Source: Escherichia coli (GTDB taxonomy: Bacteria; Pseudomonadota; Gammaproteobacteria; Enterobacterales; Enterobacteriaceae). From it: 64,000 nucleotides of DNA. The stretch lies in assembly GCF_011045215.1 (NCBI RefSeq), contig NZ_CP049201.1; one strand, written 5' to 3'. Each line of letters starts with the position of its first letter. Position 1 is the first letter of the stretch. The notes under the pieces were generated by a model. The model made no database searches. It saw only the letters and a list, made by a program, of their open reading frames with translations, and had not been told where the DNA came from. The position numbers and the translations under genes are program-made. Positions 1-64,000 of this stretch are shown piece by piece.

Positions 1-125
1 AAGCGCACGGTCGAATTAAATTTACCGACACCGTACAGTTAGACGAATTTCGCCGTGCGCTTTCGTGTTGTGTGCCTGCTTTTAACCACGTCAGGCGAGG
101 TGGTATCCTTAAAATCACCACAGTT

Positions 126-701
126 TTAAGGATTCATTAAGCAATGTCGCAACCACCAATAAATCCGCTTAAGAACATGAAAATTGATTACTGGTATAAA
201 GCGCTTACAGTTGTTGGCGCTGCGTTGTTTGTCTTTAATGGAACGTCTTTTTTTGACAGATATCCCGTTGTTCCATTGGGTTTTTTGTCCTCCGGCATCT
301 TTTTTATTGGTTTGGGGGAGTGGATTAATCACCCTCTCAAAGTGAGATTTATTGGTCCTGGGGTTTGGACTCGTGGATATAATCGTTCTTCGTGCGCACT
401 CGGCATCATCTTCGACATACTTGGTTGTTTCCTGATTGTTACAGGAGTCGTCAAGTTCTTCTGATGTAAAACCGCAAATGGGGCACGTAACGGGAATTTT
501 GAAAAGCGTTTCTCCGGGTTCCAGAACAAAATTTTCTGCGGTCTGATTTTGCTTCTCATATTTGTGCTCCGCGTCATTGTGAGAGCACATTCTTATTCTG
601 AGTGCCTGTTTAAACTCACTGAAGCTGAGAGCTTCTTCGCCTTCGGCAAGGCCTTCGAAGTATTCTTCGTAAGCCTTTTCCATGATTGTGTCGAAATCCA
701 T
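126..701 (-). CDS. YdfB/YdfC-like zinc-ribbon ORF, apparently fused or extended reading frame
   Basis: Translation MDFDTIMEKAYEEYFEG...PVTCPICGF matches recalled YdfB and YdfC N-terminal regions in one frame with no stop; downstream half is K/N/R-rich and may be non-coding read-through. Start at 701 overlaps ydfA stop. Confidence 0.3.
   Translation of the reverse strand: MDFDTIMEKAYEEYFEGLAEGEEALSFSEFKQALRIRMCSHNDAEHKYEKQNQTAENFVLEPGETLFKIPVTCPICGFTSEELDDSCNNQETTKYVEDDAECARRTIISTSPNPRTNKSHFERVINPLPQTNKKDAGGQKTQWNNGISVKKRRSIKDKQRSANNCKRFIPVINFHVLKRIYWWLRHCLMNP
144..464 (+). CDS. Small membrane protein, three predicted TM helices; embedded antisense to the 126..701 ORF
   Basis: ATG preceded by AAGGA; translation has three hydrophobic stretches (LTVVGAALFVF, LGFLSSGIFFIGLG, ALGIIFDILGCFLIVTGVV). 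Only one of the two overlapping ORFs is likely real. Confidence 0.3.
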   Translation: MSQPPINPLKNMKIDYWYKALTVVGAALFVFNGTSFFDRYPVVPLGFLSSGIFFIGLGEWINHPLKVRFIGPGVWTRGYNRSSCALGIIFDILGCFLIVTGVVKFF

Positions 702-702
702 A

Positions 703-858
703 TCACTCACCTGAGTTTCTTTCCAGCCAGCGACGGGCACCATTTTCGGTTTTAAACGTTTTGCTTTTGGTATACGTCATCGCGGTGAACGTGCCGTCCT
801 GGTTGGGGAACACGCCACATACCAGAGATTCGCTGTTGCCAAGATCGATAGTATCCAT
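703..858 (-). CDS. ydfA: YdfA-like small prophage protein (51 aa)
   Basis: Internal Met start with GAGG 5 nt upstream; translation MDTIDLGNSESLVCGVFPNQDGTFTAMTYTKSKTFKTENGARRWLERNSGE matches recalled Qin YdfA; sits downstream of dicA as in Qin. Confidence 0.5.
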   Translation of the reverse strand: MDTIDLGNSESLVCGVFPNQDGTFTAMTYTKSKTFKTENGARRWLERNSGE

Positions 859-938
859 GCTGACCTCATTTCCCCTTAACGCCTGGGTAGCGGAACTGTT
901 TGCTGAGAACACCGTGCGGTGTCTTGATGGAAATTAAT

Positions 939-988
939 TTAGAATAATCTAACATGATAGGCAAGTGTTTTTTGTTAGGTTAGTCTAA
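939..988. promoter_or_regulatory. Two TTAG-N6-CTAA palindromic operator-like sites (939..952 and 975..988)
   Basis: ttagaataatctaa and ttaggttagtctaa share the architecture of the site at 1486..1499 in the dicA-dicC intergenic region. Confidence 0.4.
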
Positions 989-1026
989 CAAAAAGAGTGA
1001 GCGCAACTAATCACTTGAAAAGAATG

Positions 1027-1434
1027 TTATTTTATTGATTTATTTTTACGCGCTTTAAGCATTTCTTCGAAGAGTTTGTTGAAGTTTTCTACTCTTGCGC
1101 GCATTTCAGACAGCAAGGCTTCCTGCTCGGAAGATGGAAGAGCATCGAATAATTCGATCAATTCTTTGTGGTTGGGAGTTAGCTCTGTTTCCACATGAAG
1201 TTCTTGTGCAGGCACTGGTGCCTTGTCTTCATCACCAAACATTAGCCATGTAGGTGAGCACTTCAGAGCATCCGCTAAAGCAAACAATCGTTTTCCGACT
1301 GGCTGGGTTTCGTCTCTTTCCCATTGTGAAATTGTGACGTGAGCAACTCCAGCGAGGCGCGCAGCTTCTCGTTGTGTTAAGCGTAATTCTTTTCGTCGCG
1401 CCAGAACTCGCTGGCCTAGGGTTCTTGTATCCAT
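1027..1434 (-). CDS. dicA: DicA-family HTH (Cro/C1-type) prophage repressor, 135 aa
   Basis: Translation ...LTQREAARLAGVAHVTISQWERDETQPVGKRLFALADALKCSPTWLMFGDEDK...MRARVENFNKLFEEMLKAR matches recalled DicA in length and motifs; divergent from a Cro-like gene. Confidence 0.85.
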   Translation of the reverse strand: MDTRTLGQRVLARRKELRLTQREAARLAGVAHVTISQWERDETQPVGKRLFALADALKCSPTWLMFGDEDKAPVPAQELHVETELTPNHKELIELFDALPSSEQEALLSEMRARVENFNKLFEEMLKARKNKSIK

Positions 1435-1511
1435 AGTTAGGTAATTCTAATTTTTCTTGACTTAGGTATCCCGCGCACAATAATGTTAGAAAAGTCTAAC
1501 AAGAGGGGGCT
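1435..1511. promoter_or_regulatory. Divergent dicA/dicC promoter-operator region with TTAG-N6-CTAA palindrome at 1486..1499
   Basis: Intergenic 77 bp between divergent repressor genes; ttagaaaagtctaa palindrome; TTGACT (1459..1464) -35-like hexamer. Confidence 0.5.
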
Positions 1512-1742
1512 TTGATGCTTAAAGTTGACGCAATTACTTTTTTTGGCAGCAAAACAAAGCTTGCCAATGCCGCAGGAGTGAGACTGGCAAGTGTTGCTGC
1601 TTGGGGGATACTGGTTCCTGAAGGTCGCGCGATGCGTCTACAGGAGGCATCTGGCGGGGAGCTTCAGTATGATCCCAAAGTTTATGACGAATATCGTAAG
1701 ACGAAGCGGACGGGGCGGTTGAACAATGAAAATCACTCCTGA
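1512..1742 (+). CDS. dicC: DicC-like Cro-type regulator, 76 aa
   Basis: Translation ...FGSKTKLANAAGVRLASVAAWG...EGRAMRLQEASGGELQYDPKVYDEYRK matches recalled DicC; divergent from dicA. Confidence 0.75.
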   Translation: MMLKVDAITFFGSKTKLANAAGVRLASVAAWGILVPEGRAMRLQEASGGELQYDPKVYDEYRKTKRTGRLNNENHS

Positions 1743-2247
1743 ACAGGCTCGTGAGGCTCTGGATGCCTGGATATGTCGACCAGGAATGACACAGGAGCAG
1801 GCGACGATATTAATCACTGAAGCATTCTGGGCTTTGAAAGAGCGCCCGAACATCGATGTTCAGCGTGTCACATATGAAGGTGGCGCGGTTGATCAGCGAG
1901 CGCTTAGCGTTAATCGAGTGAAGATATTCGAACGCTGGAAGGCTATCGACACCAGGGATAAGCGTGAAAAGTTCACAGCGCTAGTGCCTGCAATTATGGA
2001 GGCTATCCGGATTAGTGATTTCAGGTTGTATCGTGAGATCAGTGATGGAAAAAGTATTACGTACATGATCGCCGGGTTAAATAAAGAATATGGCGATGTG
2101 GTGGAATCTGGACTGCTTTTTGCAGATCCTGCCGTTGTAGATCGTGAAACTGACGAACTTATAGAAAAAGCAATTGCTTTCAAGCTTGCGTATCGACAGC
2201 AATACCAACAAAAAGCTGGATGGAATTATGAGTCTTCTTTTTGCTGA
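1726..2247 (+). CDS. Hypothetical early-region protein (cII-position), 173 aa
   Basis: ORF between cro-like gene and replication initiator, overlapping both by a few codons; no motif recognised. Confidence 0.5.
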   Translation: MKITPEQAREALDAWICRPGMTQEQATILITEAFWALKERPNIDVQRVTYEGGAVDQRALSVNRVKIFERWKAIDTRDKREKFTALVPAIMEAIRISDFRLYREISDGKSITYMIAGLNKEYGDVVESGLLFADPAVVDRETDELIEKAIAFKLAYRQQYQQKAGWNYESSFC

Positions 2248-3193
2248 ACGCCCACTGGTTATAAACACGCAGCTGGCAATGAAAATCGGCTTAAACGAAG
2301 CCATTGTTTTGCAACAACTGCACTACTGGTTGAGAGATACCAACTCCGGTATGGAATGTGATGGTGTTCGCTGGATTTATAACACAACGGAACAATGGCT
2401 GGAACAGTTCCCATTCTGGTCAGAGTCAACGTTAAAACGCGCGTTTGCAAGTCTGAAAACGCTGGGGCTTTTGCGTTGTGAAAAGCTCAATAAATCAAAG
2501 CGCGATATGACCAATTTCTACACGATCAACTATGGGAGCGAGCTTTTAGATGGTGGCAAATTGAACGAATCCATCGGTTCAAAATGCGCCGCTCCATCAG
2601 GTCAAAATGACACGATGGAAGAGGTCAAAATGAAACGCTCCATTGGTTCAAAACGACCCAATGTCATCGGGTCAAAATGGCCTGATGATCTTACAGAGAA
2701 TACAACAGAGATTACTACAGAGAATAAAAACACTTTTCGTCCGGAAGCTTCGCAACCGGACCCGCAGACGACTGAACAGGATTTTTTAACCCGGAACCCC
2801 GACGCGGTTGTGTTTAGTGTGAAAAAACGCCAGTGGGGTAGCAGGGAGGATTTGGCGTGTGCGCAGTGGATTTGGGGGCGGATCGTGAACCTTTACGAAC
2901 AGGCTGCCAGCGACGATGGAGAGATCATGCGACCAAAAGAGCCTAACTGGACAGCCTGGGCCAATGACGTGCGCACAATGCGGATGCTGGATGGCAGAAG
3001 CCACAGACAAATTTGCGAAATGTTTGGTCGGGTACAGCGGGATCCATTCTGGGTAAAAAACATCATGAGCCCGTCAAAACTCCGCGAAAAATGGGACGAA
3101 CTGGTCATCCGCCTGGGACGTTCACCTGTACAGCGTTGTGTGAATCATATTTCTGAACCGGATACAGAAATTCCGCCTGGTTTCAGAGGATAA
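2228..3193 (+). CDS. Phage replication initiator (lambda O-like), contains internal origin iterons
   Basis: Internal ATG at 2228 (M19 of ORF 2174..3193); gene contains five 23-bp-spaced iterons plus an AT-rich tract, the hallmark of O-type initiators. Confidence 0.6.
   Translation: MSLLFAERPLVINTQLAMKIGLNEAIVLQQLHYWLRDTNSGMECDGVRWIYNTTEQWLEQFPFWSESTLKRAFASLKTLGLLRCEKLNKSKRDMTNFYTINYGSELLDGGKLNESIGSKCAAPSGQNDTMEEVKMKRSIGSKRPNVIGSKWPDDLTENTTEITTENKNTFRPEASQPDPQTTEQDFLTRNPDAVVFSVKKRQWGSREDLACAQWIWGRIVNLYEQAASDDGEIMRPKEPNWTAWANDVRTMRMLDGRSHRQICEMFGRVQRDPFWVKNIMSPSKLREKWDELVIRLGRSPVQRCVNHISEPDTEIPPGFRG
2570..2679 (+). repeat. Origin iterons: five copies of ~TCCATCGGTTCAAAATG at ~23-bp spacing, followed by AT-rich tract 2690..2740
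   Basis: Copies begin at 2570, 2593, ~2616, 2639, ~2663; then acagagaatacaacagagattactacagagaataaaaac. Confidence 0.6.
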
Positions 3194-3233
3194 GTTTTGA
3201 TTTCAGGTCATGAGGTAATTTTAAGGGGGACTT

Positions 3234-3635
3234 GTGGCAAAAGTTTTTACACAAGAAGAGCGGGAAAAAATTAAAGGGCAGGTGGTGGAACTCGTGCGCC
3301 AGAGCGGTCGTGAGACGTTACGGCAACTGGAAGCTAAAACAGGTGCGACTAGATATCTGATGAGCGTTCTTGCCAGAGAGCTGGTAGCCAGTGGCGATGT
3401 ATACAACTCCGGCTACGGGTTATTCCCGTCTGAACAGGCGCGTAAGGACTGGCAAAACGCCCGCAAAAAACTATCGAGGGCAAAGGTGAAGAAAACAGCT
3501 GTGGTTGATCCGGACCTTATCTGGTCGTTACCTGATGGAGAAATACGTCGCTACGACAGTCGCCTAAACATAATCTGTCGCGAGTGCCGGATGAGTGAAG
3601 TTATGCAGCGCATACTGGCATTTTATCAGGGATAA
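3234..3635 (+). CDS. Hypothetical phage protein (replication-region, P-position), 133 aa
   Basis: ORF with GGGGGA RBS-like sequence upstream; no motif recognised. Confidence 0.45.
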   Translation: MAKVFTQEEREKIKGQVVELVRQSGRETLRQLEAKTGATRYLMSVLARELVASGDVYNSGYGLFPSEQARKDWQNARKKLSRAKVKKTAVVDPDLIWSLPDGEIRRYDSRLNIICRECRMSEVMQRILAFYQG

Positions 3636-3831
3636 TGTTAGGTATTTTAGACGTTACTAGATTAAAAAGCATTAGTTCAGGAGTGAATTGACATTCTCAT
3701 TTTTCATGGCACAGGGTAGATCTGGCGTGGTTGTCCGCTTTGTGCCAGAAGCGGACATAGCAGGTGCCAGATGCATTTGTTATTCTTCATTGAATTGAGC
3801 AGTATCCTTAACAGGAACTCTGAATACATAA

Positions 3832-4470
3832 ATGAAGATGAAAAACATGTCTGAAGTGTTGACCCAAGAAAAGCTTATTTTTGTTGCCCAGAGACTAAAG
3901 GCCCTCGCGCAGTCAGGCCTGACCTATTCAAAAGACGTCTTTGACAAGGAACGCTATGAAGCCTTGCGTGAAATTGCCGCTGGACTGCTGAGTTCGCAGT
4001 TTGATATTAGCCGCAATGATTTGTTTCATGTATCGGAAACGGGTTACGCGACGCCCAAAACAGATGTGCGTGCGTTTATCCTGCGTAATAATCGTATTCT
4101 GATGGTGAAAGAGGCTGCAGATGGATTATGGAGTCTTCCTGGCGGATGGGCAGATGTTGGAGATACACCTTCTGAAGCTGTGCGTCGAGAGGTCGAAGAA
4201 GAAACCGGATTAAAAGTCAGAGTGACTAAACTATTGGGAGTTTGGGATCGTAATCTTCACGGCCATCCGCCTTTACCCTGGCATGTTTACAAGCTGATTT
4301 TTCTCTGTGAAGAAGTAGGTGGCAGCCTGTCAATCAGCCATGAGTCACTCGATGCTGATTTTTTTGATGTCAACGACCTGCCTGAATTGTCGCTTTCAAG
4401 AATTGTGCCTGAGCAGATTGCTGTCAGCCTGAGAGTAGCGAAAGGTGATGAAAAAACATGGTTTGATTAA
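3832..4470 (+). CDS. NUDIX hydrolase with N-terminal extension (ADP-ribose pyrophosphatase-like)
   Basis: Nudix box visible: GGWADVGDTPSEAVRREVEEETGL; ~90 aa N-terminal domain as in ADP-ribose pyrophosphatases. Confidence 0.8.
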   Translation: MKMKNMSEVLTQEKLIFVAQRLKALAQSGLTYSKDVFDKERYEALREIAAGLLSSQFDISRNDLFHVSETGYATPKTDVRAFILRNNRILMVKEAADGLWSLPGGWADVGDTPSEAVRREVEEETGLKVRVTKLLGVWDRNLHGHPPLPWHVYKLIFLCEEVGGSLSISHESLDADFFDVNDLPELSLSRIVPEQIAVSLRVAKGDEKTWFD

Positions 4471-4493
4471 CTTTCTTCTGCAACCATTAAGGA

Positions 4494-5138
4494 ATGGCAA
4501 TGATATTCAACGCTAAGGGTTTTTTATTCGATATGGACGGTACGCTGGTTGATTCAACAGCCGTAGTGGAAAACGTCTGGAGAGATTTTTGTGCAGAATA
4601 CGGTCTTGATTCTCAGGCTGTGATTGCTTACGCACACGGGCGGCAAACGATTGATACACTAACGCATTTTATTGGTGCAGGTGAGAAAACCAATAAAATC
4701 GCGGCCTCACTCGAAGAGGTTGAAATCAACACGACAGAAGGCGTTACTGAAGTAAAAGGGGCCGCTGCACTCTTATCAAAACTGCCACCGGATAGCTGGG
4801 CACTTGTCACTTCTGCAGGCAGAATGCTTGCCGAAAACAGGATGAAAGCGGCTAATCTCCCCTTACCCAGAGTAATGGTGTGTGCAGAAGATGTAATGAC
4901 GGGAAAACCAAGTCCCGAGGGTTACATCAAAGCAGCTTTGGCTTTGGGCCTTGAGCCTGGTGAATGCGTGGTATTTGAGGATGCATCTGCGGGTATAAAA
5001 GCAGGGCTGGCAAGTGGAGCTTCGGTAATAGCTGTTCAGCCTGACGCTCTGGGATCATCTGAAGCCCATGCCGTCAGCGAACTGTCTGACATTATGGTCA
5101 AGATTTCCGGAGAACGTTTCAATATCATCTGTGGTTAA
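4494..5138 (+). CDS. HAD-superfamily (subfamily IA) hydrolase/phosphatase
   Basis: HAD motif I FDMDGTLVDS near N-terminus; C-terminal motifs (VVFEDASAGIKAG). Confidence 0.8.
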   Translation: MAMIFNAKGFLFDMDGTLVDSTAVVENVWRDFCAEYGLDSQAVIAYAHGRQTIDTLTHFIGAGEKTNKIAASLEEVEINTTEGVTEVKGAAALLSKLPPDSWALVTSAGRMLAENRMKAANLPLPRVMVCAEDVMTGKPSPEGYIKAALALGLEPGECVVFEDASAGIKAGLASGASVIAVQPDALGSSEAHAVSELSDIMVKISGERFNIICG

Positions 5139-5687
5139 TCACGTTACACAATACGCATCAATGGACGCTGAGTAGTTCGCGAGTTTTAAACTTCCAACGT
5201 CCGCTTTTCGCTCAAAGCGGACTAGAAGGTTAGCTTGTATCGGACTTTGCGTATTAAATGACTAGTGGTTGAGCCCCATTTCCACAGAAAAAATCAGAGA
5301 AACTATACCCAATAGTTGTATTGAATCACTGACGAGACAGCCTCATATTCATCAGGACTGGTGTACGTCCAATACAGGAGGTTGTGGTGCTGGTTCTCAA
5401 ATGTGCGCTGGCTATTACGGCTGTAATGGCGATTTATTGTCTTGCTATTGTTCTTATGGATCGCCTTTCTGACTGATTTCATATTGGCGAGGTAACGGTA
5501 GTTAAGTAGAATGGCTGCGGGTGCTTGAGGCTATCTGCCTCGGGCATGAACACCAACGGCAGATAGAGAAAAGCCCCAGTTAACATTACGCGTCCTGCAA
5601 GACGCTTAACATTAATCTGAGGCCAATTTCATGCTAGACACATGTAGGTTAGCCTCTTACGTGCCGAAAGGCAAGGAGAAGCAGGCT

Positions 5688-5843
5688 ATGAAGCAGCAAA
5701 AGGCGATGTTAATCGCCCTGATCGTCATCTGTTTAACCGTCATAGTGACGGCACTGGTAACGAGGAAAGACCTCTGCGAGGTACGAATCCGAACCGGCCA
5801 GACGGAGGTCGCTGTCTTCACAGCTTACGAACCTGAGGAGTAA
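5688..5843 (+). CDS. hokD: Hok/Gef-family type I toxin (HokD/RelF-like), 51 aa
   Basis: Translation MKQQKAMLIALIVICLTVIVTALVTRKDLCEVRIRTGQTEVAVFTAYEPEE matches recalled HokD; in-frame upstream extension from 5631 is mok-like; sok antisense expected ~5600..5700 on minus strand. Confidence 0.85.
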   Translation: MKQQKAMLIALIVICLTVIVTALVTRKDLCEVRIRTGQTEVAVFTAYEPEE

Positions 5844-5911
5844 GAGACCCGGCGAGGGATAAATCCCTCGCCACCTCTGATGTGGCAGGCATCCTCAACG
5901 CACCCGCACTT

Positions 5912-5939
5912 AACCCGCTTCGGCGGGTTTTTGTTTTTA
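5912..5939 (+). terminator. Rho-independent terminator of hok mRNA
   Basis: Hairpin acccgcttcggcgggt followed by tttttgttttt; preceded by a second hairpin 5851..5872. Confidence 0.6.
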
Positions 5940-6059
5940 TTTTCAACGCGTTTGAAGTTCTGGACGGTGCCGGAATAGAATCAAAAATACTTAAGTAGCG
6001 CGCAGGGATAAGAGGGATGGTCCCTTAAAGGGGAGAGCTAATTATCCGGAAGGATTCTG

Positions 6060-6311
6060 ATGATGAACATCGAAGAACTGCGTAAAATTTTTTGTGAAGA
6101 TGGCCTCTATGCTGTGTGCGTTGAAAATGGAAACATTGTTAGTCATTACCGCATTCTGTGTTTGCGAAAGAATGGGGCTGCGTTAATTAATTTTATGGAT
6201 GCTCGGGTCACGGACGGATTTATCTTGCGCGAAGGTGAGTTTGTCACTTCATTACAGGCACTGAAAGAGATCGGAATAAAAGCAGGCTTTTCAGCTTTTG
6301 CAGAAGAATAA
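6060..6311 (+). CDS. rem: Rem-like small prophage protein, 83 aa
   Basis: 83-aa ORF with GGAAGGA RBS upstream; position after hokD as rem in Qin; length matches recalled Rem. Confidence 0.55.
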   Translation: MMNIEELRKIFCEDGLYAVCVENGNIVSHYRILCLRKNGAALINFMDARVTDGFILREGEFVTSLQALKEIGIKAGFSAFAEE

Positions 6312-6377
6312 ACTCATCTACAATCTTGCGCGGGGCTGAACTCCCGCTGAGTAACACCGTGCCACCGGAGAAAACCG

Positions 6378-6656
6378 ATGGCACGCAACGTAAAATATTA
6401 CAATTCTGATAATTCGCCCGTTCTTGCCTGCACGCACGAGCGGTATTCTCACGCATTCAAGTCTGAATGGTTCCAGCACCCTCCATGCACTGAAGAGCAG
6501 GCTGAATGGATAATTCAGTGTTACCGCAGGCGCGGATACGAGGTTAAGAAAGCCCTTAGTCTCGACTACCGTCACTGGATAATCTCAGTCAGATTGCCTT
6601 ACTCCGAACGCCCACCGCGTCCGTCCCGTACATTCCAGCAACGCATCTGGAGGTAA
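6378..6656 (+). CDS. Hypothetical nin-region protein, 92 aa
   Basis: ORF with GGAG RBS upstream; Cys/His-containing; no family assigned. Confidence 0.4.
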   Translation: MARNVKYYNSDNSPVLACTHERYSHAFKSEWFQHPPCTEEQAEWIIQCYRRRGYEVKKALSLDYRHWIISVRLPYSERPPRPSRTFQQRIWR

Positions 6657-6657
6657 C

Positions 6658-7707
6658 GTGCGGGTATTACTTCGACCTGTTCTGGTACCGGAACTCGGGC
6701 TGGTGGTCGTTAAGCCGGGCCGTGAATCCATGCCGGTATTCCACAATACCCGGGTACTGGTGGAGCCGGAACCGAAAAGCATGCGTAATCTGCCGTCCGG
6801 GATCGTTCCTGCCGTTCGCCAGCCGCTGGTGGAAGACAAAACATTGCTGCCGTTTTTCAGTAATGCACGGGTAATTCGTGCTGCTGGTGGTGCTGGTGCA
6901 TTGTCTGACTGGCTGTTGCGCCATATTAAATCCTGCCAGTGGCCACACGGCGATTATCATCACAGCGAAACCGTTATTCACCGTTATGGTACCGGCGCAA
7001 TGGTGTTGTGCTGGCACTGCGACAACCAGCTGCGTGACCAGACATCCGAATCACTCGAGCAACTTGCTCATCAAAACCTGTCAGCATGGATGATTGACGT
7101 CATCGGTCACGCAATAAGCGGTACGCAGGAGCGTGAATTATCTCTGGCTGAATTATCCTGGTGGGCGGTCCGCAATCAGGTGGCGGACGCGCTACCGGAA
7201 GCGGTATTACGTCGTTCGCTGGGGTTGCGTGCGGAAAAAATCCGCTCCATGTACCGTGAAAGCGACATCGTACCGGGAGAGCAGACCGCCACCAGCATAC
7301 TGAAACAGCGCACAAAAAATCTTGCGCCGCTGCCTCACGCCCACCAGCAACAGAACCCACCACAGGAAAAGACGGTGGTCAGCATTGCCGTTGATCCTGA
7401 GTCTCCGGAATCTTTCATGAAACGACCTAAACGTCGCCGCTGGGTTAATGAAAAGTACACGCGCTGGGTTAAGACACAGCCGTGTGCATGTTGTGGAAAG
7501 CCCGCTGATGATCCCCACCACCTGATAGGCCACGGTCAGGGGGGAATGGGTACAAAAGCGCATGACCTCTTTGTGTTGCCTTTGTGCAGAAAGCATCACG
7601 ACGAGCTGCATGCGGATACCGTGGCATTTGAAGAGAAGTATGGCTCCCAGCTGGAGCTGATATTTCGTTTTATCGATCGTGCGCTGGCAATTGGCGTGCT
7701 GGCCTGA
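6658..7707 (+). CDS. ydfU: DUF968-family prophage protein (YdfU-like), 349 aa
   Basis: C-terminal CACCGKPADDPHHL...CRKHHDELH zinc-binding-like motifs as recalled for YdfU/DUF968; position before Q as in Qin. Confidence 0.7.
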   Translation: MRVLLRPVLVPELGLVVVKPGRESMPVFHNTRVLVEPEPKSMRNLPSGIVPAVRQPLVEDKTLLPFFSNARVIRAAGGAGALSDWLLRHIKSCQWPHGDYHHSETVIHRYGTGAMVLCWHCDNQLRDQTSESLEQLAHQNLSAWMIDVIGHAISGTQERELSLAELSWWAVRNQVADALPEAVLRRSLGLRAEKIRSMYRESDIVPGEQTATSILKQRTKNLAPLPHAHQQQNPPQEKTVVSIAVDPESPESFMKRPKRRRWVNEKYTRWVKTQPCACCGKPADDPHHLIGHGQGGMGTKAHDLFVLPLCRKHHDELHADTVAFEEKYGSQLELIFRFIDRALAIGVLA

Positions 7708-7709
7708 TT

Positions 7710-8069
7710 TTGTGGAGAAAGTTGATGCGTGATATGTATGAAGTTTTAGACCGCTGGGGAGCGTGGGCTGCAGCAGATAACAGTGGTGTGGACTGGCAGC
7801 CGATAGCAGCAGGCTTTAAGGGGCTTTTACCTCATGGTAAAAAAATACGCCTTCAGTGTGATGATGATGAAGGCATCATGATAGACGGCTGTGTTGCCCG
7901 CCTGTGTAAGTATAAACCAGACGAATATGAGCTGATCATTGCTCACTTCGTTATAGGTATTTCACTGCGTTCTATTGCGAAGAGACGCAGATGCTCAGAT
8001 GGAACAATCCGGAAGCAATTGCAGACTGCGTTAGGTTTCATTAATGGGGTTATGTACATGCTCAAGTAA
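7710..8069 (+). CDS. Phage antitermination protein Q-like, 119 aa
   Basis: Small basic protein with Cys cluster and C-terminal HTH-like segment (IAHFVIGISLRSIAKRRRCSDGTIRKQL), at the canonical Q position upstream of the lysis cassette. Confidence 0.6.
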   Translation: MWRKLMRDMYEVLDRWGAWAAADNSGVDWQPIAAGFKGLLPHGKKIRLQCDDDEGIMIDGCVARLCKYKPDEYELIIAHFVIGISLRSIAKRRRCSDGTIRKQLQTALGFINGVMYMLK

Positions 8070-9288
8070 TATTTGGCATTAATTTAAATAAAATACCGAT
8101 GATGCCTATGAATGTAGGCATCCATGCTAGTGATAATAAACTGTCAAGCACCTTATGACAAAAATCCTCATTGTCATTTAATTTTTTAATAGCCTCTTCT
8201 AAGCTCTCTTTAAGATCGCTGGTGTCATCCTTTATTCTATATCTTAATTGTCCAAAAAGTATTTCTTTAGAGTGTGAAATACGAGCAAGTTGTTTTTTTT
8301 GTGACACAATCATTGCAGATGTTATTATTGCTGTGATAATCAATCCAATTAAAGCAATAATCCAATCAGCTTTTGTTGTTAATTTGAAAATAGCAATTGA
8401 ACCAGCTAGTGAAATAGGTATTGCAAGAGCTTTGTTAGAAATTTCTGAAATTATTTTTGACAGTTTTTCTGAGTAATCGAGTTCAGCATCAACAACTTCT
8501 TTCCTTGCTTTATGAAAAGAAAATGCCGATATATAAGCAGCTAAGTTGTTCGTATAAAGTTCGCATATGAAATCCCACTTGTTAATTAACTCGACAAAGG
8601 AATTTCCATTTTTATTAACATACTCAATAACTGTGTTTCTGAAAGTGTTAATCTTTTCAATGTGATGGGCATCAGTAGTAGCTTCACTACTTACTAATGT
8701 TTTAACTAACTGAGTATTTACTGTTTTATCATTAAAAATTTCTTCTGTAATATTTGTTTCAATTACAGCAGAAGAAGATTTAGACTCTGAGTTTAAAATA
8801 AAGACTAAACGATAAAATGTACCTTTGCTATCTTTTTTTATATCATGGAAATGAGCAAGCATGGAAAGAGCATTGATTAGCTCACAAATGTCCTCAATTT
8901 TTTGGATATAAGAAGGTTTTGGTGTTTCTAATGAATAGAAATCATCCTCTATAATATAGAAATACTCTGGCATTATGCCTTTCTTGAGCGTGTTTATTTT
9001 TACAAACTCGTTTTTATTTTTATAAAAACGATTCGCACTTCCTTGTGAAATTTTAAACGAGTATGTAAGAAAATTTCCCTTTTCAGGAAAGTCTTCATAA
9101 TCATAAATTAAATGACCATCCACCTCTATTTCGTCAGCTGTACCAGCTTGAAAAGTAGGGTTCAAAATTCTTTTGAACAATGATTTTACGTCTGCATTAT
9201 AAGCTATACGCGCAGAAAACTTAGCCCCGTCAAAATGAGGATAGCTTGATAATCTATACAGATTAACTATTATACTAAAATCATTCAT
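8062..9288 (-). CDS. Membrane protein, 408 aa, three predicted TM helices in C-terminal third; candidate effector of two-gene cassette
   Basis: ATG overlaps upstream gene stop (ATGA at 9285..9288); hydrophobic helices (ALAIPISLAGSIAIFKL, WIIALIGLIITAIITSAMIV, LLSLAWMPTFIGIIGILFKLM); AT-rich codon usage. Confidence 0.7.
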   Translation of the reverse strand: MNDFSIIVNLYRLSSYPHFDGAKFSARIAYNADVKSLFKRILNPTFQAGTADEIEVDGHLIYDYEDFPEKGNFLTYSFKISQGSANRFYKNKNEFVKINTLKKGIMPEYFYIIEDDFYSLETPKPSYIQKIEDICELINALSMLAHFHDIKKDSKGTFYRLVFILNSESKSSSAVIETNITEEIFNDKTVNTQLVKTLVSSEATTDAHHIEKINTFRNTVIEYVNKNGNSFVELINKWDFICELYTNNLAAYISAFSFHKARKEVVDAELDYSEKLSKIISEISNKALAIPISLAGSIAIFKLTTKADWIIALIGLIITAIITSAMIVSQKKQLARISHSKEILFGQLRYRIKDDTSDLKESLEEAIKKLNDNEDFCHKVLDSLLSLAWMPTFIGIIGILFKLMPNIT

Positions 9289-10451
9289 TCTTTATCTTCT
9301 TCATTACTCGGGTTATCAGTTTCTTTCAACGCTCTTCTTATCTTAGTTAATGCTTCAACAGGCAAATTATTAAATGTTAGGCTTTGGTTTTCGTCATCAT
9401 AATATATTTTAGCATCAGTTGTGACACCGAGTAAATCCTTGTCGAAGTGAAAGCTCAATGATGGGGTTTTATATATCACATTGCGGATTTTATCTAAGGA
9501 GTTTTTATTGATTACGAACTCTGATGGGATTCTGACTTCCTCACTATTGAGGTGTTTCATTAATTTATCAACAAGTTCTGTTTTTTCTTCCTCTTTTAAA
9601 TAGGACATATGGCCTGAAGCAAGCGATTCGATATCAGAAAGCCTTGCAGAGTGCTCGTTGTCAAATTGCTTTTCTAAGTATTTGATAACATCATTTCTAA
9701 ATGACTCTGCTTGATTTTTTAAAAGAGGTTCTTTCTTAAAGAAACGCCTTATTTCATCTGGTAACTTACGGGTTGCGCCTGCTGAAGCAATCCCCTTGTC
9801 ACATCCTAATGCTGCTATAAAATATGCTGCCGCTGACTGTCCCGTAGTTTTGCTTATAAAGCTTAGATAACTTAAGTCTGTTTTTTTTAAATCATCTGCT
9901 TTTTGGTATTCTTCATAATATCTGAAATTTATTTTTGCTGCTTGGTTAATATTACCAAGTTCTAAGTGAATCATTTCCTCTGGCTCTAAATTTTCACTAA
10001 TAGTTACGCCATTAGTTTTTTTGATCATTGTAACCAATAGATAACGGAAACCAGATAAAATATAATCAGTAAAAACAACATATCCTCCAGAAGCCCAAAT
10101 CTGCTCTTGAGCAGATTTATACATTTGTTTCATAACTTCCTTCGATAATTCAATGAAATCATTTGAAACAGATTGTTGAACTAAAGAGTATTTATGAAAT
10201 AGTTCTGGTATAGGGCCTTGTTTTGTTTTATTTTTAATAAAAACACCATAATGCGCTGAGTTCCCTTTTGAACCATACAAATCAATAACACCGTCTACTA
10301 ATTTTTTTACTATATCATTTGTTTTATCTAGTTCTGTATCACGAAGATTGTATGGTTTGGAGTGATCGAAGTCTTTATTAGATTCTTTTAAGAGCTCATG
10401 AACGATTACGTGGCGTATGCTTGCTTTGCTCATTTTTTTGGTCAATTCCAT
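9285..10451 (-). CDS. NdpA/YejK-like (NA37 family) nucleoid-associated-protein homologue, 388 aa; candidate sensor of two-gene cassette
   Basis: Motif-level resemblance to recalled E. coli YejK: N-terminal IRHVIVHELLK, central GGYVVFTDY...YLLVTMIK...ISENLEP, YLSFISKTTGQSAAAYF, C-terminal SLTFNNLP. AT-rich (~30% G+C in a 60-nt spot check). Confidence 0.75.
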   Translation of the reverse strand: MELTKKMSKASIRHVIVHELLKESNKDFDHSKPYNLRDTELDKTNDIVKKLVDGVIDLYGSKGNSAHYGVFIKNKTKQGPIPELFHKYSLVQQSVSNDFIELSKEVMKQMYKSAQEQIWASGGYVVFTDYILSGFRYLLVTMIKKTNGVTISENLEPEEMIHLELGNINQAAKINFRYYEEYQKADDLKKTDLSYLSFISKTTGQSAAAYFIAALGCDKGIASAGATRKLPDEIRRFFKKEPLLKNQAESFRNDVIKYLEKQFDNEHSARLSDIESLASGHMSYLKEEEKTELVDKLMKHLNSEEVRIPSEFVINKNSLDKIRNVIYKTPSLSFHFDKDLLGVTTDAKIYYDDENQSLTFNNLPVEALTKIRRALKETDNPSNEEDKE

Positions 10452-10551
10452 GCGGTTAAGCTAACAATTGTAAAGAGCATAATAAATTACTAACGCGTAC
10501 GCAAAAACTATCATAATCTGTTAAGAGTGGTTACTTCGCCACACAGCTTAA

Positions 10552-10580
10552 ACCCGCCGTCGAGCGGTTTTTTTGTACCT
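10552..10580 (+). terminator. Candidate late-operon terminator (tR'-like) preceded by candidate late promoter
   Basis: Short GC hairpin cccgccgtcgagcgg followed by ttttttt; upstream TTACTA-N18-TCATAAT promoter-like hexamers at ~10489..10522. Confidence 0.35.
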
Positions 10581-10672
10581 GTAAAACTGGTGCAGTACAG
10601 TAAACACGCTGGTGGTCGTGAATACTGACTTTTTATCTTGCTGGCTTTTTAGACAAGAGTTATTGGTATGTC

Positions 10673-10900
10673 ATGTTAACCAGAAGGGAAAAAGACATGC
10701 TAAAACAGCAAGATATGACAGAAACCGCCGCCGCAGTCCTTCATTTCTTACCTGCTGACAAGTGGGTAACGCCACGCATGATGACGAGAACTACCGGAGT
10801 AAGCGAAGCCCGGTGCCAGTTAATACTGACTCAGTTAGTTCTGGCGGGTCTGGCGAAGGATAACGGCGGGTACGGGAATAAATTCAGACGCTGCCAGTAA
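10673..10900 (+). CDS. Hypothetical small protein, 75 aa (possible winged-helix)
   Basis: ORF first in the late operon; no motif assigned. Confidence 0.4.
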   Translation: MLTRREKDMLKQQDMTETAAAVLHFLPADKWVTPRMMTRTTGVSEARCQLILTQLVLAGLAKDNGGYGNKFRRCQ

Positions 10901-11050
10901 TGGCGGTTTCCTGCTGTGAAAATGGGCGGCTGGTGGGTGTTGGTAGCACCTGCCAGCCATTCGCTCATGCTTACTGGTCACAAGCGAACCACGGCCCACT
11001 GCTTTAGCGCAAAAGCAGAGTGAGCCTACCAGAGTTACGCTTACTGATCC

Positions 11051-12103
11051 ATGAAAAATACTGTAAAAATAAACAGTGTTGATTTAATCAACGCTGATTG
11101 CCTGCATTTTATTCAGTCCTTGCCTGATGATTCCATTGATCTGATTGTTACCGATCCGCCGTACTTCAAAGTGAAGCCCAACGGCTGGGACAATCAGTGG
11201 AAAGGGGACGAAGATTACCTGAAGTGGCTGGACTACTGTCTGGCCCAGTTCTGGCGGGTACTGAAACCAGCCGGAAGCCTTTACCTGTTCTGTGGACATC
11301 GCCTGGCATCTGATATTGAGATCATGATGCGTGAACGTTTCAACGTGCTTAACCATATCATCTGGGCGAAGCCGTCCGGACGTTGGAATGGGTGTAATAA
11401 AGAAAGTCTGCGCGCATATTTTCCTGCCACAGAGCGCGTTCTGTTTGCTGAACATTACCAGGGGCCATATCGCGGCAAAAGTGACGGCTATGCGGCAAAA
11501 GAAAGGGAACTCAAACAGCACATAATGGCACCGCTGATATCGTATTTCAGGGATGCTCGTGCCGAACTGGGTATAACGGCAAAACAAATTGCCGAAGCCA
11601 CAGGTAAGAAAAATATGGTTTCCCACTGGTTTGGTGCCAGTCAGTGGCAGTTGCCGAATGAGGCTGACTATCGGAAGTTACAGGCACTGTTTTCCCGTAT
11701 AGCGGCAGAGAAGTTTCAGGAACAACAACTGGAACAACCACACCACCAGCTGGTGGCATCTTATGATTCACTGAATCGCAAATATTCTGAATTGCTGGAT
11801 GAGTTTAAATCTCTCCGGCGCTATTTCTCCGTATCAGTCTCCGTGCCTTATACCGATGTCTGGATGCATAAACCCGTTCAGTTCTACCCGGGTAAACATC
11901 CGTGTGAGAAACCTGCGGATATGCTCCGGCAAATAATCAATGCCAGTAGTCGACCTGGTGATCTGGTTGCTGATTTTTTTATGGGATCCGGTTCCACAAT
12001 AAAAGCAGCAATGGCGCTGGGGCGTCGGGCCTTAGGTGTTGAGCTTGAGTCAGAGCGGTTTAACCAGACAGTGAAAGAGATATACGAGCTGGTGGGGAAA
12101 TAA
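11051..12103 (+). CDS. Orphan DNA N6-adenine/N4-cytosine methyltransferase (beta class)
   Basis: Catalytic DPPY motif near N-terminus (LIVTDPPYF) and AdoMet-binding FxGxG near C-terminus (DFFMGSGST); no cognate endonuclease gene adjacent. Confidence 0.85.
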   Translation: MKNTVKINSVDLINADCLHFIQSLPDDSIDLIVTDPPYFKVKPNGWDNQWKGDEDYLKWLDYCLAQFWRVLKPAGSLYLFCGHRLASDIEIMMRERFNVLNHIIWAKPSGRWNGCNKESLRAYFPATERVLFAEHYQGPYRGKSDGYAAKERELKQHIMAPLISYFRDARAELGITAKQIAEATGKKNMVSHWFGASQWQLPNEADYRKLQALFSRIAAEKFQEQQLEQPHHQLVASYDSLNRKYSELLDEFKSLRRYFSVSVSVPYTDVWMHKPVQFYPGKHPCEKPADMLRQIINASSRPGDLVADFFMGSGSTIKAAMALGRRALGVELESERFNQTVKEIYELVGK

Positions 12104-12109
12104 TCTGGT

Positions 12110-12133
12110 GGCCACGTAGGTGGCCTTTTTATT
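12110..12133 (+). terminator. Hairpin plus T-tract after methylase gene
   Basis: ggccac-gtag-gtggcc followed by tttttattt. Confidence 0.45.
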
Positions 12134-12169
12134 TCCATTACACAGCACCCGCATCTGCGAGGTGGGGTT

Positions 12170-12385
12170 ATGAAATCCATGGATAAGTTAACAACGGGTG
12201 TCGCCTATGGCACCTCAGCAGGTAGTGCCGGGTACTGGTTTTTACAGTTGCTCGATAAAGTCACGCCCTCACAGTGGGCGGCAATAGGTGTGCTGGGTAG
12301 TCTGGTATTTGGCTTGCTGACGTATCTGACAAACCTTTATTTCAAGATTAAAGAAGATAAGCGTAAGGCTGCGAGAGGTGAATAA
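12170..12385 (+). CDS. Class II pinholin (phage 21 S-like), 71 aa with dual start MKSM
   Basis: Translation [71 protein letters not shown] matches recalled S21. Confidence 0.8.
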
Positions 12386-12882
12386 TGTCGCCATCATTAC
12401 GCAAGGCTGTTGCTGCTGCTATTGGTGGTGGGGCTGTTGCCATAGCGTCTGTGCTCATCACTGGTCCGAGTGGTGACGATGGCCTGGAAGGTGTCAGCTA
12501 CATACCATACAAAGATATCGTTGGCGTATGGACTGTATGTCACGGACACACCGGAAAAGACATCATGCTAGGTAAAACGTATACCGAAGCAGAATGCAAA
12601 GCCCTCCTGAATAAAGACCTTGCCACGGTCGCCAGACAAATTAACCCGTACATCAAAGTCGATATACCGGAAACAACGCGCGGCGCTCTTTACTCGTTCG
12701 TCTACAACGTGGGTGCTGGCAATTTCAGAACATCGACGCTTCTTCGCAAAATAAACCAGGGCGATATCAAAGGCGCATGTGACCAGCTACGTCGCTGGAC
12801 ATACGCTGGCGGTAAGCAATGGAAAGGCCTGATGACTCGTCGTGAGATTGAGCGTGAAGTCTGTTTGTGGGGGCAACAATGA
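12385..12882 (+). CDS. SAR endolysin (lysozyme, phage 21 R-like)
   Basis: N-terminal Gly/Ala-rich SAR domain ([20 protein letters not shown]); lysozyme-family core; ATGA overlap with holin stop. Confidence 0.85.
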
Positions 12883-13346
12883 GCAGAGTAACCGCGATTA
12901 TCTCCGCTCTGGTTATCTGCATCATCGTCTGCCTGTCGTGGGCGGTCAATCATTACCGTGATAACGCCATCGCCTACAAAGAACAGCGAGATAAAAAAGT
13001 CAGTGAGCTGAAGCAGGCGACCGCCACCATCGCTGACATGCAGCAGCGTCAGCGTGATGTTGCTGCGATCGATGCAAAATACACGAAGGAGTTAGCCGAT
13101 GCGAAAACTGAAAATGAAACTCTGCGCGCTGATGTTGCCGCTGGTCGTAAGCGCCTGCGGGTCAATGCCAGTTGCTCCGCAGCCGTGCGTGAAGCCACCG
13201 GACCCACCAGCATGGATAATGCAACCAGCCCCCGACTGGCAGACACCGCTGAACGGGATTATTTCATCCTCAGAGAACGGTTGATGACGATGCAGAAGCA
13301 ACTGGAAGGGGCGCAGGAATATATCCGCACCCAGCGCATTAAGTAG
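12867..13346 (+). CDS. i-spanin Rz
   Basis: N-terminal TM segment then coiled-coil-like sequence; overlaps endolysin end; Rz1 embedded in +1 frame. Confidence 0.75.
13099..13284 (+). CDS. o-spanin Rz1 (lipoprotein), embedded in Rz
   Basis: Lipobox LVVSAC followed by Pro-rich mature region. Confidence 0.7.
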
Positions 13347-13367
13347 CTGGAGAAAAAACACGAATCT

Positions 13368-13730
13368 GTGGTTTTTACTGAGCGCGGTGTACACGGTGGA
13401 ACATATGGCGGGAAGTTTGTTGCTTATGATTATGCAGCATGGCTAAACCCCGGATTTAAATATGCAGCCTATAAAGTCCTGGATGACTACTTCACCGGAG
13501 AACTTCAGCATCGCAACAGCTTAAGTGCGCAGCTCAATATGAAGTGTCATGAGTTTGATCAGAAAAAAGATATGGCGAGCTTCTGTGGACAAGGGCTGGC
13601 GGCATGGCGCTATACGAAGCCAGTGTTGGTCGCTGAGATTAACTCCCTGGCTAACCAGCTGCAGATAACGATCCCCGGGCTGTCCGGTATTTGCCGGTAT
13701 GAAATTACCGGAAGGCGCGGTCGTTACTGA
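13368..13730 (+). CDS. KilA-N-domain-like protein or remnant (GTG start)
   Basis: Translation FTERGVHGGTYGGKFVAYDYAAWLNPGFKYAAYKVLDDYF resembles KilA-N domain; non-ATG start, same frame as Rz. Confidence 0.35.
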   Translation: MVFTERGVHGGTYGGKFVAYDYAAWLNPGFKYAAYKVLDDYFTGELQHRNSLSAQLNMKCHEFDQKKDMASFCGQGLAAWRYTKPVLVAEINSLANQLQITIPGLSGICRYEITGRRGRY

Positions 13731-13959
13731 GTAACAGCAGGCATTACAGCAGCCCTTCACTGAGGGGCTGCGATAATGTGAGGAATAAAAAACCGGCAGG
13801 GGAAATCCATTGAAGATTTGCCGGTGGCAAAAGATGGCCATGCTTTTAACCTTAGTAGCAGAGTTACGGAGTTCAACAACGACCGTCGCCGTTATCTTGC
13901 TGAAAGGCGTTTCAATGATTTTCATCAATTTATTCATCAGCAATGGTGATAATCACTCT

Positions 13960-14100
13960 CATTTTGGCGGGTCCTTCCGGTGGGGTGGCCTGCCACGGGG
14001 CGGGAGCGTCGCGGAAAAAGGCTAGTTTTTGAAATTTCATTCGTCATCACCACCACTGTAATAGATTGATATTACAGTGGTTTTATTTTTATGGTGTCGA
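13960..14100. promoter_or_regulatory. Candidate cos (cohesive-end) region upstream of small terminase
   Basis: GC-rich block gggtggcctgccacggggcgggagcgtcgcgg, then AT-rich DNA with 11-bp inverted repeat ccactgtaata/tattacagtgg (14053..14080); resembles recalled lambda cos layout. Confidence 0.3.
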
Positions 14101-14184
14101 TTTTGATTGTTTTTTTGTTCACCACTAACACCGTTTGCCTAAAGTTGTTCGCAAGATGCATGTTTAAAACATTCTGGAGCGGGT

Positions 14185-14679
14185 ATGGATCGAGAGTTAA
14201 AAAATCTGACGCTGAATATCAGTCAACTGGCGGCACTGTCAGGTGTACATCGCCAGACTGCTGCGGCAAGGCTGCAAAATCTACCCGTTGCAGGGGGGCA
14301 TGAAAGCAACCTCAAGCTTTATCGGGTGGTTGATATTGTGTCGGCATTTCTGGCATTGCCACCGCCGGTTGCAGAAGGCGAAATGGACGCGCATGAGCGC
14401 AAAGCCTGGTATCAGTCTGAACGTGAGCGTCTTAAGTTCGAACAGGAAACGGCACAACTCATTCCGGCCAGTGATGTCAGACGGGAGTTTGCCATCTGGG
14501 CAAAAGCGGTCGTGCAGGTGCTGGAGACATTACCGGATATTCTGGAACGTGACTGCGGTCTGCAGCCTGCCGCTGTGAGCCGTGTTCAGTCCATTATTGA
14601 TGATCTGCGCGATCAGATAGCCCTGCGGGTGACTGAAGCAGGTGCGGATGATGAGGAGGAATTACAGCAGGAGGAGTAA
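14185..14679 (+). CDS. Terminase small subunit
   Basis: N-terminal HTH-like segment (LNISQLAALSGVHRQTAAARL), acidic C-terminus, immediately upstream of large terminase with overlapping stop/start. Confidence 0.7.
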   Translation: MDRELKNLTLNISQLAALSGVHRQTAAARLQNLPVAGGHESNLKLYRVVDIVSAFLALPPPVAEGEMDAHERKAWYQSERERLKFEQETAQLIPASDVRREFAIWAKAVVQVLETLPDILERDCGLQPAAVSRVQSIIDDLRDQIALRVTEAGADDEEELQQEE

Positions 14680-16781
14680 TGCTGAATCAGGAAACCGCAA
14701 AGGCAGCACGAACCGATTCAGGTTATATCCTTCGCGCACCGAGACGAATGCGGGTTGCTGATGCCGTTGCTCAGTATATGCGGGTGCCCATGGGGGCAGG
14801 GAACTCAGTCCCGTGGGATCCGCTGGTGGCACCGTATGTTATTGAGCCGATGAACTGCCTGGCCTCGCGTGAATACGACGCAGTGATATTTGTTGGCCCG
14901 GCACGAACCGGCAAGACTATCGGCCTGATTGACGGCTGGGTGATTTACAACGTGATTTGCGATCCTGCTGATATGCTGATCATTCAGATGACGGAGGAAA
15001 AAGCCCGCGAACACTCCAAAAAACGACTCGCCAGAACGTTTCGCGTCAGCCCGGAAGTGGTCAGTCGCCTGAGTCCGAACAAAAATGACAACAACGTTTA
15101 TGACAGAACATTCCTTGCTGGTAACTACCTGAAAATCGGCTGGCCGTCAGTCAATATCATGTCCTCATCAGATTATAAATGCGTCGCGCTGACGGATTAT
15201 GACCGTTTTCCGGAAGATATTGATGGCGAGGGGGATGCTTTCTCTCTTGCCTCAAAACGTACCACCACATTTATGTCCAGCGGTATGACGCTGGTGGAGA
15301 GTTCCCCCGGCAGGGATGTGAAGGATGTGAAATGGCGACGGACTTCACCGCATGAGGCTCCACCAACCACGGGGATCCTGTCGCTCTATAACCGTGGTGA
15401 TCGCCGTCGCTGGTACTGGCCCTGTCCACACTGTGGTGAGTATTTTCAGCCCTGCGGCGATGTGGTTGCTGGTTTCCGTGATATTGCCGATCCCGTGCTG
15501 GCAAGTGAGGCGGCTTATATTCAGTGTCCTTCCTGTTCAGGACGGATTATGCCTGAACAAAAACGTGAGCTGAACGGACGTGGGGTCTGGTTGCGGGATG
15601 GTGAATCCATCAATGCGGATGGCAGTCGTTATGGTGATCCCCGACGCTCACGTATTGCGTCATTCTGGATGGAGGGTCCGGCAGCTGCTTACCAGACACT
15701 CTCGCAACTCGTTTACAAACTGCTTACTGCAGAACAGGAATACGAGACAACCGGAAGTGAAGAAACACTCAAGACGGTTATCAATACCGACTGGGGATTA
15801 CCTTATCTTCCCCGCGCCAGCATGGAGCAACGAAAAAGTGAACTGCTTGAGCAGCGGGCAGAGCCAGTTCCTTCCCGCAGTGTGCCGGATGGCGTTAATT
15901 TCCTTGTGGCGACAGTGGATGTGCAGGCGGGACGTCATCGCCGTTTTGTGGTTCAGGTAACGGGCTATGGCAGCCGTGGCGAACGCTGGATTATTGATCG
16001 TTACAACATCACGCAGTCATTGCGCGGTGACAGCGACGGGGAGAGCCAGCGAATTGATCCGGCCAGCTATCCGGAAGACTGGGATGTCCTGCTGACGGAT
16101 GTTTTTCATAAAAGCTGGCCGCTGGCCTCCGATCCTTCTCAACAAATGCGACTGATGGCAATGGCGGTGGACTCCGGCGGTGAAGACGGGGTCACTGATA
16201 ATGCCTATAAATTCTGGCGTCGTTGCCGTCGTGATGGCCTTGGTAAACGTATTTACCTGTTTAAGGGCGACAGCATCCGGCGCGCAAAACTGATCACCCG
16301 TACATTCCCTGATAACACCGGACGAACGGGCCGACGGGCGCAGGCCGCAGGTGATGTGCCGCTCTGGCTTCTTCAGACGGATGCACTGAAAGACCGGGTG
16401 AATAACGCGTTATGGCGTGACTCGCCAGGTCCCGGCTATGTGCATTTCCCTGACTGGCTGGGGAGCTGGTTTTACGACGAACTGACGTATGAAGAGCGGA
16501 GCAGTGACGGGAAATGGAGTAAGCCGGGTCGCGGTGCCAACGAAGCTTTTGACCTGATGGTGTATGCCGAGGCTCTGGTCATTCTGCATGGATACGAAAA
16601 GATCCGCTGGCCGGATGCACCGGAGTGGGCGAGCCGGGAAACCTGGCTGGAGTGTGTCCCGGACAGTACCGAACCGTCATCCTCACCGGAACCGGTATCC
16701 ACGCCTGTTAAAAAACAAAAACGGAAGAAAACAGTAACTGACGATGTTAACCCCTGGCTGACTTCCGGAGGATGGTTATGA
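14679..16781 (+). CDS. Terminase large subunit (GpA-like), 700 aa
   Basis: Walker A-like VGPARTGKT; size and position typical of lambda gpA family. Confidence 0.85.
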   Translation: MLNQETAKAARTDSGYILRAPRRMRVADAVAQYMRVPMGAGNSVPWDPLVAPYVIEPMNCLASREYDAVIFVGPARTGKTIGLIDGWVIYNVICDPADMLIIQMTEEKAREHSKKRLARTFRVSPEVVSRLSPNKNDNNVYDRTFLAGNYLKIGWPSVNIMSSSDYKCVALTDYDRFPEDIDGEGDAFSLASKRTTTFMSSGMTLVESSPGRDVKDVKWRRTSPHEAPPTTGILSLYNRGDRRRWYWPCPHCGEYFQPCGDVVAGFRDIADPVLASEAAYIQCPSCSGRIMPEQKRELNGRGVWLRDGESINADGSRYGDPRRSRIASFWMEGPAAAYQTLSQLVYKLLTAEQEYETTGSEETLKTVINTDWGLPYLPRASMEQRKSELLEQRAEPVPSRSVPDGVNFLVATVDVQAGRHRRFVVQVTGYGSRGERWIIDRYNITQSLRGDSDGESQRIDPASYPEDWDVLLTDVFHKSWPLASDPSQQMRLMAMAVDSGGEDGVTDNAYKFWRRCRRDGLGKRIYLFKGDSIRRAKLITRTFPDNTGRTGRRAQAAGDVPLWLLQTDALKDRVNNALWRDSPGPGYVHFPDWLGSWFYDELTYEERSSDGKWSKPGRGANEAFDLMVYAEALVILHGYEKIRWPDAPEWASRETWLECVPDSTEPSSSPEPVSTPVKKQKRKKTVTDDVNPWLTSGGWL

Positions 16782-16990
16782 ACCAGAATGATATCGAAGC
16801 CATGATTCAGCGTTATACGGAAGCTGAAATGGCGGTGCTGGACGGAAAATCCGTCACCTTTAATGGTCAGCAGATGACCATGGAAAACTTATCTGAGATC
16901 CGGCAGGGACGGCAGGAGTGGGAGCGCCGCCTTGCGGCTCTGATTACACGACGACGGGGGCATCCCGGGTATCGGCTGGCGAGGTTCTGA
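16772..16990 (+). CDS. Head-tail joining protein (gpW-like), 72 aa
   Basis: Small ORF between terminase and portal as lambda W; C-terminal RRRGHPGY resembles lambda W tail. Confidence 0.5.
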   Translation: MVMNQNDIEAMIQRYTEAEMAVLDGKSVTFNGQQMTMENLSEIRQGRQEWERRLAALITRRRGHPGYRLARF

Positions 16991-18498
16991 TGGCAATTCT
17001 TGATGATGTGATTGGCGTTTTTTCACCAGGATGGAAAGCGGCAAGGCTGCGTTCCCGTGCGGTGATCCAGGCTTATGAGGCCGTAAAAACGACGCGGACA
17101 CACAAAGCCCGACGGGAGAACCGAACTGCCGACCAGTTAAGCCAGTACGGGGCCGTGTCGTTACGTGAGCAGGCCCGTTACCTTGATAACAACCACGATC
17201 TGGTTATTGGTGTATTTGACAAGCTGGAAGAACGGGTGGTGGGGAAAAACGGGATTATTGTCGAGCCACATCCGGTATTACGCAATGGGGCCATTGCCCG
17301 TGACCTGGCTGCGGAGATTCGCACCCGATGGAGTGAATGGTCTGTCAGCCCGGAAGTCACCGGGCAGTTTACCCGTCCGATGCTGGAACGTCTGATGCTT
17401 CGTACCTGGCTGCGCGATGGTGAGGTGTTTGCCCAGATGGTTTCCGGGCGCATAAACAGCCTGACGCCTTCTGCCGGTGTTCATTTCTGGCTGGAGGCGC
17501 TCGAGCCGGACTTTATTCCCATGACCAGTGATGAGAGCAACAGGCTGAATCAGGGCGTGTTTGTTGATGACTGGGGGCGTCCCGAAAAATATCTGGTGTA
17601 TAAAAGCCGTCCCGTATCCGGACGGCAGATGGAAACCAAAGAAGTGGATGCAGAGCGAATGCTGCATCTTAAATTTGTTCGCCGTCTGCACCAGATGCGC
17701 GGGACGTCTTTATTGTCCGGTGTGCTGATCCGCCTCAGTGCCCTGAAAGAGTATGAAGATTCTGAGCTGACTGCAGCAAGGATCGCCGCCGCTCTGGGGA
17801 TGTACATCCGGAAAGGCGACGGGCAGAGCTATGAAGCGGATGGTAATGGCAGCAAGGATAAGGAACGCGAGCTTACCATTCAGCCAGGCATTATTTACGA
17901 TGATCTGAAACCCGGCGAAGAAATCGGAATGGTGAAGTCGGATCGCCCAAATCCTAACCTTGAAACTTTTCGTAATGGTCAGTTGCGTGCCGTGGCGGCG
18001 GGCAGTCGTCTGAGTTTTTCCAGTACAGCGCGCAACTATAACGGCACTTACAGCGCCCAGCGTCAGGAGCTGGTTGAATCCACTGATGGCTACCTGATCC
18101 TGCAGGACTGGTTTATTGGTGCCGTCACCCGTCCGATGTATCGTGCCTGGCTGAAACAGGCTGTGGCATCCGGTGTTATCAGGCTACCCCGCGATCTTGA
18201 CCTTTCTTCACTGTATACCGCGGTGTATTCCGGACCGGTGATGCCGTGGATTGACCCTGTTAAGGAGGCTGAGGCCTGGAAAATCCAGATTCGTGGTGGA
18301 GCGGCGACAGAATCAGACTGGGTACGTGCTGGTGGTCGTAATCCGGATGATGTCAAACGTCGGCGCAAGGCCGAAATTGATGAAAACCGCAAGCTGGATC
18401 TGGTATTTGATACCGATCCGGCCAGTGATAAAGGAGGCAGCAGTGCCGCAACGAAACGACAGGAGCCGCAGCACACCGACGACCAGTCCGAAGAATAA
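16990..18498 (+). CDS. Portal protein
   Basis: ATG at 16990 overlaps gpW stop (ATGA); ~500 aa, position after terminase and W. Confidence 0.8.
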   Translation: MAILDDVIGVFSPGWKAARLRSRAVIQAYEAVKTTRTHKARRENRTADQLSQYGAVSLREQARYLDNNHDLVIGVFDKLEERVVGKNGIIVEPHPVLRNGAIARDLAAEIRTRWSEWSVSPEVTGQFTRPMLERLMLRTWLRDGEVFAQMVSGRINSLTPSAGVHFWLEALEPDFIPMTSDESNRLNQGVFVDDWGRPEKYLVYKSRPVSGRQMETKEVDAERMLHLKFVRRLHQMRGTSLLSGVLIRLSALKEYEDSELTAARIAAALGMYIRKGDGQSYEADGNGSKDKERELTIQPGIIYDDLKPGEEIGMVKSDRPNPNLETFRNGQLRAVAAGSRLSFSSTARNYNGTYSAQRQELVESTDGYLILQDWFIGAVTRPMYRAWLKQAVASGVIRLPRDLDLSSLYTAVYSGPVMPWIDPVKEAEAWKIQIRGGAATESDWVRAGGRNPDDVKRRRKAEIDENRKLDLVFDTDPASDKGGSSAATKRQEPQHTDDQSEE

Positions 18499-18511
18499 TT
18501 CCTGGTTCAGG

Positions 18512-20470
18512 ATGCAGGCTGGTCACCAGAGTGACGCGGATATTTATATTTATGACGAGATTGGTTTCTGGGGTGTTACAGCGAAGCAGTTTATCAGTGA
18601 TCTGAATGCACTGGGCGATATCACCCATATTAATCTCCATATTAATTCACCGGGTGGCGATGTCTTTGAAGGCATCGCCATTTTTAATGCACTGAAAACA
18701 CATGGTGCGTCCATTACCGTTTATGTCGACGGTGTGGCGGCGTCAATGGCGTCGGTCATTGCGATGGTGGGAAACCCGGTCATTATGCCGGAAAACACCT
18801 TCATGATGATTCATAAACCATTTGGCTTTACGGGCGGTGATGCGGAGGACATGCGCACCTATGCCGACCTGCTCGATAAAGTTGAGGCGGTTCTGTTACC
18901 CGCTTATGCACAGAAAACCGGGAAAACCACCGATGAAATTGCTGCCATGCTGGCGGATGAGACCTGGATGTCCGGTGCCGAATGTCTGGCACATGGATTT
19001 GCTGATCAGGTAACGCCAGCCGTTAAGGCAATGGCATGTATTCAGTCAAAACGTACAGAGGAATTTAAAAAGATGCCGGAATCCATTCGAAACATGATTA
19101 CTCCGCCACGCAACAGTGCTCCACGCGTACAGGATAATGAACCTGAAGCCTCCCGGACGCCAGTGCAGGCAGCAGCACCCGTGGTGGATGAAAACAGCAT
19201 CCGTGCGCAGGTACTGGCAGAGCAAAAAGCGCGTGTAAACGGTATTAATGATCTGTTTGCCATGTTTGGCGGGCGTTATCAGACGCTGCAGGCTCAGTGT
19301 CTTGCCGATCCTGAATGTTCGCTGGAGCAGGCCCGCGAAAAGCTGTTGAACGAGATGGGGCGCGAGTCCACGCCATCCAATAAAAATACCCCGGCTCATA
19401 TTTATGCCGGTAACGGTAATTTTGTGGGGGACGGGATCCGCCAGGCGCTGATGGCGCGTGCCGGATTTGAAAAAACCGAACGTGATAATGTCTACAACGG
19501 GATGACCCTGCGTGAATATGCCCGTATGTCACTGACTGAACGGGGTATTGGGGTTTCCAGTTATAACCCGATGCAGATGGTCGGTGCGGCGTTCACACAC
19601 AGTACGTCTGACTTCGGTAATATTCTGCTGGATGTTGCGAACAAAGCCATTCTGCAGGGCTGGGAAGATGCCCCTGAAACCTATGAACAGTGGACGCGGA
19701 AAGGTCAGTTGTCTGATTTTAAAATTGCCCATCGTGTGGGTATGGGGGGCTTCAGTGCTCTGCGTCAGGTGCGTGAAGGGGCGGAATATAAATACGTCAC
19801 CACCGGAGATAAACAGGCCACTATTGCACTGGCGACCTATGGCGAGCTGTTCAGTATCACCCGTCAGGCCATTATCAATGATGATCTGAATATGCTGACC
19901 GATGTCCCGATGAAACTGGGCCGTGCGGCGAAATCCACTATTGCCGATCTGGTTTATGCCATTCTGACGTCTAACCCGAAAATCTCCACAGATAATGTAA
20001 GTCTGTTCGATAAAGCGAAACATGCAAACGTACTGGAGAGCGCTGCAATGGACGTGGCATCGCTGGATAAAGCCCGCCAGTTGATGCGCGTTCAGAAAGA
20101 GGGGGAGCGTCATCTGAATATTCGTCCTGCGTTCGTACTGGTACCGACGGCGATGGAGTCTGTTGCTAACCAGGTCATTCGCTCCTCAAGTGTCAAGGGG
20201 GCTGACATTAACGCCGGTATTATTAACCCGGTGAAAGATTTTGCGACCGTTATTGCAGAGCCTCGTCTTGATGATAACAGCCAGACCACCTTCTACCTGG
20301 CTGCGTCAAAAGGCTCCGATACGATTGAAGTGGCTTATCTCAACGGTGTGGATACGCCATATATTGATCAGATGGAGGGCTTCAGTGTGGATGGCGTGAC
20401 AACGAAAGTGCGTATTGACGCCGGTGTCGCGCCAGTTGATCACCGCGGTCTGGTGAAATGTACGGCGTAA
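18512..20470 (+). CDS. Prohead protease (ClpP/S49-like) fused to major capsid protein (Gifsy-2-type head)
   Basis: N-terminal ClpP-like region (IYIYDEIGFWGV...INSPGGDVFEGIAIFNAL...MASVIAMVGN) continuous with ~450 aa capsid-like region. Confidence 0.75.
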   Translation: MQAGHQSDADIYIYDEIGFWGVTAKQFISDLNALGDITHINLHINSPGGDVFEGIAIFNALKTHGASITVYVDGVAASMASVIAMVGNPVIMPENTFMMIHKPFGFTGGDAEDMRTYADLLDKVEAVLLPAYAQKTGKTTDEIAAMLADETWMSGAECLAHGFADQVTPAVKAMACIQSKRTEEFKKMPESIRNMITPPRNSAPRVQDNEPEASRTPVQAAAPVVDENSIRAQVLAEQKARVNGINDLFAMFGGRYQTLQAQCLADPECSLEQAREKLLNEMGRESTPSNKNTPAHIYAGNGNFVGDGIRQALMARAGFEKTERDNVYNGMTLREYARMSLTERGIGVSSYNPMQMVGAAFTHSTSDFGNILLDVANKAILQGWEDAPETYEQWTRKGQLSDFKIAHRVGMGGFSALRQVREGAEYKYVTTGDKQATIALATYGELFSITRQAIINDDLNMLTDVPMKLGRAAKSTIADLVYAILTSNPKISTDNVSLFDKAKHANVLESAAMDVASLDKARQLMRVQKEGERHLNIRPAFVLVPTAMESVANQVIRSSSVKGADINAGIINPVKDFATVIAEPRLDDNSQTTFYLAASKGSDTIEVAYLNGVDTPYIDQMEGFSVDGVTTKVRIDAGVAPVDHRGLVKCTA

Positions 20471-20493
20471 ACGTCGCAGACAACAACTCTGAT

Positions 20494-20514
20494 GGCCCGT
20501 AAGGGCTTTTTTTG
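20494..20514 (+). terminator. Weak hairpin plus T-tract after capsid gene (partial terminator)
   Basis: gccc-gtaa-gggc followed by ttttttt; second hairpin 20525..20543. Confidence 0.35.
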
Positions 20515-20556
20515 TACCTGAAATCAGCCCCTGAACGGGGCTGTGCGGAGACAGTT

Positions 20557-20880
20557 ATGGCAAAGAATTTTGTAGAAGAAGGAAAAACGGTGGCGATTGT
20601 TGCCAGTGCAGCCATCAGCAGCGGAGATCTGGTGCAGGTGGGTGATGTTTTTGCGGTGGCGCTGACCGATATTCCACAGGGTGAAACAGGCGACGGCATG
20701 ACCGAAGGTGTGTTTATCCTGCCTAAACTGAAAACGGATGACATGAAAACGGGTAAGAAGGTTTATCTGAAGTCCGGAAAAGTTCAGCTGACTAACAGCG
20801 GCTCTGATCCGCTGGTCGGGGTTGTCTGGGCAGATGCCGGAACCAGTGCAGAAGAAGTGCCGGTAAAACTCAATGTCTGA
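20557..20880 (+). CDS. Head decoration/cement-like protein (DUF2190-like)
   Basis: ATG at 20557 with GGAG upstream; small protein after capsid gene. Confidence 0.5.
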   Translation: MAKNFVEEGKTVAIVASAAISSGDLVQVGDVFAVALTDIPQGETGDGMTEGVFILPKLKTDDMKTGKKVYLKSGKVQLTNSGSDPLVGVVWADAGTSAEEVPVKLNV

Positions 20881-21148
20881 TCCCTTTTCCCGGCTGGCAG
20901 CGCGTATGGATGCGATCACGGTCAGAAAGATGGGAAAGACAGCCTCGATTAATGATGTCGATATGACTGTGATCCCGGGAGAAACACTGGCAGAGCTGAA
21001 TGCTCTGTCCGGACCTGCGGTCTCTCTGGTGGTGTTTTCTTCGGGATACCGCCCACGGCGCGGGGATCGCGTTGTTTATGACGGACAACATTGGACGGTC
21101 ACACGGCATGAACGCTTTAACGGTAAGCCAATGATCTTTATTGAGTAA
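20873..21148 (+). CDS. Head completion/head-tail joining protein (FII-position)
   Basis: Position and size; overlaps previous gene end. Confidence 0.45.
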   Translation: MSDPFSRLAARMDAITVRKMGKTASINDVDMTVIPGETLAELNALSGPAVSLVVFSSGYRPRRGDRVVYDGQHWTVTRHERFNGKPMIFIE

Positions 21149-21159
21149 AGAGGTGTGGG

Positions 21160-21738
21160 ATGAAGGGGCTTGAGAATGCCATCCGCAATCTGAACAGCCT
21201 TGATACCCGTATGGTGCCACAGGCCAGCGCATGGGCGATAAACCGTGTGGCACAGAAAGCGGTCTCGGTTGCCACCCGGCAGGTTGCCGGGAATACCGTT
21301 GCGGGAGATAACCAGGTGAAAGGGATACCCCTGAAACTGGTACGTCAGCGTGTCCGGGTGTTTAAAGCCAGTCCGTCAGGAAAAATGACGGCCAGGATCC
21401 GCGTTAACCGGGGCAATCTGCCTGCCATTAAGCTGGGGACCGCCCGGGTCAGACTGACCCGACGTGGTGGAAAACTGCAGTACCGTGGCAGCGTGCTGAA
21501 GGTGGGTAAATATCTTTTCCGGGATGCGTTTATTCAGCAACTGGCGAATGGTCGCTGGCATGTGATGCGGCGTATTGATGGCAAAAATCGTTACCCCATT
21601 GATGTGGTGAAAATCCCTCTGTCCGGACCGCTGACACAGGCATTTGAAGATGCCCGCGACCGCATCATTGCTGCGGAAATGCCGAAACAGCTGGGGTATG
21701 CACTGAAACAACAACTGAGGTTATGGCTGACCCGATGA
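21160..21738 (+). CDS. Tail completion protein (lambda Z-like), 192 aa
   Basis: Same length and position as lambda Z, immediately before U. Confidence 0.5.
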   Translation: MKGLENAIRNLNSLDTRMVPQASAWAINRVAQKAVSVATRQVAGNTVAGDNQVKGIPLKLVRQRVRVFKASPSGKMTARIRVNRGNLPAIKLGTARVRLTRRGGKLQYRGSVLKVGKYLFRDAFIQQLANGRWHVMRRIDGKNRYPIDVVKIPLSGPLTQAFEDARDRIIAAEMPKQLGYALKQQLRLWLTR

Positions 21739-22136
21739 ACCGACATACACAAATCCGCCAGGTCGTACTGGCACGCCTTCGGGAACAGTGTGGAGACAGC
21801 GCCACGTTTTTTGACGGGCTTCCGGCATTTGTTGATGCGCAGGAACTGCCTGCCGTGGCGGTGTGGCTGAGTGATGCTCAGTACACCGGAAAAATGACGG
21901 ATGACGATGACTGGCAGGCTGTTCTGCATATTGCTGTCTTCATCCGGGCACAGGCACCGGATTCAGAGCTGGATATGTGGATGGAGAGCACCATTTTCCC
22001 GGCCCTGAATGATGTACCGGCACTTTCCGGACTCATCGACACCCTGATCCCACTCGGTTTTAACTATCAACGTGATAATGAGATGGCCACCTGGGCGATG
22101 GCGGAAATCACGTACCAGATCACGTACACGAATTAA
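21723..22136 (+). CDS. Tail terminator protein (lambda U-like)
   Basis: Matches recalled lambda gpU: ATFFDG, ELPAVAV, AEYTG-like motif, DSELD.WMES, ITYQITY. Confidence 0.8.
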   Translation: MADPMNRHTQIRQVVLARLREQCGDSATFFDGLPAFVDAQELPAVAVWLSDAQYTGKMTDDDDWQAVLHIAVFIRAQAPDSELDMWMESTIFPALNDVPALSGLIDTLIPLGFNYQRDNEMATWAMAEITYQITYTN

Positions 22137-22146
22137 GGAGGTGGCA

Positions 22147-22890
22147 ATGACCACACCAAATCCACTGGCAAAAACGAAAGGTGCGGGAACGACGTTCTGG
22201 ATGTACACCGGCAAGGGCGATGCGTTTGCGAACCCTTTATCGGACACTGACTGGCTGCGTCTTGCGATGGTGAAGGATCTGCAGCCTGGCGAAATGACCG
22301 CTGATGCAGAAGATGACACTTATCTCGATGATGAAGATGCAGACTGGAAAACGACAACCCAGGGGCAGAAATCCGTCGGTGATACTTCGGCGACGCTGGC
22401 CTGGCGTCCGGGTGACAGCGGGCAGAAAAAACTGGTTCAGTTGTTCGACGCCGGTGAAGTCTGCGCGTTTCGTATCAAATATCCCAACGGTACTGTTGAT
22501 GTTTTCCGTGGCTGGCTGAGTTCACTGGGTAAAACCATTGCCTCAAAAGACGTGATGACCCGCACAGTGAAAATCAGCGGTGTGGGGCGTCCGTATCTGG
22601 CAGAAGAAGGTACTGAAACCGTGGGCGTTACCGGGCTGACGGTGGCACCGGCATCTGCCAGTGTAAAAGTGGGAGCAACCACCACGCTGACCTTTACAGT
22701 AAAACCTGACGGAGCCAGTGACAAAGCGATCAGTGTGCATTCGACAGATCCACAGACTGCCACGGTGACCCTGAACGGGCTTGTGGCCACGGTGAAAGGC
22801 GTGAAGCAGGGCAGTGTCAGCATTGTGGGCATGACTTCTGACGGCGATTTTGTGGCAGTGGCTGCGGTGGCTGTCAGCGCAGCAGGTTAA
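22147..22890 (+). CDS. Major tail protein (lambda V-like) with C-terminal Ig-like domain
   Basis: KGAGTTFWMYTG, NPLSDTDW, YLDDEDADW, NGTVDVFRGW as in recalled lambda gpV; AGGAGG RBS upstream. Confidence 0.85.
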   Translation: MTTPNPLAKTKGAGTTFWMYTGKGDAFANPLSDTDWLRLAMVKDLQPGEMTADAEDDTYLDDEDADWKTTTQGQKSVGDTSATLAWRPGDSGQKKLVQLFDAGEVCAFRIKYPNGTVDVFRGWLSSLGKTIASKDVMTRTVKISGVGRPYLAEEGTETVGVTGLTVAPASASVKVGATTTLTFTVKPDGASDKAISVHSTDPQTATVTLNGLVATVKGVKQGSVSIVGMTSDGDFVAVAAVAVSAAG

Positions 22891-22901
22891 CAGGACGATA
22901 C

Positions 22902-22927
22902 TCATCATTTGCCCCGGTTATCCGGGG
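22902..22927 (+). terminator. Hairpin plus T-tract after major tail gene
   Basis: gccccgg-ttat-ccggggc followed by tttttt. Confidence 0.4.
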
Positions 22928-22947
22928 CTTTTTTGCAGGTGGAGAAC

Positions 22948-23337
22948 ATGATGTTTCTGAAACAGGGCACGTTTAATTATGAAAAGCAGTCCGTGGTGCT
23001 CAGTGAGCTGTCCGGGCTGCAGAGAATTGAATATCTGGCGTTTGTTCAGCAGCGAACGGCAAAGTTTGATGCCGAAGAGGGAGAACTGCCGGAGGCTGAA
23101 CGACAGATTGCTTTTCTGCGGATGGGGATGGATATCAATGCCTGGCTGGTTTCCCGCTCACTGTGGAATGCGGATCAGTCTAAGGATGTTGAGACGCTTT
23201 GCGCATCCGTTATTACAACATGGTCGTATGATGCCCTGGGAGCGGGGGCGGAGATGGTTCTGTCGCTGAGCGGTATGGGAGCCATTGAGAATGCCGGGGA
23301 TTTGGAGCATGAGGTGCTGACGCCGGAAAAGTCCTGA
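22948..23337 (+). CDS. Tail assembly chaperone (lambda G-like)
   Basis: MMFLKQG...SVVLSELSGLQRIE resembles lambda G N-terminus; ATG at 22948/22951 with GGTGGAG RBS. Confidence 0.75.
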   Translation: MMFLKQGTFNYEKQSVVLSELSGLQRIEYLAFVQQRTAKFDAEEGELPEAERQIAFLRMGMDINAWLVSRSLWNADQSKDVETLCASVITTWSYDALGAGAEMVLSLSGMGAIENAGDLEHEVLTPEKS

Positions 23338-23345
23338 CGCGGGAA

Positions 23346-23675
23346 ATGCAGTTTGTCATGCGGCTTGCCCGGGAGTTCCGGCGGGCAGACTGGCGGCGGA
23401 TGCTGTCGGAAATGTCGGCCACTGAGCTTGGTGAGTGGGGCGATTATTTCCGGATGCAGAGCTTCAGTGATGTGTGGATGGATGCGCAGTTTGCCTCGCT
23501 GAAGGCATTGATCGTGAGAATGGTGTCCGGTAGCAGTGATGCTGCGGTGGCTGATTTCAGCCTTTTACCGGAAGAGAACGGGATACCGGAGCGAACGGAC
23601 GAAGAACTGATGCATCTTGGGGAAGGTATTTCCGGAGGTGTGCGTTATGGACCAGATAGCCAACCTGGTCATTGA
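23346..23675 (+). CDS. gpT-like segment; likely expressed only as G-T fusion by -1 programmed frameshift
   Basis: ORF in -1 frame relative to G, open from 23313; overlaps G 3' end; candidate slippery site GGAAAAG at 23325..23331. Confidence 0.55.
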   Translation: MQFVMRLAREFRRADWRRMLSEMSATELGEWGDYFRMQSFSDVWMDAQFASLKALIVRMVSGSSDAAVADFSLLPEENGIPERTDEELMHLGEGISGGVRYGPDSQPGH

Positions 23676-26600
23676 TTTGGGGATTGATGCGGCAGAGTTT
23701 AAAAATGAAATTCCCCGTATCAAAAACCTTCTGAATGGTGCAGCCAGCGATGCAGAACGGTCTTCTGCCCGTATGCAGCGTTTTATGGAGCGTCAGACTC
23801 AGGCCGCCCGGCAGACAATGCAGGCGGCTTCTTCGGCTGCAACAGCCGCATCCGTCCATGCGCAGACGGTGGAGAAGAGCGCACAGGCTCATGAACGCAT
23901 GGCCCGCGAGGTGGAGCAAACCCGCCAGCGTATGGAGGCACTGAGCCAGAAAATGCGCGAGGAACAGGCGCAGGCCATGGCTCTGGCGGAGGCTCAGGAT
24001 AAAGCGGCTGCTGCGTTTTATCGTCAGATTGACAGTGTGAAACAGGCCAGTGCGGGGCTGCAGGAATTACAGCGTATTCAGCAGCAGATCCGACAGGCCA
24101 GAAACAGTGGCGGGATTGGTCAGCAGGATTATCTGGCGCTGATTTCTGAGGTTACTGCGAAAACTCGAGTTCTTACACAGGCTGAGGAAGAGGCTACCCG
24201 ACAGAAAGTGGCGTTTATCCGTCAGCTTAAAGAGCAGGCAACCCGCCAGAATCTTTCATCTTCTGAGTTGCTTCGTGCTAAGGCAGCCCAGCTGGGGGTA
24301 AGCAGTGCTGCAGAAGTGTATATCCGCAAAATGGAGCAGGCAGGAAAAGCCACGCATTCGCTGGGGCTGAAAAGTGCAGCGGCCCGCCAGGAGATAGGCG
24401 TTCTGATAGGTGAACTGGCCCGCGGCAATTTAGGGGCGCTGAGAGGATCCGGGATAACGCTGGCTAACCGTGCCGGATGGATAGACACACTGATGTCACC
24501 GAAAGGCATGATGCTGGGCGGGGTTATTGGCGGTATTACCGCGGCCGTCTATGGTCTGGGTAAAGCCTGGTATGACGGTCAGAAGGAGGGGGAAGAATTT
24601 AACCGCCAGCTGTCGCTGACGGGGCACTATGCCGGAGTCACTGCCGGGCAACTGTGGACGCTCAGTCGTGCTATTTCCGGGAATGGTATCACGCAACATG
24701 CTGCAGCCGGTGCGCTGGCTCAGGTGGTGGGGAGTGGCGCATTTCGTGGAAACGATATCGGTATGGTGGCGAGAGCTGCCGCACAGATGGAGCGATCGGT
24801 TGGCCAGTCGGTCAGCGATACCATAAATCAGTTTAAGCGGCTGAAGGATGATCCTGTAAATGCCGCGAAGGCTCTGGACAATGAGCTGCATTTTCTTACT
24901 GCCACTCAGCTTGAGCAGATACGCGTCCTTGGGGAGCAGGGGCGGTCCAGTGATGCTGCACGGATAGCCATGTCTGCACTGGCAGAGGAAACCGGTCGGC
25001 GTACTGCGGATATTGATAATAACCTCAATGCGCTTGGCAGTACGCTGAAGTATCTGTCTGATTTGTGGAGTCGTTTCTGGGATGCGGCCATGAATATTGG
25101 TCGTGAAGACTCGCTGGATGAACAGATTGCCGCTTTACAGGAGAAAGTGTCGCGGGCGAAAAGACTCCCCTGGACGGCATCATCTTCTCAGGTTGAATAC
25201 GATCAGCAGCGTCTTAACGATCTTCAGGAGAAAAAACGCCAGAAGGATTTGCAGGATGCAAAAGAGCAGGCAGAGCGGAATTATCAGGAGCAACAGAAAC
25301 GACGTAATGCTGAAAATGCTGCACTGAACCGGATGAATGAAACGGAAGCAGCACGACATCAGCGTGAAATTGCGCGTATTAATGCCATGCAGTACGCCGA
25401 TCAGGCTGTCAGGGATGCGGCGATACAACGTGAAAATGAACGTTACGAGAAAGCCCTGGCATCCGGTAAGAAAAAAACACGCGAACCCCGTAATGATGAG
25501 GCCACCCGGTTATTGCTGCAGTACAGTCAGCAACAGGCACAGGTGGAAGGGCAGATTGCTGCTGCCAGACAGTCAGCAGGCATTGCCACGGAAAGGATGA
25601 CAGAAGCGCATAAACAGCTTCTGGCTCTGCAGCAGCGCATCAGCGACCTGGACGGGAAAAAACTGACGGCAGATGAAAAGAGTGTGCTGGCCCGTAAAGA
25701 TGAACTGATTCAGGCACTGACGCTGCTGGATGTAAAACAGCAGGAGCTTCAGAAACAGACGGCACTCAACGAGCTGAAGAAAAAAACAATTCAGCTGACC
25801 AGTCAACTGGCTGAAGAAGAGCGCGCTCAGCGTCAGCAACATGACCTGGATATCGCCACGGTGGGTATGGGTGATCAGCAGCGGCAGCGATATCAGGTAC
25901 AACTGAGTCTTCGCCAGAAATACCAGCAACAGCTGGAGCAGTTGAGGCGGGATAGTGAGCAGAAAGGAACATATAACACGGATGACTACAGAAAGGCCGA
26001 GCAGGCGCTGACGGAGAGCCTGAACCGACAACTGAATGAGAATCGCCGTTATTGGCAACAGCTTGAAATTGCTCAGGGTGACTGGAAAAACGGAGTCCTG
26101 CGTGCACTCCAGAATGTCACTGAGAAAGCGGATAACACAGCCGGGACAGTGGAACAGTTGTTCACGTCTGCGTTCAGTAGCATGAGTGACTGGCTGGCGA
26201 CATTCTGTACTACAGGCAAACTCAATTTCAAATCCTTCACCTCTTCTGTGCTGTCAGATATGTCCAGAATCATGGCTCAGATAGCTTTAATGAAAGCGGT
26301 AAAAGGTATTGCTTCCGCGCTGCCTTTTGATTTTGTAGCCAATGCTGATGGCGGTGTTTATCAGTCGGCTGATTTGAGTCGCTACAGTGGCACGGTGGTT
26401 AACCGTCCGACGTTTTTTGCTTTTGCAAAAGGCGCGGGTGTGATGGGGGAAGCTGGACCTGAAGCCATTCTGCCACTGCGTCGTGGTGCTGACGGTAAGC
26501 TGGGGGTTGTGGCGGATATTGGTGGTTCAGGTATGGCGATGTTTGCCCCGCAGTACAACATTGAGATCAATAACGATGGCACGAACGGGCAGATAGGTCC

Positions 26601-26703
26601 GGCTGCCCTGAAGGTGGTTTATGACCTTGGGAAAAAAGCGGCAGCGGACTTTATGCAACAGCAGGCCCGTGATGGTGGTCGGTTAAGTGGAGCATATCGG
26701 TAA
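23647..26703 (+). CDS. Tail tape measure protein (lambda H-like)
   Basis: ~1018 aa, coiled-coil-rich, Gly-rich segment; position between G-T and M. Confidence 0.85.
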   Translation: MDQIANLVIDLGIDAAEFKNEIPRIKNLLNGAASDAERSSARMQRFMERQTQAARQTMQAASSAATAASVHAQTVEKSAQAHERMAREVEQTRQRMEALSQKMREEQAQAMALAEAQDKAAAAFYRQIDSVKQASAGLQELQRIQQQIRQARNSGGIGQQDYLALISEVTAKTRVLTQAEEEATRQKVAFIRQLKEQATRQNLSSSELLRAKAAQLGVSSAAEVYIRKMEQAGKATHSLGLKSAAARQEIGVLIGELARGNLGALRGSGITLANRAGWIDTLMSPKGMMLGGVIGGITAAVYGLGKAWYDGQKEGEEFNRQLSLTGHYAGVTAGQLWTLSRAISGNGITQHAAAGALAQVVGSGAFRGNDIGMVARAAAQMERSVGQSVSDTINQFKRLKDDPVNAAKALDNELHFLTATQLEQIRVLGEQGRSSDAARIAMSALAEETGRRTADIDNNLNALGSTLKYLSDLWSRFWDAAMNIGREDSLDEQIAALQEKVSRAKRLPWTASSSQVEYDQQRLNDLQEKKRQKDLQDAKEQAERNYQEQQKRRNAENAALNRMNETEAARHQREIARINAMQYADQAVRDAAIQRENERYEKALASGKKKTREPRNDEATRLLLQYSQQQAQVEGQIAAARQSAGIATERMTEAHKQLLALQQRISDLDGKKLTADEKSVLARKDELIQALTLLDVKQQELQKQTALNELKKKTIQLTSQLAEEERAQRQQHDLDIATVGMGDQQRQRYQVQLSLRQKYQQQLEQLRRDSEQKGTYNTDDYRKAEQALTESLNRQLNENRRYWQQLEIAQGDWKNGVLRALQNVTEKADNTAGTVEQLFTSAFSSMSDWLATFCTTGKLNFKSFTSSVLSDMSRIMAQIALMKAVKGIASALPFDFVANADGGVYQSADLSRYSGTVVNRPTFFAFAKGAGVMGEAGPEAILPLRRGADGKLGVVADIGGSGMAMFAPQYNIEINNDGTNGQIGPAALKVVYDLGKKAAADFMQQQARDGGRLSGAYR

Positions 26704-27032
26704 TGGAGACGTTTCACTGGAAAGTGCGCCCGGATATGAATGTGGTATCAGAGCCGAAAGTGGTGACAGTGAAGCTGGGCGATGGTTATGAACAGCGTCG
26801 TGCGGCGGGACTGAATAACCAGTTGTCGACTTACAGCGTGACGATACGTGTTCGTAAATGTGAACACCCATCTTTAAAAGCCTTTCTGGAACGGCACGGT
26901 GGCGTCCGCGCATTTCAGTGGACGCCACCTTATGACTGGAAACCGATTAGGGTGGTTTGTCGTAAATGGTCGGCAAGCGTGGGGGCGCTGTGGGTAACCA
27001 TAACGGCAGATTTTGAACAGGTCGTGGCATAG
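26703..27032 (+). CDS. Minor tail protein (lambda M-like), 109 aa
   Basis: METFHWKV start, identical length and position to lambda M; TAATG overlap with H. Confidence 0.8.
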   Translation: METFHWKVRPDMNVVSEPKVVTVKLGDGYEQRRAAGLNNQLSTYSVTIRVRKCEHPSLKAFLERHGGVRAFQWTPPYDWKPIRVVCRKWSASVGALWVTITADFEQVVA

Positions 27033-27041
27033 GAGGCTCTG

Positions 27042-27740
27042 ATGCAGGATATTCCACAGGAAACACATCATGAGACGACACGCCTCACTCAGTCAGCCCA
27101 GGTGGTGCTCTGGGAAATCGATCTGACAGAGGTCGGTGGTGAACGTTATTTTTTCTGTAATGAGCAGAACGAAAAAGGTGAGCCGGTTACCTGGCAGGGG
27201 CGGCAGTATCAGGCATACCCCATTCAGGGGACGGGATTTGAACTGAACGGCAAGGGCAGTGCTGCCCGTCCGACACTGACGGTTTCTAACCTGCACGGCA
27301 TGGTCACGGGGATGGCGGAAGACCTGCAGAGTCTGGTCGGCGGAACGGTGGTCAGGCGTAAGGTTTACGCCCGTTTTCTGGATGCGGTGAACTTCGTCAA
27401 CGGAAACAGCGACGCCGATCCGGAGCAGGAGGTGATCAGCCGCTGGCGCATAGAGCAGTGCAGCGAACTGAGTGCGGTCAGTGCCTCCTTTGTGTTGTCC
27501 ACACCGACGGAAACGGATGGTGCCGTTTTTCCGGGGCGCATCATGCTGGCTAATACCTGCACCTGGACCTATCGCGGCGATGAGTGCGGTTATCACGGTC
27601 CGGCGGTCGCGGATGAATATGACCAGCCAACGTCCGATATCACGAAGGATAAATGCAGCAAATGCCTGAGCGGCTGTAAGTTTCGCAATAACGTCGGCAA
27701 CTTTGGCGGCTTCCTTTCCATTAACAAACTTTCGCAGTAA
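27042..27740 (+). CDS. Minor tail protein (lambda L-like), 232 aa
   Basis: Length matches lambda L; C-terminal Cys cluster (CTWTYRGDECGY...CSKCLSGC). Confidence 0.8.
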   Translation: MQDIPQETHHETTRLTQSAQVVLWEIDLTEVGGERYFFCNEQNEKGEPVTWQGRQYQAYPIQGTGFELNGKGSAARPTLTVSNLHGMVTGMAEDLQSLVGGTVVRRKVYARFLDAVNFVNGNSDADPEQEVISRWRIEQCSELSAVSASFVLSTPTETDGAVFPGRIMLANTCTWTYRGDECGYHGPAVADEYDQPTSDITKDKCSKCLSGCKFRNNVGNFGGFLSINKLSQ

Positions 27741-27745
27741 ATCCC

Positions 27746-28489
27746 ATGACAGAGACAGAATCAGCGATTCTGGCGCACGCCCGGCGATGTGCGCCAGCGG
27801 AGTCGTGCGGCTTCGTGGTGAGAACGCCGGAAGGGGAAAGATATTTTCCCTGCGTGAATATCTCCGGTGAGCCGGAGGAGTATTTCCGGATGTCGCCGGA
27901 GGACTGGCTGCGGGCAGAGATGCAGGGTGAGATTGTGGCGCTGGTCCACAGCCACCCCGGTGGTCTGCCCTGGCTGAGTGAGGCTGACCGGCGGCTGCAG
28001 GTGCAGAGTGATTTGCCGTGGTGGCTGGTCTGCCGGGGTGAGATTCATAAATTCCGCTGTGTGCCGCATCTCACCGGGCGGCGCTTTGAGCACGGGGTGA
28101 CGGACTGTTACACGCTGTTCCGGGATGCTTATCATCTGGCGGGGATTGAGATGCCGGATTTTCATCGTGAGGATGACTGGTGGCGTCACGGTCAGAATCT
28201 CTATCTGGATAATCTGGAGGCAACGGGGCTATATCAGGTGCCGTTGTCAGCGGCGCAGCCGGGCGATGTGCTGCTGTGCTGTTTTGGTTCATCGGTGCCG
28301 AATCATGCCGCTATTTACTGCGGCGACGGCGAGCTGCTGCACCATATTCCTGAACAACTGAGCAAACGAGAGAGGTATACCGACAAATGGCAGCGACGCA
28401 CACACTCCCTCTGGCATCACCGGGCATGGCACGCATCTGCCTTTACGGGGATTTGCAACGATTTGGCCGCCGCATCGACCTTCGTGTGA
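27746..28489 (+). CDS. Tail assembly protein (lambda K-like; MPN/JAB plus NlpC/P60-like)
   Basis: HSHP metal-binding-like motif (ALVHSHPGG) and downstream Cys/His region; 3' end overlaps the gpI ORF by ~100 nt. Confidence 0.7.
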   Translation: MTETESAILAHARRCAPAESCGFVVRTPEGERYFPCVNISGEPEEYFRMSPEDWLRAEMQGEIVALVHSHPGGLPWLSEADRRLQVQSDLPWWLVCRGEIHKFRCVPHLTGRRFEHGVTDCYTLFRDAYHLAGIEMPDFHREDDWWRHGQNLYLDNLEATGLYQVPLSAAQPGDVLLCCFGSSVPNHAAIYCGDGELLHHIPEQLSKRERYTDKWQRRTHSLWHHRAWHASAFTGICNDLAAASTFV

Positions 28490-29034
28490 AAACGGGGGCC
28501 GAAGCCATCCGGGCGCTGGCCACACAGCTCCCGGTGTTTCGTCAGAAACTGAATGAGGGCTGGTATCAGGTGCGCATTGCCGGGCGTGATGCAGGCGAAA
28601 ATGAATTATCTGCCCGTCTTAATGAGCCGCTGGCAAATGGTGCCGTGATCCACATCGTGCCGCGTCTGGCGGGAGCTAAAAGTGGCGGTGTGTTTCAGGT
28701 GGTGCTTGGGGCGGCGCTGATTGCGGTGGCATGGTGGAATCCTGTGGGTTGGCTGGGTGCCGCGGCTGTATCGGGCATGTATGCGGCAGGGGCCAGTATG
28801 ATCCTGGGCGGAGTGGCGCAGATGCTGGCACCGAAAGCCAGGACGCCCACGGCAGCCAGTACAGATAACGGCAAACAGAACACGTATTTCTCCTCACTGG
28901 ATAACATGGTTGCCCAGGGCAATGTTCTGCCTGTTCTGTACGGTGAAATGCGCGTGGGGTCACGTGTGGTTTCTCAGGAGATCAGCACGGCAGACGAAGG
29001 GGATGGTGGTCAGGTTGTGGTGATTGGTCGCTGA
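28387..29034 (+). CDS. Tail assembly protein (lambda I-like)
   Basis: MAATHTLPLASPGMARICLYGDLQRFGRR and C-terminal NGKQNTYFSSLDNMVAQGNVLPVLYGEMRVGSRVVSQEIS match recalled lambda I; true start may be internal. Confidence 0.65.
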   Translation: MAATHTLPLASPGMARICLYGDLQRFGRRIDLRVKTGAEAIRALATQLPVFRQKLNEGWYQVRIAGRDAGENELSARLNEPLANGAVIHIVPRLAGAKSGGVFQVVLGAALIAVAWWNPVGWLGAAAVSGMYAAGASMILGGVAQMLAPKARTPTAASTDNGKQNTYFSSLDNMVAQGNVLPVLYGEMRVGSRVVSQEISTADEGDGGQVVVIGR

Positions 29035-29094
29035 TGCAAAACATTTTATGTGAAACCGCCTGCGGGCGGTTTTGTCATTTATGGAGCGTGAGGA

Positions 29095-32000
29095 ATGGGT
29101 AAAGGCAGCAGTAAGGGGCATACCCCGCGCGAAGCGAAGGACAACCTGAAGTCCACGCAGCTGCTGAGTGTGATCGATGCCATCAGCGAAGGGCCGGTTG
29201 AAGGTCCGGTGGATGGATTAAAAAGCGTGCTGCTGAACAGTACGCCGGTGCTGGACACTGAGGGGAATACCAACATCTCCGGTGTCACGGTGGTGTTCCG
29301 TGCCGGTGAGCAGGAGCAGACACCGCCGGAGGGGTTTGAATCCTCCGGCTCCGAGACGGTGCTGGGTACGGAAGTGAAATATGACACGCCGATCACCCGC
29401 ACCATTACGTCTGCAAACATCGACCGTCTGCGCTTTACCTTCGGCGTGCAGGCACTGGTGGAAACCACCTCAAAGGGGGACCGGAATCCGTCGGAAGTCC
29501 GCCTGCTGGTTCAGATCCAGCGTAATGGTGGCTGGGTGACGGAAAAAGACATCACCATTAAGGGCAAAACCACCTCGCAGTATCTGGCCTCGGTGGTGGT
29601 GGGTAACCTGCCGCCGCGCCCGTTCAATATACGGATGCGCAGGATGACGCCGGACAGCACCACAGACCAGCTGCAGAACAAAACGCTCTGGTCGTCATAC
29701 ACCGAAATCATCGATGTGAAACAGTGCTACCCGAACACGGCACTGGTCGGCGTGCAGGTGGATTCGGAGCAGTTCGGCAGCCAGCAGGTGAGCCGTAATT
29801 ATCATCTGCGCGGGCGCATTCTGCAGGTGCCGTCGAACTATAACCCGCAGACGCGGCAATACAGCGGTATCTGGGACGGAACGTTTAAGCCAGCATACAG
29901 CAACAACATGGCCTGGTGTCTGTGGGATATGCTGACCCATCCGCGCTACGGCATGGGGAAACGTCTTGGTGCGGCGGATGTGGACAAATGGGCGCTGTAT
30001 GTCATCGGCCAGCATTGCGATCAGTCGGTGCCGGACGGTTTTGGCGGCACGGAGCCGCGCATCACCTGTAATGCGTACCTGACCACACAGCGCAAGGCGT
30101 GGGATGTGCTCAGTGATTTCTGCTCTGCGATGCGCTGTATGCCGGTATGGAACGGGCAGACGCTGACGTTCGTGCAGGACCGACCGTCGGATAAGGTGTG
30201 GACCTATAACCGCAGTAATGTGGTGATGCCGGATGATGGTGCGCCGTTCCGCTACAGCTTCAGCGCCCTGAAGGACCGCCATAATGCCGTTGAGGTGAAC
30301 TGGATTGACCCGAATAACGGCTGGGAGACGGCGACAGAGCTTGTGGAGGACACGCAGGCCATTGCCCGTTACGGTCGTAACGTCACGAAGATGGATGCTT
30401 TTGGCTGTACCAGCCGGGGGCAGGCACACCGCGCCGGGCTGTGGCTGATTAAAACAGAACTGCTGGAAACGCAGACCGTGGACTTCAGCGTGGGTGCCGA
30501 AGGGCTTCGCCATGTACCGGGCGATGTCATTGAAATCTGCGATGATGACTATGCCGGTATCCGCACCGGCGGGCGCGTGCTGGCGGTAAACAGCCAGACC
30601 CGGACGCTGACGCTCGACCGTGAAATCACGCTGCCATCTTCCGGCACCACGCTGATAAGCCTGGTTGACGGGCAGGGGAGTCCGGTCAGCGTGGAGGTTC
30701 AGTCCGTCACCGACGGCGTGAAGGTGAAAGTGAGCCGTGTTCCTGACGGCGTTGCTGAATACAGCGTATGGGGGCTGAAGCTGCCGACGTTGCGCCAGCG
30801 CCTGTTCCGCTGCGTGAGTATCCGTGAGAACGACGACGGCACGTATGCCATCACCGCCGTGCAGCATGTACCGGAAAAAGAGGCCATCGTGGATAACGGG
30901 GCGCACTTTGACGGCGACCAGAGCGGCACGGTAAATGGTGTCACGCCGCCAGCGGTGCAGCACCTGACCGCAGAAGTCACCGCAGACAGCGGGGAATACC
31001 AGGTGCTGGCGCGCTGGGACACGCCGAAGGTGGTGAAGGGCGTGAGCTTCCTGCTTCGCCTGACCGTGGCAGCGGATGACGGCCGTGAGCGGCTGGTCAG
31101 CACGGCCCGGACGACGGAAACCACTTACCGCTTCACACAACTGGCTCTGGGGAACTACAGGCTGACAGTCCGGGCAGTAAATGCGTGGGGGCAGCAGGGC
31201 GATCCGGCGTCGGTATCGTTCCGGATTGCCGCACCGGCAGCGCCGTCGCGGATTGAGCTGACGCCGGGCTATTTTCAGATAACCGCCACGCCGCATCTTG
31301 CGGTTTATGACCCGACGGTACAGTTTGAGTTCTGGTTCTCGGAAAAACGGATTGCGGATATCAGGCAGGTTGAAACCAGCGCGCGTTATCTTGGTACGGC
31401 ACTGTACTGGATAGCCGCCAGTATCAATATCAAACCGGGCCATGATTATTATTTTTACGTTCGCAGTGTGAACACCGTTGGCAAATCGGCATTCGTGGAG
31501 GCTGTCGGTCAGCCGAGTGATGATGCATCAGGCTATCTGGATTTTTTCAAAGGCGAGATAGGGAAAACCCATCTGGCTCAGGAGCTGTGGACGCAGATTG
31601 ATAACGGTCAGCTTGCGCCTGACCTGACTGAAATCAGGACGTCCATAACGGATGTCAGCAATGAAATAACACAGACCGTCAATAAGAAACTGGAAGACCA
31701 GAGTGCAGCGATCCAGCAGATACAGAAGGTTCAGGTTGATACAAATAATAACCTGAACAGCATGTGGGCAGTGAAGCTGCAGCAGATGCAGGACGGACGC
31801 CTTTATATTGCGGGTATCGGTGCCGGTATTGAGAACACCCCTGACGGCATGCAGAGTCAGGTGCTGCTGGCAGCAGACAGGATTGCGATGATTAATCCTG
31901 CGAATGGCAACACAAAGCCGATGTTTGTTGGTCAGGGCGATCAGATATTCATGAATGAAGTGTTCCTGAAACGCCTGACGGCCCCCACCATTACCAGCGG

Positions 32001-32592
32001 CGGTAATCCTCCGGCATTTTCCCTGACATCAGACGGGAGACTGACGGCGAAAAATGCGGATATCAGTGGCAGTGTGAATGCGAACTCAGGAACGCTCAAC
32101 AATGTCACGATTAACCAGAACTGTACGATTAAGGGCATGCTGGAGGCGACCCAGGTCAGAGGAGATTTCGTTAAAGCTGTATCAAAAGCCTTCCCGAAAA
32201 AAGTCGGTACGTGGGGTAACACGGAAACACCAAACGGTACGGTTACAGTCACCATCAGCGATGATCATAACTTTGACCGCCAGATTATTATTCCGCCCAT
32301 TATTTTTAACGGTATAGCGTATGACGATCCGGGGAGCGGAAATAACCCAGGAGGCACGCGATACACGGGTTATGGTTTTGAAGTTCGCAAAAACGGCGTA
32401 TTAATCGCATCCAGAGAAACTAAAGGGGCCATTCCCGGTAGTTACAGTGCAGTTATTGATATGCCGAGTGGCAGGGGAAGCGTCACTCTGGAGTTTAAGA
32501 TTTTCCAGAAAGGCAATCAGGGGGCAGGCAATATCACCGACTGTACGGTGATTGTGACCAAAAAAGCCGCTTCCGGCATCAGTATTCGTTGA
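29095..32592 (+). CDS. Tail tip/host specificity protein (lambda J-like), 1165 aa
   Basis: Size, position, fibronectin-like repeats; GGAATGGG RBS context. Confidence 0.9.
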
Positions 32593-32614
32593 AATATTTA
32601 TAACCCCAATAAAG

Positions 32615-32639
32615 GGCGTCAGGAATGACGCCTTTTTTA
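32615..32639 (+). terminator. Rho-independent terminator after J
   Basis: ggcgtcagg-aat-gacgcc followed by ttttttatt. Confidence 0.6.
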
Positions 32640-32662
32640 TTGCAGAAAAGCGAGAGGTAATT

Positions 32663-33262
32663 ATGCGTAAAGTTTGTGCAGCAATTTTGTCCGCAGCCAT
32701 TTGTCTGGCCGTATCCGGTGCGCCTGCATGGGCGTCTGAACATCAGTCCACGCTGAGCGCGGGGTATCTTCATGCCTCGACGAACGTCCCCGGCAGTGAT
32801 GATCTGAACGGGATTAACGTGAAATACCGTTATGAGTTTACGGACACACTGGGGCTGGTGACGTCATTCAGCTATGCAGGAGACAAGAATCGCCAGCTGA
32901 CCCGTTACAGCGATACCCGCTGGCATGAAGATTCCGTTCGTAACCGCTGGTTCAGCGTAATGGCGGGGCCGTCTGTGCGCGTAAATGAATGGTTCAGCGC
33001 GTATGCGATGGCGGGTATGGCTTACAGCCGTGTGTCGACTTTCTCCGGGGATTATCTCCGCGTAACTGACAACAAGGGGAAAACGCACGACGTGCTGACC
33101 GGAAGTGATGACGGTCGCCACAGCAACACGTCTCTGGCGTGGGGAGCTGGCGTGCAGTTTAACCCGACCGAATCCGTGGCCATTGATATTGCTTATGAAG
33201 GCTCCGGCAGTGGCGACTGGCGCACTGACGGTTTCATCGTGGGTGTCGGTTATAAGTTCTGA
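32663..33262 (+). CDS. lom: Lom/Ail-family outer membrane beta-barrel protein
   Basis: Signal peptide (AICLAVSGAPAWA), beta-barrel-like alternating pattern, C-terminal F; position after J as lambda lom. Confidence 0.85.
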   Translation: MRKVCAAILSAAICLAVSGAPAWASEHQSTLSAGYLHASTNVPGSDDLNGINVKYRYEFTDTLGLVTSFSYAGDKNRQLTRYSDTRWHEDSVRNRWFSVMAGPSVRVNEWFSAYAMAGMAYSRVSTFSGDYLRVTDNKGKTHDVLTGSDDGRHSNTSLAWGAGVQFNPTESVAIDIAYEGSGSGDWRTDGFIVGVGYKF

Positions 33263-33288
33263 TTAGCCAGGTAACACAGTGTTATGAC

Positions 33289-33317
33289 AGCCCGCCTGTT
33301 CAGGCGGGCTTTTTTGT
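33289..33317 (+). terminator. Rho-independent terminator after lom
   Basis: agcccgcctg-tt-caggcgggct followed by tttttt. Confidence 0.65.
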
Positions 33318-33326
33318 GGGGTGAAT

Positions 33327-36300
33327 ATGGCAGTAAAGATTTCAGGTGTACTGAAAGACGGCACAGGAAAACCGGTACAGAACTGCACAATCCAGCTGAA
33401 AGCAAAACGTAACAGCACCGCGGTGGTGGTGAACACGCTGGCCTCAGAAAATCCGGATGAAGCCGGGCGTTACAGCATGGACGTTGAGTACGGTCAGTAC
33501 AGCGTTATTCTGTTGGTGGAAGGATTCCCGCCGTCACATGCCGGGACCATCACCGTGTATGAAGATTCCCGACCCGGTACGCTGAATGATTTTCTCGGTG
33601 CCATGACGGAGGATGATGCCCGTCCGGAGGCTCTGCGCCGTTTTGAACTGATGGTGGAAGAGGTGGCGCGTAACGCGTCCGCGGTGGCACAGAACACGGC
33701 AGCCGCGAAGAAGTCAGCCGGCGATGCCGGCACATCTGCCCGTGAGGCGGCAACCCATGCGACTGATGCTGCAGGCTCAGCACGCGCAGCCAGCACGTCA
33801 GCCGGACAGGCCGCTTCGTCGGCTCAGTCAGCGTCTTCCAGCGCAGGAACGGCATCAACAAAGGCCACTGAAGCATCAAAAAGTGCTGCCGCTGCAGAGT
33901 CCTCAAAAAGCGCGGCAGCTACCAGTGCCAGTGCCGCGAAAACGTCAGAAACGAATGCTGCAGCGTCACAACAATCAGCAGCCACTTCTGCATCCACCGC
34001 GACCACGAAAGCGTCAGAAGCTGCCACCTCAGCCCGGGATGCGTCGGCTTCAAAAGAGGCGGCAAAATCATCAGAAACGAACGCATCCTCGAGCGCCAGT
34101 AGCGCATCTTCCTCGGCAACAGCGGCAGGAAATTCCGCGAAGGCGGCAAAAACGTCAGAGACGAACGCCAGGTCTTCTGAAACGGCAGCGGGACAGAGCG
34201 CCTCGGCTGCGGCAGGCTCAAAAACAGCGGCTGCGTCGTCTGCCAGTGCAGCGTCAACAAGTGCCGGGCAGGCCTCAGCCAGTGCCACCGCCGCCGGAAA
34301 ATCGGCAGAAAGCGCCGCATCGTCTGCTTCAACAGCCACAACGAAGGCTGGCGAAGCCACTGAACAGGCCAGCGCAGCAGCGAGGTCTGCTTCCGCAGCG
34401 AAGACATCCGAAACGAACGCGAAAGCGTCGGAAACCAGCGCAGAATCCTCAAAAACGGCTGCCGCATCGTCAGCCAGTTCGGCGGCGTCATCGGCATCAT
34501 CGGCGTCTGCTTCAAAAGATGAGGCGACCAGACAAGCGTCAGCAGCGAAGAGCAGCGCCACGACGGCATCCACGAAGGCGACAGAGGCTGCTGGCAGTGC
34601 GACGGCGGCAGCTCAGAGCAAAAGTACGGCGGAATCCGCGGCAACGCGCGCCGAGACAGCAGCTAAACGGGCAGAGGATATTGCATCCGCCGTGGCGCTT
34701 GAGGATGCAAGTACGACGAAAAAGGGGATAGTACAGCTCAGCAGTGCGACCAACAGTACGTCTGAAACGCTGGCGGCAACGCCAAAGGCAGTAAAATCAG
34801 CCTATGACAATGCAGAGAAACGTCTGCAGAAAGACCAGAACGGCGCTGATATACCCGATAAGGGATGCTTCCTGAACAACATTAACGCGGTCAGTAAAAC
34901 AGACTTTGCTGATAAGCGTGGTATGCGTTATGTGCGGGTTAACGCTCCTGCAGGTGCAACATCTGGAAAATATTACCCTGTTGTTGTTATGCGTTCTGCT
35001 GGCTCAGTAAGCGAACTGGCATCAAGAGTCATTATCACCACGGCAACGCGAACCGCAGGCGATCCGATGAATAACTGCGAGTTTAACGGATTTGTTATGC
35101 CTGGTGGCTGGACTGACAGGGGGCGTTATGCTTATGGCATGTTCTGGCAATATCAAAACAATGAACGAGCCATTCACTCAATAATGATGAGTAATAAGGG
35201 CGATGATTTGCGCTCTGTGTTCTATGTTGATGGCGCTGCTTTCCCTGTTTTTGCGTTTATTGAAGATGGCCTGTCAATATCCGCACCTGGTGCTGATCTC
35301 GTTGTTAATGATACGACCTATAAGTTTGGGGCAACAAATCCGGCGACTGAATGTATCGCGGCGGACGTTATCCTTGATTTTAAGAGTGGGCGTGGTTTTT
35401 ATGAGTCTCATTCGTTAATCGTTAACGATAACTTGTCGTGCAAAAAACTTTTTGCCACAGACGAAATTGTAGCGCGTGGTGGTAATCAGATTCGAATGAT
35501 AGGTGGGGAGTATGGGGCATTATGGCGTAATGATGGCGCTAAAACTTACCTGCTGCTTACCAATCAAGGTGATGTTTATGGTGGCTGGAATACATTAAGA
35601 CCGTTTGCTATTGATAACGCAACCGGCGAACTGGTTATTGGAACCAAACTGTCCGCAAGTCTGAACGGTAATGCATTAACAGCAACAAAGCTGCAAACGC
35701 CAAGACGGGTTTCTGGTGTTGAGTTTGATGGTTCCAAAGATATTACTTTAACCGCCGCGCATGTGGCTGCTTTTGCCAGAAGGGCAACGGATACATATGC
35801 CGATGCGGATGGTGGCGTTCCCTGGAATGCCGAATCAGGCGCTTATAATGTCACCCGCTCTGGCGACAGCTATATTCTGGTTAACTTCTATACCGGAGTC
35901 GGAAGTTGCCGGACCCTGCAGATGAAGGCGCATTACAGAAATGGTGGTCTGTTCTACCGTTCTTCAAGAGACGGTTATGGTTTTGAGGAAGACTGGGCAG
36001 AAGTTTATACCTCGAAAAATCTTCCACCAGAAAGCTACCCAGTCGGCGCACCAATCCCGTGGCCATCAGATACCGTTCCGTCTGGTTATGCCCAGATGCA
36101 GGGGCAGACTTTTGACAAATCTGCCTACCCGAAACTTGCAGCCGCTTATCCGTCAGGCGTGATCCCTGATATGCGTGGCTGGACGATTAAGGGCAAGCCC
36201 GCCAGTGGTCGTGCCGTATTGTCTCAGGAACAGGACGGCATTAAATCGCATACCCACAGCGCCAGCGCATCCAGTACGGATTTGGGTACGAAAACCACAT

Positions 36301-36728
36301 CGTCGTTTGATTACGGAACCAAATCCACGAATAACACCGGGGCGCATACCCATAGTATTAGCGGGACTGCAAATAGTGCCGGTGCGCACCAACACAAGAG
36401 TTCCGGTGCATTTGGTGGCACGAACACGAGCATTTTTCCTAATGGTTATACTGCGATTTCAAATCCAAGCGCGGGGATTATGAGCACAACAAGCGGTACT
36501 GGCCAGACTCGTAATGCAGGGAAGACATCATCAGATGGTGCTCATACCCACTCACTGTCCGGCACTGCTGCAAGCGCAGGTGCACACGCACATACTGTCG
36601 GTATTGGTGCTCATACGCACTCCGTTGCGATTGGTTCACATGGACACACCATCACCGTTAACGCTGCTGGTAACGCGGAAAACACCGTCAAAAACATCGC
36701 ATTTAACTATATTGTGAGGCTTGCATAA
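33327..36728 (+). CDS. stf: Side tail fibre (lambda Stf-like), ~1134 aa with long Ala/Ser/Thr-rich repeat region and His-rich C-terminal repeats
   Basis: N-terminus [26 protein letters not shown] and C-terminus [31 protein letters not shown] match recalled lambda Stf; repeats SAA.TSETNA and GAHTHS. Confidence 0.85.
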
Positions 36729-37309
36729 TGGCATTCAGAATGAGTGAACAACCACGGACCATAAAAATTTATAATCTGCTGGCCGGAACTAATGAATTTA
36801 TTGGTGAAGGTGACGCATATATTCCACCTCATACAGGTCTGCCAGCAAACAGTACCGATATTGCACCGCCAGATATTCCGGCAGGCTTCGTGGCTGTTTT
36901 CAACAGTGATGAGGCATCGTGGCATCTTGTTGAAGACCATCGGGGTAAAACGGTTTATGACGTGGCTTCCGGCGACGCGTTATTTATTTCTGAACTCGGC
37001 TTATTACCGGAAAATGTCACCTGGTTATCCCCGGAAGGGGAGTTTCAGAAGTGGAACGGCACAGCCTGGGTGAAAGATGCAGAAGCAGAAAAACTGTTCC
37101 GGATCCGGGAGGCGGAAGAAACAAAAAACAACCTGATGCAGGTAGCCAGTGAGCATATTGCGCCACTTCAGGATGCTGTAGATCTGGAAATCGCAACGGA
37201 GGAAGAAAACTCGTTGCTGGAAGCCTGGAAGAAGTATCGGGTGTTGCTGAACCGTGTTGATACATCAACTGCACCTGATATTGAGTGGCCTGTAATACCA
37301 GAAGTTTAA
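36728..37309 (+). CDS. tfa: Tail fibre assembly protein (lambda Tfa-like)
   Basis: 193 aa; TAATG overlap with stf; followed by hairpin agcccgc...gcgggct at 37316..37345. Confidence 0.8.
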
Positions 37310-37428
37310 AATAAAAGCCCGCTTAAAATATCGCGGGCTTCGAAATATAAATGTATTTTCAGAGGCTAGAGCTTAGGATATCTCAGCGGCAATTAACTTA
37401 TGAGGGATAGCTAAATACCAGAAGATAA

Positions 37429-38319
37429 TTAGTTTTTACTATTTATCTTTGTTTGTGGTTCTCCTTCAGCAAGCTCAGCGCCAGTGACAGGATTGATGTC
37501 TTCATGGGATTTCAACCTTGTTGCCATAGCTTTTATCATAGCTTCTTGCTTGGTCGAAAGATTTATCGAGGCCTTCCCATCCCCACCGTCAACCGCTGGA
37601 ACTGGATCGGAAATATAGTCAAAGTTTTCATCACTGTTCCAACTACCTCTGACGTCTTCACCTTCTGACATGTTGTAATATACGTTTTTGTATTTCTCAA
37701 TTGGTGGTAATTTTCCTGGTGGAAAGGTGTTGCGAATTGAATGTAATGCTTTTTCAAATGAAAGCATGTGTGCTGCTTCCCTGGTCATTAAAAATGCCAG
37801 AGTGTCTTTTACTCCAGGATCATCAGTAACATTAATGAGACGTTCGTAAATGATCTTTGCCCGAGCTTCAGCTGCAATATTTGAACGAAGATCGGCCGTG
37901 ACTTCGCCAATAGTATCAACATAAGCTGCAGTCCAGGGTACTCCAGCTGAATTAGTTAATGCTGGGCCTCCTCCGTAGAGGAGAGAAGTTATATGGCTGT
38001 CATTGCCATTTTGAGTTAAGGAACGGTAAAGCTCAGCTTCATTCTCAGTTCCTTCAGCAAGTGCTCCTTTTGCACCTTTGTTGAGCATACCAACAAGAGA
38101 ACCAATAATTTCGAGATGACTTAGTTCTTCTGTTGCTATGTCCATCAGCATATCCCTTCGGCCTGCATCTTCATCACTTAAGCCTTGAGTGAAGTATCGG
38201 CATGCTGCTGCAAGCTCACCCTGTGGCCCGCCGAATTGTTCTAAAAGTAGATTAGCCAAGCCTGGGTTTGGCTCACTTACACGTACTGTATATTGAAGTT
38301 TTTTCACGTGTCTAAACAT
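37429..38319 (-). CDS. katN: Manganese catalase (KatN-like), 296 aa
   Basis: Mn-catalase ferritin-like features (EELSHLEI, TREAAHM); last gene of a yciGFE-katN-type operon. Confidence 0.8.
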   Translation of the reverse strand: MFRHVKKLQYTVRVSEPNPGLANLLLEQFGGPQGELAAACRYFTQGLSDEDAGRRDMLMDIATEELSHLEIIGSLVGMLNKGAKGALAEGTENEAELYRSLTQNGNDSHITSLLYGGGPALTNSAGVPWTAAYVDTIGEVTADLRSNIAAEARAKIIYERLINVTDDPGVKDTLAFLMTREAAHMLSFEKALHSIRNTFPPGKLPPIEKYKNVYYNMSEGEDVRGSWNSDENFDYISDPVPAVDGGDGKASINLSTKQEAMIKAMATRLKSHEDINPVTGAELAEGEPQTKINSKN

Positions 38320-38337
38320 AATGCCTCCTCAAAAGAA

Positions 38338-38844
38338 TTATTTTTTGGCTTCAACTCCATCAATTTCAGATCTGACCATGAATTGCTCAGTGGTGTCAGG
38401 AATATGGTTAAGAAGCCATTCAGCCATTTGTTTTTCTTCATTAAGAATTGCTTCAATAATGGGTACTGAAGCTGTATCACCCGCATTTTTGGCTGCTGCG
38501 AGAAGAGATGTGTAGCACGCAATTTCAAATTGTTCGAAAACATAGCCACTGATCGAACCTTTGACAATTTCATCAGATGGAAAAATTCCACCAATGGATT
38601 GCCCAAACGCGGCCATTTTACTCATAGAGTCTTTAATGACAGAGCGCGAAATATTATTACGATCAAGTATGCTTTCAAGCTGTGAAAGCTGGTTCTTTGT
38701 TTCGCTAATGTGCTGCTCAATTCTGGAACGTAACTCTGGATAGTTTTCTATCCGGCTGGCCATAGACTCAAGCATTTTTTCAGCTTGTTTCTCCATCGCA
38801 TGTGCATCACGAAGCCAGTCATGGTAATGTTCAATTCTATTCAT
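38338..38844 (-). CDS. yciE: YciE-like ferritin-like (DUF892) stress protein, 168 aa
   Basis: Length and organisation as recalled Salmonella yciGFE-katN operon. Confidence 0.75.
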   Translation of the reverse strand: MNRIEHYHDWLRDAHAMEKQAEKMLESMASRIENYPELRSRIEQHISETKNQLSQLESILDRNNISRSVIKDSMSKMAAFGQSIGGIFPSDEIVKGSISGYVFEQFEIACYTSLLAAAKNAGDTASVPIIEAILNEEKQMAEWLLNHIPDTTEQFMVRSEIDGVEAKK

Positions 38845-38880
38845 AATCTGTTTATCCTAAAAGAAATTGAAGTCTATAGT

Positions 38881-39387
38881 TCAGGAGTTATCCTGAGCTT
38901 TTTTATTAACGTTATTAAATGCCAGGTCTGTTAATTTGACATCAGTAGCTTTTTCCTCTTCCAGTGTTTCTTTCAGGAGTTTAGCCGCTTTTTTATATCC
39001 TAATTGCTCAGCGAGTGTTACCAAAGTGCCATAACTGGCAATTTCATAGTGCTCTACTTTTTGTGCTGCAGCAATCAATGCAGCATCACGTACTTCATTT
39101 TTATCAGTGCTTTCAATTACCTCATTCGCCTCTTCGATAAGTCCTTCCATTGCGGCACACTTAATTCTTTTCAATTTAAGACCATCTTCAGAATCAACAA
39201 TCTGATCGATGCGTTCAATTTGACCATGTGTCTCATCAAGATGTGACTGAAAAGCAGCGGTTAATTTATCACTATATGCAGAGCGACTAAGTTTAGACAG
39301 TGCCTTTGTTAGTTGTTTCTCAGCGCTGTATGTATCCGATAATAAGTGGATGAAGATATCTTCAACAGATTTAATTTGCATAATCAC
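38881..39387 (-). CDS. yciF: YciF-like ferritin-like (DUF892) stress protein, 168 aa
   Basis: Paralogue of the adjacent gene; same size. Confidence 0.75.
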   Translation of the reverse strand: MIMQIKSVEDIFIHLLSDTYSAEKQLTKALSKLSRSAYSDKLTAAFQSHLDETHGQIERIDQIVDSEDGLKLKRIKCAAMEGLIEEANEVIESTDKNEVRDAALIAAAQKVEHYEIASYGTLVTLAEQLGYKKAAKLLKETLEEEKATDVKLTDLAFNNVNKKAQDNS

Positions 39388-39459
39388 TCCAGAGTTTTCA
39401 CTGCGAGCCCGTAGGCTCGCAGTTAGCTTCAGTTATTCACGAATGTAGGGGATGATAAA

Positions 39460-39642
39460 TTAAGAGTCAGATTTACGGCCGCCACCATGGCTATTCTGAC
39501 CACCTTTTTTCCCTGCTTCTGATGCTCTTTGTGGATCGTTTTTAAAATTACCGCCACTATGTTGGCCGCCTTTACGACCAGCGTCAGAAGCTTTTTGTCG
39601 ATCTTCAGCGAAATTACCTGCACCGCCACGATGTTCGGTCAT
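39460..39642 (-). CDS. yciG: KGG-repeat stress protein (YciG-like), 60 aa
   Basis: Translation contains repeated KGG/GG motifs (RKGGQHSGG, KKGGQNSHGGG). Confidence 0.75.
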   Translation of the reverse strand: MTEHRGGAGNFAEDRQKASDAGRKGGQHSGGNFKNDPQRASEAGKKGGQNSHGGGRKSDS

Positions 39643-39723
39643 ATCATTTCTCCTCTGATTTTCAAATTGTAAATAACATGTGCCTTGTCAGCACCCAATT
39701 AACTTTAGTAACAAATAAGAAAG

Positions 39724-39770
39724 TGTCAAATAACAGATTGGTATGCGCATTTTGATGTGACAAATAACAG
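39724..39770. repeat. Direct repeat TGTCAAATAACAG / TGACAAATAACAG upstream of yciG-like operon (candidate regulator binding sites)
   Basis: Two near-identical 13-mers 33 bp apart, ~80-130 bp upstream of the operon start in an AT-rich leader. Confidence 0.3.
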
Positions 39771-40377
39771 TTGTAAAAAATATGTGCTCAGTGAGTATAA
39801 TTTATTGATATCTTAGTGATTAATGGGAAGTTTAGGTTGTAACTCAAAAGATTAATATACCCAAATTTACATTTATATATTATTTGATGCTCCTGGTGTT
39901 GTTTTTCTCAATAAGAATACTCTGTAAAATAATTCAATCGTAAGATGGTGGTTATTCATATTTTTGAGATACTTCCTAATAGAGTCCATCCCTTGAATAA
40001 ATAATTGTTTTAAAATTTCGTCTAACAAACTAATTACAAAAACTTTTATATAACCCAAAGAATCATGATTATTCTTAATCGTCAAGATTTGACCGTAAAA
40101 ATTTAAGCACAGAAAATTGTGTGCAAGGATGTGTTGTTCAGTCTGTCGAACTTTCGATAGTTTGAGTATTAAATGATTTCCAGCCGTTATTGATTTTACG
40201 CGTAATTCCATAAAAAACTTATCTGTTGGAGAGTTATTTGGGGCATATATGGGACAGAAATCGGCCCCAGATAGACAGTGAGATCGATCTCAGGACGCTT
40301 TTGAAAAAATGCAACTATCTGAAAAAACGTAGAAAACGCCAAGGAACCCACAGGATGTGAAAAAACACCTGTGAATT

Positions 40378-41661
40378 ATGGATTTCCAGTTATATTCGCT
40401 CGGCGCAGCGTTGGTGTTTCATGAAATATTTTTTCCTGAATCATCAACGGCAATGGCGTTAATTCTGGCAATGGGAACCTACGGTGCAGGTTATGTCGCG
40501 CGTATTGTCGGAGCATTTATTTTCGGCAAAATGGGCGACAGAATAGGGCGTAAAAAAGTGCTCTTTATTACCATCACCATGATGGGGATCTGTACCACCT
40601 TAATTGGTGTGTTACCGACCTATGCACAGATTGGTGTTTTTGCACCCATCTTGCTGGTGACGCTGCGTATTATTCAGGGATTGGGTGCAGGTGCGGAAAT
40701 TTCCGGTGCCGGTACGATGCTGGCGGAATATGCGCCAAAAGGTAAGCGCGGAATTATCTCCTCATTTGTGGCTATGGGAACTAACTGCGGAACCTTAAGC
40801 GCAACGGCAATCTGGGCCTTTATGTTCTTCATTCTCAGTAAAGAGGAACTGCTGGCGTGGGGATGGCGTATACCGTTCCTGGCGAGCGTTGTCGTGATGG
40901 TCTTTGCTATCTGGTTGCGTATGAATCTGAAAGAAAGCCCGGTCTTTGAGAAGGTTAACGACAGCAACCAACCAACAGCAAAACCTGCACCTGCTGGTAG
41001 CATGTTCCAGAGCAAATCCTTCTGGCTGGCAACAGGGCTGCGTTTTGGTCAGGCAGGTAACTCCGGATTAATTCAGACTTTCCTTGCAGGCTATTTAGTG
41101 CAGACGTTATTGTTTAACAAAGCAATTCCAACAGATGCATTGATGATCAGTTCGATTCTCGGCTTTATGACCATTCCGTTCCTTGGTTGGTTATCCGATA
41201 AAATTGGTCGCCGGATCCCGTATATTATTATGAATACCTCCGCGATTGTGCTGGCATGGCCAATGCTTTCTATCATCGTAGATAAAAGCTATGCCCCGAG
41301 CACCATTATGGTTGCACTGATTGTGATTCATAACAGTGCGGTGCTGGGATTATTTGCTCTGGAAAATATTACCATGGCAGAAATGTTTGGTTGTAAAAAC
41401 CGCTTTACCCGGATGGCTATTTCAAAAGAAATTGGTGGTCTTATCGCTTCCGGTTTTGGTCCTATCCTGGCAGGTATTTTCTGCACCATGACGGAATCCT
41501 GGTATCCGATCGCCATTATGATCATGGCATATTCAGTGATTGGTTTAATCTCTGCGCTGAAAATGCCAGAAGTGAAAGACCGTGATTTAAGTGCGCTGGA
41601 AGACGCTGCGGAAGATCAACCGCGTGTTGTAAGAGCTGCGCAACCTTCCAGAAGTCTGTAA
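40378..41661 (+). pseudogene. ydfJ: ydfJ, MFS transporter, N-terminally truncated by prophage insertion (3' fragment)
   Basis: 427-aa ORF begins directly at the GxxFFP region; first TM helix (~40 aa) of the ProP/ShiA-type fold is missing; in-frame stop immediately upstream. Confidence 0.65.
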
Positions 41662-41749
41662 ATCCTCAATCCCTTCTCTTACCGGAGAGGGGATTTTTAT
41701 CCATATAACAAAACATGTAGCTTGCCATATTTAAATTTAAGGAATTGTT

Positions 41750-43210
41750 ATGGGAAATAATTTGTTATCAGCAAAAGCGACACTCCCTGTTTATGATCGT
41801 AATAACCTGGCCCCAAGAATTGTTCATTTAGGCTTTGGTGCATTTCACCGTGCGCATCAGGGCGTGTATGCCGATATTCTTGCTACAGAACATTTCAGTG
41901 ACTGGGGATATTATGAGGTCAACTTAATCGGTGGCGAACAGCAAATTGCCGATTTACAACAGCAAGATAATCTTTATACCGTTGCGGAAATGTCGGCCGA
42001 TGCGTGGACGGCTCGCGTCGTTGGCGTCGTTAAAAAAGCCTTGCACGTACAGATAGATGGCTTAGAAACCGTGTTGGCTGCGATGTGTGAACCGCAAATC
42101 GCGATTGTCTCTCTGACAATCACCGAAAAAGGGTATTTCCACTCTCCGGCGACCGGACAGTTAATGCTCGATCACCCGATGGTCGCTGCCGACGTGCAAA
42201 ATCCCCACCAGCCGAAAACAGCAACAGGGGTGATTGTTGAGGCGCTGGCTCGCCGTAAAGCGGCAGGACTTCCCGCATTTACCGTCATGTCATGTGACAA
42301 CATGCCAGAAAACGGTCATGTTATGCGTGACGTTGTCACTTCCTACGCGCAAGCCGTTGATGTAAAACTGGCACAATGGATCGAAGATAACGTGACTTTC
42401 CCATCAACAATGGTGGACCGTATTGTGCCCGCAGTGACAGAGGATACGCTGGCGAAAATCGAACAACTTACCGGTGTGCGCGATCCTGCTGGCGTTGCCT
42501 GTGAACCTTTCCGCCAGTGGGTAATAGAAGATAATTTTGTTGCCGGACGTCCGGAATGGGAAAAAGCGGGAGCAGAACTGGTTAGCGATGTACTGCCTTA
42601 TGAAGAGATGAAGTTGCGCATGCTCAACGGCAGTCATTCATTCCTGGCGTATCTGGGTTATCTTGCCGGATATCAGCACATTAATGACTGTATGGAAGAT
42701 GAACATTATCGTCATGCGGCGTATGGCTTGATGTTGCAGGAACAAGCGCCGACGCTGAAAGTGAAGGGCGTTGATTTGCAAGATTACGCTAACCGATTAA
42801 TTGCACGCTATAGCAACCCGGCGTTACGTCATCGAACCTGGCAGATTGCGATGGATGGCAGCCAGAAATTGCCACAGCGGATGTTGGATTCTGTTCGCTG
42901 GCATCTGGCGCATGACAGCAAGTTCGATCTGCTGGCGCTGGGCGTCGCGGGTTGGATGCGTTATGTCGGTGGTGTTGATGAACAGGGAAATCCGATAGAA
43001 ATCAGTGACCCACTGTTACCTGTTATTCAGAAGGCTGTACAAAGTAGTGCCGAAGGGAAAGCGCGCGTCCAGTCATTGCTGGCGATTAAGGCGATTTTTG
43101 GTGGTGATTTGCCAGACAATAGCTTGTTTACTGCAAAAGTGACGGAAGCGTACTTGTCTTTATTAGCGCATGGCGCGAAAGCGACCGTGGCGAAATATTC
43201 CGTGAAGTAA
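41750..43210 (+). CDS. ydfI: Mannitol-dehydrogenase-family oxidoreductase
   Basis: 486 aa; gene order identical to K-12 ydfI. Confidence 0.85.
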
Positions 43211-43245
43211 AAAAAGCAATGCCGCCATCGGCGGCATTCACACGC

Positions 43246-43449
43246 TTAGTTCATGCCGAGACGAATCAGGTCCAGAGGTGCCAGTTTCTCTTCACAACCT
43301 TCAACAACTACGGTTTTTCCGCGGCGGATTTGCTCAGCGGTCAGACCTTCAGTATCAATCGACAGGATCTTGCCAGTGTGACCGGTGCCGCTAACCATAA
43401 CACGGCTGCCAGTGGTGATTGCGTTACGGTTACGATCGTAGGTCGTCAT
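43246..43449 (-). CDS. ydfZ: Small protein YdfZ, 67 aa
   Basis: Length and position. Confidence 0.7.
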
Positions 43450-43625
43450 AGGTGTTTTCTCCTTTCTGATTTACAGTCGAAGCCCACGTAACGGGCGCAA
43501 TATAAATACTCCTGTCGAGTGAAATATTTTTTGTTTTTGATCAAGCTCACATCTTTTTTGATGCATGCATGAGCCATAAGGCGGGGGTAAAGACTCTCAT
43601 CCCGGATGGGATGAGAGGAAATGAA

Positions 43626-44312
43626 TTACTCTTCGCTAAACCAGTCGCTGTTTTCCTGGCGGATCTGGCGCACGGATTCGCTGATTTCCTGCAAATGTTG
43701 CGTCATTGCACGTTCTACCGCATCGCCATCACGTTTTTGCAGGGCAGAGAAAATATCAAGATGCTGGCGTAACAGCATTTCTGGTGGAGAAACATGGTCG
43801 AAACTCATATAGCGCACGCGATCAACGGTCGCTTTCAGGTTCTCAATGGTATCCCACGCCAGTTGACAGTCGGCAATCTGCGTCAGGAGTTGATGGAAGT
43901 TGTCATCAAGTTCAAAAAAATCATCCAGTTGCTTGCGCTCAATGGCAATGCGTTGCTGGTGAAGATTTTGTTCCAGTTGGTAGCACTGGCTTTCAGTAAT
44001 CATGCTCGCCGCCCGACGCGCCACCGCGCACTCAATGGCCTGACGGATAAAACTGCCGTTGCGCACCTGGGCCATGGAAATTTTGTTGACGTAGCTGCCA
44101 CGCTGCGGACGAATTTGAATCAGACCATTTTCCGCCAGTTTAATAAAGGCTTCACGAACCGGCTGGCGTGACACATTGAAACGAACAGAAACTTCTTTTT
44201 CCGACAACGGTGTGCCTGGAGCAATCAGGCAATGGACAATGTCGCGACGAAGGATACGATAAATTTGCTGATTGACAGGCTGTGTGGGATTAAGTTGCGT
44301 TTCGACGGTCAT
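43626..44312 (-). CDS. ydfH: GntR/FadR-family transcriptional regulator
   Basis: N-terminal winged-HTH ([11 protein letters not shown]...[21 protein letters not shown]), FCD-type C-terminus. Confidence 0.85.
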
Positions 44313-44400
44313 TCGTTCTTGCTTGTGAGTGAGTTAACTGCATGAGTCTACCACTTTTTTGTGACAAGCAATAACCCGGCAGTTACGCCGGGTATAAAAA

Positions 44401-45147
44401 TTACTGACGGTGGACATTCAGTCCGGCATAGCTTTGGGTAACCGGCATCATTTCCAGGGTATTGATATTGACGTGAGCAGGCAGCGTTGACACCCACCAG
44501 ACGGCTTCGCTGACATCTTCTGGCGTCAATGCAACGGTATTTTGATAGGTTTTTTCCGCTTTACTGTCATCGCCTTTAAAGCGGACATTGGAAAACTCGG
44601 TGCCACCCACCAGACCCGGTTCGATGTCGGTGACGCGCACCGCCGTACCATGCAGATCCGTACGCAGATTCAGGCTAAACTGACGAACAAACGCTTTCGT
44701 CGCACCGTAAACGTTACCACCGGCATACGGCCAGCTACCTGCCGTTGAGCCAATGTTAATAATATGACCATGATTACGTTCAACCATACCCGGTAAGACG
44801 GCGCGCGTCATATATACCAGGCCTTTGTTGTTGGTATCAATCATCGTCTCCCAGTCTTCAACGTTGGCTTTATGCGCAGGCTCCATGCCCAACGCCAGGC
44901 CAGCATTGTTTACCAGGATATCAATATTGCTCCACTCGGCAGGGAGCGATGCCAGCATCTCTTCAATAGCGGCGCGGTTGCGAACGTCCAGTTGGGCGAT
45001 ATACAGATTATCTCCCAGTTCGTCTTTTAACTCCTGCAACCGTTCCTGGCGACGGCCAGTGGCGATAACTTTATGCCCTTGTTGAATAAAACGACGAGTA
45101 ATGCATTCACCAAAACCTGCCGTTGCTCCAGTTACTAAAACGATCAT
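44401..45147 (-). CDS. ydfG: NADP-dependent short-chain dehydrogenase (3-hydroxy acid dehydrogenase)
   Basis: TGATAGFG Rossmann motif; internal start MIVLVTG used; catalytic Y-x3-K present. Confidence 0.85.
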   Translation of the reverse strand: MIVLVTGATAGFGECITRRFIQQGHKVIATGRRQERLQELKDELGDNLYIAQLDVRNRAAIEEMLASLPAEWSNIDILVNNAGLALGMEPAHKANVEDWETMIDTNNKGLVYMTRAVLPGMVERNHGHIINIGSTAGSWPYAGGNVYGATKAFVRQFSLNLRTDLHGTAVRVTDIEPGLVGGTEFSNVRFKGDDSKAEKTYQNTVALTPEDVSEAVWWVSTLPAHVNINTLEMMPVTQSYAGLNVHRQ

Positions 45148-45283
45148 CTCACTGTTCCTCAACGCTTTTGTGTGTCAATAACATAGCACGTGATGCTTAA
45201 GAGCGGGTAATACTGGTTTGCAAGATTGCACTCCGTTATCAGTAAGCCTACGCTATGGAACACCTCGCGTTCAGGAGAAGAAA

Positions 45284-47329
45284 ATGACAACAATGAATCC
45301 TTTCCTTGTGCAAAGCACATTGCCGTATCTGGCTCCTCATTTTGATCAAATTGCCAATCATCACTATCGCCCGGCATTCGATGAGGGAATGCAGCAAAAG
45401 CGGGCAGAAATTGCTGCCATCGCGCTTAACCCGCAAACGCCTGATTTCAACAATACTATTCTGACACTGGAACAAAGCGGAGAATTACTTACCCGCGTTA
45501 CCAGCGTCTTTTTTGCGATGACTGCGGCGCATACCAATGATGAATTACAGCGTCTTGATGAACAGTTTTCCGCTGAACTGGCGGAACTGGCTAATGATAT
45601 CTATCTGAACGGTGAATTATTCGCGCGGGTAGATGCTGTCTGGCAGCGCCGTGAATCCCTGGGGCTTGATAGTGAATCCATCCGCCTGGTGGAGGTGATT
45701 CATCAACGTTTTGTCCTTGCCGGAGCCAAACTTGCGCAAGCTGATAAAGCAAAATTAAAAGTACTGAATACAGAAGCTGCGACCCTAACCAGTCAGTTTA
45801 ACCAGCGATTACTGGCAGCAAATAAATCCGGCGGTCTGGTTGTGAACGATATCGCGCAGCTGGCAGGAATGAGTGAGCAAGAGATTGTACTGGCGGCAGA
45901 GGCGGCTCGCGAGAAAGGTCTGGATAACAAATGGCTGATTCCGCTGCTGAATACCACCCAACAACCGGCGCTTGCCGAAATGCGCGATCGTGCGACGCGA
46001 GAACAACTGTTTATTGCGGGCTGGACGCGAGCGGAAAAAAGTGATGCCAATGATACCCGCGCTATCATTCAACGTCTGGTGGAGATCCGTGCACAACAGG
46101 CTACATTACTTGGTTTTCCTCATTATGCCGCATGGAAAATCGCCGATCAGATGGCAAAAACACCTGAAGCAGCGCTCAACTTTATGCGGGAAATTGTTCC
46201 AGCGGCGCGTCAACGTGCAAGCGATGAATTAGCCTCCATACAGGCGGTTATCGATAAGCAGCAGGGCGGGTTTAGCGCGCAGCCGTGGGACTGGGCATTT
46301 TATGCCGAACAGGTACGGCGGGAGAAATTTGATCTTGATGAGGCGCAGCTCAAGCCATATTTTGAATTAAACACGGTGTTGAATGAAGGTGTATTCTGGA
46401 CCGCGAATCAGCTCTTCGGTATTAAGTTTGTCGAACGTTTTGATATTCCTGTCTACCATCCTGACGTTCGGGTGTGGGAAATATTTGATCATAATGGCGT
46501 GGGGCTGGCGTTATTTTACGGTGATTTCTTCGCCCGTGATTCAAAAAGCGGCGGTGCATGGATGGGCAATTTTGTTGAGCAATCAACGCTTAATGAAACG
46601 CATCCGGTAATTTATAACGTCTGCAATTATCAGAAACCCGCTGCCGGTGAGCCTGCGTTGTTACTCTGGGATGATGTCATAACCTTATTCCATGAATTTG
46701 GTCATACGCTGCACGGCCTTTTTGCCCGCCAGCGTTATGCCACGCTCTCCGGCACCAACACGCCGCGTGATTTTGTCGAATTTCCGTCGCAAATCAACGA
46801 ACACTGGGCAACGCATCCGCAGGTATTCGCTCGCTACGCCCGGCATTATCAGAGCGGGGCAGCAATGCCTGACGAACTGCAACAGAAAATGCGTAATGCC
46901 AGCCTGTTCAACAAAGGGTATGAGATGAGCGAACTGCTTAGCGCCGCACTTCTCGATATGCGCTGGCATTGCCTGGAAGAAAACGAAGCAATGCAGGATG
47001 TCGATGATTTTGAATTGCGGGCGCTGGTGGCAGAAAATATGGATCTTCCTGCTATACCGCCACGCTATCGCAGCAGTTATTTTGCCCATATTTTTGGTGG
47101 CGGATATGCCGCAGGTTATTACGCTTATCTGTGGACGCAAATGTTGGCCGATGATGGTTACCAGTGGTTTGTTGAGCAGGGCGGATTAACGCGTGAAAAT
47201 GGGCTGCGTTTTCGCGAGGCGATCCTTTCCAGAGGTAACAGCGAAGATCTGGAACGCCTGTATCGACAATGGCGCGGTAAGGCTCCTCAGATTATGCCGA
47301 TGCTGCAACATCGTGGCTTGAACATATAA
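45284..47329 (+). CDS. dcp: Dipeptidyl carboxypeptidase II (M3 family zinc peptidase)
   Basis: HEFGH zinc motif; 681 aa from internal ATG at 45284. Confidence 0.9.
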   Translation: MTTMNPFLVQSTLPYLAPHFDQIANHHYRPAFDEGMQQKRAEIAAIALNPQTPDFNNTILTLEQSGELLTRVTSVFFAMTAAHTNDELQRLDEQFSAELAELANDIYLNGELFARVDAVWQRRESLGLDSESIRLVEVIHQRFVLAGAKLAQADKAKLKVLNTEAATLTSQFNQRLLAANKSGGLVVNDIAQLAGMSEQEIVLAAEAAREKGLDNKWLIPLLNTTQQPALAEMRDRATREQLFIAGWTRAEKSDANDTRAIIQRLVEIRAQQATLLGFPHYAAWKIADQMAKTPEAALNFMREIVPAARQRASDELASIQAVIDKQQGGFSAQPWDWAFYAEQVRREKFDLDEAQLKPYFELNTVLNEGVFWTANQLFGIKFVERFDIPVYHPDVRVWEIFDHNGVGLALFYGDFFARDSKSGGAWMGNFVEQSTLNETHPVIYNVCNYQKPAAGEPALLLWDDVITLFHEFGHTLHGLFARQRYATLSGTNTPRDFVEFPSQINEHWATHPQVFARYARHYQSGAAMPDELQQKMRNASLFNKGYEMSELLSAALLDMRWHCLEENEAMQDVDDFELRALVAENMDLPAIPPRYRSSYFAHIFGGGYAAGYYAYLWTQMLADDGYQWFVEQGGLTRENGLRFREAILSRGNSEDLERLYRQWRGKAPQIMPMLQHRGLNI

Positions 47330-47373
47330 ACACCACCAATGGCTGTCCTGGAGATATCGCCAGGCCAGCCTGG

Positions 47374-47892
47374 TTATAGCAGTAACTGCAGCAGCTGGGC
47401 GAGGGCAAACCTCACCGCTAAAGCTAATACCGTTTCGCAGTCGCCAGCAAAATGCATAACCGCAGTGTAGTTCTGGCCTTTAATATGCCACGCGAACCAG
47501 ACGGTACCCGCTGGCGTACCATCTTCACCGCCCTCCGGTCCGCCGTAGCCGGTAATGGCAATACTGACATCAGCATCCGCACGCTCTATGGCACCGGTTG
47601 CCATTTCTGCTGCCACTTTCTCACTCACCGCAGAATATCGTTCAAGAGATTGCTGGCTTACGCTGAGGATTTTCATCTTTGCCTGATCGGTGAAAGTAAC
47701 AAATCCTGCACCGTAAAATTTGGGTGTATCTTCAGCTGCACACAGGGCGCTAGCCAACTTACCGCCGGTGCATGATTCGGCGGTAGTTAAGCGTAATTGA
47801 TCCGCGATAAGTCTTTGACTCAACGCGGATGTCAGGTTTTCAATAGTGTCGGTATCTGCAAGTTGTACAATTTTATTTCTATTAATGTTCAC
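47374..47892 (-). CDS. ydeJ: CinA/PncC-like nicotinamide-nucleotide amidase family protein
   Basis: 172 aa; sequence and position as recalled YdeJ. Confidence 0.8.
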   Translation of the reverse strand: MNINRNKIVQLADTDTIENLTSALSQRLIADQLRLTTAESCTGGKLASALCAAEDTPKFYGAGFVTFTDQAKMKILSVSQQSLERYSAVSEKVAAEMATGAIERADADVSIAITGYGGPEGGEDGTPAGTVWFAWHIKGQNYTAVMHFAGDCETVLALAVRFALAQLLQLLL

Positions 47893-48167
47893 TGTTTTTT
47901 GTCCACGCTTTTATATGTAAAGGTGATTTGCTTTTTCTGTATGCTCGTCCAATATAATAATTTCCAAACATATAAATCCGATTATTCTGAAAATATGTTT
48001 AAGACTTTTCAATCTTCTTAACTTTAGTGAGTTAAATTCTCTGAATATTTGACAGCTAGTTGGCTGATTTTAAATGCCTTATAACAATTGGCAGTATTCT
48101 TATTTGGCAATTATAAAAATAGCAACCAGACTTAATAAGTCAAACCAAACGCAATTAAGGAGTTAGT

Positions 48168-48560
48168 ATGAAATTTCAGGCCATTGTATTAGCAAGTTTT
48201 CTTGTCATGCCTTATGCGTTGGCAGATGACCAGGGCGGTTTAAAACAGGATGCAGCGCCACCGCCGCCTCATGCAATAGAAGATGGCTATCGCGGCACCG
48301 ATGATGCAAAAAAAATGACCGTTGATTTCGCAAAAACCATGCACGATGGCGCTTCGGTTTCACTACGCGGTAATTTGATTTCTCACAAAGGAGAGGACCG
48401 TTACGTTTTTCGCGATAAGAGCGGTGAAATTAATGTTGTTATTCCTGCGGCCGTCTTTGATGGACGAGAAGTTCAGCCGGACCAGATGATCAACATTAGC
48501 GGCAGTCTCGATAAGAAAAGCGCGCCGGCCGTCGTTCGGGTCACTCATTTGCAGAAATAA
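48168..48560 (+). CDS. ydeI: Periplasmic OB-fold (BOF) protein
   Basis: Signal peptide then OB-fold domain; 130 aa. Confidence 0.8.
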
Positions 48561-48814
48561 AAATAAATTAGCCTGATGGCCTGAACTACTGGGCCATTAG
48601 GGTATTGGGTTATGCTATTTGTCATCCTTTTATTTACGATAATGCAGAGGTAATTTACAGAATTAAACACTTTTTTATCCGCTGATTTTGTTTTAAATCA
48701 CAATGTTATCTCAGAAATGACTCATAACTTCGGATTTCTATGAAAATATTGACGTAATTTTGCTTTTCTCTCGTTAGAATAGCGCACACAAGGAACTGTG
48801 AAAAAGGAGTGGCA

Positions 48815-49705
48815 ATGATCAAGAAGACAACGGAAATTGATGCCATCTTGTTAAATCTCAATAAGGCTATCGATGCCCACTACCAGTGGCTGGTGAGTAT
48901 GTTTCACAGCGTGGTCGCGAGAGATGCCAGTAAGCCAGAAATAACGGATAACCATTCTTATGGACTGTGCCAGTTTGGTCGGTGGATTGATCATCTGGGG
49001 CCACTCGATAACGATGAATTACCTTACGTTCGGCTAATGGATTCTGCCCATCAACATATGCATAACTGTGGTCGGGAATTAATGCTGGCTATTGTTGAAA
49101 ATCACTGGCAGGACGCGCATTTCGACGCCTTTCAGGAGGGGTTGCTTTCTTTTACTGCGGCATTAACCGATTACAAAATTTATTTGCTGACGATCCGTAG
49201 CAATATGGATGTTTTGACGGGATTGCCGGGTCGTCGGGTTCTTGATGAATCCTTTGATCATCAGTTACGCAACGCTGAGCCTCTGAATCTTTATTTAATG
49301 TTGTTGGATATTGACCGATTTAAATTGGTTAATGATACCTACGGGCATTTAATCGGCGATGTAGTATTACGCACCCTGGCAACTTACTTAGCCAGTTGGA
49401 CGCGTGATTACGAAACGGTTTATCGCTACGGGGGCGAAGAATTTATCATTATTGTCAAAGCGGCTAATGATGAAGAAGCATGTCGTGCAGGTGTCAGAAT
49501 TTGCCAGTTAGTCGATAACCATGCCATCACACATTCTGAAGGGCATATCAACATTACCGTGACAGCAGGTGTCAGTCGCGCATTTCCTGAAGAGCCTCTG
49601 GATGTGGTCATTGGAAGAGCAGACCGGGCAATGTATGAGGGTAAGCAAACCGGAAGAAATCGCTGCATGTTTATTGACGAACAAAATGTGATTAACCGAG
49701 TTTAA
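48815..49705 (+). CDS. dgcZ: Zinc-sensing diguanylate cyclase
   Basis: N-terminal MIKKTTEIDAILLNLNKAIDAHYQW (CZB domain) and RYGGEEF GGDEF active site. Confidence 0.85.
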   Translation: MIKKTTEIDAILLNLNKAIDAHYQWLVSMFHSVVARDASKPEITDNHSYGLCQFGRWIDHLGPLDNDELPYVRLMDSAHQHMHNCGRELMLAIVENHWQDAHFDAFQEGLLSFTAALTDYKIYLLTIRSNMDVLTGLPGRRVLDESFDHQLRNAEPLNLYLMLLDIDRFKLVNDTYGHLIGDVVLRTLATYLASWTRDYETVYRYGGEEFIIIVKAANDEEACRAGVRICQLVDNHAITHSEGHINITVTAGVSRAFPEEPLDVVIGRADRAMYEGKQTGRNRCMFIDEQNVINRV

Positions 49706-49744
49706 GCTCCGTTTAACATTCATTGAGAAAACTGATGCTACTGT

Positions 49745-49850
49745 GTCAACGATCCGTTATCAGTGCAGGAAAATGCCTGTTAGCGTAAAAGCAAAACACA
49801 AATCTATCCATGCAAGCATTCACCGCCGGTTTACTGGCGGTTTTTTTTTC
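49745..49850 (+). ncRNA. mgrR: Candidate MgrR-like sRNA ending in terminator 49821..49850
   Basis: Intergenic region downstream of dgcZ, divergent context with mgtS; strong hairpin caccgccgg-ttta-ctggcggt followed by nine T; recalled MgrR lies at this locus. Boundaries approximate. Confidence 0.35.
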
Positions 49851-49924
49851 GCCGTCATAAAAATCAGGCCCCTTGTACACAACTGTAACAAGGGGCCGGT
49901 TAGGTGAGGGATTATCTCCGTTCA

Positions 49925-50020
49925 TTAGTCATCCCATTTGTGGCTGAAATACGCGGCCAGAAAACCAGAAAATAAAATTATTCCCAGTACGGCCATAAAA
50001 ACATTCATATTACCCAGCAT
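49925..50020 (-). CDS. mgtS: Small membrane protein MgtS (YneM), 31 aa
   Basis: Reverse-strand translation MLGNMNVFMAVLGIILFSGFLAAYFSHKWDD; terminator hairpin ggccccttgt...acaaggggcc at 49866..49900 on minus strand. Confidence 0.65.
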   Translation of the reverse strand: MLGNMNVFMAVLGIILFSGFLAAYFSHKWDD

Positions 50021-50146
50021 TATTTGCCTCCGTTTATGGTGTGGTGTGTTTCCTCGCTTACCTTAATTTTTATCTCAATGAGAAAGATATTAGCAGAGGT
50101 AACCTAAACGAAGGCTGAATTAAATTTTTATTGTGTTCGACTTAAA

Positions 50147-51334
50147 TCAACAAAGCGCGGGCTGCCCCCACGGTTTTGCACGAATCCCTTTTAACATCAG
50201 CACCCACGCAGCAATGATCACCAACGCTAAGATGATAAACAGCGAGGAAGGCGGCAGGCTGGTTAGCACTACGCCACTCACTAATGGGTTAATCGCGGCA
50301 CCAAGCCAGCCTAAAGACTGGGCGGAAAAATAGCTGGCTTTCATTCCTGGCGGCGCAATATGGTCAATCAACATATACTCGCCCGGCGCATAAATGATTT
50401 CACCGACAGTAAATACCGCAGCTGACATACCCCACAATAGCAGGCTGTTGCCGGAAAAAATAAAACCGACCAGACCGATGACGAAACAGAGGGTGCCAGC
50501 TGTCATCAGCGCGCGGATGTTAGCCGGGTTAAGGCGGCGGCCCACGGAATATTGCAACGTAACCACCATGGCAGCATTCACCGGAAGAACAACCGCGACC
50601 ACCTTTTCGGCAAAATCCCCATCAGCAATCACCATCACATATTGTGAAATGCATGATGCAAATGCGCCGCTAACAAAAGAAGCCAGAAAGCCAGAGCAGG
50701 TAAACCACAACAGTGCTTTATCTTGTAATAAAACTTTCGGCGACCAGACACTGCCTGTTTCCGTGGCGATGATTTTCTCGCTGCGCTTTACCCAAATTTG
50801 AATGAAAAGCATGGGAAACGCGGAACAGATAGCTGCCAGCCAAAAGGGCAGATTGATGCTCTGCATCACCAACAGCGTGCCGAGCGGCGGACCGATGGTC
50901 CAGCCAATGTTGAGCATGGTGTAGTTGATTGAGAAGATTTTCGTTTTGCTGGTGGACGAAAGATTGTCGGCAAACCAGGCTTTCAACACGGTAGCAAAAA
51001 CGGAATAGGCGCAGTTAATGAGGGCAAAAAAGAGCACCACCAGCGTTACGTTATTCACTAAAGGAATGGCAATAAAACCGCTGGCGAAGGCGGTAATTGC
51101 CAGTAACATATAGCGTTTCTTGTCGAACTTATCCGCCAGGATACCAAAACCGAGGCTAAAAACGACGCCAATAGTGAGCGCAATTGTCATCGCATAACCG
51201 ATTAGATCGACACTCAGGCTGTACTGGCGACTCAAGTAAATGGTCATAAATGGCAGCGTAGCGCCGCGTCCGATGGTTAATAACAATGACGAGGCAAGAA
51301 GGGCGCTGGTAGAGCGTCGTAGGGATAAGTTCAT
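50147..51334 (-). CDS. ydeE: MFS efflux transporter
   Basis: 395 aa, 12-TM-like hydrophobicity; gene order. Confidence 0.85.
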   Translation of the reverse strand: MNLSLRRSTSALLASSLLLTIGRGATLPFMTIYLSRQYSLSVDLIGYAMTIALTIGVVFSLGFGILADKFDKKRYMLLAITAFASGFIAIPLVNNVTLVVLFFALINCAYSVFATVLKAWFADNLSSTSKTKIFSINYTMLNIGWTIGPPLGTLLVMQSINLPFWLAAICSAFPMLFIQIWVKRSEKIIATETGSVWSPKVLLQDKALLWFTCSGFLASFVSGAFASCISQYVMVIADGDFAEKVVAVVLPVNAAMVVTLQYSVGRRLNPANIRALMTAGTLCFVIGLVGFIFSGNSLLLWGMSAAVFTVGEIIYAPGEYMLIDHIAPPGMKASYFSAQSLGWLGAAINPLVSGVVLTSLPPSSLFIILALVIIAAWVLMLKGIRAKPWGQPALC

Positions 51335-51528
51335 TTGTCTGTCCGGCAGTGCGTTTCGTTATGTTTTGTTTTAGAGATGTAAAGAAATAGCATGGCAAAA
51401 ATCCGAAGTATAGCGACTTATTTGCGCATTAATGCCGTCGTAACCGGCGACTAACGAATCAACTGTTAAAGAAAAGTAAATTCAGCTAAGTTGATTGCTT
51501 ACAAAAGATGAAATTCAGAGGCGGTAGA

Positions 51529-52428
51529 ATGTCGCGAAAAGATGGGGTGTTGGCGCTACTGGTAGTGGTCGTATGGGGGCTAAATTTTGTGGTCATCAAA
51601 GTGGGGCTTCATAACATGCCACCGCTGATGCTGGCCGGTTTGCGCTTTATGCTGGTCGCTTTTCCGGCCATCTTTTTTGTCGCACGACCGAAAGTACCAC
51701 TGAATTTGCTGCTGGGGTATGGATTAACCATCAGTTTTGCGCAGTTTGCCTTTCTGTTCTGCGCCATTAATTTTGGTATGCCTGCTGGACTGGCTTCGCT
51801 GGTGTTACAGGCACAGGCGTTTTTTACTATCGTGCTTGGCGCGTTTACTTTCGGGGAGCGACTGCATGGCAAACAATTGGCGGGGATCGCCTTAGCGATT
51901 TTTGGCGTACTGGTGTTAATCGAAGATAGCTTTAACGGTCAGCATGTGGCGATGCTCGGTTTTATTTTGACTCTGGCAGCGGCATTTAGTTGGGCGAGTG
52001 GCAATATCTTCAACAAAAAGATCATGTCTCATTCATCCCGTCCGGCGGTAATGTCTCTGGTCGTCTGGAGCGCATTAATCCCGATAATTCCGTTTTTTGT
52101 CGCCTCGCTCATTCTCGATGGCTCCGGAAAAATGATTCACAGTCTGGTCACTATCGACATGACCACCATTCTGGCGTTGATGTATCTGGCATTTGTAGCG
52201 ACGATAGTTGGCTACGGGATTTGGGGTACGCTGCTTGGACGCTATGAAACATGGCGTGTCGCACCATTATCATTACTGGTGCCGGTAGTCGGTCTGGCAA
52301 GTGCAGCGTTACTGCTGGATGAACGCTTAACAGGTCTGCAATTCTTAGGGGCTGTGCTCATTATGGCCGGACTGTATATCAATGTATTTGGTTTGCAGTG
52401 GCGTAAAGCGGTGAAGGTAAGAGGTTAA
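51529..52428 (+). CDS. eamA: Cysteine/O-acetylserine exporter (DMT family)
   Basis: Internal start MSRKDGVLALLVVVVWGLNF; 299 aa. Confidence 0.85.
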   Translation: MSRKDGVLALLVVVVWGLNFVVIKVGLHNMPPLMLAGLRFMLVAFPAIFFVARPKVPLNLLLGYGLTISFAQFAFLFCAINFGMPAGLASLVLQAQAFFTIVLGAFTFGERLHGKQLAGIALAIFGVLVLIEDSFNGQHVAMLGFILTLAAAFSWASGNIFNKKIMSHSSRPAVMSLVVWSALIPIIPFFVASLILDGSGKMIHSLVTIDMTTILALMYLAFVATIVGYGIWGTLLGRYETWRVAPLSLLVPVVGLASAALLLDERLTGLQFLGAVLIMAGLYINVFGLQWRKAVKVRG

Positions 52429-52458
52429 CAAGCCCCGATATGCCGGGGCCTGAATATA

Positions 52459-52677
52459 CTACATGGCTTGTTGGTTATAATAGGGCACGCCCAGCGCATC
52501 CGATTTGTCACTGCCTGTACCCATGTGATTTAAATCGAACGGTGGTTGTTCCTGCGATGGGGGAACAACCACCACATCGCCACAGGAAGTAACGAGCGGT
52601 TGCTGGGTTTGTTCCGCAAAGCCCTGCGCGGAAAAGAGAATAAGCGCAGCTGCTATTGCGGATAAAAGTGGTTTCAT
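52459..52677 (-). CDS. marB: Multiple antibiotic resistance protein MarB
   Basis: 72 aa with signal peptide; downstream of marA. Confidence 0.8.
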   Translation of the reverse strand: MKPLLSAIAAALILFSAQGFAEQTQQPLVTSCGDVVVVPPSQEQPPFDLNHMGTGSDKSDALGVPYYNQQAM

Positions 52678-52708
52678 GATTGCCTCAGTGACGTTGTCAC
52701 GTTATCAA

Positions 52709-53092
52709 CTAGCTGTTGTAATGATTTAATGGATGTAAAAAGCGCGATTCGCCCTGCATATTGGTCATCCGGTATTTATGCGGCGGAACATCAAAGTAAT
52801 TTTTGAAGGTTCGGGTCAGAGTTTGTTGCGACTCGAAGCCATATCGTTCTGCCAGATAGAGTATTGGCTCGTTACTTTCCTTCAGCTTTTGCGCGATTTC
52901 CGTCATCTTACGGCTGCGGATGTATTGGCCTAATGAATGACCGGTTTCTTTTTTAAACATCCGTTGCAGGTGCCATTTGGAGTAACCCGAACGCTCTGAC
53001 ACTTTCTCCAGTGACAGTGGCGATTCCAGGTTGTCCTCGATCCAGTCCAAAATGCTATGAATGGTAATAGCGTCAGTATTGCGTCTGGACAT
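52709..53092 (-). CDS. marA: AraC-family transcriptional activator MarA
   Basis: Translation [51 protein letters not shown]... matches recalled MarA. Confidence 0.9.
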
Positions 53093-53112
53093 CGTCATAC
53101 CTCATTTTTTGT

Positions 53113-53547
53113 TTACGGCAGGACTTTCTTAAGCAAATGCTCAAGTGTTGCCACTTCGTCCGCCGTCAGGTTTTTTGTTAATTCTTGATGCAGGTCCTGG
53201 CCAACTAATTGATGGCATTGTTCACATATTGCCGCGCCGCTGGTGGTAAGTTTTACCAGTACGCCGCGCTTATCATTCGGGTTCGGCAACCTTTCAACCC
53301 AGCCTTTACAGACCAGGCGATCCAGCATACGGGTCAGTGCTCCCAGGTCGACCGACAACACTTTTTTCAGTTCAACCGGAGTAATACACGCCGCGCAGCG
53401 GATAGAGCAGAGCACCTTAAACTGTGCCGCAGTAATATCCAGCGGAGACAGATACTCATTAAGCAGACGATCTTTCTTCTGATTAACCATATGGATTAAG
53501 CGACCCAATGGAATAATTTCATTGAACAGATCGCTGGTACTTTTCAC
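53113..53547 (-). CDS. marR: MarR repressor
   Basis: 144 aa winged-HTH; MKSTSDLFNEIIPLGRLIHMVNQKKDRLLNEYLSPLDITAAQFKVL matches recalled MarR. Confidence 0.9.
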   Translation of the reverse strand: MKSTSDLFNEIIPLGRLIHMVNQKKDRLLNEYLSPLDITAAQFKVLCSIRCAACITPVELKKVLSVDLGALTRMLDRLVCKGWVERLPNPNDKRGVLVKLTTSGAAICEQCHQLVGQDLHQELTKNLTADEVATLEHLLKKVLP

Positions 53548-53758
53548 ATTAGTTGCCCTGGCAAGTAATTAGTTGCAGAGGATAATATTGCCCAGGCAAG
53601 TATAAGTCAAATGAATGAATTGACCGATGCCACGTTTTGCTAAATCGGTTCAAGTTTTGGTCAATGCGATGCAAGGTTAGCTAAAGAGTGACACTTTATC
53701 CTTGTTTACCCCTTATACTTTTCGCTGATAACCCAGATACACAGGATAACAACCACCA
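53548..53758. promoter_or_regulatory. marO operator/promoter region (divergent marRAB and marC promoters)
   Basis: Intergenic region between divergent marR and marC; contains ttgcc/ggcaa-type MarR-site-like repeats. Confidence 0.55.
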
Positions 53759-54424
53759 ATGTTAGATTTGTTTAAAGCAATTGGCCTGGGGCTGGTGGTG
53801 TTACTGCCGTTAGCTAACCCATTAACAACTGTCGCGTTATTTCTTGGCCTGGCAGGCAACATGAACAGTGCCGAACGTAATCGTCAGTCGTTGATGGCCT
53901 CGGTGTACGTATTTGCCATCATGATGGTGGCGTATTACGCCGGGCAACTGGTGATGGATACATTTGGCATTTCGATTCCCGGTCTGCGAATTGCAGGCGG
54001 CTTAATCGTCGCTTTTATCGGTTTTCGGATGCTTTTTCCGCAACAGAAAGCGATTGATTCACCGGAGGCGAAAAGCAAGTCGGAAGAGCTGGAAGATGAA
54101 CCCAGTGCCAATATTGCCTTTGTGCCACTGGCAATGCCAAGTACCGCCGGTCCGGGAACCATTGCGATGATTATTAGCTCGGCGTCCACAGTGCGTCAGA
54201 GTTCAACCTTCGCTGATTGGGTTCTGATGGTTGCGCCGCCGCTGATCTTTTTCCTGGTGGCGGTTATTTTGTGGGGAAGCCTACGCAGCTCCGGCGCAAT
54301 TATGCGGCTGGTGGGCAAGGGGGGAATTGAAGCGATCTCCCGCCTGATGGGGTTCCTGCTGGTATGTATGGGTGTGCAGTTTATTATTAACGGCATCCTG
54401 GAAATCATTAAAACGTACCATTAA
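53759..54424 (+). CDS. marC: MarC-family inner membrane protein
   Basis: 221 aa, multi-TM; divergent from marRAB. Confidence 0.85.
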
Positions 54425-54448
54425 AAAAGGCCCGAATGGGCCTTTCAA

Positions 54449-55639
54449 CTATTGCGTCTGTTCTTCGAGTGTCACTGGCCAGCGGCGAAATATAATGATT
54501 GACCATATTAACGCGGCAAAAGCAGGCACCGCGCCCACATAACCAATCATCGACATTGACCAGTGCAGACTCACCTGATTACCTACCAACGCACCCGCCC
54601 CGATTCCAATATTAAATATCCCGGAGAATAGCGCCATCGCGACGTCGGTGGCATCTGGTGCCAGCGCCAGCACTTTAACCTGCATACCAAGCCCGATGAT
54701 CATCATCGCGATCCCCCAGAAAATACTCAGCACCCCGAGGTGTATTTCACTGTTCGCCGCAGGTAGCAGCAGTGCCAGACACACCAGCAACAGCGCAATC
54801 GCCGTACTTACCAACGCAGACGCATATTGATTACCCAGTTTACCGAAAATCACGCTGCCAATAATGCCCGCACCACCGAGTAATAACAGTAATGCCGTGG
54901 CAAAGTTGGCGCTGAATCCCGCAATGTTTTGCACAAAAGGCTCAATATAGCTGTATGCCGTGTAATGGGCGGTGACAACCACCACAGTTAACAAATAAAT
55001 GCTCATCAATGCCGGGCGGCGGAACAATAGCGGGAGGCTTTTCAATGAACCGGAATGCTCACTGGGCAGTAAGGGAAGTAACTTAATCAGGCACAAAAGG
55101 GTAATAAGCGCCCCGATACCAATCGCGAAGAAGGTCATTCGCCAACCGAAATACTGCCCCACAATGCGCCCGAGAGGTAATCCTAATACCATTGCCAGTG
55201 CTGTACCTGTGGCAATTAAACTCAATGCCTGTGCTCGCTTCCCGGCCGGAGCCATACGGATCGCCAGGGACGCCGTAATCGACCAGAAAATCGCATGTGC
55301 AAAAGCCACACCAATGCGACTGATCACCAGAACGGTAAAGCTCCACGATAAAAACGACAGTACGTGGCTGGCAATAAACACCACAAACAGGCAGATCAGT
55401 AATTTGCGCCGTTCAACCTGGCTGGTCATTAGCATAAAAGGCAATGACATTAGCGCTACTACCCATGCGTAAATGGTCAACATAATGCCGACCTGAGCGG
55501 TTTGCATGTGAAAACTTTGCGCAATGTCAGAGAGCAGGCCAACAGGGACAAATTCGGTGGTGTTGAAGATGAAGGCGGCGACTGCCAGCGTAACGACCCG
55601 TAGCCACGCCACTTTGCGGGAAACAGTGTTTGTTGTCAT
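54449..55639 (-). CDS. sotB: MFS sugar efflux transporter SotB (YdeA)
   Basis: 396 aa, MFS hydrophobicity pattern; gene order. Confidence 0.85.
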
Positions 55640-55789
55640 AACAGATTATCGGGTGAGTTGCGAAAAAGTGATGAAATGATCTTAAAACGGTTAATGATGT
55701 GAATACAATGCATTTGTGATCTGGATCGCGTTTTCCGTTTCTCTGACGCTGATTCTTTCACGCGTCAGAGAGACGGTAAACATCACGGT

Positions 55790-56905
55790 TTAATGACGAT
55801 CAGGAATGTCTGGCGTTTTGGAGGTTGCGGGTATAGGTGGTCTGACAGGGGAGCGAGGCCTGTTTTTCACCAGGTCTTCATGAGTAACTTTTGGCGGTGT
55901 TTCATTTTTTACAAAAAGTTTGAGGGTCTTGCGCGCCATATGTTTGATAATTTTATCATCACTTAATGATGCTGGCATCAACACGTCATTCAAATCACTT
56001 TCATTGGGATTCATAAATTGGTGATAGTGTAACAACATATTGGCGAAAAATAAAAACAAGTCCTGAAAATGAGGAGGTTCTTGTTCTGCTAAAAGGGATA
56101 AAAAGCAGATGCAGACTTCGGGTAGTACATGTTTGTTAGAACCTAATGAATCCATCAGGCTTTGCAATAAATCCTCTTTTAATTCGCTGTCCGTTATGTC
56201 GAGAATGGCGGTGATCAAGTTAGGATCTTTATTGACGAACCATCTGTGAACCTCAGAGTTATTCCATAATCGGGGGAGTATGACAAAATTACCGCGAGAG
56301 ATAAAATTCAGGACAAGCAAATCAAACTGGCGTAAGTAATCTGCAGCGGTATGGTGATCCGGAGGCAGGGGTTCAATATGTGGTGTATGCGCTCTTTTGA
56401 TGGGAACGGCAGGGTTGATCATTGGAAATTGTTCAATAAAATCATTCAGAAACAGAAAGAGCACACGCTCGACGCCGGTCTGAAATACGCGCCCCATAGT
56501 GACAGGCTTTGGGTTGGGAGCGCAAAAAATATTAATTTCTCCATCATGGCGGAAATTATCTAAATAAATAGGGCTTAAATTTATTACTACCTGAAATTCA
56601 ATATTTTCTTTGTGTCTTCCATTCCTGGCGGGATAAGTGAGTTTAAACTGAACCTTTTCATTGTATAGCGTGTCGTTACCCCGAAAAGAAGTCCTCTGAA
56701 TATATGATAAGTTGTCAAGGTTATTAAATATCTTTTTTGTGGCTGAGTTGATGTTTAAAGACGTGCGCCACTCTTCATTACATATTATTGTACTAAGTGC
56801 ATCAATAAAATCCTTTAAAACTTCTTTTACCTGCGGTGCAATATTACGAACGGGAAAATCATCAGGAAGAGATATGTAATTGCTGATGCTTACTGGCGTA
56901 ACCAT
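55790..56905 (-). CDS. yneK: Uncharacterised protein YneK
   Basis: 371 aa; gene order. Confidence 0.7.
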   Translation of the reverse strand: MVTPVSISNYISLPDDFPVRNIAPQVKEVLKDFIDALSTIICNEEWRTSLNINSATKKIFNNLDNLSYIQRTSFRGNDTLYNEKVQFKLTYPARNGRHKENIEFQVVINLSPIYLDNFRHDGEINIFCAPNPKPVTMGRVFQTGVERVLFLFLNDFIEQFPMINPAVPIKRAHTPHIEPLPPDHHTAADYLRQFDLLVLNFISRGNFVILPRLWNNSEVHRWFVNKDPNLITAILDITDSELKEDLLQSLMDSLGSNKHVLPEVCICFLSLLAEQEPPHFQDLFLFFANMLLHYHQFMNPNESDLNDVLMPASLSDDKIIKHMARKTLKLFVKNETPPKVTHEDLVKNRPRSPVRPPIPATSKTPDIPDRH

Positions 56906-56982
56906 ATTTGCCCCATATAGTCATAAGTCATCGGAACATCACTATATAGAGCATATTAACCGCAAGAACTATCAAAAATAGC

Positions 56983-57864
56983 TCATTGATATCCCTGTCT
57001 TGCCGAGTCAGGCACATCCAGCAGTTGAATAAATGCCTCGAGCGGACGTGTTTTCGCACCACGACGCCAGACCAGCCAGGTTGTTAACCAACGCCATTGC
57101 TCAGCTAACGGCCACGCTTCAACCTGGTGATGCCCCGGCATACTTTCCAGCATAGAGCGCGGAATAAGCGCAATGCCTGCTCCTGCGACTACACAGGCCA
57201 ACATTCCGTGATAAGACTCCATCTCATGGATAGTTCCCGGAGCGGCACCGTCAGCATGAAACCAGCTCTCGAAGTGGCGACGATACGAACAATTGGCACG
57301 GAAGGCATAAATGTTACTGCCATTAACCTGACTGGCACGGATTACTGGCGCATGACCTTGTGGCGTGACGATCATCAGCTCCTCGCGGTATACCGGTATC
57401 CCGTCAATGGCAGTATGGTTAATGGGTCCATCAATAAACGCCGCATTAAGTTTTCCCTCCAGCACACCTTCCAGCATAGTGCCGGAAGGGCCGGTGGAAA
57501 GTGAAAACTGAATTTTGGGATAACGACGGTTGAATTCCGCCAGCGTGGCCGGAATGCGAACTGCTGCGGTGCTTTCCAGCGAACCCAGAGAAAATAAACC
57601 TTGCGGCTCATCGCCAGCGACAACGCTCCGCGCTTCATCCACTAACGCGAGAATTTGTTGGCTATAGCGTAAAAAGTTATGCCCGGCAGGAGATAGACGT
57701 AAACGCTGATTCTCGCGAATAAACAGATCTACCCCCAGTTCTGTTTCCAGCTGGCGTAGACGGGTAGTGAGATTCGACGGCACGCGATGCACTATTGCTG
57801 CAGCCTGCGTAATGCTGCCAGCTTCGGCAACCGCGTTGAACATCTCCAGTTGGGTCAGATCCAT
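56983..57864 (-). CDS. yneJ: LysR-family transcriptional regulator
   Basis: N-terminal LysR HTH ([38 protein letters not shown]); divergent from sad. Confidence 0.8.
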
Positions 57865-57964
57865 AACATTCTCGATTCGTGAATAAGTGGCTTAATATTA
57901 TTCATTTTAAAGCAAGAGTAAATCTGCGTATCTTCATACCATGACTCATAAAGGAGATACCCCG

Positions 57965-59353
57965 ATGACCATTACTCCGGCAACTCATGCAATTTCGATA
58001 AATCCTGCCACGGGTGAACAACTTTCTGTGTTGCCGTGGGCTGGCGCTGATGATATCGAAAACGCACTTCAGCTGGCGGCAGCAGGCTTTCGTGACTGGC
58101 GCGAGACAAATATAGATTATCGTGCTGAAAAACTGCGTGATATCGGTAAGGCTCTGCGCGCTCGTAGCGAAGAAATGGCGCAAATGATCACCAGCGAAAT
58201 GGGCAAACCAATCAACCAGGCGCGCGCTGAAGTGGCGAAATCGGCGAATTTGTGTGACTGGTATGCAGAACATGGTCCGGCAATGCTGAAGGCGGAACCT
58301 ACGCTGGTGGAAAATCAGCAGGCGGTTATTGAGTATCGACCGTTGGGGACGATTCTGGCGATTATGCCGTGGAATTTTCCGTTATGGCAGGTGATGCGTG
58401 GCGCTGTTCCCATCATTCTTGCAGGTAACGGCTACTTACTTAAACATGCGCCGAATGTGATGGGCTGTGCACAGCTCATTGCCCAGGTGTTTAAAGATGC
58501 GGGTATCCCACAAGGCGTATATGGCTGGCTGAATGCCGACAACGACGGTGTCAGTCAGATGATTAAAGACTCGCGCATTGCTGCTATCACGGTGACCGGA
58601 AGTGTTCGTGCTGGAGCGGCTATTGGCGCACAGGCTGGAGCGGCACTGAAAAAATGCGTACTGGAACTGGGCGGTTCGGATCCGTTTATTGTGCTTAACG
58701 ATGCCGATCTGGAACTGGCGGTGAAAGCGGCGGTAGCCGGACGTTATCAGAATACCGGACAGGTTTGTGCAGCGGCAAAACGTTTTATCATCGAAGAGGG
58801 AATTGCTTCGGCATTTACCGAACGTTTTGTGGCAGCTGCGGCAGCCTTGAAAATGGGCGATCCCCGTGACGAAGAGAACACTCTCGGACCAATGGCTCGT
58901 TTTGATTTACGTGATGAGCTGCATCATCAGGTGGAGAAAACCCTGGCGCAGGGTGCGCATTTGTTACTGGGCGGGGAAAAGATGGCTGGGGCAGGTAACT
59001 ACTATCCGCCAACGGTTCTGGCGAATGTTACCCCAGAAATGACCGCATTTCGGGAAGAAATGTTTGGCCCCGTTGCGGCAATCACCATTGCGAAAGATGC
59101 AGAACATGCACTGGAACTGGCTAATGATAGTGAGTTCGGCCTTTCAGCAACTATTTTTACCACCGACGAAACACAGGCCAGACAGATGGCGGCACGTCTG
59201 GAATGCGGTGGGGTGTTTATCAATGGTTATTGTGCCAGCGACGCGCGAGTGGCCTTTGGTGGCGTGAAAAAGAGTGGTTTTGGTCGTGAGCTTTCCCATT
59301 TCGGCTTACACGAATTCTGTAATATCCAGACGGTGTGGAAAGACCGGATCTGA
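57965..59353 (+). CDS. sad: Succinate-semialdehyde dehydrogenase (NAD(P)+)
   Basis: Aldehyde dehydrogenase motifs (ELGGSDP, catalytic Cys in GQVCAAAKR); AAGGAG RBS before ATG at 57965. Confidence 0.85.
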
Positions 59354-59416
59354 CGCGACATATTTAGCTCTGATATACTCGCAGGTCTTTTCAGACCTGC
59401 GGTCCAGGAGTAGAAA

Positions 59417-60343
59417 GTGGCAGTCGCCATGGATAATGCAATTTTAGAAAACATCTTGCGGCAAGTGCGGCCGCTCATTGGTCAGGGTAAAGTCGCGGAT
59501 TATATTCCGGCGCTGGCTACGGTAGACGGTTCCCGATTGGGCATTGCTATCTGTACCGTTGACGGACAGCTTTTTCAGGCCGGAGACGCGCAAGAACGTT
59601 TTTCCATTCAGTCTATTTCCAAAGTGCTGAGTCTCGTTGTCGCCATGCGTCATTACTCCGAAGAGGAAATCTGGCAACGCGTCGGCAAAGATCCGTCTGG
59701 ATCACCGTTCAATTCTTTAGTGCAACTGGAAATGGAGCAGGGTATTCCGCGTAATCCGTTTATTAATGCCGGTGCGCTGGTGGTCTGCGATATGTTGCAA
59801 GGGCGATTAAGCGCACCACGGCAACGTATGCTGGAAGTCGTGCGCGGCTTAAGCGGTGTGTCTGATATTTCCTACGATACGGTGGTAGCGCGTTCCGAAT
59901 TTGAACATTCCGCGCGAAATGCGGCTATCGCCTGGCTGATGAAGTCGTTTGGCAATTTCCATCATGACGTGACAACCGTTCTGCAAAACTACTTTCATTA
60001 CTGCGCTCTGAAAATGAGCTGTGTAGAGCTGGCCCGGACGTTTGTCTTTCTGGCTAATCAGGGGAAAGCTATTCATATTGATGAACCTGTGGTGACGCCA
60101 ATGCAGGCACGGCAAATTAACGCGCTGATGGCGACCAGTGGTATGTACCAGAACGCGGGGGAGTTTGCCTGGCGGGTGGGACTACCGGCGAAATCTGGCG
60201 TTGGTGGCGGTATTGTGGCGATTGTTCCGCATGAAATGGCCATCGCAGTCTGGAGTCCGGAACTGGATGATGCTGGTAACTCGCTTGCGGGCATTGCCGT
60301 CCTTGAACAATTGACGAAACAGTTAGGGCGTTCGGTTTATTAA
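59417..60343 (+). CDS. glsB: Glutaminase 2
   Basis: 308 aa serine-dependent glutaminase family; gene order. Confidence 0.85.
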
Positions 60344-60702
60344 TGCAGTCTCTCGATCCACTCTTCGCGCGTTTATCCCGTTCAAAATTTCGATCTCGCT
60401 TTCGTTTGGGCATGAAAGAGCGTCAGTATTGTCTGGAGAAAGGCGCGCCAGTCATCGAACAACATGCGGCGGATTTTGTCGCTAAACGTCTTGCTCCGGC
60501 ATTACCGGCTAATGACGGTAAGCAAACCCCCATGCGCGGGCATCCGGTGTTTATCGCTCAGCACGCCACTGCAACCTGTTGTCGCGGTTGTCTGGCTAAG
60601 TGGCATAACATTCCGCAGGGTGTTTCGTTAAGCGAGCAACAACAACGTTATATCGTGGCGGTAATCTATCACTGGCTGGTTGTACAGATGAATCAGCCAT
60701 GA
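60343..60702 (+). CDS. yneG: DUF4186-family protein YneG
   Basis: 119 aa; overlaps glsB stop. Confidence 0.7.
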   Translation: MQSLDPLFARLSRSKFRSRFRLGMKERQYCLEKGAPVIEQHAADFVAKRLAPALPANDGKQTPMRGHPVFIAQHATATCCRGCLAKWHNIPQGVSLSEQQQRYIVAVIYHWLVVQMNQP

Positions 60703-60840
60703 GAATTGCGGAAAACGACAAAATAGTATTCCCAGGGTACCTTTATTTGCCGCCGCTGTCAGCGAACATGCTATCCTTTATGAGAATTTACTTATTACGT
60801 TGAGATAATTGCCACCCGCAATTGTATGGACAGATAATTA

Positions 60841-62259
60841 ATGCATGTACACCCCATTTCAACTTTCCGTGTGTTCCAGGAAGGTCATCTGCTACGTAAT
60901 AGCATCGCTATTTTTGCGCTAACCACGCTGTTCTATTTTATTGGTGCAGAGTTACGGCTGGTTCACGAACTTTCTCTTTTCTGGCCGCTGAATGGCGTAA
61001 TGGCGGGGGTGTTTGCCCGCTATGTCTGGCTTAATCGACTGCATTACTATGCGATCAGTTATGCGGCGATGCTGGTTTATGATGCCATAACCACCGAATG
61101 GGGACTGGTTTCACTGGCTATCAATTTCTCCAATATGATGTTTATTGTTACCGTCGCCTTACTGGTCGTGCGGGATAAGCGTCTGGGGAAAAATAAGTAT
61201 GAGCCAGTAAGTGCCTTACGGCTATTTAATTACTGTCTGATTGCCGCATTATTATGCGCTATTGTCGGGGCGATTGGTTCGGTCAGTATTGATAGTCTGG
61301 ATTTCTGGCCTTTGCTTGCGGACTGGTTCAGTGAGCAATTCTCAACGGGCGTGTTGATCGTGCCTTGTATGCTGACGTTGGCTATTCCTGGAGTGCTGCC
61401 GCGCTTTAAAGCAGAACAGATGATGCCCGCCATCGCGCTTATTGTGTCGGTTATTGCCTCGGTAGTCATTGGCGGAGCGGGGAGTCTGGCGTTCCCGCTG
61501 CCTGCATTAATCTGGTGTGCAGTGCGCTATACGCCGCAGGTAACATGTCTGTTGACCTTTGTTACCGGTGCGGTGGAAATCGTACTGGTGGCTAATTCGG
61601 TGATTGATATCTCGGTCGGTTCGCCGTTCTCCATTCCGGAAATGTTCTCCGCACGTCTCGGTATTGCCACGATGGCGATATGCCCAATTATGGTTTCTTT
61701 TAGCGTGGCAGCGATCAATTCGCTAATGAAGCAAGTTGCGCTGCGAGCCGACTTTGATTTTCTGACTCAGGTTTACTCACGGTCCGGTCTTTATGAGGCG
61801 CTGAAAAGTCCATCGCTGAAACAGACACAACATCTGACTGTCATGCTGCTTGATATCGACTATTTCAAAAGTATTAACGATAACTATGGACATGAATGTG
61901 GCGATAAAGTGTTAAGCGTGTTTGCCCGGCATATTCAGAAGATTGTCGGTGATAAGGGGCTGGTGGCGCGCATGGGCGGCGAAGAATTTGCTGTTGCAGT
62001 GCCGTCGGTGAATCCTGTCGATGGTCTGCTAATGGCGGAAAAAATCCGTAAAGGCGTTGAACTGCAACCATTCACCTGGCAACAAAAAACGCTTTATCTC
62101 ACGGTAAGTATTGGCGTCGGTAGTGGTCGCGCATCGTACCGAACGCTGACCGATGACTTTAATAAATTGATGGTCGAAGCCGATACGTGTCTGTATCGCT
62201 CGAAGAAAGATGGGCGCAACCGTACCAGCACTATGCGTTACGGTGAGGAAGTTGTCTGA
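60841..62259 (+). CDS. dgcF: Membrane-anchored diguanylate cyclase (MASE-like N-terminus plus GGDEF)
   Basis: Multi-TM N-terminal half and GGEEF active site (RMGGEEF); true start may be internal. Confidence 0.75.
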   Translation: MHVHPISTFRVFQEGHLLRNSIAIFALTTLFYFIGAELRLVHELSLFWPLNGVMAGVFARYVWLNRLHYYAISYAAMLVYDAITTEWGLVSLAINFSNMMFIVTVALLVVRDKRLGKNKYEPVSALRLFNYCLIAALLCAIVGAIGSVSIDSLDFWPLLADWFSEQFSTGVLIVPCMLTLAIPGVLPRFKAEQMMPAIALIVSVIASVVIGGAGSLAFPLPALIWCAVRYTPQVTCLLTFVTGAVEIVLVANSVIDISVGSPFSIPEMFSARLGIATMAICPIMVSFSVAAINSLMKQVALRADFDFLTQVYSRSGLYEALKSPSLKQTQHLTVMLLDIDYFKSINDNYGHECGDKVLSVFARHIQKIVGDKGLVARMGGEEFAVAVPSVNPVDGLLMAEKIRKGVELQPFTWQQKTLYLTVSIGVGSGRASYRTLTDDFNKLMVEADTCLYRSKKDGRNRTSTMRYGEEVV

Positions 62260-62485
62260 CATCTTTGTTCATTCAGAGCGATTTAAATGCAATGTGTTCT
62301 ACCACTTTATGATCCAGGAAAAGGCGTTTTTCCTCGATTAAACCATGATCCGCGCCACACTTTTCTCATAAAACTGCTCATTAATCATCAGGAGTTGATC
62401 AAAACAGGGGTTCGGCGTATTAAAGTTTGTTAACCTGTCGTACCAATTCAAACAGGTTGTATGACTAATCAGAAGGGAACCCATT

Positions 62486-63937
62486 GTGAAAACACTAAAT
62501 CGTCGCGATTTTCCCGGTGCACAGTATCCAGAACGTATCATTCAGTTTGGTGAAGGTAACTTCCTGCGCGCCTTTGTTGACTGGCAAATAGATCTCCTGA
62601 ATGAGCACACCGATCTGAATTCTGGCGTGGTCGTTGTTCGTCCGATTGAAACTTCATTCCCGCCGTCACTGAGCACGCAGGATGGTCTGTACACCACCAT
62701 TATCCGTGGCCTGAATGAGAAGGGGGAAGCGGTCAGCGACGCGCGTCTGATTCGCTCGGTTAATCGTGAAATCAGCGTCTACAGTGAATACGATGAATTC
62801 CTGAAACTGGCGCACAACCCGGAAATGCGCTTTGTTTTCTCTAACACCACCGAAGCGGGTATCAGCTACCATGCGGGCGATAAATTCGATGATGCGCCAG
62901 CGGTAAGCTATCCCGCAAAACTGACACGTCTGCTATTCGAGCGTTTTAGCCATTTCAACGGTGCGCTGGATAAAGGTTGGATCATCATCCCGTGTGAGTT
63001 GATCGACTACAATGGCGACGCGTTGCGTGAACTGGTGCTGCGCTATGCGCAAGAGTGGGCACTGCCAGAAGCATTTATTCAATGGCTGGATCAGGCTAAC
63101 AGCTTCTGTTCTACGCTGGTGGACCGTATCGTTACCGGTTATCCGCGTGATGAAGTGGCTAAACTGGAAGAAGAACTGGGTTATCACGATGGTTTCCTCG
63201 ACACCGCTGAACACTTTTACCTGTTTGTGATTCAGGGACCGGAATCCTTAGCGACCGAGCTGCGTCTGGACAAATATCCGCTCAACGTGCTGATTGTTGA
63301 CGATATTAAACCGTATAAAGAACGCAAAGTGGCAATACTCAACGGTGCACACACCGCGTTGGTGCCGGTGGCGTTCCAGGCAGGGCTGGATACCGTAGGT
63401 GAAGCGATGAACGATGCTGAAATTTGCGCATTCGTTGAAAAAGCCATCTACGAAGAAATTATTCCGGTACTGGATTTGCCACGCGATGAACTGGAATCTT
63501 TCGCCAGTGCAGTCACCGGGCGTTTCCGTAACCCGTACATTAAGCATCAGCTGCTGTCTATCGCGCTCAACGGTATGACCAAGTTCCGTACCCGCATCCT
63601 GCCGCAGCTGCTGGCAGGGCAGAAGGCAAACGGCACACTTCCGGCGCGCCTTACTTTCGCATTAGCGGCGTTGATTGCGTTCTATCGTGGTGAGCGTAAC
63701 GGAGAAACATATCCGGTACAGGACGATGCACACTGGCTGGAACGTTATCAGCAACTCTGGAGCCAGCATCGTGACCGTGTTATCGGTACCCAGGAACTGG
63801 TAGCGATTGTGTTGGCAGAAAAAGACCACTGGGAGCAGGACCTGACGCAAGTGCCTGGTCTGGTCGAGCAGGTTGCTAATGACCTGGATGCGATTCTTGA
63901 AAAAGGGATGCGCGAAGCTGTACGTCCGTTGTGCTAA
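62486..63937 (+). CDS. uxaB: Altronate oxidoreductase (tagaturonate reductase)
   Basis: 483 aa, mannitol-dehydrogenase family; GAAGGGAA RBS region; gene order. Confidence 0.85.
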
Positions 63938-63944
63938 TACTCTG

Positions 63945-63972
63945 AACCCGGTTTCGACCGGGTTTCTCATTT
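63945..63972 (+). terminator. Rho-independent terminator after uxaB
   Basis: aacccggt-ttcg-accgggtt followed by tctcatttc. Confidence 0.5.
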
Positions 63973-64000
63973 CACTATATTAGTTACAACATCCTATATG

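What the first reader, a model, noticed from the sequence alone, without database searches (positions are those of the whole stretch)
23313..23346. Programmed -1 frameshift site for G-T tail chaperone fusion with non-canonical heptamer
Seen in sequence: the T-frame ORF is open from 23313 and overlaps the last 8 codons of G (stop at 23335..23337) in the -1 frame. The only slippery-like heptamer in the overlap is G GAA AAG (23325..23331) rather than the lambda G GGA AAG. Established knowledge: G-T frameshifting is conserved in long-tailed phages.
Basis: partly seen in the sequence, partly recalled or inferred. Interest (0 to 1): 0.35.

Follow-up and report, generated by a model that had tools for sequence, protein, structure and literature searches.

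The report
Lambda-type G-T tail chaperone frameshift site
This is the ordinary, already-annotated -1 ribosomal frameshift site that lambda-like phages use to make a small amount of a fused G-T tail-assembly chaperone; its heptamer G GAA AAG differs from lambda's by one base, but it is the commonest version in the relatives sampled here.

Summary
G (22948..23337, Pfam Phage_TAC_2) stops at TGA 23335..23337. The -1 frame (Pfam Phage_tail_T) is open from 23313. The only in-phase shift-prone sequence in the 22-nt overlap is G GAA AAG (23325..23331).

At the homologous position, lambda has G GGA AAG, Stx phages have A AAA AAG, and 16 of 26 sampled G-T protein clusters have G GAA AAG. Those 16 include N15, HK225, phi80, mEp213 and Gifsy-2.

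All seven bases are invariant across the 16 clusters, including synonymous positions that vary freely nearby. The annotated T start (ATG 23346) is Met in only 5 of the 16. It has almost no Shine-Dalgarno sequence, and invariant T-frame residues lie upstream of it.

No conserved downstream RNA structure exists. An SD-like GAGGTG lies 8 nt upstream but varies among relatives.

The heptamer is not a discovery. The N15 GenBank record marks exactly GGAAAAG as "slippery sequence for -1 translational frameshift". The junction occurs in 1847 of 5426 complete E. coli genomes, where RefSeq calls T as a separate gene.

Verdict: real, functional, already known, low interest. Frameshift efficiency and the fusion product remain untested.

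The parts
22147..22890 (+). Major tail (tube) protein gene, a gpV homologue with a C-terminal Ig-like domain. It is the binding partner expected for the T part of the fusion.
   Evidence: Pfam Phage_TTP_12 at 1.2e-66 and Big_2 at 2.2e-11. The coordinates match the annotated major tail protein of Ayreon and mEp460.
22911..22936 (+). Terminator-like hairpin GCCCCGG-TTAT-CCGGGGC followed by TTTTTT, lying between V and G.
   Evidence: Found by the terminator scan. Annotated as a terminator in Ayreon and mEp460. A stem-loop sits at the same place in N15 and HK225.
22948..23337 (+). Gene G, the tail assembly chaperone and zero-frame product. It is 129 aa from ATG 22948; RefSeq starts it at ATG 22951.
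   Evidence: Pfam Phage_TAC_2 at 2.2e-39. ORF list. SD-like GGTGGAG upstream at -7.0 kcal/mol.
23311..23316 (+). SD-like GAGGTG 8 nt upstream of the heptamer. It is a candidate stimulator, not a conserved one.
   Evidence: Anti-SD duplex energy is -9.2 kcal/mol, reached by 3.2% of background positions in G genes. The element is weaker in mEp460-type alleles (GAGGCG) and absent in the N15/phi80/HK225 group.
23325..23331 (+). Shift site G GAA AAG. tRNA-Glu and tRNA-Lys slip from GAA AAG to GGA AAA.
   Evidence: Sequence. Homologous to lambda G GGA AAG. Invariant in 16 clusters. The identical heptamer is annotated as the slippery sequence in N15.
23313..23675 (+). The -1 frame ORF (T). The part translated in the fusion is 23331..23672. 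The predicted G-T fusion is 22948..23331 joined to 23331..23675, which gives 242 aa.
   Evidence: Translation. Pfam Phage_tail_T at 5.1e-15. Fusion built and aligned, where K128 and E133 are invariant and lie upstream of ATG 23346.
23647..26703 (+). Tape measure protein gene, a gpH homologue. It is the binding partner expected for the G part.
   Evidence: Pfam TMP_2 at 6.3e-49, Tape_meas_lam_C at 1.6e-23 and TMP_4.

Best explanation
This is the programmed -1 ribosomal frameshift site of a lambda-type G/G-T tail assembly chaperone pair, in an mEp460/cdtI/Ayreon-type lambdoid prophage of E. coli.

Most ribosomes translating G read CCG GAA AAG TCC and stop at TGA, giving the 129-aa chaperone G. 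A small fraction slips back one base on G GAA AAG. The likely arrangement is tRNA-Glu in the P site and tRNA-Lys in the A site. AAG re-pairs to AAA, which is cognate. GAA re-pairs to GGA, which keeps positions 1 and 3 and puts a G:U at position 2.

These ribosomes then read GTC CTG ACG CGG GAA ATG... and make a 242-aa G-T fusion with the junction ...LTPEK-VLTREMQF.... By homology with lambda, the G part binds the tape measure protein and the T part recruits the tube protein. A low frameshift rate sets the large excess of G over G-T.

Shown here: the anatomy, the homology, and nucleotide-level selection on the heptamer. Inferred: the frameshift itself, its efficiency, and the two-tRNA mode.
For: 1. 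Gene order is V-like, G-like, T-like, H-like, with significant Pfam hits for all four.

2. T lies in the -1 frame relative to G, and the overlap is only 22 nt.

3. In all 186 matching phage records, the fused query matches as two pieces in different frames.

4. Different heptamers sit at the homologous position, all in phase. Lambda, whose G-T frameshift is experimentally established (Levin 1993, cited in PMC5009743 and PMC3296357), has G GGA AAG. Stx phages have A AAA AAG. The window, Gifsy-2, mEp213, HK225 and phi80 have G GAA AAG.

5. Among 26 clusters of G-T proteins (80% identity), 16 carry G GAA AAG.

6. In those 16, all 7 bases are invariant. The preceding codon changes its amino acid (Pro, Ala or Leu) but always ends in G. 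The heptamer Glu is GAA 16:0, while an equally invariant Glu five codons downstream is GAA 7: GAG 9 (Fisher p = 8e-4). Lys is always the rarer codon AAG.

7. -1 frame residues upstream of ATG 23346 are conserved; K128 and E133 are invariant. The ATG itself is Met in only 5 of 16 clusters, and its anti-SD energy is -1.1 kcal/mol against -7 to -13 for G, V and H.

8. Isolated phages carry this junction sequence at 97.9-99.6% identity across the 801-nt query; Ayreon, mEp460 and Tritos were read and have the identical heptamer, and cdtI and phi458 match at 98.6% and 99.4%.

9. The N15 record annotates GGAAAAG as 'slippery sequence for -1 translational frameshift'. Gifsy-2 and HK225 annotate T as part of a frameshift hybrid.

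10. A_AAG is the most shift-prone tetramer in E. coli (PMC4066793). GAA-to-GGA re-pairing through G:U is discussed for the GGGGGAA chaperone sites of actinobacteriophages (PMC10885494).
Against: There is no direct measurement for this clade.

In a reconstituted E. coli system, AUG GAA AAG gave mainly zero-frame product and was used as the 'less slippery' control (PMC6924986).

The A_AAG tetramer alone is barely above background without a strong stimulator (PMC4066793), and no conserved stimulator was found here. The consensus fold is -3.99 kcal/mol with zero covariation. The window's downstream fold has z = -0.96. Rfam gave no relevant match. The SD-like element is not conserved.

The clusters share ancestry, so the conservation statistics overstate independence.
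Confidence: 0.9

Rival explanations
1. The frameshift happens at this site, but only the A-site tRNA-Lys slips on the tetramer A_AAG. The first three bases of the 'heptamer' (G GA) play no part in re-pairing.
For: A second-position mismatch for tRNA-Glu on GGA is considered unfavourable (PMC6924986). Natural sites such as G_CGA_AAG in IS1222 use A_AAG with a non-repairing P-site codon (PMC5009743). Relatives exist with G GCA AAA TAG, with A GAA AAG TAA, and one with G GCA AAG (L122), where the P-site tRNA cannot re-pair well.
Against: In 16 of 16 clusters the base before GAA is G even though the amino acid it helps encode varies between Pro, Ala and Leu. GAA is never GAG, although GAG is used freely at another invariant Glu nearby. 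That -1 frame GGA codon is not translated in the fusion, so coding cannot explain the constraint. Except for the single locus L122, all variants with a P-site codon that cannot re-pair have the stop codon directly after the Lys codon, which suggests compensation.
Confidence: 0.3
2. T is made as a separate 109-aa protein from ATG 23346, as RefSeq and most phage records annotate it. This could happen by re-initiation after G terminates 8 nt upstream. There would then be no programmed frameshift.
For: An ATG lies 8 nt after the G stop. PGAP and most GenBank records call this CDS. Some other tail genes in the window also lack an SD.
Against: The codon is Met in only 5 of 16 clusters; it is Leu in 8, Ile in 2 and Arg in 1. 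No other conserved start exists. Invariant -1 frame residues K128 and E133 lie upstream of it. Its SD energy is -1.1 kcal/mol. It would not explain the nucleotide-level conservation of the heptamer. In lambda the functional species is the G-T fusion (PMC5009743).
Confidence: 0.05
3. RNA polymerase slippage on the A run, or a decayed prophage in which the G/T overlap no longer has a function.
For: The window is a prophage-like region. Many prophages are defective.
Against: The A run is only 4 bases long, far shorter than the long homopolymeric runs on which transcriptional slippage is known to occur (established knowledge; not checked in a paper here). Isolated phages carry a nearly identical junction sequence, 97.9-99.6% identical across the 801-nt query. 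Both ORFs are intact with strong Pfam matches.
Confidence: 0.02

Closest known systems
Bacteriophage lambda G / G-T programmed -1 frameshift (Levin, Hendrix and Casjens 1993; Xu, Hendrix and Duda 2004, 2013, 2014; as summarised in PMC5009743)
   Same: Same gene order (V, G, T, H), same protein families, same -1 direction and same position of the shift site. The Lys of the heptamer is an invariant alignment column. As in lambda, no conserved stimulatory RNA structure is found.
   Different: The heptamer is G GAA AAG instead of G GGA AAG, a difference of one base. The P-site tRNA is therefore tRNA-Glu re-pairing to GGA with a G:U at position 2, rather than tRNA-Gly re-pairing to GGG. The G stop is 1 codon after the site rather than 5. 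The G-T proteins are only about 36% identical.
Phage N15 genes 14/15, and their relatives HK225, phi80 and mEp213
   Same: The heptamer GGAAAAG is identical and in the same phase and position. It is explicitly annotated in the N15 record as 'slippery sequence for -1 translational frameshift'.
   Different: The preceding codon is GCG (Ala) rather than CCG (Pro). The stop lies 5 codons downstream. There is no SD-like element upstream. G-T identity to the window is about 37-38%.
Gifsy-2 prophage STM1039/STM1041.1n (Salmonella)
   Same: The junction CCG GAA AAG TCC TGA is the same. It is annotated as 'part of G+G' frameshift hybrid protein'.
   Different: About 54-55% protein identity. The codon at the window's ATG 23346 is a Leu codon (CTT).
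A_AAG tetramer sites such as G_CGA_AAG of IS1222, and the E. coli dnaX A AAA AAG site
   Same: All rely on the single E. coli tRNA-Lys (mnm5s2UUU) slipping from AAG to AAA (PMC5009743 and PMC4066793).
   Different: Those sites depend on strong stimulators: a pseudoknot or hairpin, plus an SD for dnaX. No conserved stimulator is found here. The expected efficiency here is low.
GGGGGAA ('fivetwo') tail chaperone slip sites of actinobacteriophages (PMC10885494)
   Same: The same tRNA-Glu re-pairing from GAA to GGA through a G:U pair, in the same kind of gene pair.
   Different: There the Glu codon occupies the second (3') codon of the motif, not the first, and there is no Lys codon. The proteins and hosts are unrelated.

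Membership tests
Lambda-type G/G-T tail assembly chaperone frameshift | Two overlapping ORFs located between the major tail protein gene and the tape measure gene | tested here: met
   Pfam Phage_TTP_12 upstream, and TMP_2 with Tape_meas_lam_C downstream. ORF map.
Lambda-type G/G-T tail assembly chaperone frameshift | The upstream ORF is a gpG homologue and the downstream ORF is a gpT homologue | tested here: met
   Phage_TAC_2 at 2.2e-39 and Phage_tail_T at 5.1e-15. Alignment with the lambda G-T fusion.
Lambda-type G/G-T tail assembly chaperone frameshift | The downstream ORF is in the -1 frame and has no start signal of its own | tested here: met
   Frames. The ATG is Met in only 5 of 16 clusters. 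SD energy is -1.1 kcal/mol.
Lambda-type G/G-T tail assembly chaperone frameshift | An in-phase shift-prone sequence inside the overlap, conserved at the homologous position | tested here: met
   G GAA AAG at 23325..23331. All 7 bases are invariant in 16 clusters. The same heptamer is annotated in N15.
Lambda-type G/G-T tail assembly chaperone frameshift | The fusion protein is made at a few per cent of G and is required for tail assembly | not testable with these tools
   This needs a reporter assay, a western blot or genetics. The only support here is indirect: isolated phages (Ayreon, mEp460, Tritos read directly) carry the same site.
Canonical simultaneous-slippage heptamer X XXY YYZ | Positions 1-3 are identical, and positions 4-6 are identical | tested here: not met
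   Positions 1-3 are G, G, A. The site fits the 'twofour' class of PRFect (PMC10885494) and contains the Z_ZZN tetramer A_AAG (PMC4066793).
Stimulated bacterial -1 frameshift signals (dnaX, IS3, IS911 type) | A conserved downstream hairpin or pseudoknot 5-9 nt after the site | tested here: not met
   The window fold has z = -0.96. The consensus of 19 diverged sequences is -3.99 kcal/mol with a zero covariation term. No relevant Rfam match.
Stimulated bacterial -1 frameshift signals (dnaX, IS3, IS911 type) | An upstream SD-like sequence about 10 nt before the site | tested here: inconclusive
   GAGGTG lies 8 nt upstream in the window (-9.2 kcal/mol, the top 3.2% of background). It is strong in some relatives, weak in mEp460-type alleles and absent in the N15 group.

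The most novel reading that the evidence does not exclude
G GAA AAG may be a genuine two-tRNA slippery heptamer that extends the X XXY YYZ rule. The P-site tRNA-Glu would re-pair to GGA through a middle-position G:U.

This would explain why the base before GAA is G in 16 of 16 clusters even though its amino acid varies. It would also explain why relatives without a re-pairable P-site codon place the stop directly after the Lys codon (one singleton, L122, is an exception).

Both slipping tRNAs (Glu and Lys) carry mnm5s2U34. The G:G-T ratio of this very common prophage family could therefore be even more sensitive to the host Tus/MnmA thiolation state than lambda's.

It would also mean that the sequence used as a 'non-slippery' control in vitro (PMC6924986) is the natural shift site found in about a third of E. 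coli genomes.
Probability: 0.5. Interest if true: 0.3.

Novelty: already known. Interest (0 to 1): 0.15.

Why it matters
It matters mainly for annotation. RefSeq (PGAP) and most phage records call T as a free-standing 109-aa gene, or an even shorter one in Ayreon, instead of a G-T fusion made by ribosomal slippage. This junction is present in 1847 of 5426 complete E. coli genomes.

For frameshift rules it is a small reminder. Natural low-efficiency sites need not fit X XXY YYZ. A heptamer treated as poorly slippery in vitro is under clear nucleotide-level selection in vivo. It does not open a new question.

Tried and rejected
1. Downstream stimulatory RNA. The 100 nt after the site fold no better than shuffles (z = -0.96). 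RNAalifold on 19 diverged G GAA AAG loci gives -3.99 kcal/mol with zero covariation. Rejected.

2. Known RNA families. An Rfam scan of 23100..23600 at E <= 10 gave only three sub-threshold chance hits to unrelated families.

3. Upstream SD-like stimulator. It is present in the window but not conserved. I kept it only as a candidate.

4. Independent initiation of T. Rejected because the start codon is not conserved and has no SD.

5. Chance occurrence. The bare heptamer is as frequent as expected in the window, so I made no argument from its presence alone.

6. Literature. Full-text searches for GGAAAAG or 'GAA AAG' together with phage, tail and slippery terms found no open-access paper that describes this heptamer as a G-T shift site. 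Only the in vitro study PMC6924986 turned up. Xu et al. 2004 is not held, so I could not check whether it lists this heptamer.

7. My first regex anchors missed 21 loci and then 18 loci. I replaced them with an anchor on LA[RH]E at +12 codons. Ten loci from the second scan still lacked the anchor and were left out.

Full report
**What is in the sequence**

The G frame reads ...GAG CAT GAG GTG CTG ACG CCG GAA AAG TCC TGA, with the stop at 23335..23337. In the -1 frame a TGA at 23310..23312 closes the frame. That frame is therefore open from 23313 and runs to 23675. The overlap holds 7 sense codons.

I compared each zero-frame codon in the overlap with the codon one base upstream. Only AAG>AAA keeps cognate pairing. 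Only GAA>GGA keeps two Watson-Crick positions, with a possible G:U in the middle.

The bare heptamer is not rare: it occurs 12 times in the window against 10.0 +/- 3.4 expected. Its presence alone proves nothing.

**What the genes are**

- ORF 22948..23337 is a gpG homologue (Pfam Phage_TAC_2, 2.2e-39).
- The -1 ORF is a gpT homologue (Phage_tail_T, 5.1e-15).
- Upstream lies a lambda-type tail tube protein with an Ig-like domain.
- Downstream lies a tape measure protein.

The DNA is 97.9-99.6% identical to phages Ayreon, mEp460, cdtI, phi458, Tritos and others. It is 100% identical to a prophage of E. coli 55989. The junction is present in 1847 of 5426 complete E. coli genomes.

None of the records I looked at joins G and T. 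RefSeq calls T as a separate 109-aa CDS from ATG 23346, and Ayreon starts it later still.

**Comparison with relatives**

A tblastn search with the predicted fusion found 186 phage records, and the match was split into two frames in every one. I read the junction in 12 phage records and in 136 IMG/VR loci from two scans. Of these, 140 loci could be anchored. They gave 88 distinct G-T proteins in 26 clusters at 80% identity.

At the homologous, in-phase position the clusters carry:

| Heptamer | Clusters | Examples or notes |
|---|---|---|
| G GAA AAG | 16 | the window, Gifsy-2, N15/HK225, phi80/mEp213 and several uncultivated lineages |
| G GGA AAG | 2 | lambda and PhiR5_1 types |
| A AAA AAG | 1 | Stx phages |
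| G GCA AAA TAG, G GAA AAA TAG, A GAA AAG TAA | 8 | the Lys codon directly abuts the stop |

The sample is biased towards relatives of my two queries. Within it, the 'non-canonical' heptamer is the majority form.

**Evidence of selection on the nucleotides**

I took one representative from each of the 16 G GAA AAG clusters. Their G proteins are roughly 29-98% identical to the window. All seven bases are invariant.

- The preceding codon encodes Pro (11), Ala (4) or Leu (1), yet always ends in G. The codon before that ends in G in only 8 of 16 (Fisher p = 0.002).
- The heptamer Glu is GAA 16:0. An equally invariant Glu five codons downstream in the T frame is GAA 7: GAG 9 (Fisher p = 8e-4).
- Lys is always AAG, the minor Lys codon in E. 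coli (0.24; PMC3296357).

The clusters share ancestry, so these p-values are upper bounds on significance. The contrast with neighbouring synonymous sites is still plain.

Amino-acid conservation switches frame exactly at the heptamer. Upstream, the -1 frame peptides are unrelated. From the Lys onward they read K-[VA]-[LF]-x-x-E-x-x-F...LAREF in all lineages.

**Why T is not made on its own**

- The codon at ATG 23346 is Met in 5 of the 16 clusters, Leu in 8, Ile in 2 and Arg in 1. No other start is conserved.
- The invariant residues K128 and E133 of the fusion lie upstream of that ATG.
- The anti-SD pairing energy ahead of it is -1.1 kcal/mol, against -7.0 for G, -13.0 for V and -13.1 for H.

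Re-initiation after the G stop cannot be excluded for this one allele. It would explain neither the conserved heptamer nor the conserved upstream residues.

**Stimulators**

The 100 nt downstream fold no better than shuffled sequence (z = -0.96). Nineteen diverged loci share no structure: the consensus is -3.99 kcal/mol and the covariation term is 0. Rfam finds nothing relevant.

The window has an SD-like GAGGTG 8 nt upstream (-9.2 kcal/mol, top 3.2% of background). Some relatives have stronger versions, such as AGGAGGTG at -13.0. mEp460-type alleles have GAGGCG at -5.6. The N15, phi80 and HK225 group has none. It may tune efficiency in this allele, but it is not a defining part.

**Mechanism**

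Established knowledge:
- A_AAG is the most shift-prone tetramer in E. coli, because one tRNA-Lys (mnm5s2UUU) reads both AAA and AAG (PMC4066793 and PMC5009743).
- Lambda needs only about 4% frameshifting (PMC3296357), which gives G in roughly 30-fold excess over G-T (PMC5009743).
- A reconstituted system found AUG GAA AAG 'less slippery' than G GGA AAG and giving mainly zero-frame product (PMC6924986).
- A_AAG alone is near background without a stimulator (PMC4066793).

Inference from the comparative data: position 1 (G) and the GAA codon are constrained even though the -1 frame GGA codon is never translated. Variants whose P-site codon cannot re-pair place a stop right after the Lys codon, apart from one singleton (L122, G GCA AAG). 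This favours a contribution from P-site tRNA-Glu re-pairing to GGA through G:U. The same re-pairing is discussed for the GGGGGAA chaperone sites of actinobacteriophages (PMC10885494).

I put about 0.55-0.6 on two-tRNA slippage and about 0.3 on A-site-only slippage. Both tRNAs carry mnm5s2U34, the modification shown to tune lambda G/G-T frameshifting (PMC3296357).

**Known or new**

The N15 GenBank record carries a misc_feature 'slippery sequence for -1 translational frameshift' at 10027..10033. Those bases are GGAAAAG, in the same phase and at the same position. Gifsy-2, which has the identical junction CCG GAA AAG TCC TGA, annotates T as part of a frameshift hybrid. HK225 labels its T 'tail assembly protein GT'.

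The site and its heptamer are therefore already known. I could not find an experimental measurement for this heptamer in a phage context, and Xu et al. 2004 is not held.

**Verdict**

This is an ordinary, already-known feature of low interest. Its practical value is as an annotation correction: G-T should be a joined CDS.

Noticed in passing
window 22911..22936: A strong terminator-like hairpin (7 G-C pairs, loop TTAT, then TTTTTT) lies between the tube gene V and the chaperone gene G. Ayreon and mEp460 annotate the same element as a terminator. N15 and HK225 have a stem-loop at the same place. It may lower G/T/H expression relative to V.
   Followed up: partly
window 23311..23316: An SD-like GAGGTG lies 8 nt upstream of the shift site. 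Its anti-SD energy is -9.2 kcal/mol, in the top 3.2% of background positions. 7 of 26 distinct G GAA AAG contexts score in the top 7% or so. The element is weak or absent in many relatives, and the acidic, Gly-rich coding sequence of the G tail confounds the comparison.
   Followed up: partly
L068, L069, L073, L076-L079, L090-L092 (G GCA AAA TAG); L070 (G GAA AAA TAG); L080, L081, L083 (A GAA AAG TAA): Eight clusters of G-T relatives have a different shift-site design. The Lys codon directly abuts the G stop codon, and the P-site codon cannot re-pair well. This looks like an A-site-only slip helped by a 'shifty stop'. L090-L092 also have an in-phase G GAA AAG four codons upstream.
   Followed up: partly
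L122 (IMG/VR, N15-like cluster), junction GCG GCA AAG CCC: This is the single locus in which the heptamer is G GCA AAG instead of G GAA AAG, in an otherwise intact G-T pair. It could be a sequencing error, a decaying prophage or a tolerated variant.
   Followed up: no
window 23332..23334 and the same position in relatives: The codon after the heptamer is constrained at the nucleotide level. The -1 frame Val is GTC in 10 of 10 cases, and the third base is C in 15 of 16 clusters. The zero-frame codon is TCC, CCC or CGC. This may be a 3' context effect on shifting or shared ancestry.
   Followed up: no
window 23346..23675; RefSeq NC_011748 EC55989_RS08775; Ayreon SJJBTUD_0012: Public annotation is inconsistent. 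PGAP and most phage records call T as a stand-alone 109-aa CDS. Ayreon starts it 22 codons later. Only N15, Gifsy-2 and HK225 note the frameshift. The junction occurs in 1847 of 5426 complete E. coli genomes.
   Followed up: yes
window 18251..20470: A long ORF (739 aa as listed) upstream of the tail genes looks by eye like a prohead protease fused to a major capsid protein. I did not run it through any family search.
   Followed up: no

Follow-up and report, generated by a model that had tools for sequence, protein, structure and literature searches.

An StfR-type side tail fibre gene in a lambda-like prophage at the ydfJ site of Escherichia coli

Four trimeric side fibres at the tail tip, and the faster adsorption associated with them, are known only for Ur-lambda (PMC12617516). 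The cryo-EM structure of the Ur-lambda tail includes the N-terminal domain of lambda Stf (PDB 9e7m), which has a collar role; the same work describes a hinge in Stf and models as a trimeric coiled coil the segment homologous to the repeat tract treated below (PMC12617516). For lambda Stf, binding to OmpC is reported (PMC12617516), and possibly to unmodified O16 antigen (PMC11990801); neither specificity is transferable to the fibre described here. The second relevant system is the long tail fibre of T4, in which the receptor contacts of gp37 sit in its tip subdomain (PMC6957217). In the gp37 crystal structure, the HxH motifs coordinate seven iron atoms (PMC6957217, PMC11705849).

The locus studied here lies in a 64,000-nucleotide stretch of E. 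coli DNA (assembly GCF_011045215.1, contig NZ_CP049201.1), which we refer to as the window. We conclude with high confidence that it is an intact stf gene belonging to a lambda-like prophage that sits in the ydfJ/Qin site, and that it encodes an StfR-type side tail fibre of 1133 amino acids (Table 1). Pfam, matches in the PDB and alignment agree with the original prediction in identifying a lambdoid side tail fibre.

Table 1. Features of the stf-tfa region (positions are those of the window)
Feature	Position	Strand	Description
Terminator-like hairpin	33289..33315	+	AGCCCGCC-TGTTCA-GGCGGGCT and T run; between lom and stf
Shine-Dalgarno-like GGGGTGA	33318..33324	+	2 nt 5' of ATG 33327; read from sequence
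stf CDS, StfR-type side tail fibre	33327..36728	+	1133 aa, intact; Pfam PF08400, PF21446, PF07484, PF03335
N-terminal collar (anchor) domain, residues 1-94	33327..33608	+	PF08400 E = 3e-71; PDB 9e7m
Ala/Ser/Thr heptad tract, residues 102-458	33630..34700	+	51 unbroken heptads, consensus S-A-(S/T)-x-A-x-(T/S)
Shadow ORF, +1 frame	33724..34731	+	335 aa, R/Q/P-rich; composition by-product, not a gene
Antisense shadow ORF	33824..34573	-	249 aa; fully explained by codon composition; not a gene
Antisense shadow ORF	33919..34644	-	241 aa; not a gene
15 heptads (105 aa), residues 308-412	34248..34562	+	Present here and in K-12 StfR, missing in Ur-lambda Stf; alignment, indel table
Coiled-coil end and conserved 25-residue fibre motif	34644..34889	+	Common to Mu tail fibre protein S; phmmer to PDB 5yvq, 8ju3
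Beta-rich globular domain, residues 533-697	34923..35417	+	AF2 pLDDT mostly 80-95; without close solved relative
T4 gp34-like shaft/trimerisation domain	35313..35657	+	
Mu S/S'-like distal shaft domain	35763..36047	+	
T4 gp37-type receptor-binding tip	36030..36725	+	Collar, six-stranded needle, tip subdomain; PF07484 Collar, PF03335; PDB 2xgf
Seven HxH motifs	36249..36647	+	First His codons at 36249, 36345, 36387, 36543, 36585, 36612, 36639
Hypervariable tip insert between HxH 3 and HxH 4	36396..36542	+	Predicted receptor-contact subdomain, residues about 1024-1072
tfa, tail fibre assembly chaperone	36728..37309	+	193 aa; PF02413 E = 3e-44; PHROG 105 'tail fiber assembly'

The gene, its operon and its relatives

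The open reading frame as listed spans 33321..36728 on the plus strand, with a GTG at 33321. Because that GTG falls inside a Shine-Dalgarno-like element, ATG 33327 is the likely start, and a protein beginning with MAVKISG matches both the RefSeq annotation of the orthologue and the start of PDB 9e7m. The hairpin upstream of stf has a nine-pair stem with seven G-C pairs, followed by a T run; it may stop lom transcripts in the lysogen, with antiterminated late transcription reading through. The genes J (29095..32592), lom (32663..33262), stf and tfa follow the usual lambdoid order, which is likewise annotated in E. coli LR-62-2, K-12 Rac and E. coli 55989. The tfa ATG overlaps the stf stop codon (TAATG), and Tfa shares 93% identity with lambda Tfa and 94% with TfaR. 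The late operon in the window further includes intact terminase, portal, tape measure, L, K, I, J and lom genes. On the 3' side of tfa there are Mn-catalase and YciE/YciF-like cargo genes and then a truncated ydfJ, and the host element is a lambda-like prophage inserted in ydfJ (the Qin site). A search of NCBIfam assigned no family to Stf or Tfa, and a defence-system search with two unexplained genes of the prophage returned no matches.

The exact 1133-aa protein is present in NCBI (WP_164475711.1/QIF13623.1), in a 90%-identity cluster of 15543 members. The annotated stfR of E. coli LR-62-2 has 98.7% DNA identity over its full length, and the gene also occurs in the free GenBank phages ev099, mEp332, PhiR34_1 and Kati, with 97-98% identity across 95-100% of it. 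A full-length match to a known fibre, the finding that the original prediction had named as speaking against it, is therefore essentially what the databases show. Gene, modules and exact protein had all been catalogued before, and the fibre is an ordinary one made of known modules.

The StfR protein of the K-12 Rac prophage (b1372, 1120 aa) has the same architecture from end to end, including the same central module and seven HxH motifs, and is likewise followed by tfa. The spacing between its tract anchors is equal to that found here, at 359 residues. At the DNA level the two genes are 98-100% identical from nt 34226 to 36176 and 92-99% identical across the first 900 nt, but identity falls to 68-82% at about nt 36326-36626, where the gap between HxH 3 and HxH 4 measures 52 residues here and 39 in K-12. 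By sequence comparison, this fibre has the StfR architecture with a tip allele other than that of K-12. The two elements also differ in surroundings: K-12 Rac has the pin invertase downstream and occupies the Rac site, whereas this prophage lacks pin and occupies the ydfJ/Qin site. A 987-aa fibre at the ydfJ site of E. coli 55989 shares the integration site, downstream cargo, N-terminus and tract, as well as the tip allele and tfa (97-100% DNA identity), but it is 146 aa shorter and has an unrelated central module, with DNA identity of about 50% at nt 34826-36026.

Lambda Stf, which the original prediction had taken as the match, does match at both ends. The Ur-lambda protein (774 aa) has the collar domain in common with this fibre, at 92% identity over the first 100 residues; the first two 50-aa blocks agree at 46 of 50 residues each and residues 951-1000 at 49 of 50, and the C-terminal 11 residues are the same. 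It also has the same heptad tract family, the 25-residue junction motif and a gp37-type C-terminus. The closest relative, however, is K-12 Rac StfR. The tract of lambda Stf is shorter by 105 aa (15 heptads), and its short distal helical region corresponds to a beta-structured module of about 410 aa here. It has eight HxH motifs and an extra SFDYGTKT repeat, as opposed to seven HxH motifs, and the tip inserts of the two fibres are unrelated in sequence. The expectation of a differing middle is thus borne out, and the tract is indeed the longer one, but the centre is a different, non-homologous module and not merely one of another length: across the central region, nucleotide identity to lambda is about 50%, which is the noise level.

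Collar, heptad tract and central shaft

The first 94 residues match PDB 9e7m with E = 1e-50 (phmmer). The tract that follows had been described as Ala/Ser/Thr-rich repeats at about 33700..34700, which agrees well with the periodic region in Table 1. Alanine, serine and threonine together make up 72-80% of every 50-aa block from nt 33771 to 34670. Self-identity within the tract is significant only at lags that are multiples of seven (z = 7-10, 300 shuffles), and alanine recurs with a period of 3.5 residues. A single register is kept throughout, with alanine at the two core columns in 47 and 35 of the 53 tabulated heptad rows. Modelled by AF2 from its single sequence, the tract comes out almost wholly helical (pLDDT about 70-88); the monomer folds back as a three-helix bundle, a modelling artefact, and the model is usable for helicity only, not for the trimer. 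Taken together, periodicity and model identify the tract as the predicted proximal coiled-coil shaft.

Length variation in the tract comes almost exclusively in whole heptads. Indels across 84 related loci measure 14, 35, 42, 56, 98, 105 (at three sites) and 112 aa, all multiples of seven; the single exception among the 84 loci is a 220-aa deletion (L066), which is not. Retention of the heptad register across length variants is therefore a strong tendency and not a rule. A weaker additional reading is that shaft length may be selected in whole-heptad steps to match the depth of the host surface glycan layer. The tract does not qualify as a tandem DNA repeat: Tandem Repeats Finder gives a 22-nt trace alone, in-register copies have about 50% DNA identity, and no lag stands out as a recent duplication. 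It is an old, diverged heptad array.

The segment at the end of the coiled coil may be a junction or hinge region, equivalent to the lambda hinge. In the beta-rich domain beyond it (residues 533-697), a sequence search of the PDB found no match, and fold comparison gave only weak matches outside phage fibres. What this fibre has in common with Mu S (PDB 5YVQ, 8JU3) and the C-terminal region of T4 gp34 (PDB 4UXE, 5NXF) is confined to the shaft and junction segments; their anchors and tips, and the invertible arrangement of Mu, are not shared.

Other readings of the locus

The original prediction had anticipated that the tract would generate long spurious open reading frames, and three are present (335, 249 and 241 aa). 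It is very improbable that these frames, even the antisense one at 33919..34644, are real overlapping genes. We examined them with codon, synonymous-codon and heptad-column shuffles, a window-wide baseline for NCT-A junctions and a survey of 60 tracts. The +1 frame is open because the tract's own codons cannot yield a stop there (0 +/- 0 stops in 1000 shuffles with the tract codon set), and a frameshifted allele (L083) reads into it for >270 aa; both this frame (33724..34731) and the antisense frame at 33824..34573 are fully accounted for by codon composition. The antisense frame that runs across the NCT-A junctions has more in its favour, with 2 stops against the 9.5-11 expected from shuffles that keep protein and codon usage (P about 0.001), and the corresponding frame is open in lambda too. 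However, NCT-A junctions are depleted across the genes of the window (ratio 0.61), which lowers the expectation to about 6 stops (P about 0.07), and in 60 distinct homologous tracts the frame contains 0 to 4 stops, varying by allele and interrupting it at variable places. As the number of stops differs from allele to allele, no single antisense ORF is conserved. The translations of all three frames are low-complexity, and a Pfam search with them found no match. The protein itself has also attracted other names, since some members of its 90%-identity cluster are called a tape measure protein or a 'short-chain fatty acid transporter'. The chance that either describes its function is negligible: Pfam and PHROG support neither name, all of their matches are to tail fibre families, and the real tape measure gene lies elsewhere (23617..26703). 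Both names are annotation errors, which the low-complexity tract probably triggered.

A gene that is a tail fibre gene by descent could nonetheless be a functionless relic, carried by a defective prophage and never built into a particle. Its nearest relative that has been characterised, K-12 Rac stfR (98-100% identical outside the tip), does sit in a cryptic prophage, and truncated or frameshifted alleles are common among the related loci and cluster members. We nevertheless consider this unlikely, as the ORF runs uninterrupted for 1133 codons and is coupled to an intact tfa, the window's late operon also has the intact genes listed above, and the same gene occurs in the free phages ev099, mEp332, PhiR34_1 and Kati. 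It is scarcely credible that the fibre belongs to a Pin/Gin/Cin-type switch, in which an inverting segment would change host range through alternative C-termini. That arrangement is brought to mind by pinR, which adjoins tfaR downstream in K-12 Rac and E. coli LR-62-2, and by the segments common to Mu S, the 3' part of which inverts. Here, however, there is no recombinase gene 3' of tfa, region 33300..37400 contains no inverted repeats of at least 16 nt, and a search for gix-like sites that allowed up to 3 mismatches gave none.

The tip and receptor contact

The protein's C-terminal part matches gp37 residues 811-1026 in PDB 2xgf with E = 2e-82 (phmmer) and 70% identity over the aligned columns. 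Histidine-rich repeats had been predicted at 36240..36660, and the seven HxH motifs all fall within that range. They are spaced by 32, 14, 52, 14, 9 and 9 residues, six of the seven fit G(A/S)HxH(S/T/K), and they align one-to-one with the seven of T4 gp37, including the conserved iron ligands H929/H931. Collar and stem are the same as in gp37 and the last 40 residues are nearly identical. In contrast, the gp37 tip subdomain (residues 932-959) gives way to an insert that exceeds it by about 15 residues and has 10/50 identity, and the chaperone is a lambda-type Tfa, not gp38/gp57A; the remainder of the fibre is unrelated to gp37.

The original prediction had linked receptor specificity to the length of the repeat tract and central region. 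We find no support for this link: T4 gp37 contacts its receptors through the tip subdomain (PMC6957217), and the tip insert lies inside the sole segment that diverges from K-12 StfR (about nt 36326-36626). By analogy with gp37, specificity most likely resides in the tip insert and not in tract length. At least nine allele classes of this insert occur among the gp37-type fibres in the fetched loci. Of 5426 complete E. coli genomes, 996 (about 18%) have the allele found here, and it also occurs in several free lambdoid phages. Of the 11 gp37 residues mapped for LPS/OmpC binding, just 2 are conserved, so the receptor is not inferable from T4 gp37; judged by sequence, the fold class is common to both tips and the specificity is not. 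It is possible, though we hold the idea only tentatively, that this allele defines a specificity other than the OmpC/LPS of T4 gp37 and lambda Stf, such as another porin, an LPS core type or an O-antigen. In the literature on this tip-allele class, no experimentally characterised member is apparent.

Based on these homologues, we suggest how the fibre may be built and used. It would work as a homotrimer, with twelve N-terminal domains (residues 1-94) forming a ring around the gpV/gpM junction of the tail tip, from which four fibres would extend. After a short linker, the 51 heptads, with alanine at both core positions, would form a trimeric coiled coil, thin and rigid and roughly 53 nm long, which is about 15 nm (15 heptads) more than in Ur-lambda. 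Past the junction motif, Mu-S-like and T4-gp34-like domains make up a beta-structured distal shaft. In the needle, each chain would run down and back, and seven His-x-His layers, contributed by three chains, may each hold one iron. Where the needle turns, the loop-rich insert (residues about 1024-1072) would present the receptor-contact surface, and Tfa, encoded by the overlapping downstream gene, would act as the chaperone that folds the tip. Receptor contact would provide fast, reversible primary adsorption and thereby make it likelier that J, the central fibre, meets its own receptor.

For annotators, the tract calls for caution, as it yields ORFs of 240-335 aa in three wrong frames as well as wrong product names. 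The mapped module boundaries (collar, heptad shaft, junction motif, central shaft, needle and tip insert), along with the natural tip alleles, are of modest practical value; module data of this kind are used in constructing chimeric lambda fibres that serve phage or cosmid delivery (PMC11338833). The whole-heptad length variants tell engineers where the shaft can safely be shortened or lengthened.

We conclude that the observation behind the original prediction is real and its identification of a side tail fibre correct, but that nothing in it is new: the gene is a StfR-type mosaic of catalogued modules.

An intact fibre gene at the end of a late operon

The window carries an intact stf, the side tail fibre gene of a lambda-like prophage, with the right neighbours, a coupled tail fibre assembly chaperone gene (tfa), module homologies, regular heptad and His-x-His (HxH) registers, and mosaic relations to other fibres. 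Lambdoid late operons normally end with this arrangement, J-lom-stf-tfa. The reading frame is listed as 33321..36728 (+), with GTG 33321 as the earliest in-frame start codon beyond the preceding stop. This GTG falls within a Shine-Dalgarno-like element (GGGGTGA), with ATG 33327 at the right distance after it. Because of this spacing, and because MAVKISG begins both the RefSeq-annotated orthologue and the lambda structure 9e7m, we place the start at the ATG and number residues from it. The hairpin between lom and stf is strong (9-pair stem, 7 G-C pairs, T run); it would stop lom transcripts in the lysogen, and stf expression would need antiterminated transcription.

Features of the fibre locus and of neighbouring prophage genes
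Feature	Coordinates	Strand	Remarks
antisense gene pair	8062..10451	-	407 aa and 387 aa
DNA methyltransferase gene	11051..12103	+	type II-like
J	29095..32592		upstream of lom
lom	32663..33262		between J and hairpin
terminator-like hairpin	33289..33315		between lom and stf, within late operon
stf	33327..36728	+	ORF; 1133 aa
shadow ORF	33724..34731	+	335 aa
shadow ORF	33824..34573	-	249 aa
shadow ORF	33919..34644	-	241 aa
tfa	36728..37309		ATG overlaps stf stop as TAATG
cargo genes	37429..39387, on to ~40378	-	between tfa and ydfJ'

All domain matches are to fibres, as originally predicted. Pfam finds, in order, the prophage tail fibre N-terminal domain (E = 3e-71), the T4 gp34 trimerisation domain (3e-27), the phage tail collar domain (2e-11) and, below threshold, the phage fibre repeat. 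In PHROGs, stf matches tail fibre families only, and the downstream gene matches "tail fiber assembly." Among solved structures, residues 1-94 match the lambda Stf N-terminal domain (9e7m, E = 1e-50), 440-521 and 813-907 Mu fibre protein S (5yvq, 8ju3), 706-777 T4 gp34, and 902-1133 the receptor-binding tip of T4 gp37 (2xgf, E = 2e-82). Residues 494-908, searched against 1.8 billion representative proteins, returned 3113 relatives, whose matches split into three sub-modules (approximately residues 494-700, 707-813 and 772-908), the middle one repeated many times in long fibres. An AF2 model of this central module (42 sequences, mean pLDDT 73) has a confident beta-rich domain at 533-697, for which no close solved relative was found, followed by two moderately confident beta domains. 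From these relatives and beta domains, the central module is fibre shaft, neither an enzyme nor a second known receptor-binding domain.

The prophage is inserted in ydfJ, the Qin site; downstream of the cargo come a ydfJ copy without its N-terminus and then ydfI, as in E. coli 55989. The cargo, on the strand opposite to stf and tfa and low in G+C (0.38-0.44), comprises a Mn-catalase gene (PF05067), DUF892/YciE-like and YciF-like genes (both ferritin-like) and a small general-stress gene. They resemble stress-protection cargo carried at the prophage's right end. E. coli 55989 shares the tfa-cargo-ydfJ' junction, as do 370 of 5426 complete genomes. Elsewhere inside the prophage, two adjacent genes oppose the late operon. 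The 407-aa product has no Pfam match, the 387-aa product matches the 37-kDa nucleoid-associated protein family (PF04245), and neither has a PADLOC match; a methyltransferase gene follows them. A moron is one possible explanation of the two genes, an unrecognised defence pair another.

Shaft length varies by whole heptads

The Ala/Ser/Thr-rich repeat region (the tract, forming the proximal shaft) is as originally described and strictly seven-residue periodic, with Ala, Ser and Thr making up 72-80% of every 50-residue block from nt 33771 to 34670. Self-identity is in excess at multiples of 7 only (lags 1-99 tested; z = 7-10), and alanine has a period of 3.5 residues. Residues 102-458 form 51 heptads in one register without a stutter; the consensus is S-A-(S/T)-x-A-x-(T/S), and Ala occupies two core columns in 47/53 and 35/53 of the tabulated rows. 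The tract is not a tandem DNA repeat: Tandem Repeats Finder reports almost nothing, in-register DNA copies are only ~50% identical, and their comparison favours no higher-order repeat lag.

The tract is 105 residues longer than that of lambda, exactly 15 heptads. Across 80 related IMG/VR loci and four reference loci, tract indels are, with one exception, multiples of seven: 14, 35, 42, 56, 98, 105 (at three sites) and 112 aa. The exception, 220 aa (7n+3), is a deletion in the stf homologue of one IMG/VR locus, L066 (UViG 3300029719_000311), and would exchange the two alanine core positions. The L066 fibre also has the junction motif KGI(V/I)[11 protein letters not shown] in duplicate. Multiples of seven could reflect either selection for register or recombination between 21-nt periodic DNA; whichever the cause, shaft length varies by whole heptads.

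Cryo-EM of Ur-lambda resolved the collar domains and the beginning of a trimeric bundle, the remainder of the homologous segment being modelled as a trimeric coiled coil (PMC12617516). In our AF2 single-chain model, residues 94-500 are almost entirely helical (pLDDT ~70-88); the fold-back seen there is an artefact of modelling a single chain. At the textbook rise of ~0.148 nm per residue, the 357-residue tract would be ~53 nm long, of which the extra 15 heptads would contribute ~15.5 nm.

Long reading frames within the tract

The original prediction also held that the tract generates long spurious ORFs in other frames, and three such shadow ORFs are present. We reject them as genes: none has a Pfam match, and they are by-products of composition. 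For the tract alone (residues 123-450), its codon set leaves the +1 frame no possible stop (0 +/- 0 in shuffles), and one antisense frame is as expected (2 stops versus 0.8-1.6 across shuffle types). The second antisense frame, that of the 241-aa ORF, has 2 stops versus 9.5-11 expected with the protein sequence held fixed, because NCT|A codon junctions are scarce, approximately five-fold rarer than in codon shuffles (2 versus ~10). This junction stands at 0.61 of expectation across other window genes, so that ~6 stops are expected (P ~0.07) and the excess depletion in the tract becomes marginal. Among 60 distinct homologous tracts, the same frame has 0-4 stops, differing between alleles. The residual depletion across the whole fibre family is only partly explained.

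The tract can mislead annotation. In another IMG/VR locus, L083 (UViG 2534682287_000004), a frameshift within the tract takes the stf homologue into the +1 shadow frame, which then stays open for >270 codons. The resulting chimeric ORF, of 481 aa, illustrates how such ORFs come to be called and how the tract masks frameshifts from gene calling based on ORF length. Several near-identical records in the window protein's cluster are variously misnamed "short-chain fatty acid transporter," "phage tail tape measure protein" and "tail length tape measure family protein"; these names are annotation errors, apparently caused by the low-complexity tract.

Mosaic relations, tip and receptor

Full-length identity to a known fibre, which the original prediction had counted against itself, does occur: the exact 1133-aa protein is already deposited in NCBI (WP_164475711.1, QIF13623.1). 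Its 90%-identity cluster holds 15543 sequences, and a copy covering >=80% of the gene is present in 1230 of 5426 complete E. coli genomes. The annotated stfR of E. coli LR-62-2 has 98.7% DNA identity over its full length. The gene also occurs in free phages at 97-98% identity, which extends along the whole gene in ev099 and mEp332 and along 95% of it in PhiR34_1 and Kati. Aligned with the window protein, the 774-aa Ur-lambda Stf is alike at the ends, with a shorter tract and a different centre, much as predicted for lambda Stf. Its N-terminal 100 residues are 92% identical, its tract is homologous but lacks window residues 308-412, residues ~495 to 905 have no counterpart, and the C-terminus is similar again.

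K-12 Rac stfR has 98-100% DNA identity from nt 34226 to 36176, 68% and 82% in two 150-nt blocks (nt 36326-36626), and 100% again beyond; the protein differs only between the third and fourth HxH motifs. The fibre of the same-site prophage of E. coli 55989 shows the opposite pattern, sharing tip and tfa (97-100%) with an unrelated central module. The window gene is therefore a mosaic, each module of which exists elsewhere. The lambda N-terminal part functions with foreign C-termini of P2, K1F, K5 and KL106 phages (PMC11338833), which supports a modular reading of the fibre. An invertible fibre segment is rejected: there is no recombinase gene after tfa and no inverted repeat >=16 nt in 33300..37400, and a gix-like site was not found.

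The predicted C-terminal histidine repeats resolve into seven HxH motifs (nt 36249 to 36647) at spacings of 32, 14, 52, 14, 9 and 9 residues, which pair with the seven gp37 motifs that bind seven iron atoms along the needle (PMC6957217; PMC11705849). T4 numbering can be transferred soundly, as the alignment reaches gp37 residue 1026 and H929/H931 lie opposite histidines. The collar and descending stem share 95/121 residues with gp37, and the ascending stem plus C-terminus 47/61; the tip subdomain shares 10/50 and is ~15 residues longer than in T4. Mutagenesis has implicated 11 gp37 residues in LPS or OmpC binding (PMC6957217); two are identical here. Tip inserts of gp37-type fibres in the fetched loci fall into at least nine classes, with lengths of 38-59 residues when the third and fourth HxH motifs are counted in; 11 of 43 fibres share the window's class.

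By homology, the fibre would trimerise and fold with the help of Tfa (review PMC7291167), and twelve N-terminal domains would dock as a collar at the gpV/gpM junction, giving four fibres (PMC12617516). Its HxH motifs would bind iron, and reversible primary adsorption would help J to reach its own receptor. OmpC is a reported receptor of lambda Stf (PMC12617516, PMC11338833), unmodified O16 antigen perhaps another (PMC11990801), and T4 gp37 binds OmpC and LPS (PMC6957217); none of these receptors is transferable to the window's tip insert. The putative specificity-determining part is thus a common tip allele, present in 996 of 5426 complete E. coli genomes, for which we found no experimental characterisation in the literature.

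Follow-up and report, generated by a model that had tools for sequence, protein, structure and literature searches.

The Cargo Genes and Their Products

The window, a 64,000-nt stretch of Escherichia coli DNA, contains four intact minus-strand ORFs that are bounded by a tail-fibre assembly gene and the right attachment site of a prophage. They lie on one strand in the order yciG-yciF-yciE-katN, with intergenic gaps of 72–78, 36, and 18 nt, and each is preceded by a Shine-Dalgarno sequence. The first encodes a yciG-like KGG-repeat general stress protein of 60 aa (39460..39642), the second and third encode DUF892 ferritin-like proteins similar to YciF (38881..39387 with a GTG start, 168 aa, or from 39381 with an ATG start, 166 aa, the latter being the RefSeq start) and to YciE (38338..38844, 168 aa), and the last encodes KatN, a predicted dimanganese (non-haem) catalase of 296 aa (37429..38319). 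A four-gene minus-strand operon of this make-up (KGG, two DUF892, Mn-catalase) had been proposed in an earlier, sequence-only reading of this DNA, with which the ORFs and the Pfam matches agree. None of the four genes is disrupted, and all are under purifying selection (dN 0.05–0.13, with synonymous sites too saturated for a dN/dS ratio).

On the left the cargo adjoins tfa (36728..37309, plus strand; PHROG phrog_105 “tail fiber assembly,” E=3e-99), which is the final late gene of the prophage and is annotated tfaQ in E. coli 55989. The cargo is transcribed against the direction of the phage late operon, and RNA folding places a predicted intrinsic terminator between the convergent tfa and katN (37310..37340, minus strand), with a 9-bp GC-rich stem (AAGCCCGC-loop-GCGGGCTT) and then a U-run (TTTATT). 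The cargo (37310–40375) has 38.8% GC vs. 50.9% in the prophage (positions 1–37309) and 48.2% in the chromosomal flank, which bears out its reported AT-richness. An Rfam scan of positions 36500–41000 gave nothing within the cargo, the sole real match being IS009, inside tfa.

KatN is a member of the manganese catalase family with conserved metal ligands, and catalase activity is predicted for it. It matches Pfam PF05067 (Mn_catalase; E=1.1e-86, model positions 1–261 of 284) and the Mn catalases 6J42 (E=5e-47) and 1JKU (E=5e-35) in the PDB. In the 1JKU alignment, E35, E65, H68, E151, and H184 of KatN fall on the dimanganese ligands of the Lactobacillus plantarum enzyme, reportedly Glu35, Glu66, His69, Glu148, and His181. 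KatN is not a ManCatBAC equivalog, because its score against that NCBIfam model (167 bits) is under the cut-off of 350.

The two DUF892 proteins match PF05974 and the structures of their E. coli namesakes (YciE-like, E=1.4e-50 and PDB 3OGH, E=3e-97; YciF-like, E=3.5e-54 and PDB 2GS4, E=2e-82), and the YciG-like protein has two KGG repeats (PF10685). A GC-rich 10-bp hairpin without a U-tract lies between yciG and yciF (39402..39421, minus strand; fold z-score -3.7) and may be an mRNA-stabilising or attenuating element.

Homologous Operons in Enterobacteriaceae

Salmonella enterica and other Enterobacteriaceae have yciGFE-katN operons with the same gene order and a homologous core promoter, and the four-gene synteny is found in Salmonella, Enterobacter, Klebsiella, and Leclercia at 77–92% amino-acid identity. 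The Salmonella operon is reported to depend on sigma-S and to be under the control of H-NS and YncC (Robbe-Saule, 2001; Beraud, 2010). The cargo proteins are 84% (KatN), 83% (YciE), 81% (YciF), and 88% (YciG) identical to those of S. enterica subsp. diarizonae. The Salmonella operon, however, is a chromosomal locus and not part of a prophage, its upstream DNA past the core promoter cannot be aligned with that of the cassette, and synonymous sites between the two are saturated. A search of 100,044 species representatives for a close donor gave at most 87% identity for KatN (Kosakonia) and 80–92% for the top four-gene matches; with no KatN above 87%, no donor is identified.

In E. coli K-12, the order trpA-yciG-yciF-yciE-ompW supports the earlier statement that this strain carries yciGFE elsewhere and without katN. 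Its YciG, YciF, and YciE are 83, 79.5, and 88% identical to those of the cargo, and the sigma-S-type promoter core is common to both, whereas DNA identity is only ~74%. The K-12-type yciGFE is a core-genome locus in nearly all E. coli, and the prophage copy is therefore an addition and not a replacement.

A near-identical cassette is known from E. coli O157:H7, where Z1921–Z1924 of prophage CP-933X (O-island 52; ECs_1652 being the catalase) have the same four-gene order and DNA that is 98.9% identical. Of the four proteins, YciE and YciG are unchanged between the two copies, YciF has a single amino-acid difference, and KatN (Z1921) has 3 among its 296 residues. The O157 copy likewise lies 119 bp after tfa, on the opposite strand, with the same -35 and 5′ UTR. 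It differs in its right-hand junction, where a SAM methyltransferase gene and a tfa fragment come next, and in the site of its prophage, which is the ompT/minCDE region and not ydfJ.

The O157:H7 copies have already been described and tested. Z1922–Z1924 are 35- to 137-fold RpoS-dependent (PMC2907692), and katN of enterohaemorrhagic E. coli (EHEC) on CP-933X needs RpoS and is repressed by H-NS more than 450-fold, its deletion mutant growing more poorly under H2O2 (PMC5363993). Because near-identical copies are published, the cassette is an ordinary, known lysogenic-conversion cargo. The sequence-only reading missed the description of the O157:H7 copy, for which the phenotypes that it predicted are already in print.

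Proposed Function in the Lysogen

From the published O157:H7 and Salmonella work we infer RpoS/H-NS control and peroxide protection in the present lysogen. During growth the operon would be silenced by H-NS, and in stationary phase or under stress it would be transcribed by RpoS-RNA polymerase. KatN would then dismutate H2O2 at its dimanganese centre, needing neither haem nor iron, YciF and YciE would act as ferritin-like di-metal proteins, and YciG would be a small hydrophilic stress protein. Iron binding and ferroxidase activity are reported for Salmonella YciF (bioRxiv 10.1101/2023.01.20.524870). The lysogen would thus gain a second yciGFE set and a catalase that is missing from E. coli K-12.

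A role primarily as a cytoplasmic stress enzyme is the more probable one for KatN, although a main role as a secreted type VI secretion (T6SS) effector, a virulence factor that lowers ROS in host macrophages, has a real if smaller chance of being correct. Wan et al. (2017; PMC5363993) reported that the near-identical EHEC KatN is secreted in a T6SS-dependent manner and that macrophage ROS is lowered, and the claim is repeated in PMC12981562, but the published katN mutant showed no attenuation in mice (PMC5363993), and no T6SS genes (vgrG, hcp, PAAR) are among the 47 annotated features in the 43 kb that surround the cassette in 55989. The same operon is moreover chromosomal in many non-pathogenic Enterobacteriaceae, and animal and river-water isolates are found among the non-O157 carriers of the cassette. 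The effector role and the cytoplasmic stress-enzyme role can coexist.

Predicted Promoter and Upstream DNA

A promoter, PyciG, is predicted by consensus scan at 39699..39729 (minus strand; 10/12 matches), with the -35 hexamer TTGACA (39729–39724), a spacer of 16 nt, and the extended -10 element CTAAAGTTAA (39708–39699; -10 hexamer 39707–39702). Relative to the sigma-S promoter consensus, it has the sigma-S-type features -13C and a TAA downstream of the -10. The pattern TTTGAC…CTA…TTA (TTTGAC-N-CTAnnnTTA) is invariant across nine aligned yciG upstream regions, taken from K-12, Salmonella, Enterobacter, Klebsiella, Leclercia, and Lelliottia, and the core is kept in all cassette copies compared, the present -10 being one base apart from that of the O157 copy (TAAAGT vs. 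TAGAGT, with A in place of G). The predicted core promoter of the cassette is therefore a homologue of the chromosomal yciG promoters in other Enterobacteriaceae. With the predicted -35 and -10 at 39729–39702, the mRNA leader would be only ~50 nt; the “long AT-rich leader” noted previously is AT-rich, but most of it lies upstream of the predicted promoter and is not leader.

GC content falls to 28.9% over 39643–40151, and the non-coding DNA upstream of PyciG (39771..40151, ~29% GC) is probably, as judged by its composition, an H-NS-bound silencing region. About 0.45 kb of this 29%-GC DNA moves together with the cassette; in other prophages the shared module breaks off on its right at points that correspond to window positions ~40113, 40136, 40198, and 40207. 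A 112-aa ORF at 39873–40211 was rejected as a gene, being broken in other cassette copies and having no PHROG or NCBIfam match. Transcription of katN is reported to be promoted by OxyR; a scan of the upstream DNA with the OxyR consensus gave a best match of 10/16, no better than shuffles, and the sequence therefore gives no support for direct OxyR control.

A 14-nt direct repeat, CTGTTATTTG(A/T)CAC, overlaps the -35 and extends a short way upstream of it, with copies at 39723–39736 and 39757–39770 (39723..39770 overall, minus strand; 13/14 identity, 34 nt start to start), the proximal of which includes the -35 hexamer. Described at first as 13 bp long and with its first coordinate one base off, the repeat is real but statistically marginal and not a robust feature: in dinucleotide shuffles of the 733-nt region a comparable repeat arises in 12% of cases when any spacing is allowed and in 4% when the copies must lie within 100 nt. 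It could represent paired binding sites for a regulator, e.g., McbR/YncC or another activator countering H-NS, as its identity, spacing, position, and rarity at short distance would suggest, but this is improbable given the chance level at unrestricted distance, the 2–3 substitutions that degrade the distal copy in other cassettes (it is better preserved here than in O157), and the aligned chromosomal yciG promoters, in which no equivalent repeat is evident. Conservation of the proximal copy is explained by the -35 hexamer inside it.

Position within the Prophage

To the right of the cassette lie a phage att arm and attR (40152..40386), recognised by similarity to phage att regions and ~91% identical to those of phages mEp460, HannyBb, and Tritos and to Qin-type prophage ends. 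The attR core TTATGGATTTC (40376–40386) is inside a 5′-truncated ydfJ (40378..41661, plus strand; 427 of 455 codons; NCBIfam TIGR00883, E=3.7e-135), which forms the host side of the junction and is followed by ydfI. The best match to the region is the locus of E. coli 55989, at 99.4% identity; there ydfJ is annotated as a pseudogene “missing N-terminus,” the 28 N-terminal codons absent at attR are found at attL, and the integrase gene and attL adjoin rspB. Both of the latter fall outside the window and are placed from 55989 alone. The attR core and the two halves of ydfJ confirm that the operon lies, as had been claimed, between the tail fibre assembly gene and a truncated ydfJ. The phage-type att arm (40152–40375) separates the cassette from ydfJ and so places it inside the prophage, at 0.73 kb from attR.

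The slot between tfa and attR is a site of cargo in lambdoid prophages at large, holding for example the b region in lambda, pinQ-ydfK in Qin, and T3SS effectors such as nleG elsewhere. In other prophages at ydfJ this slot is filled by pinQ-ydfK-ynfT, by three DUF1076 genes (presumably NleG-like) and a DinI-like one, or by a hypothetical gene. Variability among related prophages at one att site and atypical GC are common to these cargos; unlike the others, the payload described here is a stress/antioxidant operon with a host-type sigma-S promoter.

Distribution and Cargo Status

The cassette is carried by 381 of 5426 complete E. coli genomes (~7%), always on the chromosome and never on a plasmid. 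It is at ydfJ in only five of them, adjoining tfaQ each time, and is found otherwise in prophages at ompT/appY, at zinT, at the bioA-ybhB site of lambda, and in CP-933X of O157; at every locus inspected a tfa gene, complete or truncated, precedes it by 119 bp. Among the carriers listed, roughly 80–85% look like O157:H7, and ~50 are diverse non-O157 strains, some of them isolated from bat, otter, baboon, rodents, pigs, and river water. When an intact ydfJ was reconstructed and sought in the same 5426 genomes, 2008 had an uninterrupted rspB-ydfJ junction without the cassette. This is the comparison by which the sequence-only reading had proposed to tell prophage cargo from a chromosomal islet, and the empty sites, lacking the cassette, speak for cargo. 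Its view of the operon as a second, complete copy including a catalase, delivered by lysogenic conversion, likewise holds, the cassette being inside the prophage, present at several sites, and an addition to the K-12-type yciGFE.

All four cargo proteins belong to PHROG families, and nine viral contigs in IMG/VR encode KatN that is 97–100% identical. In a collection of 50,697 phage records (isolated, sequenced genomes), searched by DNA and protein, none carries the cassette, and since no phage record has it, we infer transfer by active virions from the multi-site prophage distribution. The only two matches in this collection, at 84% identity, are fragments of 1.6–2.2 kb, and were set aside, their identity fitting Salmonella KatN and not the cassette.

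Very probably, then, the cassette is a self-contained moron that occupies the right end, corresponding to the b region, of a lambdoid ydfJ prophage and consists of a diverged copy of yciG-yciF-yciE-katN. That it is instead a chromosomal islet at ydfJ, or the remnant of an older element abutting the prophage, is very unlikely and already largely refuted, for, although it is AT-rich, differs in composition from the prophage, and is carried by no free phage genome of the collection, it lies on the prophage side of the att arm, is absent from the intact rspB-ydfJ junctions, and is otherwise found behind tfa at other prophage sites.

As a moron, the cassette illustrates cleanly how a prophage can bring in an RpoS-controlled antioxidant operon of host type, with a haem-independent catalase that is absent from the E. 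coli core genome. A further step, which is speculative and which we consider doubtful, is that it forms a discrete sigma-S-wired module shuttling among lambdoid prophages by recombination at the conserved 3′ end of tfa (at least five att sites), and that it is kept to the benefit of phage and host, with H2O2 removal leading to less oxidative DNA damage, less SOS-triggered induction, and stabler lysogeny. If so, its occurrence in many commensal and wild-animal strains would reflect general fitness and not virulence.

The practical value of these results is limited to annotation and comparative genomics. What the survey adds is the ~7% carriage, the O157:H7-like majority among the carriers listed, and the non-O157 group, which holds many commensal or environmental strains and has the cassette at several prophage sites. 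Carriage outside O157 calls for a qualification of the published view that katN is a marker of pathogenic strains.

Gene content and prophage boundaries

Four minus-strand ORFs lie between tfa (36728-37309, +) and a 5'-truncated ydfJ (40378-41661, +). They are katN (37429-38319; 296 aa; Mn_catalase PF05067, E=1.1e-86), yciE-like (38338-38844; 168 aa; DUF892, PF05974; solved structure 3OGH of E. coli YciE, E=3e-97), yciF-like (38881-39381/39387; 166/168 aa; DUF892, PF05974; solved structure 2GS4 of E. coli YciF, E=2e-82) and yciG-like (39460-39642; 60 aa; two KGG repeats, PF10685). Each gene is preceded by a Shine-Dalgarno sequence, intergenic gaps are short, and PHROG families were found for all four proteins. 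Among solved structures, the hits of KatN are Anabaena KatB and the Mn catalase of L. plantarum, and alignment with a solved Mn catalase places the five dimanganese ligands at E35, E65, H68, E151 and H184. ORFs and Pfam thus confirm the four-gene operon (KGG, two DUF892, Mn-catalase) of the sequence-only reading. The AT-richness that it noted is also borne out, GC being 38.8% in the cargo (37310-40375) and 28.9% in the stretch upstream of yciG (39643-40151), vs 50.9% in the remaining prophage and 48.2% in the chromosomal flank.

The window starts inside the immunity/replication region of a lambdoid prophage, and int and attL are therefore outside it. In the best genome match, E. coli 55989 (99.4%), the same prophage spans from an integrase adjoining rspB to the ydfJ junction, and attL carries the 28 codons missing from the 5' end of ydfJ. 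The shared att core, TTATGGATTTC, is at 40376-40386 in the window, and the cassette thus lies 0.73 kb inside attR, on the prophage side, in agreement with the proposal of a second, complete operon copy carried as prophage cargo. Segment 40152-40375 resembles Qin-type prophage ends and the att region of phages mEp460, HannyBb and Tritos, at ~91% identity. An ATG at 40378, within the attR core, is in frame with ydfJ, and any transcript entering from the phage side could still give rise to a 427-aa, N-terminally truncated YdfJ.

The opposite case, an operon resident at the prophage-free site, was raised in the sequence-only reading itself. A query built to represent the unoccupied site, with the rspB 3' end joined to intact ydfJ, matched over its full length in 2008 of 5426 complete E. 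coli genomes; prophage-free ydfJ sites therefore do not have the cassette. In other ydfJ prophages the slot of the cassette is filled differently, by pinQ-ydfK-ynfT, by three DUF1076 genes (presumably NleG-like) with one DinI-like gene, or by a hypothetical gene.

Distribution among prophages

The cassette is present in 381 of the 5426 genomes, in none of these on a plasmid, and occupies the ydfJ site in only five. Other prophage sites include ompT/appY/envY, zinT, bioA-ybhB (lambda) and O157:H7 CP-933X. KatN 97-100% identical is encoded on nine IMG/VR viral contigs; no isolated phage genome with the cassette was found in the phage collection searched. Decayed cassettes are occasional among the E. 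coli matches (H142, H245): IS903B interrupts katN in strain fS54a, and 54% of the cassette is left in strain Z0117EC0098.

In every inspected locus the cassette lies 119 bp after tfa, complete or truncated. A full-length match to Rfam IS009 (RF02111; 37071-37269, +; 227.6 bits vs gathering score 117) falls inside the tfa 3' end, just ahead of the cargo, and this conserved segment forms the constant left junction in all prophages examined. A class I SAM-dependent methyltransferase gene comes next after the cassette in O157 and ompT-site prophages (loci L002, 14840-15813; L009, 7847-8832; L010, 7848-8516), and in L002 and L009 a truncated second tfa copy lies beyond that gene, which suggests that the module was inserted or exchanged via recombination between tfa copies.

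Origin of the cassette

Salmonella (subsp. arizonae, diarizonae), Enterobacter, Klebsiella, Leclercia and Lelliottia have the same four genes, in the same arrangement, on the chromosome, and their proteins are 77-92% identical to those of the window. E. coli K-12 has trpA-yciGFE-ompW; katN is missing there, as the sequence-only reading stated. Its YciG, YciF and YciE are 83%, 79.5% and 88% identical to the cassette proteins. Synonymous saturation and DNA identity of ~74% to K-12 rule out recent derivation from the resident yciGFE of E. coli. Every comparator shows saturation at synonymous sites, with dN of 0.05-0.13, and no KatN >87% identical was found among the species representatives searched, which marks the cassette as an old, selectively maintained lineage of the operon.

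Relation to the O157:H7 operon

The operon has been described and studied by experiment in O157:H7 before; the window contains the same module at ydfJ, on another lambdoid prophage. KatN differs from its O157 counterpart only by I207L, I236V and P241S; YciF has one substitution, YciE and YciG have none. Z1921, named KatN, is in an operon with z1922-z1924 on CP-933X that is homologous to Salmonella yciGFEkatN (Wan et al., 2017, PMC5363993). For katN transcription RpoS is essential, OxyR promotes and H-NS represses >450-fold; a katN deletion mutant grows more poorly under H2O2, and T6SS-dependent secretion of EHEC KatN was reported (Wan et al., 2017). A pangenome study found catalase ECs_1652 in almost all ST11 genomes (PMC9205054), and Salmonella YciF has iron binding and ferroxidase activity (bioRxiv 10.1101/2023.01.20.524870). 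Z1922, Z1923 and Z1924 (CP-933X, O-island 52) are RpoS-dependent 35-, 64- and 137-fold (Dong and Schellhorn, 2009, PMC2907692). The higher apparent ratio of the first gene (137-fold vs 64- and 35-fold) could be caused by a strong hairpin between yciG and yciF (39402-39421, -; 10-bp, GC-rich, no U-tract; fold z-score -3.7).

The observation and interpretation of the sequence-only reading were correct, and the outcome of the refuting check that it proposed for the ydfJ site is in its favour. The present analysis adds the exact attR position, a conserved sigma-S-type core promoter (predicted), the finding that the direct repeat is weak, and a multi-site distribution with many non-pathogenic carriers.

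Transcription signals

A promoter (TTGACA, 16 nt, TAAAGT) is predicted at 39729-39702 (-). Aligned yciG upstream regions of the window, O157:H7, K-12, S. enterica subsp. diarizonae, Enterobacter, two Klebsiella species, Leclercia and Lelliottia share a sole invariant block, TTTGAC...CTAnnnTTA, corresponding to the window -35 and an extended -10 with -13C and TAA after it. The latter two features are typical of sigma-S promoters, and the invariance argues that the prophage copy retains the predicted ancestral yciG core promoter. The mRNA leader is consequently predicted at ~50 nt, and the 'long AT-rich leader' described earlier belongs to the DNA upstream of the mRNA. This DNA has no conspicuous OxyR-like site, and a 112-aa ORF there was rejected as a gene, not being conserved.

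The direct repeat reported in the same region is real (14 nt, 13/14 identical; 39723-39736 and 39757-39770) yet of marginal statistical weight: an equally good pair turns up in 12% of dinucleotide shuffles (within 100 nt, in 4%). The proximal copy, within which the -35 hexamer sits, is alone conserved among other cassette copies. Directly after katN, convergent with tfa, a terminator-like GC-rich hairpin followed by a U-run is predicted at 37310-37340 (-).

Other prophage genes

Two overlapping genes of 408 and 388 aa in the early region (8062-10451, -) weakly match the NCBIfam models of the two-gene 'DS1' anti-phage system, DS1_2 (NF053869; 100.7 bits vs cut-off 315) and DS1_1 (NF053868, nucleoid-associated YejK-like protein; 98 bits vs cut-off 330); a PADLOC 2.0 scan of the pair gave no match. 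The pair may be distant defence cargo. The prophage also encodes a type II or orphan adenine DNA methyltransferase at 11051-12103 (+; PADLOC PDLC03265, E=4e-151).

Follow-up and report, generated by a model that had tools for sequence, protein, structure and literature searches.

The right-hand end of a prophage in Escherichia coli, at which phage DNA gives way to the chromosome inside the transporter gene ydfJ, raises the question of how the gene came to be broken there, and of whether the element beside it is a remnant like the Qin prophage of K-12 or a complete phage. The analysis covered a 64-kb stretch of DNA (hereafter the window), and the features recognised in it are collected in Table 1. 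Positions 40372–40389 very probably represent the attR of an mEp460/Qin-type lambdoid phage, produced by tyrosine-integrase-mediated insertion at codon 29 of ydfJ. The junction itself is an ordinary, already published ydfJ/Qin att site, both common and annotated.

On the host side, ydfJ resumes at 40378 with ATG GAT TTC CAG, as a sequence-only reading of this DNA had proposed, and the in-frame stop which that reading saw just upstream is the TGA at 40372–40374 (the two codons before the ATG are TGA ATT). The product of this open reading frame (ydfJ') begins MDFQLYSLGAALVF and differs at one of 427 residues from residues 29–455 of YdfJ in strain S56, where the protein is intact at 455 aa. The missing 28 codons (84 nt) were not found in the window. 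The break falls in a conserved E-F-M-D-F stretch, and the Pfam MFS_1 profile, which aligned to intact YdfJ from residue 21 (profile position 2), aligned to the truncated ORF from profile position 33. The 427-aa ORF is thus not a full-length YdfJ, which has 455 residues, an intact TM1 and an MFS_1 match from its start. The first transmembrane helix had been described as lacking; it is not wholly absent, since residues 1–28, and with them the start of TM1, are missing but some 18 helix residues (29–46) remain. Hydropathy and a low-confidence AlphaFold model suggest that TM1 is cut roughly in half, with the first helix ending near residue 46; the single-sequence model (pLDDT 41) is too poor to define TM1 and was used for its helix/loop pattern only. 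A PDB sequence search with YdfJ returned no homologue. Downstream of the 3' end of ydfJ' lie ydfI, ydfZ, rspR (ydfH) and ydfG, in the order seen in K-12, inverted. No tRNA or tmRNA was present in the window as a possible att target.

The att sites were compared as a quartet, in which the window contributed attR only and the other end was supplied by the sister genomes 55989 and Ec-U11. AttB reads ...cttgaattt ATGGATTTC cagtta... and attP reads ...ctgtgaatt ATGGATTTC aagagt...; attR (in the window, K-12 and 55989) consists of the left side of attP, the core and the right side of attB, and attL (in K-12, 55989 and Ec-U11) of the left side of attB, the core and the right side of attP. This four-way comparison placed the crossover inside ATGGATTTC (40378–40386), and because the flanking indel and mismatch segregate, strand exchange must fall within these 9 bp. 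AttB and attP are exactly alike over 11 bp, TTATGGATTTC, an 11-mer with a single occurrence within the 64-kb window; the direct-repeat core which was to be sought by aligning both junctions was thereby obtained, with the other junction taken from the sister genomes. When one indel and one mismatch are allowed, the site extends to an imperfect att, TGAATT(T)ATGGATTTC(C/A)AG (40372–40389), which is 18 bp long in attP and 19 bp in attB. A published study describes ydfJ as a common prophage integration locus with an att sequence of 18 or 19 bp (PMC8112680). The att described here fits that site, with which, judged by its length only, it presumably also agrees in sequence.

In 55989 and Ec-U11, the interval between integrase and rspB reads ATGACAATAGAA...GAATTT ATGGATTTC AAGAGT, in which codons 1–28 of ydfJ run into phage DNA. 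Of 5426 complete E. coli genomes, 2011 carried without interruption a 600-nt attB reconstructed by joining the host side of the sister attL to the host side of the window at ATGGATTTC; in these, the annotated ydfJ beside rspB encodes all 455 aa. The attP reconstructed from the phage side of the window and the integrase side was unbroken, at 97% identity, in the genomes of four free phages (HannyBb, PhiR42_1, Tritos and mEp460_ev081). The junction of the arm with ydfJ' was carried by 3159 of the 5426 complete genomes (58%). The K-12 prophage Qin (Kim; NC_000913.3, 1632277–1652745) has the same att core and breaks ydfJ at the same nucleotides, at codon 29, and so interrupts the gene in the same way, as the sequence-only reading had stated: its annotation overlaps the 1284-nt ydfJ CDS by the same 9 bp, and ynfP (36 aa) consists of the orphaned 5' end of ydfJ and phage sequence. 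Qin is known to shorten YdfJ by 28 codons (PMC6379469).

That the junction arose by rearrangement (deletion, inversion or homologous recombination between prophages) and not by site-specific integration is highly improbable. Inversions between ompW and ydfJ prophages have been documented in STEC (PMC8112680), and the right end of the element is mosaic, with a module joint at ~40152–40198. The break, however, lies exactly at the att core, with a canonical attP arm on its phage side and unaltered ydfJ on its host side, and its position is identical in thousands of genomes. In the site-specific integration which very probably took place, recombination of attP with attB within the common ATGGATTTC joined the phage arm at 40152–40377 to the 3' 427 codons of ydfJ, and the ydfJ promoter with its first 28 codons would be expected at attL, beside integrase and rspB, ~5 kb past the left edge of the window. 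The absence of the 84-nt 5' fragment from the window agrees with the earlier expectation that attL lies past the left edge and, by analogy with Ec-U11 and 55989, ~4.9 kb of the prophage would be missing there.

Table 1. Features of the prophage, its cargo operon and the interrupted host gene (positions in the window)
Feature	Position	Strand	Basis
Lambdoid (mEp460/Qin-like) prophage, visible part, from the early-left operon (ydfA/truncated ydfB) to attR	1–40386	+	
DicA-type repressor, 135 aa, HTH_3	1027–1434	-	57.6% aa identity to DicA of Ec-U11
DicC/Cro-like regulator	1515–1742	+	84% aa identity to DicC
Replication module: YdaT-like, O-like replication and DUF977 proteins, full length	1726–3635	+	98–100% aa identity to Ec-U11
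sok RNA, hokD, rem	5519–6311	+	Rem 95%, HokD 100% aa identity; sok by Rfam
Q antiterminator, 119 aa	7710–8069	+	Pfam Phage_antitermQ, 5e-44
Lysis cassette, complete	12170–13346	+	Full-length alignment
Holin	12170–12385	+	
Endolysin	12385–12882	+	
Rz	12867–13346	+	
Rz1 lipoprotein ORF, embedded in Rz	13099–13284	+	
Late region, from the cos-proximal end (~14160)	14160–37309	+	tblastn; phage identity
terS	14185–14679	+	
terL	14679–16781	+	
Portal	16990–18498	+	
Protease/capsid	18443–20470	+	
Tail genes through gpI	ending 29034	+	
J	29095–32592	+	
lom	32663–33262	+	
Side tail fibre	33321–36728	+	
tfa	36728–37309	+	
Cargo operon yciG-yciF-yciE-katN	37429–39642	-	Pfam; K-12 YciE/F/G identity
Mn catalase (katN)	37429–38319	-	Pfam
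DUF892 protein	38338–38844	-	Pfam
DUF892 protein	38881–39387	-	Pfam
KGG protein (yciG)	39460–39642	-	Pfam
AT-rich cargo operon leader/promoter region, 29% GC	39643–40151	-	Part of the cargo module
Phage arm of attR (P arm of attP), 226 bp, 38% GC	40152–40377	+	Homology to Qin and free phages
att core	40376–40386	+	Four-way att comparison; K-12 Qin annotated boundary on the same 9 bp
ydfJ' (3' 427 codons of an MHS-family MFS transporter gene, without promoter and first 28 codons)	40378–41661	+	

Immediately to the left of the core, the phage arm was 100% identical to that of 55989 and Ec-U11 and 90% identical to those of K-12 Qin and mEp460_ev081, and it was contiguous with core and integrase in the free phages HannyBb, PhiR42_1, Tritos and mEp460_ev081. 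Homology to K-12 begins abruptly at 40152 and continues to 43664 with 97.9% identity. Within the arm lies an invariant block, TTTGGGGCATATATGGGACAGAAAT(A/C)GGCCCCAGATAGACA, with the repeats TGGGGCA (40239), TGGGACA (40250) and an inverted TGGGGCC (40263); repeats like TGGGGCA also occur on the integrase side of attP (ATGGGGCATGGTTGGGGCA), and the block and its repeats are candidate arm-type integrase sites. An end of the phage at ~40200, the point at which cargo homology with other genomes stops, was considered and dropped, since K-12 and the free phages identify 40152–40377 as the attP arm. The cargo and arm homologies overlap by ~47 bp (~40152–40198), which marks a mosaic joint there.

The region 39650–40400 contains no gene of its own. 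Two open reading frames, at 39873–40211 (112 aa, minus strand) and 40226–40360 (44 aa), had no Pfam or PHROG match, were left unannotated by PGAP in 55989 and Ec-U11, and were rejected as spurious. A search of the whole window with Rfam at gathering thresholds returned nothing in 39400–40400 and no DicF; the only matches (sok, IS009 and STnc560) all lay outside that interval. In a promoter and terminator scan of 39300–40600, promoter-like sites were no commoner than in shuffled sequence, and a single candidate cargo promoter was identified on the minus strand.

The remainder of the sequence up to the arm is cargo and phage. As had been claimed, everything left of the junction (1–40386) is one or the other; inwards from its right end lie the attP arm, the cargo leader, the cargo operon and the tail-fibre genes. 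The cargo proteins YciG, YciF and YciE shared 93%, ~80% (range from 79%) and 88% aa identity, respectively, with their K-12 counterparts, and the four-gene operon adjoins the phage tail-fibre genes, identifying it as a prophage-borne yciGFE-katN. Its position, after the tail-fibre assembly gene and before the att arm, is the slot held by pinQ/ydfK/ynfT in Qin and mEp460. The same module, 97% identical up to ~40198, was found in strain A20, near zinT, and in strain N96, at the lambda site beside ybhB/bioA; both copies also lie at the right end of a prophage. An operon of this kind is carried by CP-933X of EDL933, and KatN there is a Mn catalase activated by RpoS/OxyR and repressed by H-NS (PMC5363993). 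By gene order and protein families, the window operon resembles Z1921–Z1924 of EHEC EDL933 (CP-933X) and the Salmonella operon, which have the same four-gene order and the same protein families; the EDL933 and window operons are both prophage-borne, the window copy lying inside a phage at ydfJ.

Further to the left, the window begins inside the early-left operon, with ydfB truncated at 600 and homology to Ec-U11 starting at 601. An immunity region of DicA/DicC type with the Rem antirepressor and hokD was present, and the late genes followed the lambda-like order terS-terL-portal-protease/capsid-tail-J-lom-stf-tfa, each at full length. In tblastn searches, the annotated non-pseudogene late proteins of Ec-U11 or 55989 all aligned end to end, without interruption, to the window (holin, endolysin, Rz, terS, terL, W-like, portal, protease/capsid and head-tail connectors, together with Z, U, V, G, T, tape measure, M, L, K, I, J, Lom and the tail-fibre N-terminus). 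The lysis, head and tail set which had been called complete-looking is therefore, within the window and against these sister prophage proteins, full length throughout. Genes additional to those of mEp460 and its relatives comprise a NUDIX/HAD pair, a low-GC two-gene insert, on which PADLOC returned no match, and a DNA methyltransferase, besides the cargo operon. By analogy with the sister prophages, the ~4.9 kb beyond the left edge would be expected to hold dicB, ydfD, exonuclease, xis, int and attL.

The relation to the Qin family, suggested earlier, was borne out by a shared att arm, tail-fibre end, hokD-rem-ydfU segment, dicA/dicC-type immunity region and holin. Nucleotide identity between Qin and the window was 85–86% in dicA/dicC, 92% in hokD-rem-ydfU, 86% in the holin, 95.5% at the tail-fibre end (stfQ C-terminus and tfaQ) and 90% in the att arm. 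Qin, however, is a 20.5-kb remnant devoid of head and tail genes, with an IS2 insertion and a pseudogenised intQ, whereas the window set is full length, and the place of yciGFE-katN in the window is taken in Qin by pinQ-ydfK-ynfT. The phage mEp460_ev081 was collinear with the window and, from base 1 of its record, matched it at 97.2% nucleotide identity through 17.4 kb of head and tail genes; because that base aligns at 14160, this position is taken as the cos-proximal end. Likeness extended to the replication module (97.8%), hok-rem-ydfU (93.8%) and the att arm. Among mEp460 and its relatives (Ayreon, phi458, cdtI, HannyBb, Tritos and PhiR42_1), attP arm, core and integrase type were the same, but this group differs from the window in the repressor allele, Q antiterminator, endolysin/Rz type and central tail-fibre region. 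The late region was 96–98% identical to those of phi458, vB_EcoS-569R4, Ayreon, mEp460 and cdtI phage, of which mEp460, phi458, Ayreon and cdtI are plaque-forming. The phage is thus a mosaic, with morphogenesis, replication and att modules like those of mEp460, and a different repressor, Q antiterminator and endolysin.

Megablast with 37300–41700 recovered the same contiguous cargo-arm-ydfJ junction in only five of the 5426 complete E. coli genomes (100181, 200088, 55989, Ec-U11 and fS25a), at 98.9–99.2% identity. With no record above 99.2% identity, and with five genomes sharing its right-end arrangement, the prophage joins the mEp460/Qin group as a new mosaic member. The prophages of 55989 and Ec-U11, which occupy this site and are collinear with that of the window, end on their other side with excisionase and integrase, and attL lies next to rspB. 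The sister prophages at ydfJ (the 55989 and Ec-U11 group) carry a different insert in the slot after Q, and a deletion in that of Ec-U11 has removed part of J and of the tail fibre. Compared with 55989 and Ec-U11, phage-side DNA was 99.3–99.7% identical, while adjoining host DNA was 98.1–98.5% identical (a host-flank divergence of 1.5–1.9%); at the junction itself, the arm was 100% identical and ydfJ' differed at 22–23 synonymous sites. The greater likeness of the phage side suggests that the phage entered hosts which had already diverged, as a recently mobile lineage would, and its spread probably postdates the split of the host lineages.

An alternative is a cryptic, grounded prophage of the Qin kind, unable to excise or grow, despite its complete-looking late region, through a lesion outside the window (int, xis or early-left genes) or a subtle point defect inside it. 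We consider such a defect possible, though unlikely. Prophages at ydfJ are often remnants, K-12 Qin included; decay occurs within the lineage, as the J/tail-fibre deletion in its closest sister, Ec-U11, indicates; in 55989 an IS lies in rspB, next to the prophage; the window ydfB is truncated at 600, where homology to Ec-U11 ends; and some ydfJ prophage integrases are IS-inactivated (PMC8112680). Against this, the visible 40 kb, in which inactivating lesions had been named as grounds for abandoning the idea of an intact phage, showed no essential gene with a truncation or frameshift; the phage side is better conserved than the host flank; and plaque-forming phages have near-identical modules. 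We therefore favour an apparently complete phage, for which inducibility, excision and virion formation are potential properties.

As for the signal, the repressor matched only HTH/repressor-type Pfam families and no peptidase family, and a search for LexA boxes (CTGT-N8-ACAG) found none near rem or the repressor and one chance-level match inside the methyltransferase gene. With a DicA-type repressor of this kind and no LexA box before rem, mitomycin C is no obvious inducer, and induction by DNA damage was not assumed. In Qin, the antirepressor Rem counters DicA; mEp460_ev081, a functional temperate phage with dicB, dicAC and rem, keeps the DicA/Rem pair (PMC10448788). A corresponding pairing of repressor and Rem is predicted for the window prophage, whose repressor is only 57.6% identical to DicA.

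Conservation of ydfJ' was viewed across eight occupied genomes (the window, K-12, 55989, Ec-U11, XH1815, GPEC1031, B19 and O157:H7 2159), a small sample with unresolved branches. The gene was an intact 427-codon ORF in all eight, including K-12 with its decayed Qin, and differed from an intact allele by 0–2 aa changes and 9–22 nt changes. Summed over pairs, differences amounted to 380 synonymous versus 35 non-synonymous (pN/pS ~0.03 or lower); for the neighbouring gene ydfI, dN/dS was 0.11–0.15. The ATG of ydfJ' is supplied by the att core itself.

It is doubtful that ydfJ' escaped inactivation, that is, that a 427-aa transporter is made from Met29 and used, the transcript coming from the phage arm or the cargo. 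The unbroken ORF and the excess of synonymous differences in the eight genomes would fit such a product, as would the present RefSeq annotation of K-12 YdfJ as a CDS, no longer a pseudogene, and the change in ydfJ RNA upon DicC induction (PMC11430063). However, ydfJ' has lost its own promoter and half of TM1, the Met29 ATG is not preceded by any Shine-Dalgarno-like sequence, and the conservation of ydfJ' would follow just as well from recent or repeated insertion of phages into intact alleles and from recombination. The wider proposal that the prophage does not simply kill ydfJ, whether because the shortened transporter is expressed and selected or because phage turnover is too fast for a long interruption, appears similarly improbable. 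The conservation of ydfJ' may reflect rapid turnover of phages at the site, or recombination with intact alleles; retained function of the shortened YdfJ is the less likely alternative.

Taken at the level of the locus, the att core of a known integration hotspot (ydfJ, the Qin site) has been placed precisely in an E. coli genome, which is of little importance beyond annotation, where it supplies the correct prophage boundaries (right end 40386, core 40376–40386). The yciGFE-katN oxidative-stress operon is recognised as phage cargo in this genome. The occupant of the Qin site here is an apparently complete mEp460-like phage and not a Qin-type remnant, and this non-defective-looking relative of Qin is a candidate for studies of DicA/Rem-type induction.

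The ydfJ 3′ fragment, interrupted by the prophage, was free of decay in all eight genomes occupied at this site (the window and seven others, K-12 among them). Compared with an intact allele, the fragment carried 9–22 nucleotide differences in these genomes, yet only 0–2 amino acid differences, and pairwise totals amounted to 380 synonymous and 35 non-synonymous changes. Constraint on the fragment was stronger than on the adjacent ydfI. When the chromosomal flank (41700–64000) was compared with the 5426 complete E. coli genomes in RefSeq, identity reached 99.2% at most.

Features of the prophage and its chromosomal flank (window positions unless a locus is named; L007 and L008 are cargo-module loci of other strains)
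Feature	Position	Strand	Remarks
205-aa ORF	126–743	minus	phrog_35040, function unknown
NUDIX hydrolase (212 aa) and HAD hydrolase (214 aa)	3832–5138		downstream of replication genes
Two-gene insert	8062–10451	minus	low GC (31–34%); flanked by Q antiterminator and methyltransferase/lysis genes
IS009	37071–37269		Rfam match; within 3′ end of tail-fibre assembly gene
yciGFE-katN operon with AT-rich leader	37429–40198; L007 3629–6397; L008 3630–6402		lambdoid prophages
ydfJ 3′ fragment	40378–41661
STnc560 Hfq-binding sRNA	49717–49931		Rfam match; chromosomal flank

At the left edge of the window, homology to the sister prophage of Ec-U11 ended at position 600, within ydfB, and the 205-aa ORF at this point joins a ydfB-like N-terminus (phrog_2061) to unrelated sequence. 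An Rfam search across the window found no DicF RNA. The NUDIX hydrolase gave a weak PADLOC match to PDC-S07 (7e-10); in place of the NUDIX/HAD pair the functional free phage mEp460_ev081 has an unlike 450-aa ORF.

The low-GC insert encodes an NA37/YejK-like nucleoid-associated protein of 388 aa and a 408-aa product in which no Pfam domain was found. Both components of the NCBIfam ‘DS1’ anti-phage proteins were matched by this pair, with scores of 98 bits for DS1_1 and 101 bits for DS1_2; the curated cut-offs are far higher, at 330 and 315, respectively. PADLOC returned no match for the insert. In sister prophages the equivalent slot is occupied by DUF262, AIPR, AAA-ATPase, Sll1717-type ATPase or LAPAL proteins. 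The slot after the Q antiterminator looks like a variable defence hotspot, the occupant here being a putative, distant DS1-like pair.

At the right end of the element, yciGFE-katN and its leader were 97% identical among lambdoid prophages at three distinct att sites, namely ydfJ in the window, a site near zinT in strain A20 and, in strain N96, the lambda site close to ybhB/bioA. Operon and AT-rich leader together form a portable module of prophage right ends.

Follow-up and report, generated by a model that had tools for sequence, protein, structure and literature searches.

The mgrR–mgtS–mgtT interval between dgcZ and ydeE of an Escherichia coli genome: a known low-Mg2+ locus with one added T that reframes mgtT

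The small RNA MgrR of E. coli is a 98-nt transcript that is induced by PhoQP and binds Hfq by way of a U-tail and an ARN motif, and its seed, which runs from U55 to A68, pairs with eptB and ygdQ and represses both (PMC6239178). In addition to these two mRNAs, pitA has been reported as an MgrR target (PMC11429745). The genes mgrR and mgtS undergo convergent, PhoPQ-dependent transcription (10.1101/2021.06.30.450655), and mgtS forms an operon with mgtT that is likewise dependent on PhoQP (PMC11429745). MgtS raises MgtA levels and intracellular Mg2+ (10.1101/2021.06.30.450655), and it is reported to stabilise MgtA and to bind PitA (PMC11429745, 10.1101/2021.06.30.450655). In Salmonella, an Hfq-enriched RNA of ~90 nt termed STnc560 has been described in the ydeI/ydeE interval, where it is convergent with the yneM (mgtS) mRNA STnc570 of ~190 nt (PMC2515195). 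A more general point of comparison is provided by the class II Hfq-dependent small RNAs such as ChiX, in which a single-stranded seed is accompanied by an internal ARN or A-rich motif that contacts the distal face of Hfq and a 3′ U-tail that contacts its proximal face (PMC6239178).

The DNA considered here is a 64,000-nt stretch of an E. coli genome (hereafter the window), for which a sequence-only reading had proposed mgtS and a candidate MgrR between dgcZ and ydeE; both elements were found at or very near the positions given there. We conclude, with a probability of about 0.96, that the dgcZ–ydeE interval is the known E. coli PhoQ/PhoP low-Mg2+ locus, consisting of two convergent transcription units with MgrR on the plus strand and mgtS-mgtT on the minus strand. 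The identity of the locus, its coordinates, its structure and the conservation of its motifs are observed in this window (Table 1), and the assignment of dgcZ and ydeE as the flanking genes is borne out by NCBIfam equivalogs and PGAP alike. Specifically, the 601-nt stretch from 49600 to 50200 is matched at at least 95% identity in 5,416 of 5,426 complete E. coli genomes, and at least 80% of its length is covered at that identity in 5,409 E. coli records (5,407 of the 5,426 genomes). The annotation beneath the matched stretch reads dgcZ, mgtT, mgtS and ydeE, and strain PapM-32-1 is 100% identical across all of 49600..50200.

The closest characterized counterpart is that of K-12 MG1655, in which mgrR (b4698), mgtS (b4599) and mgtT (b4775) are arranged exactly as in the window, with the same order, strands and spacing (RefSeq NC_000913.3: ncRNA mgrR 1622817..1622914, mgtT 1622741..1622845, mgtS 1622646..1622741; mgrR and mgtT overlap by 29 nt). 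MgtS is 100% identical between the two, as are the PhoP-box and −10 elements of both promoters. Alignment of window positions 49690..50150 (461 nt) with K-12 yielded only four differences (Table 1), one of which gives the window a U9 run in MgrR and a 59-aa mgtT frame, whereas K-12 has U8 and a 34-aa mgtT. Relative to Salmonella, the flank differs, in that the table of the original report lists ydeI (PMC2515195) where the window has dgcZ. The components of the mgrR–mgtS–mgtT locus are thus all known biology, and the only feature specific to this strain is the homopolymer length that reframes mgtT. The locus is a textbook case in which PhoQ/PhoP controls a small RNA and a small protein side by side, and it holds little significance beyond its correct annotation; what is gained there is the exact position of MgrR, of the two promoters and of the overlapping mgtT gene.

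Two kinds of E. coli record depart from this picture at the level of the 601-nt match. The records NZ_LR134092.1 (NCTC10444) and NZ_LT795502.1 (KV7) have an annotated IS1 transposase within the dgcZ-ydeE stretch, and their match consists of two parts that together span 1,377 nt. For O157:H7 strains, the alignment reaches only to query position 521, and ydeE is absent from the annotation listed beneath it.

Table 1. Features of the dgcZ–ydeE interval and differences from K-12, in window coordinates
Feature	Position	Strand	Basis or detail
dgcZ (diguanylate cyclase) CDS, left flank	48815..49705	+	NCBIfam NF007380, 521.9 bits (cut-off 256); PGAP call at matching position in PapM-32-1
mgrR PhoP-box region	49699..49726	+	three half-sites 11 nt apart: AGTTTA 49699..49704, CGTTTA 49710..49715, CATTGA 49721..49726
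mgrR extended −10, TG-C-TACTGT	49736..49744 (hexamer 49739..49744)	+	12 nt past CATTGA
MgrR small RNA	49751..49849 (99 nt; 98 nt in K-12)	+	Rfam STnc560; RefSeq mgrR coordinates
MgrR 5′ stem-loop	49755..49785	+	minimum-free-energy fold and Rfam consensus structure
MgrR seed (target pairing), nt 55-68, preceded by an A-rich/ARN stretch	49805..49818	+	PMC6239178; unpaired in fold
MgrR intrinsic terminator and Hfq-binding tail (predicted)	49822..49849 (stem 49822..49841; T-run 49841..49849, 9 T)	+	terminator scan and fold
mgtT reading frame, 59-aa ORF here	49746..49925	-	translation and K-12 alignment
mgtS intrinsic-terminator-like hairpin	49857..49897	-	minus-strand fold; 13-bp G+C-rich stem 49897..49867, then UGAUUUUUAU to ~49857
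mgtS CDS, 31-aa hydrophobic small protein MLGNMNVFMAVLGIILFSGFLAAYFSHKWDD	49925..50020	-	ORF list; NCBIfam NF033842
mgtS Shine-Dalgarno GGAGG	50027..50031	-	6 nt upstream of ATG, read from sequence
mgtS promoter (predicted)	50087..50121	-	PhoP box AATTCA-GCCTT-CGTTTA 50121..50105, 12 nt, −10 TAATAT 50092..50087
ydeE (MFS efflux transporter) CDS, right flank	50147..51334	-	NCBIfam NF007472, 799 bits (cut-off 582); PGAP
Difference 1 from K-12	C49754 (K-12: T)		MgrR nt 4, C for U
Difference 2 from K-12	one added T in run 49841..49849		MgrR U-run of 9 against 8
Difference 3 from K-12	T50071 (K-12: C)		mgtS 5′ UTR
Difference 4 from K-12	T50126 (K-12: C)		upstream of mgtS PhoP box

With respect to the small RNA, a whole-window Rfam scan placed STnc560 (RF01407) on the plus strand from 49717 to 49931; the score of 277.5 bits (E = 2.2e-63) exceeds the gathering score of 55, and the covariance model of the Salmonella RNA fits the window from end to end (model positions 1-214). 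A literature search found no paper naming both STnc560 and MgrR; we take the two to be the same RNA, as general background has it and as their position and sequence at this locus indicate. Counted from the dgcZ stop, K-12 mgrR corresponds to 49751..49849, the two differing by a single substitution and an inserted T (97 of 98 nt matched), and if the 5′ end is placed at 49751, the published numbering of the 98-nt RNA (G41, U55, A68 and the 3′ U8; PMC6239178) falls on the correct bases. The plus-strand region of ~100 nt picked out in the sequence-only reading is therefore MgrR, 99 nt long here, and both Rfam and the K-12 alignment place it on the claimed strand and in the claimed position, with no conflicting placement.

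The Rfam family is considerably longer than this RNA, as its 214 nt begin with 34 nt of promoter sequence and extend 82 nt past the terminator. It is scarcely credible that the functional RNA is this full span (49717..49931) rather than the 99-nt MgrR, as the end-to-end match to the model and its inclusion of a second strong hairpin (49867..49897) are set against a first 34 model positions that constitute a promoter with a conserved −10, a canonical terminator with U9 that ends the RNA at 49849, and the nature of the second hairpin itself, which has no U-run on the plus strand and is the mgtS terminator read backwards. On Northern blots the Salmonella RNA runs at ~90 nt (PMC2515195) and that of E. 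coli at 98 nt (PMC6239178), and the RefSeq entry is also 98 nt long; we therefore reject the Rfam span as the transcript and take the RNA to be the central ~98 nt.

Folding of this 99-nt MgrR gave a 5′ hairpin, an open centre and the terminator (−25.9 kcal/mol, z = −2.6). The terminator, which had previously been placed at 49821..49850, was located by the terminator scan at 49822..49849 with a stem of 8 pairs (6 of them G-C) and a loop of 4, the end of the T-run at 49849 being a small correction. In an RNAalifold consensus of 20 MgrR homologues, 7 terminator pairs were kept, one of which shows a compensatory A-U/G-C exchange in 7 of the 20 sequences. Only the terminator was recovered from these 20 sequences, and we attribute the missing 5′ hairpin to a variable 5′ third that is poorly aligned by MAFFT. 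MgrR of the window contains the sequence modules expected for Hfq binding: its Rho-independent terminator ends in a U-tail, and an A-rich/ARN motif is present internally. These are the motifs of the class II small RNAs, although targets and regulators differ between these RNAs.

In terms of target recognition, pairing was computed with the eptB sequence of K-12, eptB itself lying outside the window, and with the single-stranded centre of MgrR only. The resulting core duplex joins approximately nt 54-68 of MgrR to positions −6..+9 of eptB, across the AUG, and its total energy of −20.5 kcal/mol was only modestly better than chance, in that 33 of 1000 shuffled targets and 77 of 1000 shuffled small RNAs did as well. 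An unconstrained duplex between full-length MgrR and eptB was long and meaningless, performed no better than shuffles (53 of 500), and was discarded.

Upstream of mgrR, the sequence-only reading had pointed to a GTTTAA sequence as a possible PhoP-box half-site. That motif is present, but it is not confined to a half-site: it belongs to a full direct repeat, AGTTTA-AGCTC-CGTTTA (49699..49715), which starts just left of 49706 and fits the PhoP-box pattern (T/G)GTTTA-N5-(T/G)GTTTA at or near the −35 position. The TAA stop of dgcZ (49703..49705) overlaps the first half-site. The pattern GTTTA-N6-GTTTA at 49700..49715 is the single match in the 64-kb window, where 0.08 would be expected and where 8 of 100 shuffles had one. 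The hexamer of the extended −10 ends 7 nt before the annotated 5′ end of MgrR at 49751.

Comparison of aligned enterobacterial loci revealed that these elements are unequally conserved. The level is at least 95% for the GTTTA at 49711..49715, at least 60-95% for CATTGA (49721..49726) and at least 80-95% for the TG together with the T, A and final T of TGnTAnnnT (49736..49744); conservation of the upstream GTTTA (49700..49704) is found mainly within Escherichia. The most conserved promoter arrangement is accordingly CGTTTA-N5-CATTGA (with ACATT as the spacer here), 12 nt and TAnnnT. In the alignment the downstream pair of CGTTTA and CATTGA is the conserved one, and it is on the strength of conservation that it would be the choice of PhoP among the three half-sites. 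A strict PhoP-box regular expression applied across genera matched in Escherichia only, and the review PMC4651636 says nothing on the PhoP box. A consensus sigma-70 scan found neither the mgrR nor the mgtS promoter, both lacking a −35 consensus, which is the expected outcome for activator-dependent promoters without a −35 element.

The cross-genus comparison was based on 34 loci that an exact-pattern search for 22 nt from the centre of MgrR yielded among species-representative genomes, so that seed conservation among the 34 is circular, the seed being the query, and it is the flanks that are informative. Record titles assign the loci to Escherichia, Salmonella, Citrobacter, Enterobacter, Kosakonia, Phytobacter, Pluralibacter, Lelliottia, Huaxiibacter and a Raoultella MAG. 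The gene mgtS is adjacent to MgrR and convergent with it in 30 of these loci; of the remaining four, one ends just past MgrR. The loci from Lelliottia (L020), Huaxiibacter (L034) and Citrobacter amalonaticus (L030) contain MgrR with no mgtS found in the examined locus, and the convergent pair is therefore not universal.

Several individual loci in this set are unusual. That of Enterobacteriaceae bacterium RIT691 (L011:1310-3136) has two MgrR copies on the same strand, 1.6 kb apart, which score 84 and 59 bits with Rfam; one copy adjoins mgtS, the other keeps the canonical GTTTA/CATTGA/TAnnnT promoter, and the two are separated by a pair of ORFs (127 and 177 aa). Two contigs with non-enterobacterial titles, a 'Caldithrix' MAG contig (L006) and one labelled 'Chryseobacterium sp. 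18061' (L033), nonetheless carry an enterobacterial mgrR-mgtS pair, and the MgtS, MgtT and MgrR sequences of the former are identical to those of E. coli K-12. Contamination or mis-binning is the likely origin of both.

On the minus strand, the 31-aa ORF noted in the sequence-only reading is MgtS, as it matches the NCBIfam equivalog NF033842 over residues 1-31 of 31 with 80.6 bits against a cut-off of 35, and PGAP annotates mgtS in identical or near-identical records. The protein is identical to WP_000901367.1, as annotated in PapM-32-1 and K-12. The hairpin proposed as its own terminator is likewise present, in the form of a 13-bp stem followed by UGAUUUUUAU in the minus-strand fold. The 121 nt of this strand from 49810 to 49930, which include the antisense of the MgrR terminator, fold with z = −3.98 (0 of 200 shuffles as good), and the arms of the mgtS hairpin are conserved across genera. 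A simple terminator scanner missed this hairpin on the minus strand, which we attribute to its bulge.

The mgtS gene also has a predicted PhoP-box promoter of its own, which did not feature in the sequence-only reading. Its geometry is the same as that of mgrR, in that the half-site ends 12 nt upstream of a TAnnnT hexamer. In those segments from distant genera that reach this far, the mgtS box again shows TAAAC, which is GTTTA on the opposite strand, together with CTGAAT; per-column conservation is uninformative here, as most fetched segments stop short of the region. Two further observations concern the sequence upstream of mgtS. The PIRT-seq study proposes an additional 'CDS58' upstream of mgtST (PMC12350097), and the minus strand between ydeE and mgtS (50021..50146) contains no ORF of at least 20 aa in this window. 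A consensus scan also detected a terminator-like hairpin on the minus strand at 50156..50172, inside the 3′-terminal codons of ydeE, whose stop lies at 50147.

Building from these elements, the locus would be expected to operate as follows. A PhoP-box promoter without a −35 consensus would drive Hfq-dependent MgrR, which would pair with target mRNAs and repress them, eptB across its start codon, with ygdQ and pitA as further reported targets. A second PhoP-box promoter would drive the mgtS-mgtT mRNA, from which MgtS would be made as an inner-membrane protein that reportedly lifts levels of the Mg2+ importer MgtA and acts on PitA. Translation of mgtT would start on the mgtS stop and cross the mgtS terminator hairpin, and a K-12-type frame would end antisense to the MgrR terminator. 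The regulation itself is drawn from the literature, and control by PhoP, Hfq and target pairing would presumably run unchanged in this strain.

The third known gene of the locus, mgtT, overlaps both mgtS and mgrR and was missing from the sequence-only reading. Its ATG (49925..49923) overlaps the mgtS stop out of frame in the sequence TAATGA (49927..49922). The K-12 protein is 34 aa long (MNGDNPSPNRPLVTVVYKGPDFYDGEKKPPVNRR, with the C-terminus …GEKKPPVNRR) and would end at window position 49820, that is, within the MgrR terminator and antisense to it, which accounts for the 29-nt overlap in K-12. In the window, the homopolymer has a ninth A/T, owing to which the frame changes after codon 28 (K28) and a 59-aa ORF antisense to all of mgrR results; the 34-aa K-12-type C-terminus is not encoded. 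PGAP labels mgtT 'frameshifted' (pseudogene) in PapM-32-1. Neither the K-12 nor the window form of MgtT matched any model in an NCBIfam scan, no MgtT model existing there, and the assignment to MgtT consequently rests on position and alignment. A single-base homopolymer difference thus alters an mgtT that is annotated as a pseudogene, and MgrR and MgtS should stay intact.

As to what mgtT does, we lean somewhat towards the view that it is a translated but functionally dispensable by-product ORF, in which case the frameshift would be without consequence and the label 'pseudogene' merely a matter of annotation. K-12 MgtT was found by ribosome profiling (10.1101/511675), was confirmed by PIRT-seq (PMC12350097) and has been detected by epitope tagging as well (10.1101/511675, PMC12350097), which speaks against a dispensable product, yet neither deletion nor over-expression of mgtT resulted in a phenotype (PMC11429745). 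The overlapping ATG is present in all 30 mgtS-bearing loci, yet the length of the ORF that follows ranges from 8 to 83 aa and is 30-34 aa in Escherichia only. From the cross-genus comparison, conservation of mgtT therefore seems confined to its start, which bears on whether mgtT is a functional gene. The first ~12 residues, MNGDxPxPNRPL, are fairly conserved and would count in favour of function, though the same stretch encodes the hairpin. Maintenance of the 8-T allele in ~91% of E. coli records also argues against dispensability, and the lack of an NCBIfam model for MgtT is in keeping with it.

Dispensability is further supported by the mgtS terminator, as the hairpin and its U-run (49897..49857) lie inside mgtT over codons 10-23, ending near codon 23. 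Transcripts that end at this hairpin would leave full-length MgtT, whether of 34 or 59 aa, dependent on read-through, and the ~190-nt yneM transcript of Salmonella is compatible with termination at this site.

Finally, we considered the origin of the ninth T. A 70-nt query centred on the run (window 49811..49880) found exact 9-T matches in 264 records, or ~5% of complete E. coli records, and exact 8-T matches in 4,927 E. coli records (~91%). Homopolymer length is a typical error of long-read assemblies, and some of the 9-T calls may be such errors. One assembly labelled K-12 MG1655, NZ_CP032667.1, carries the 9-T 70-mer where the reference NC_000913.3 has 8 T, which suggests a homopolymer error or a laboratory variant in that assembly and calls for caution with allele counts. 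By the same reasoning, the ninth T at 49841..49849 could be a sequencing or assembly error, the true sequence of the strain being the K-12 allele with its 34-aa mgtT intact. We consider this unlikely, given that the 264 exact 9-T records come from strains of several hosts and countries and that natural T-runs in other genera range from 7 to 9, with 9 in Salmonella diarizonae and Lelliottia. The natural occurrence of U9 in other genera also leads us to expect that the longer tail should leave MgrR unharmed.

At the opposite extreme, the 9-T/A allele might be a real, recurrent polymorphism by which the 34-aa mgtT product is exchanged for one of 59 aa, its translation running antisense through all of mgrR; a similarly long mgtT frame exists in Salmonella arizonae and some Citrobacter. 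We hold this to be very improbable. Were the 59-aa MgtT translated, it would constitute a homopolymer-controlled variant of an Mg2+-stress small protein and would imply substantial read-through of the mgtS terminator, and hence antisense overlap with MgrR.

Elsewhere in the window, the Rfam scan reported two other plus-strand matches. One, at 5519..5693, is to the sok antitoxin RNA of a hok/sok type I toxin-antitoxin system (115 bits against a gathering score of 59), and the other, at 37071..37269, is to IS009 (227.6 bits against a gathering score of 117).
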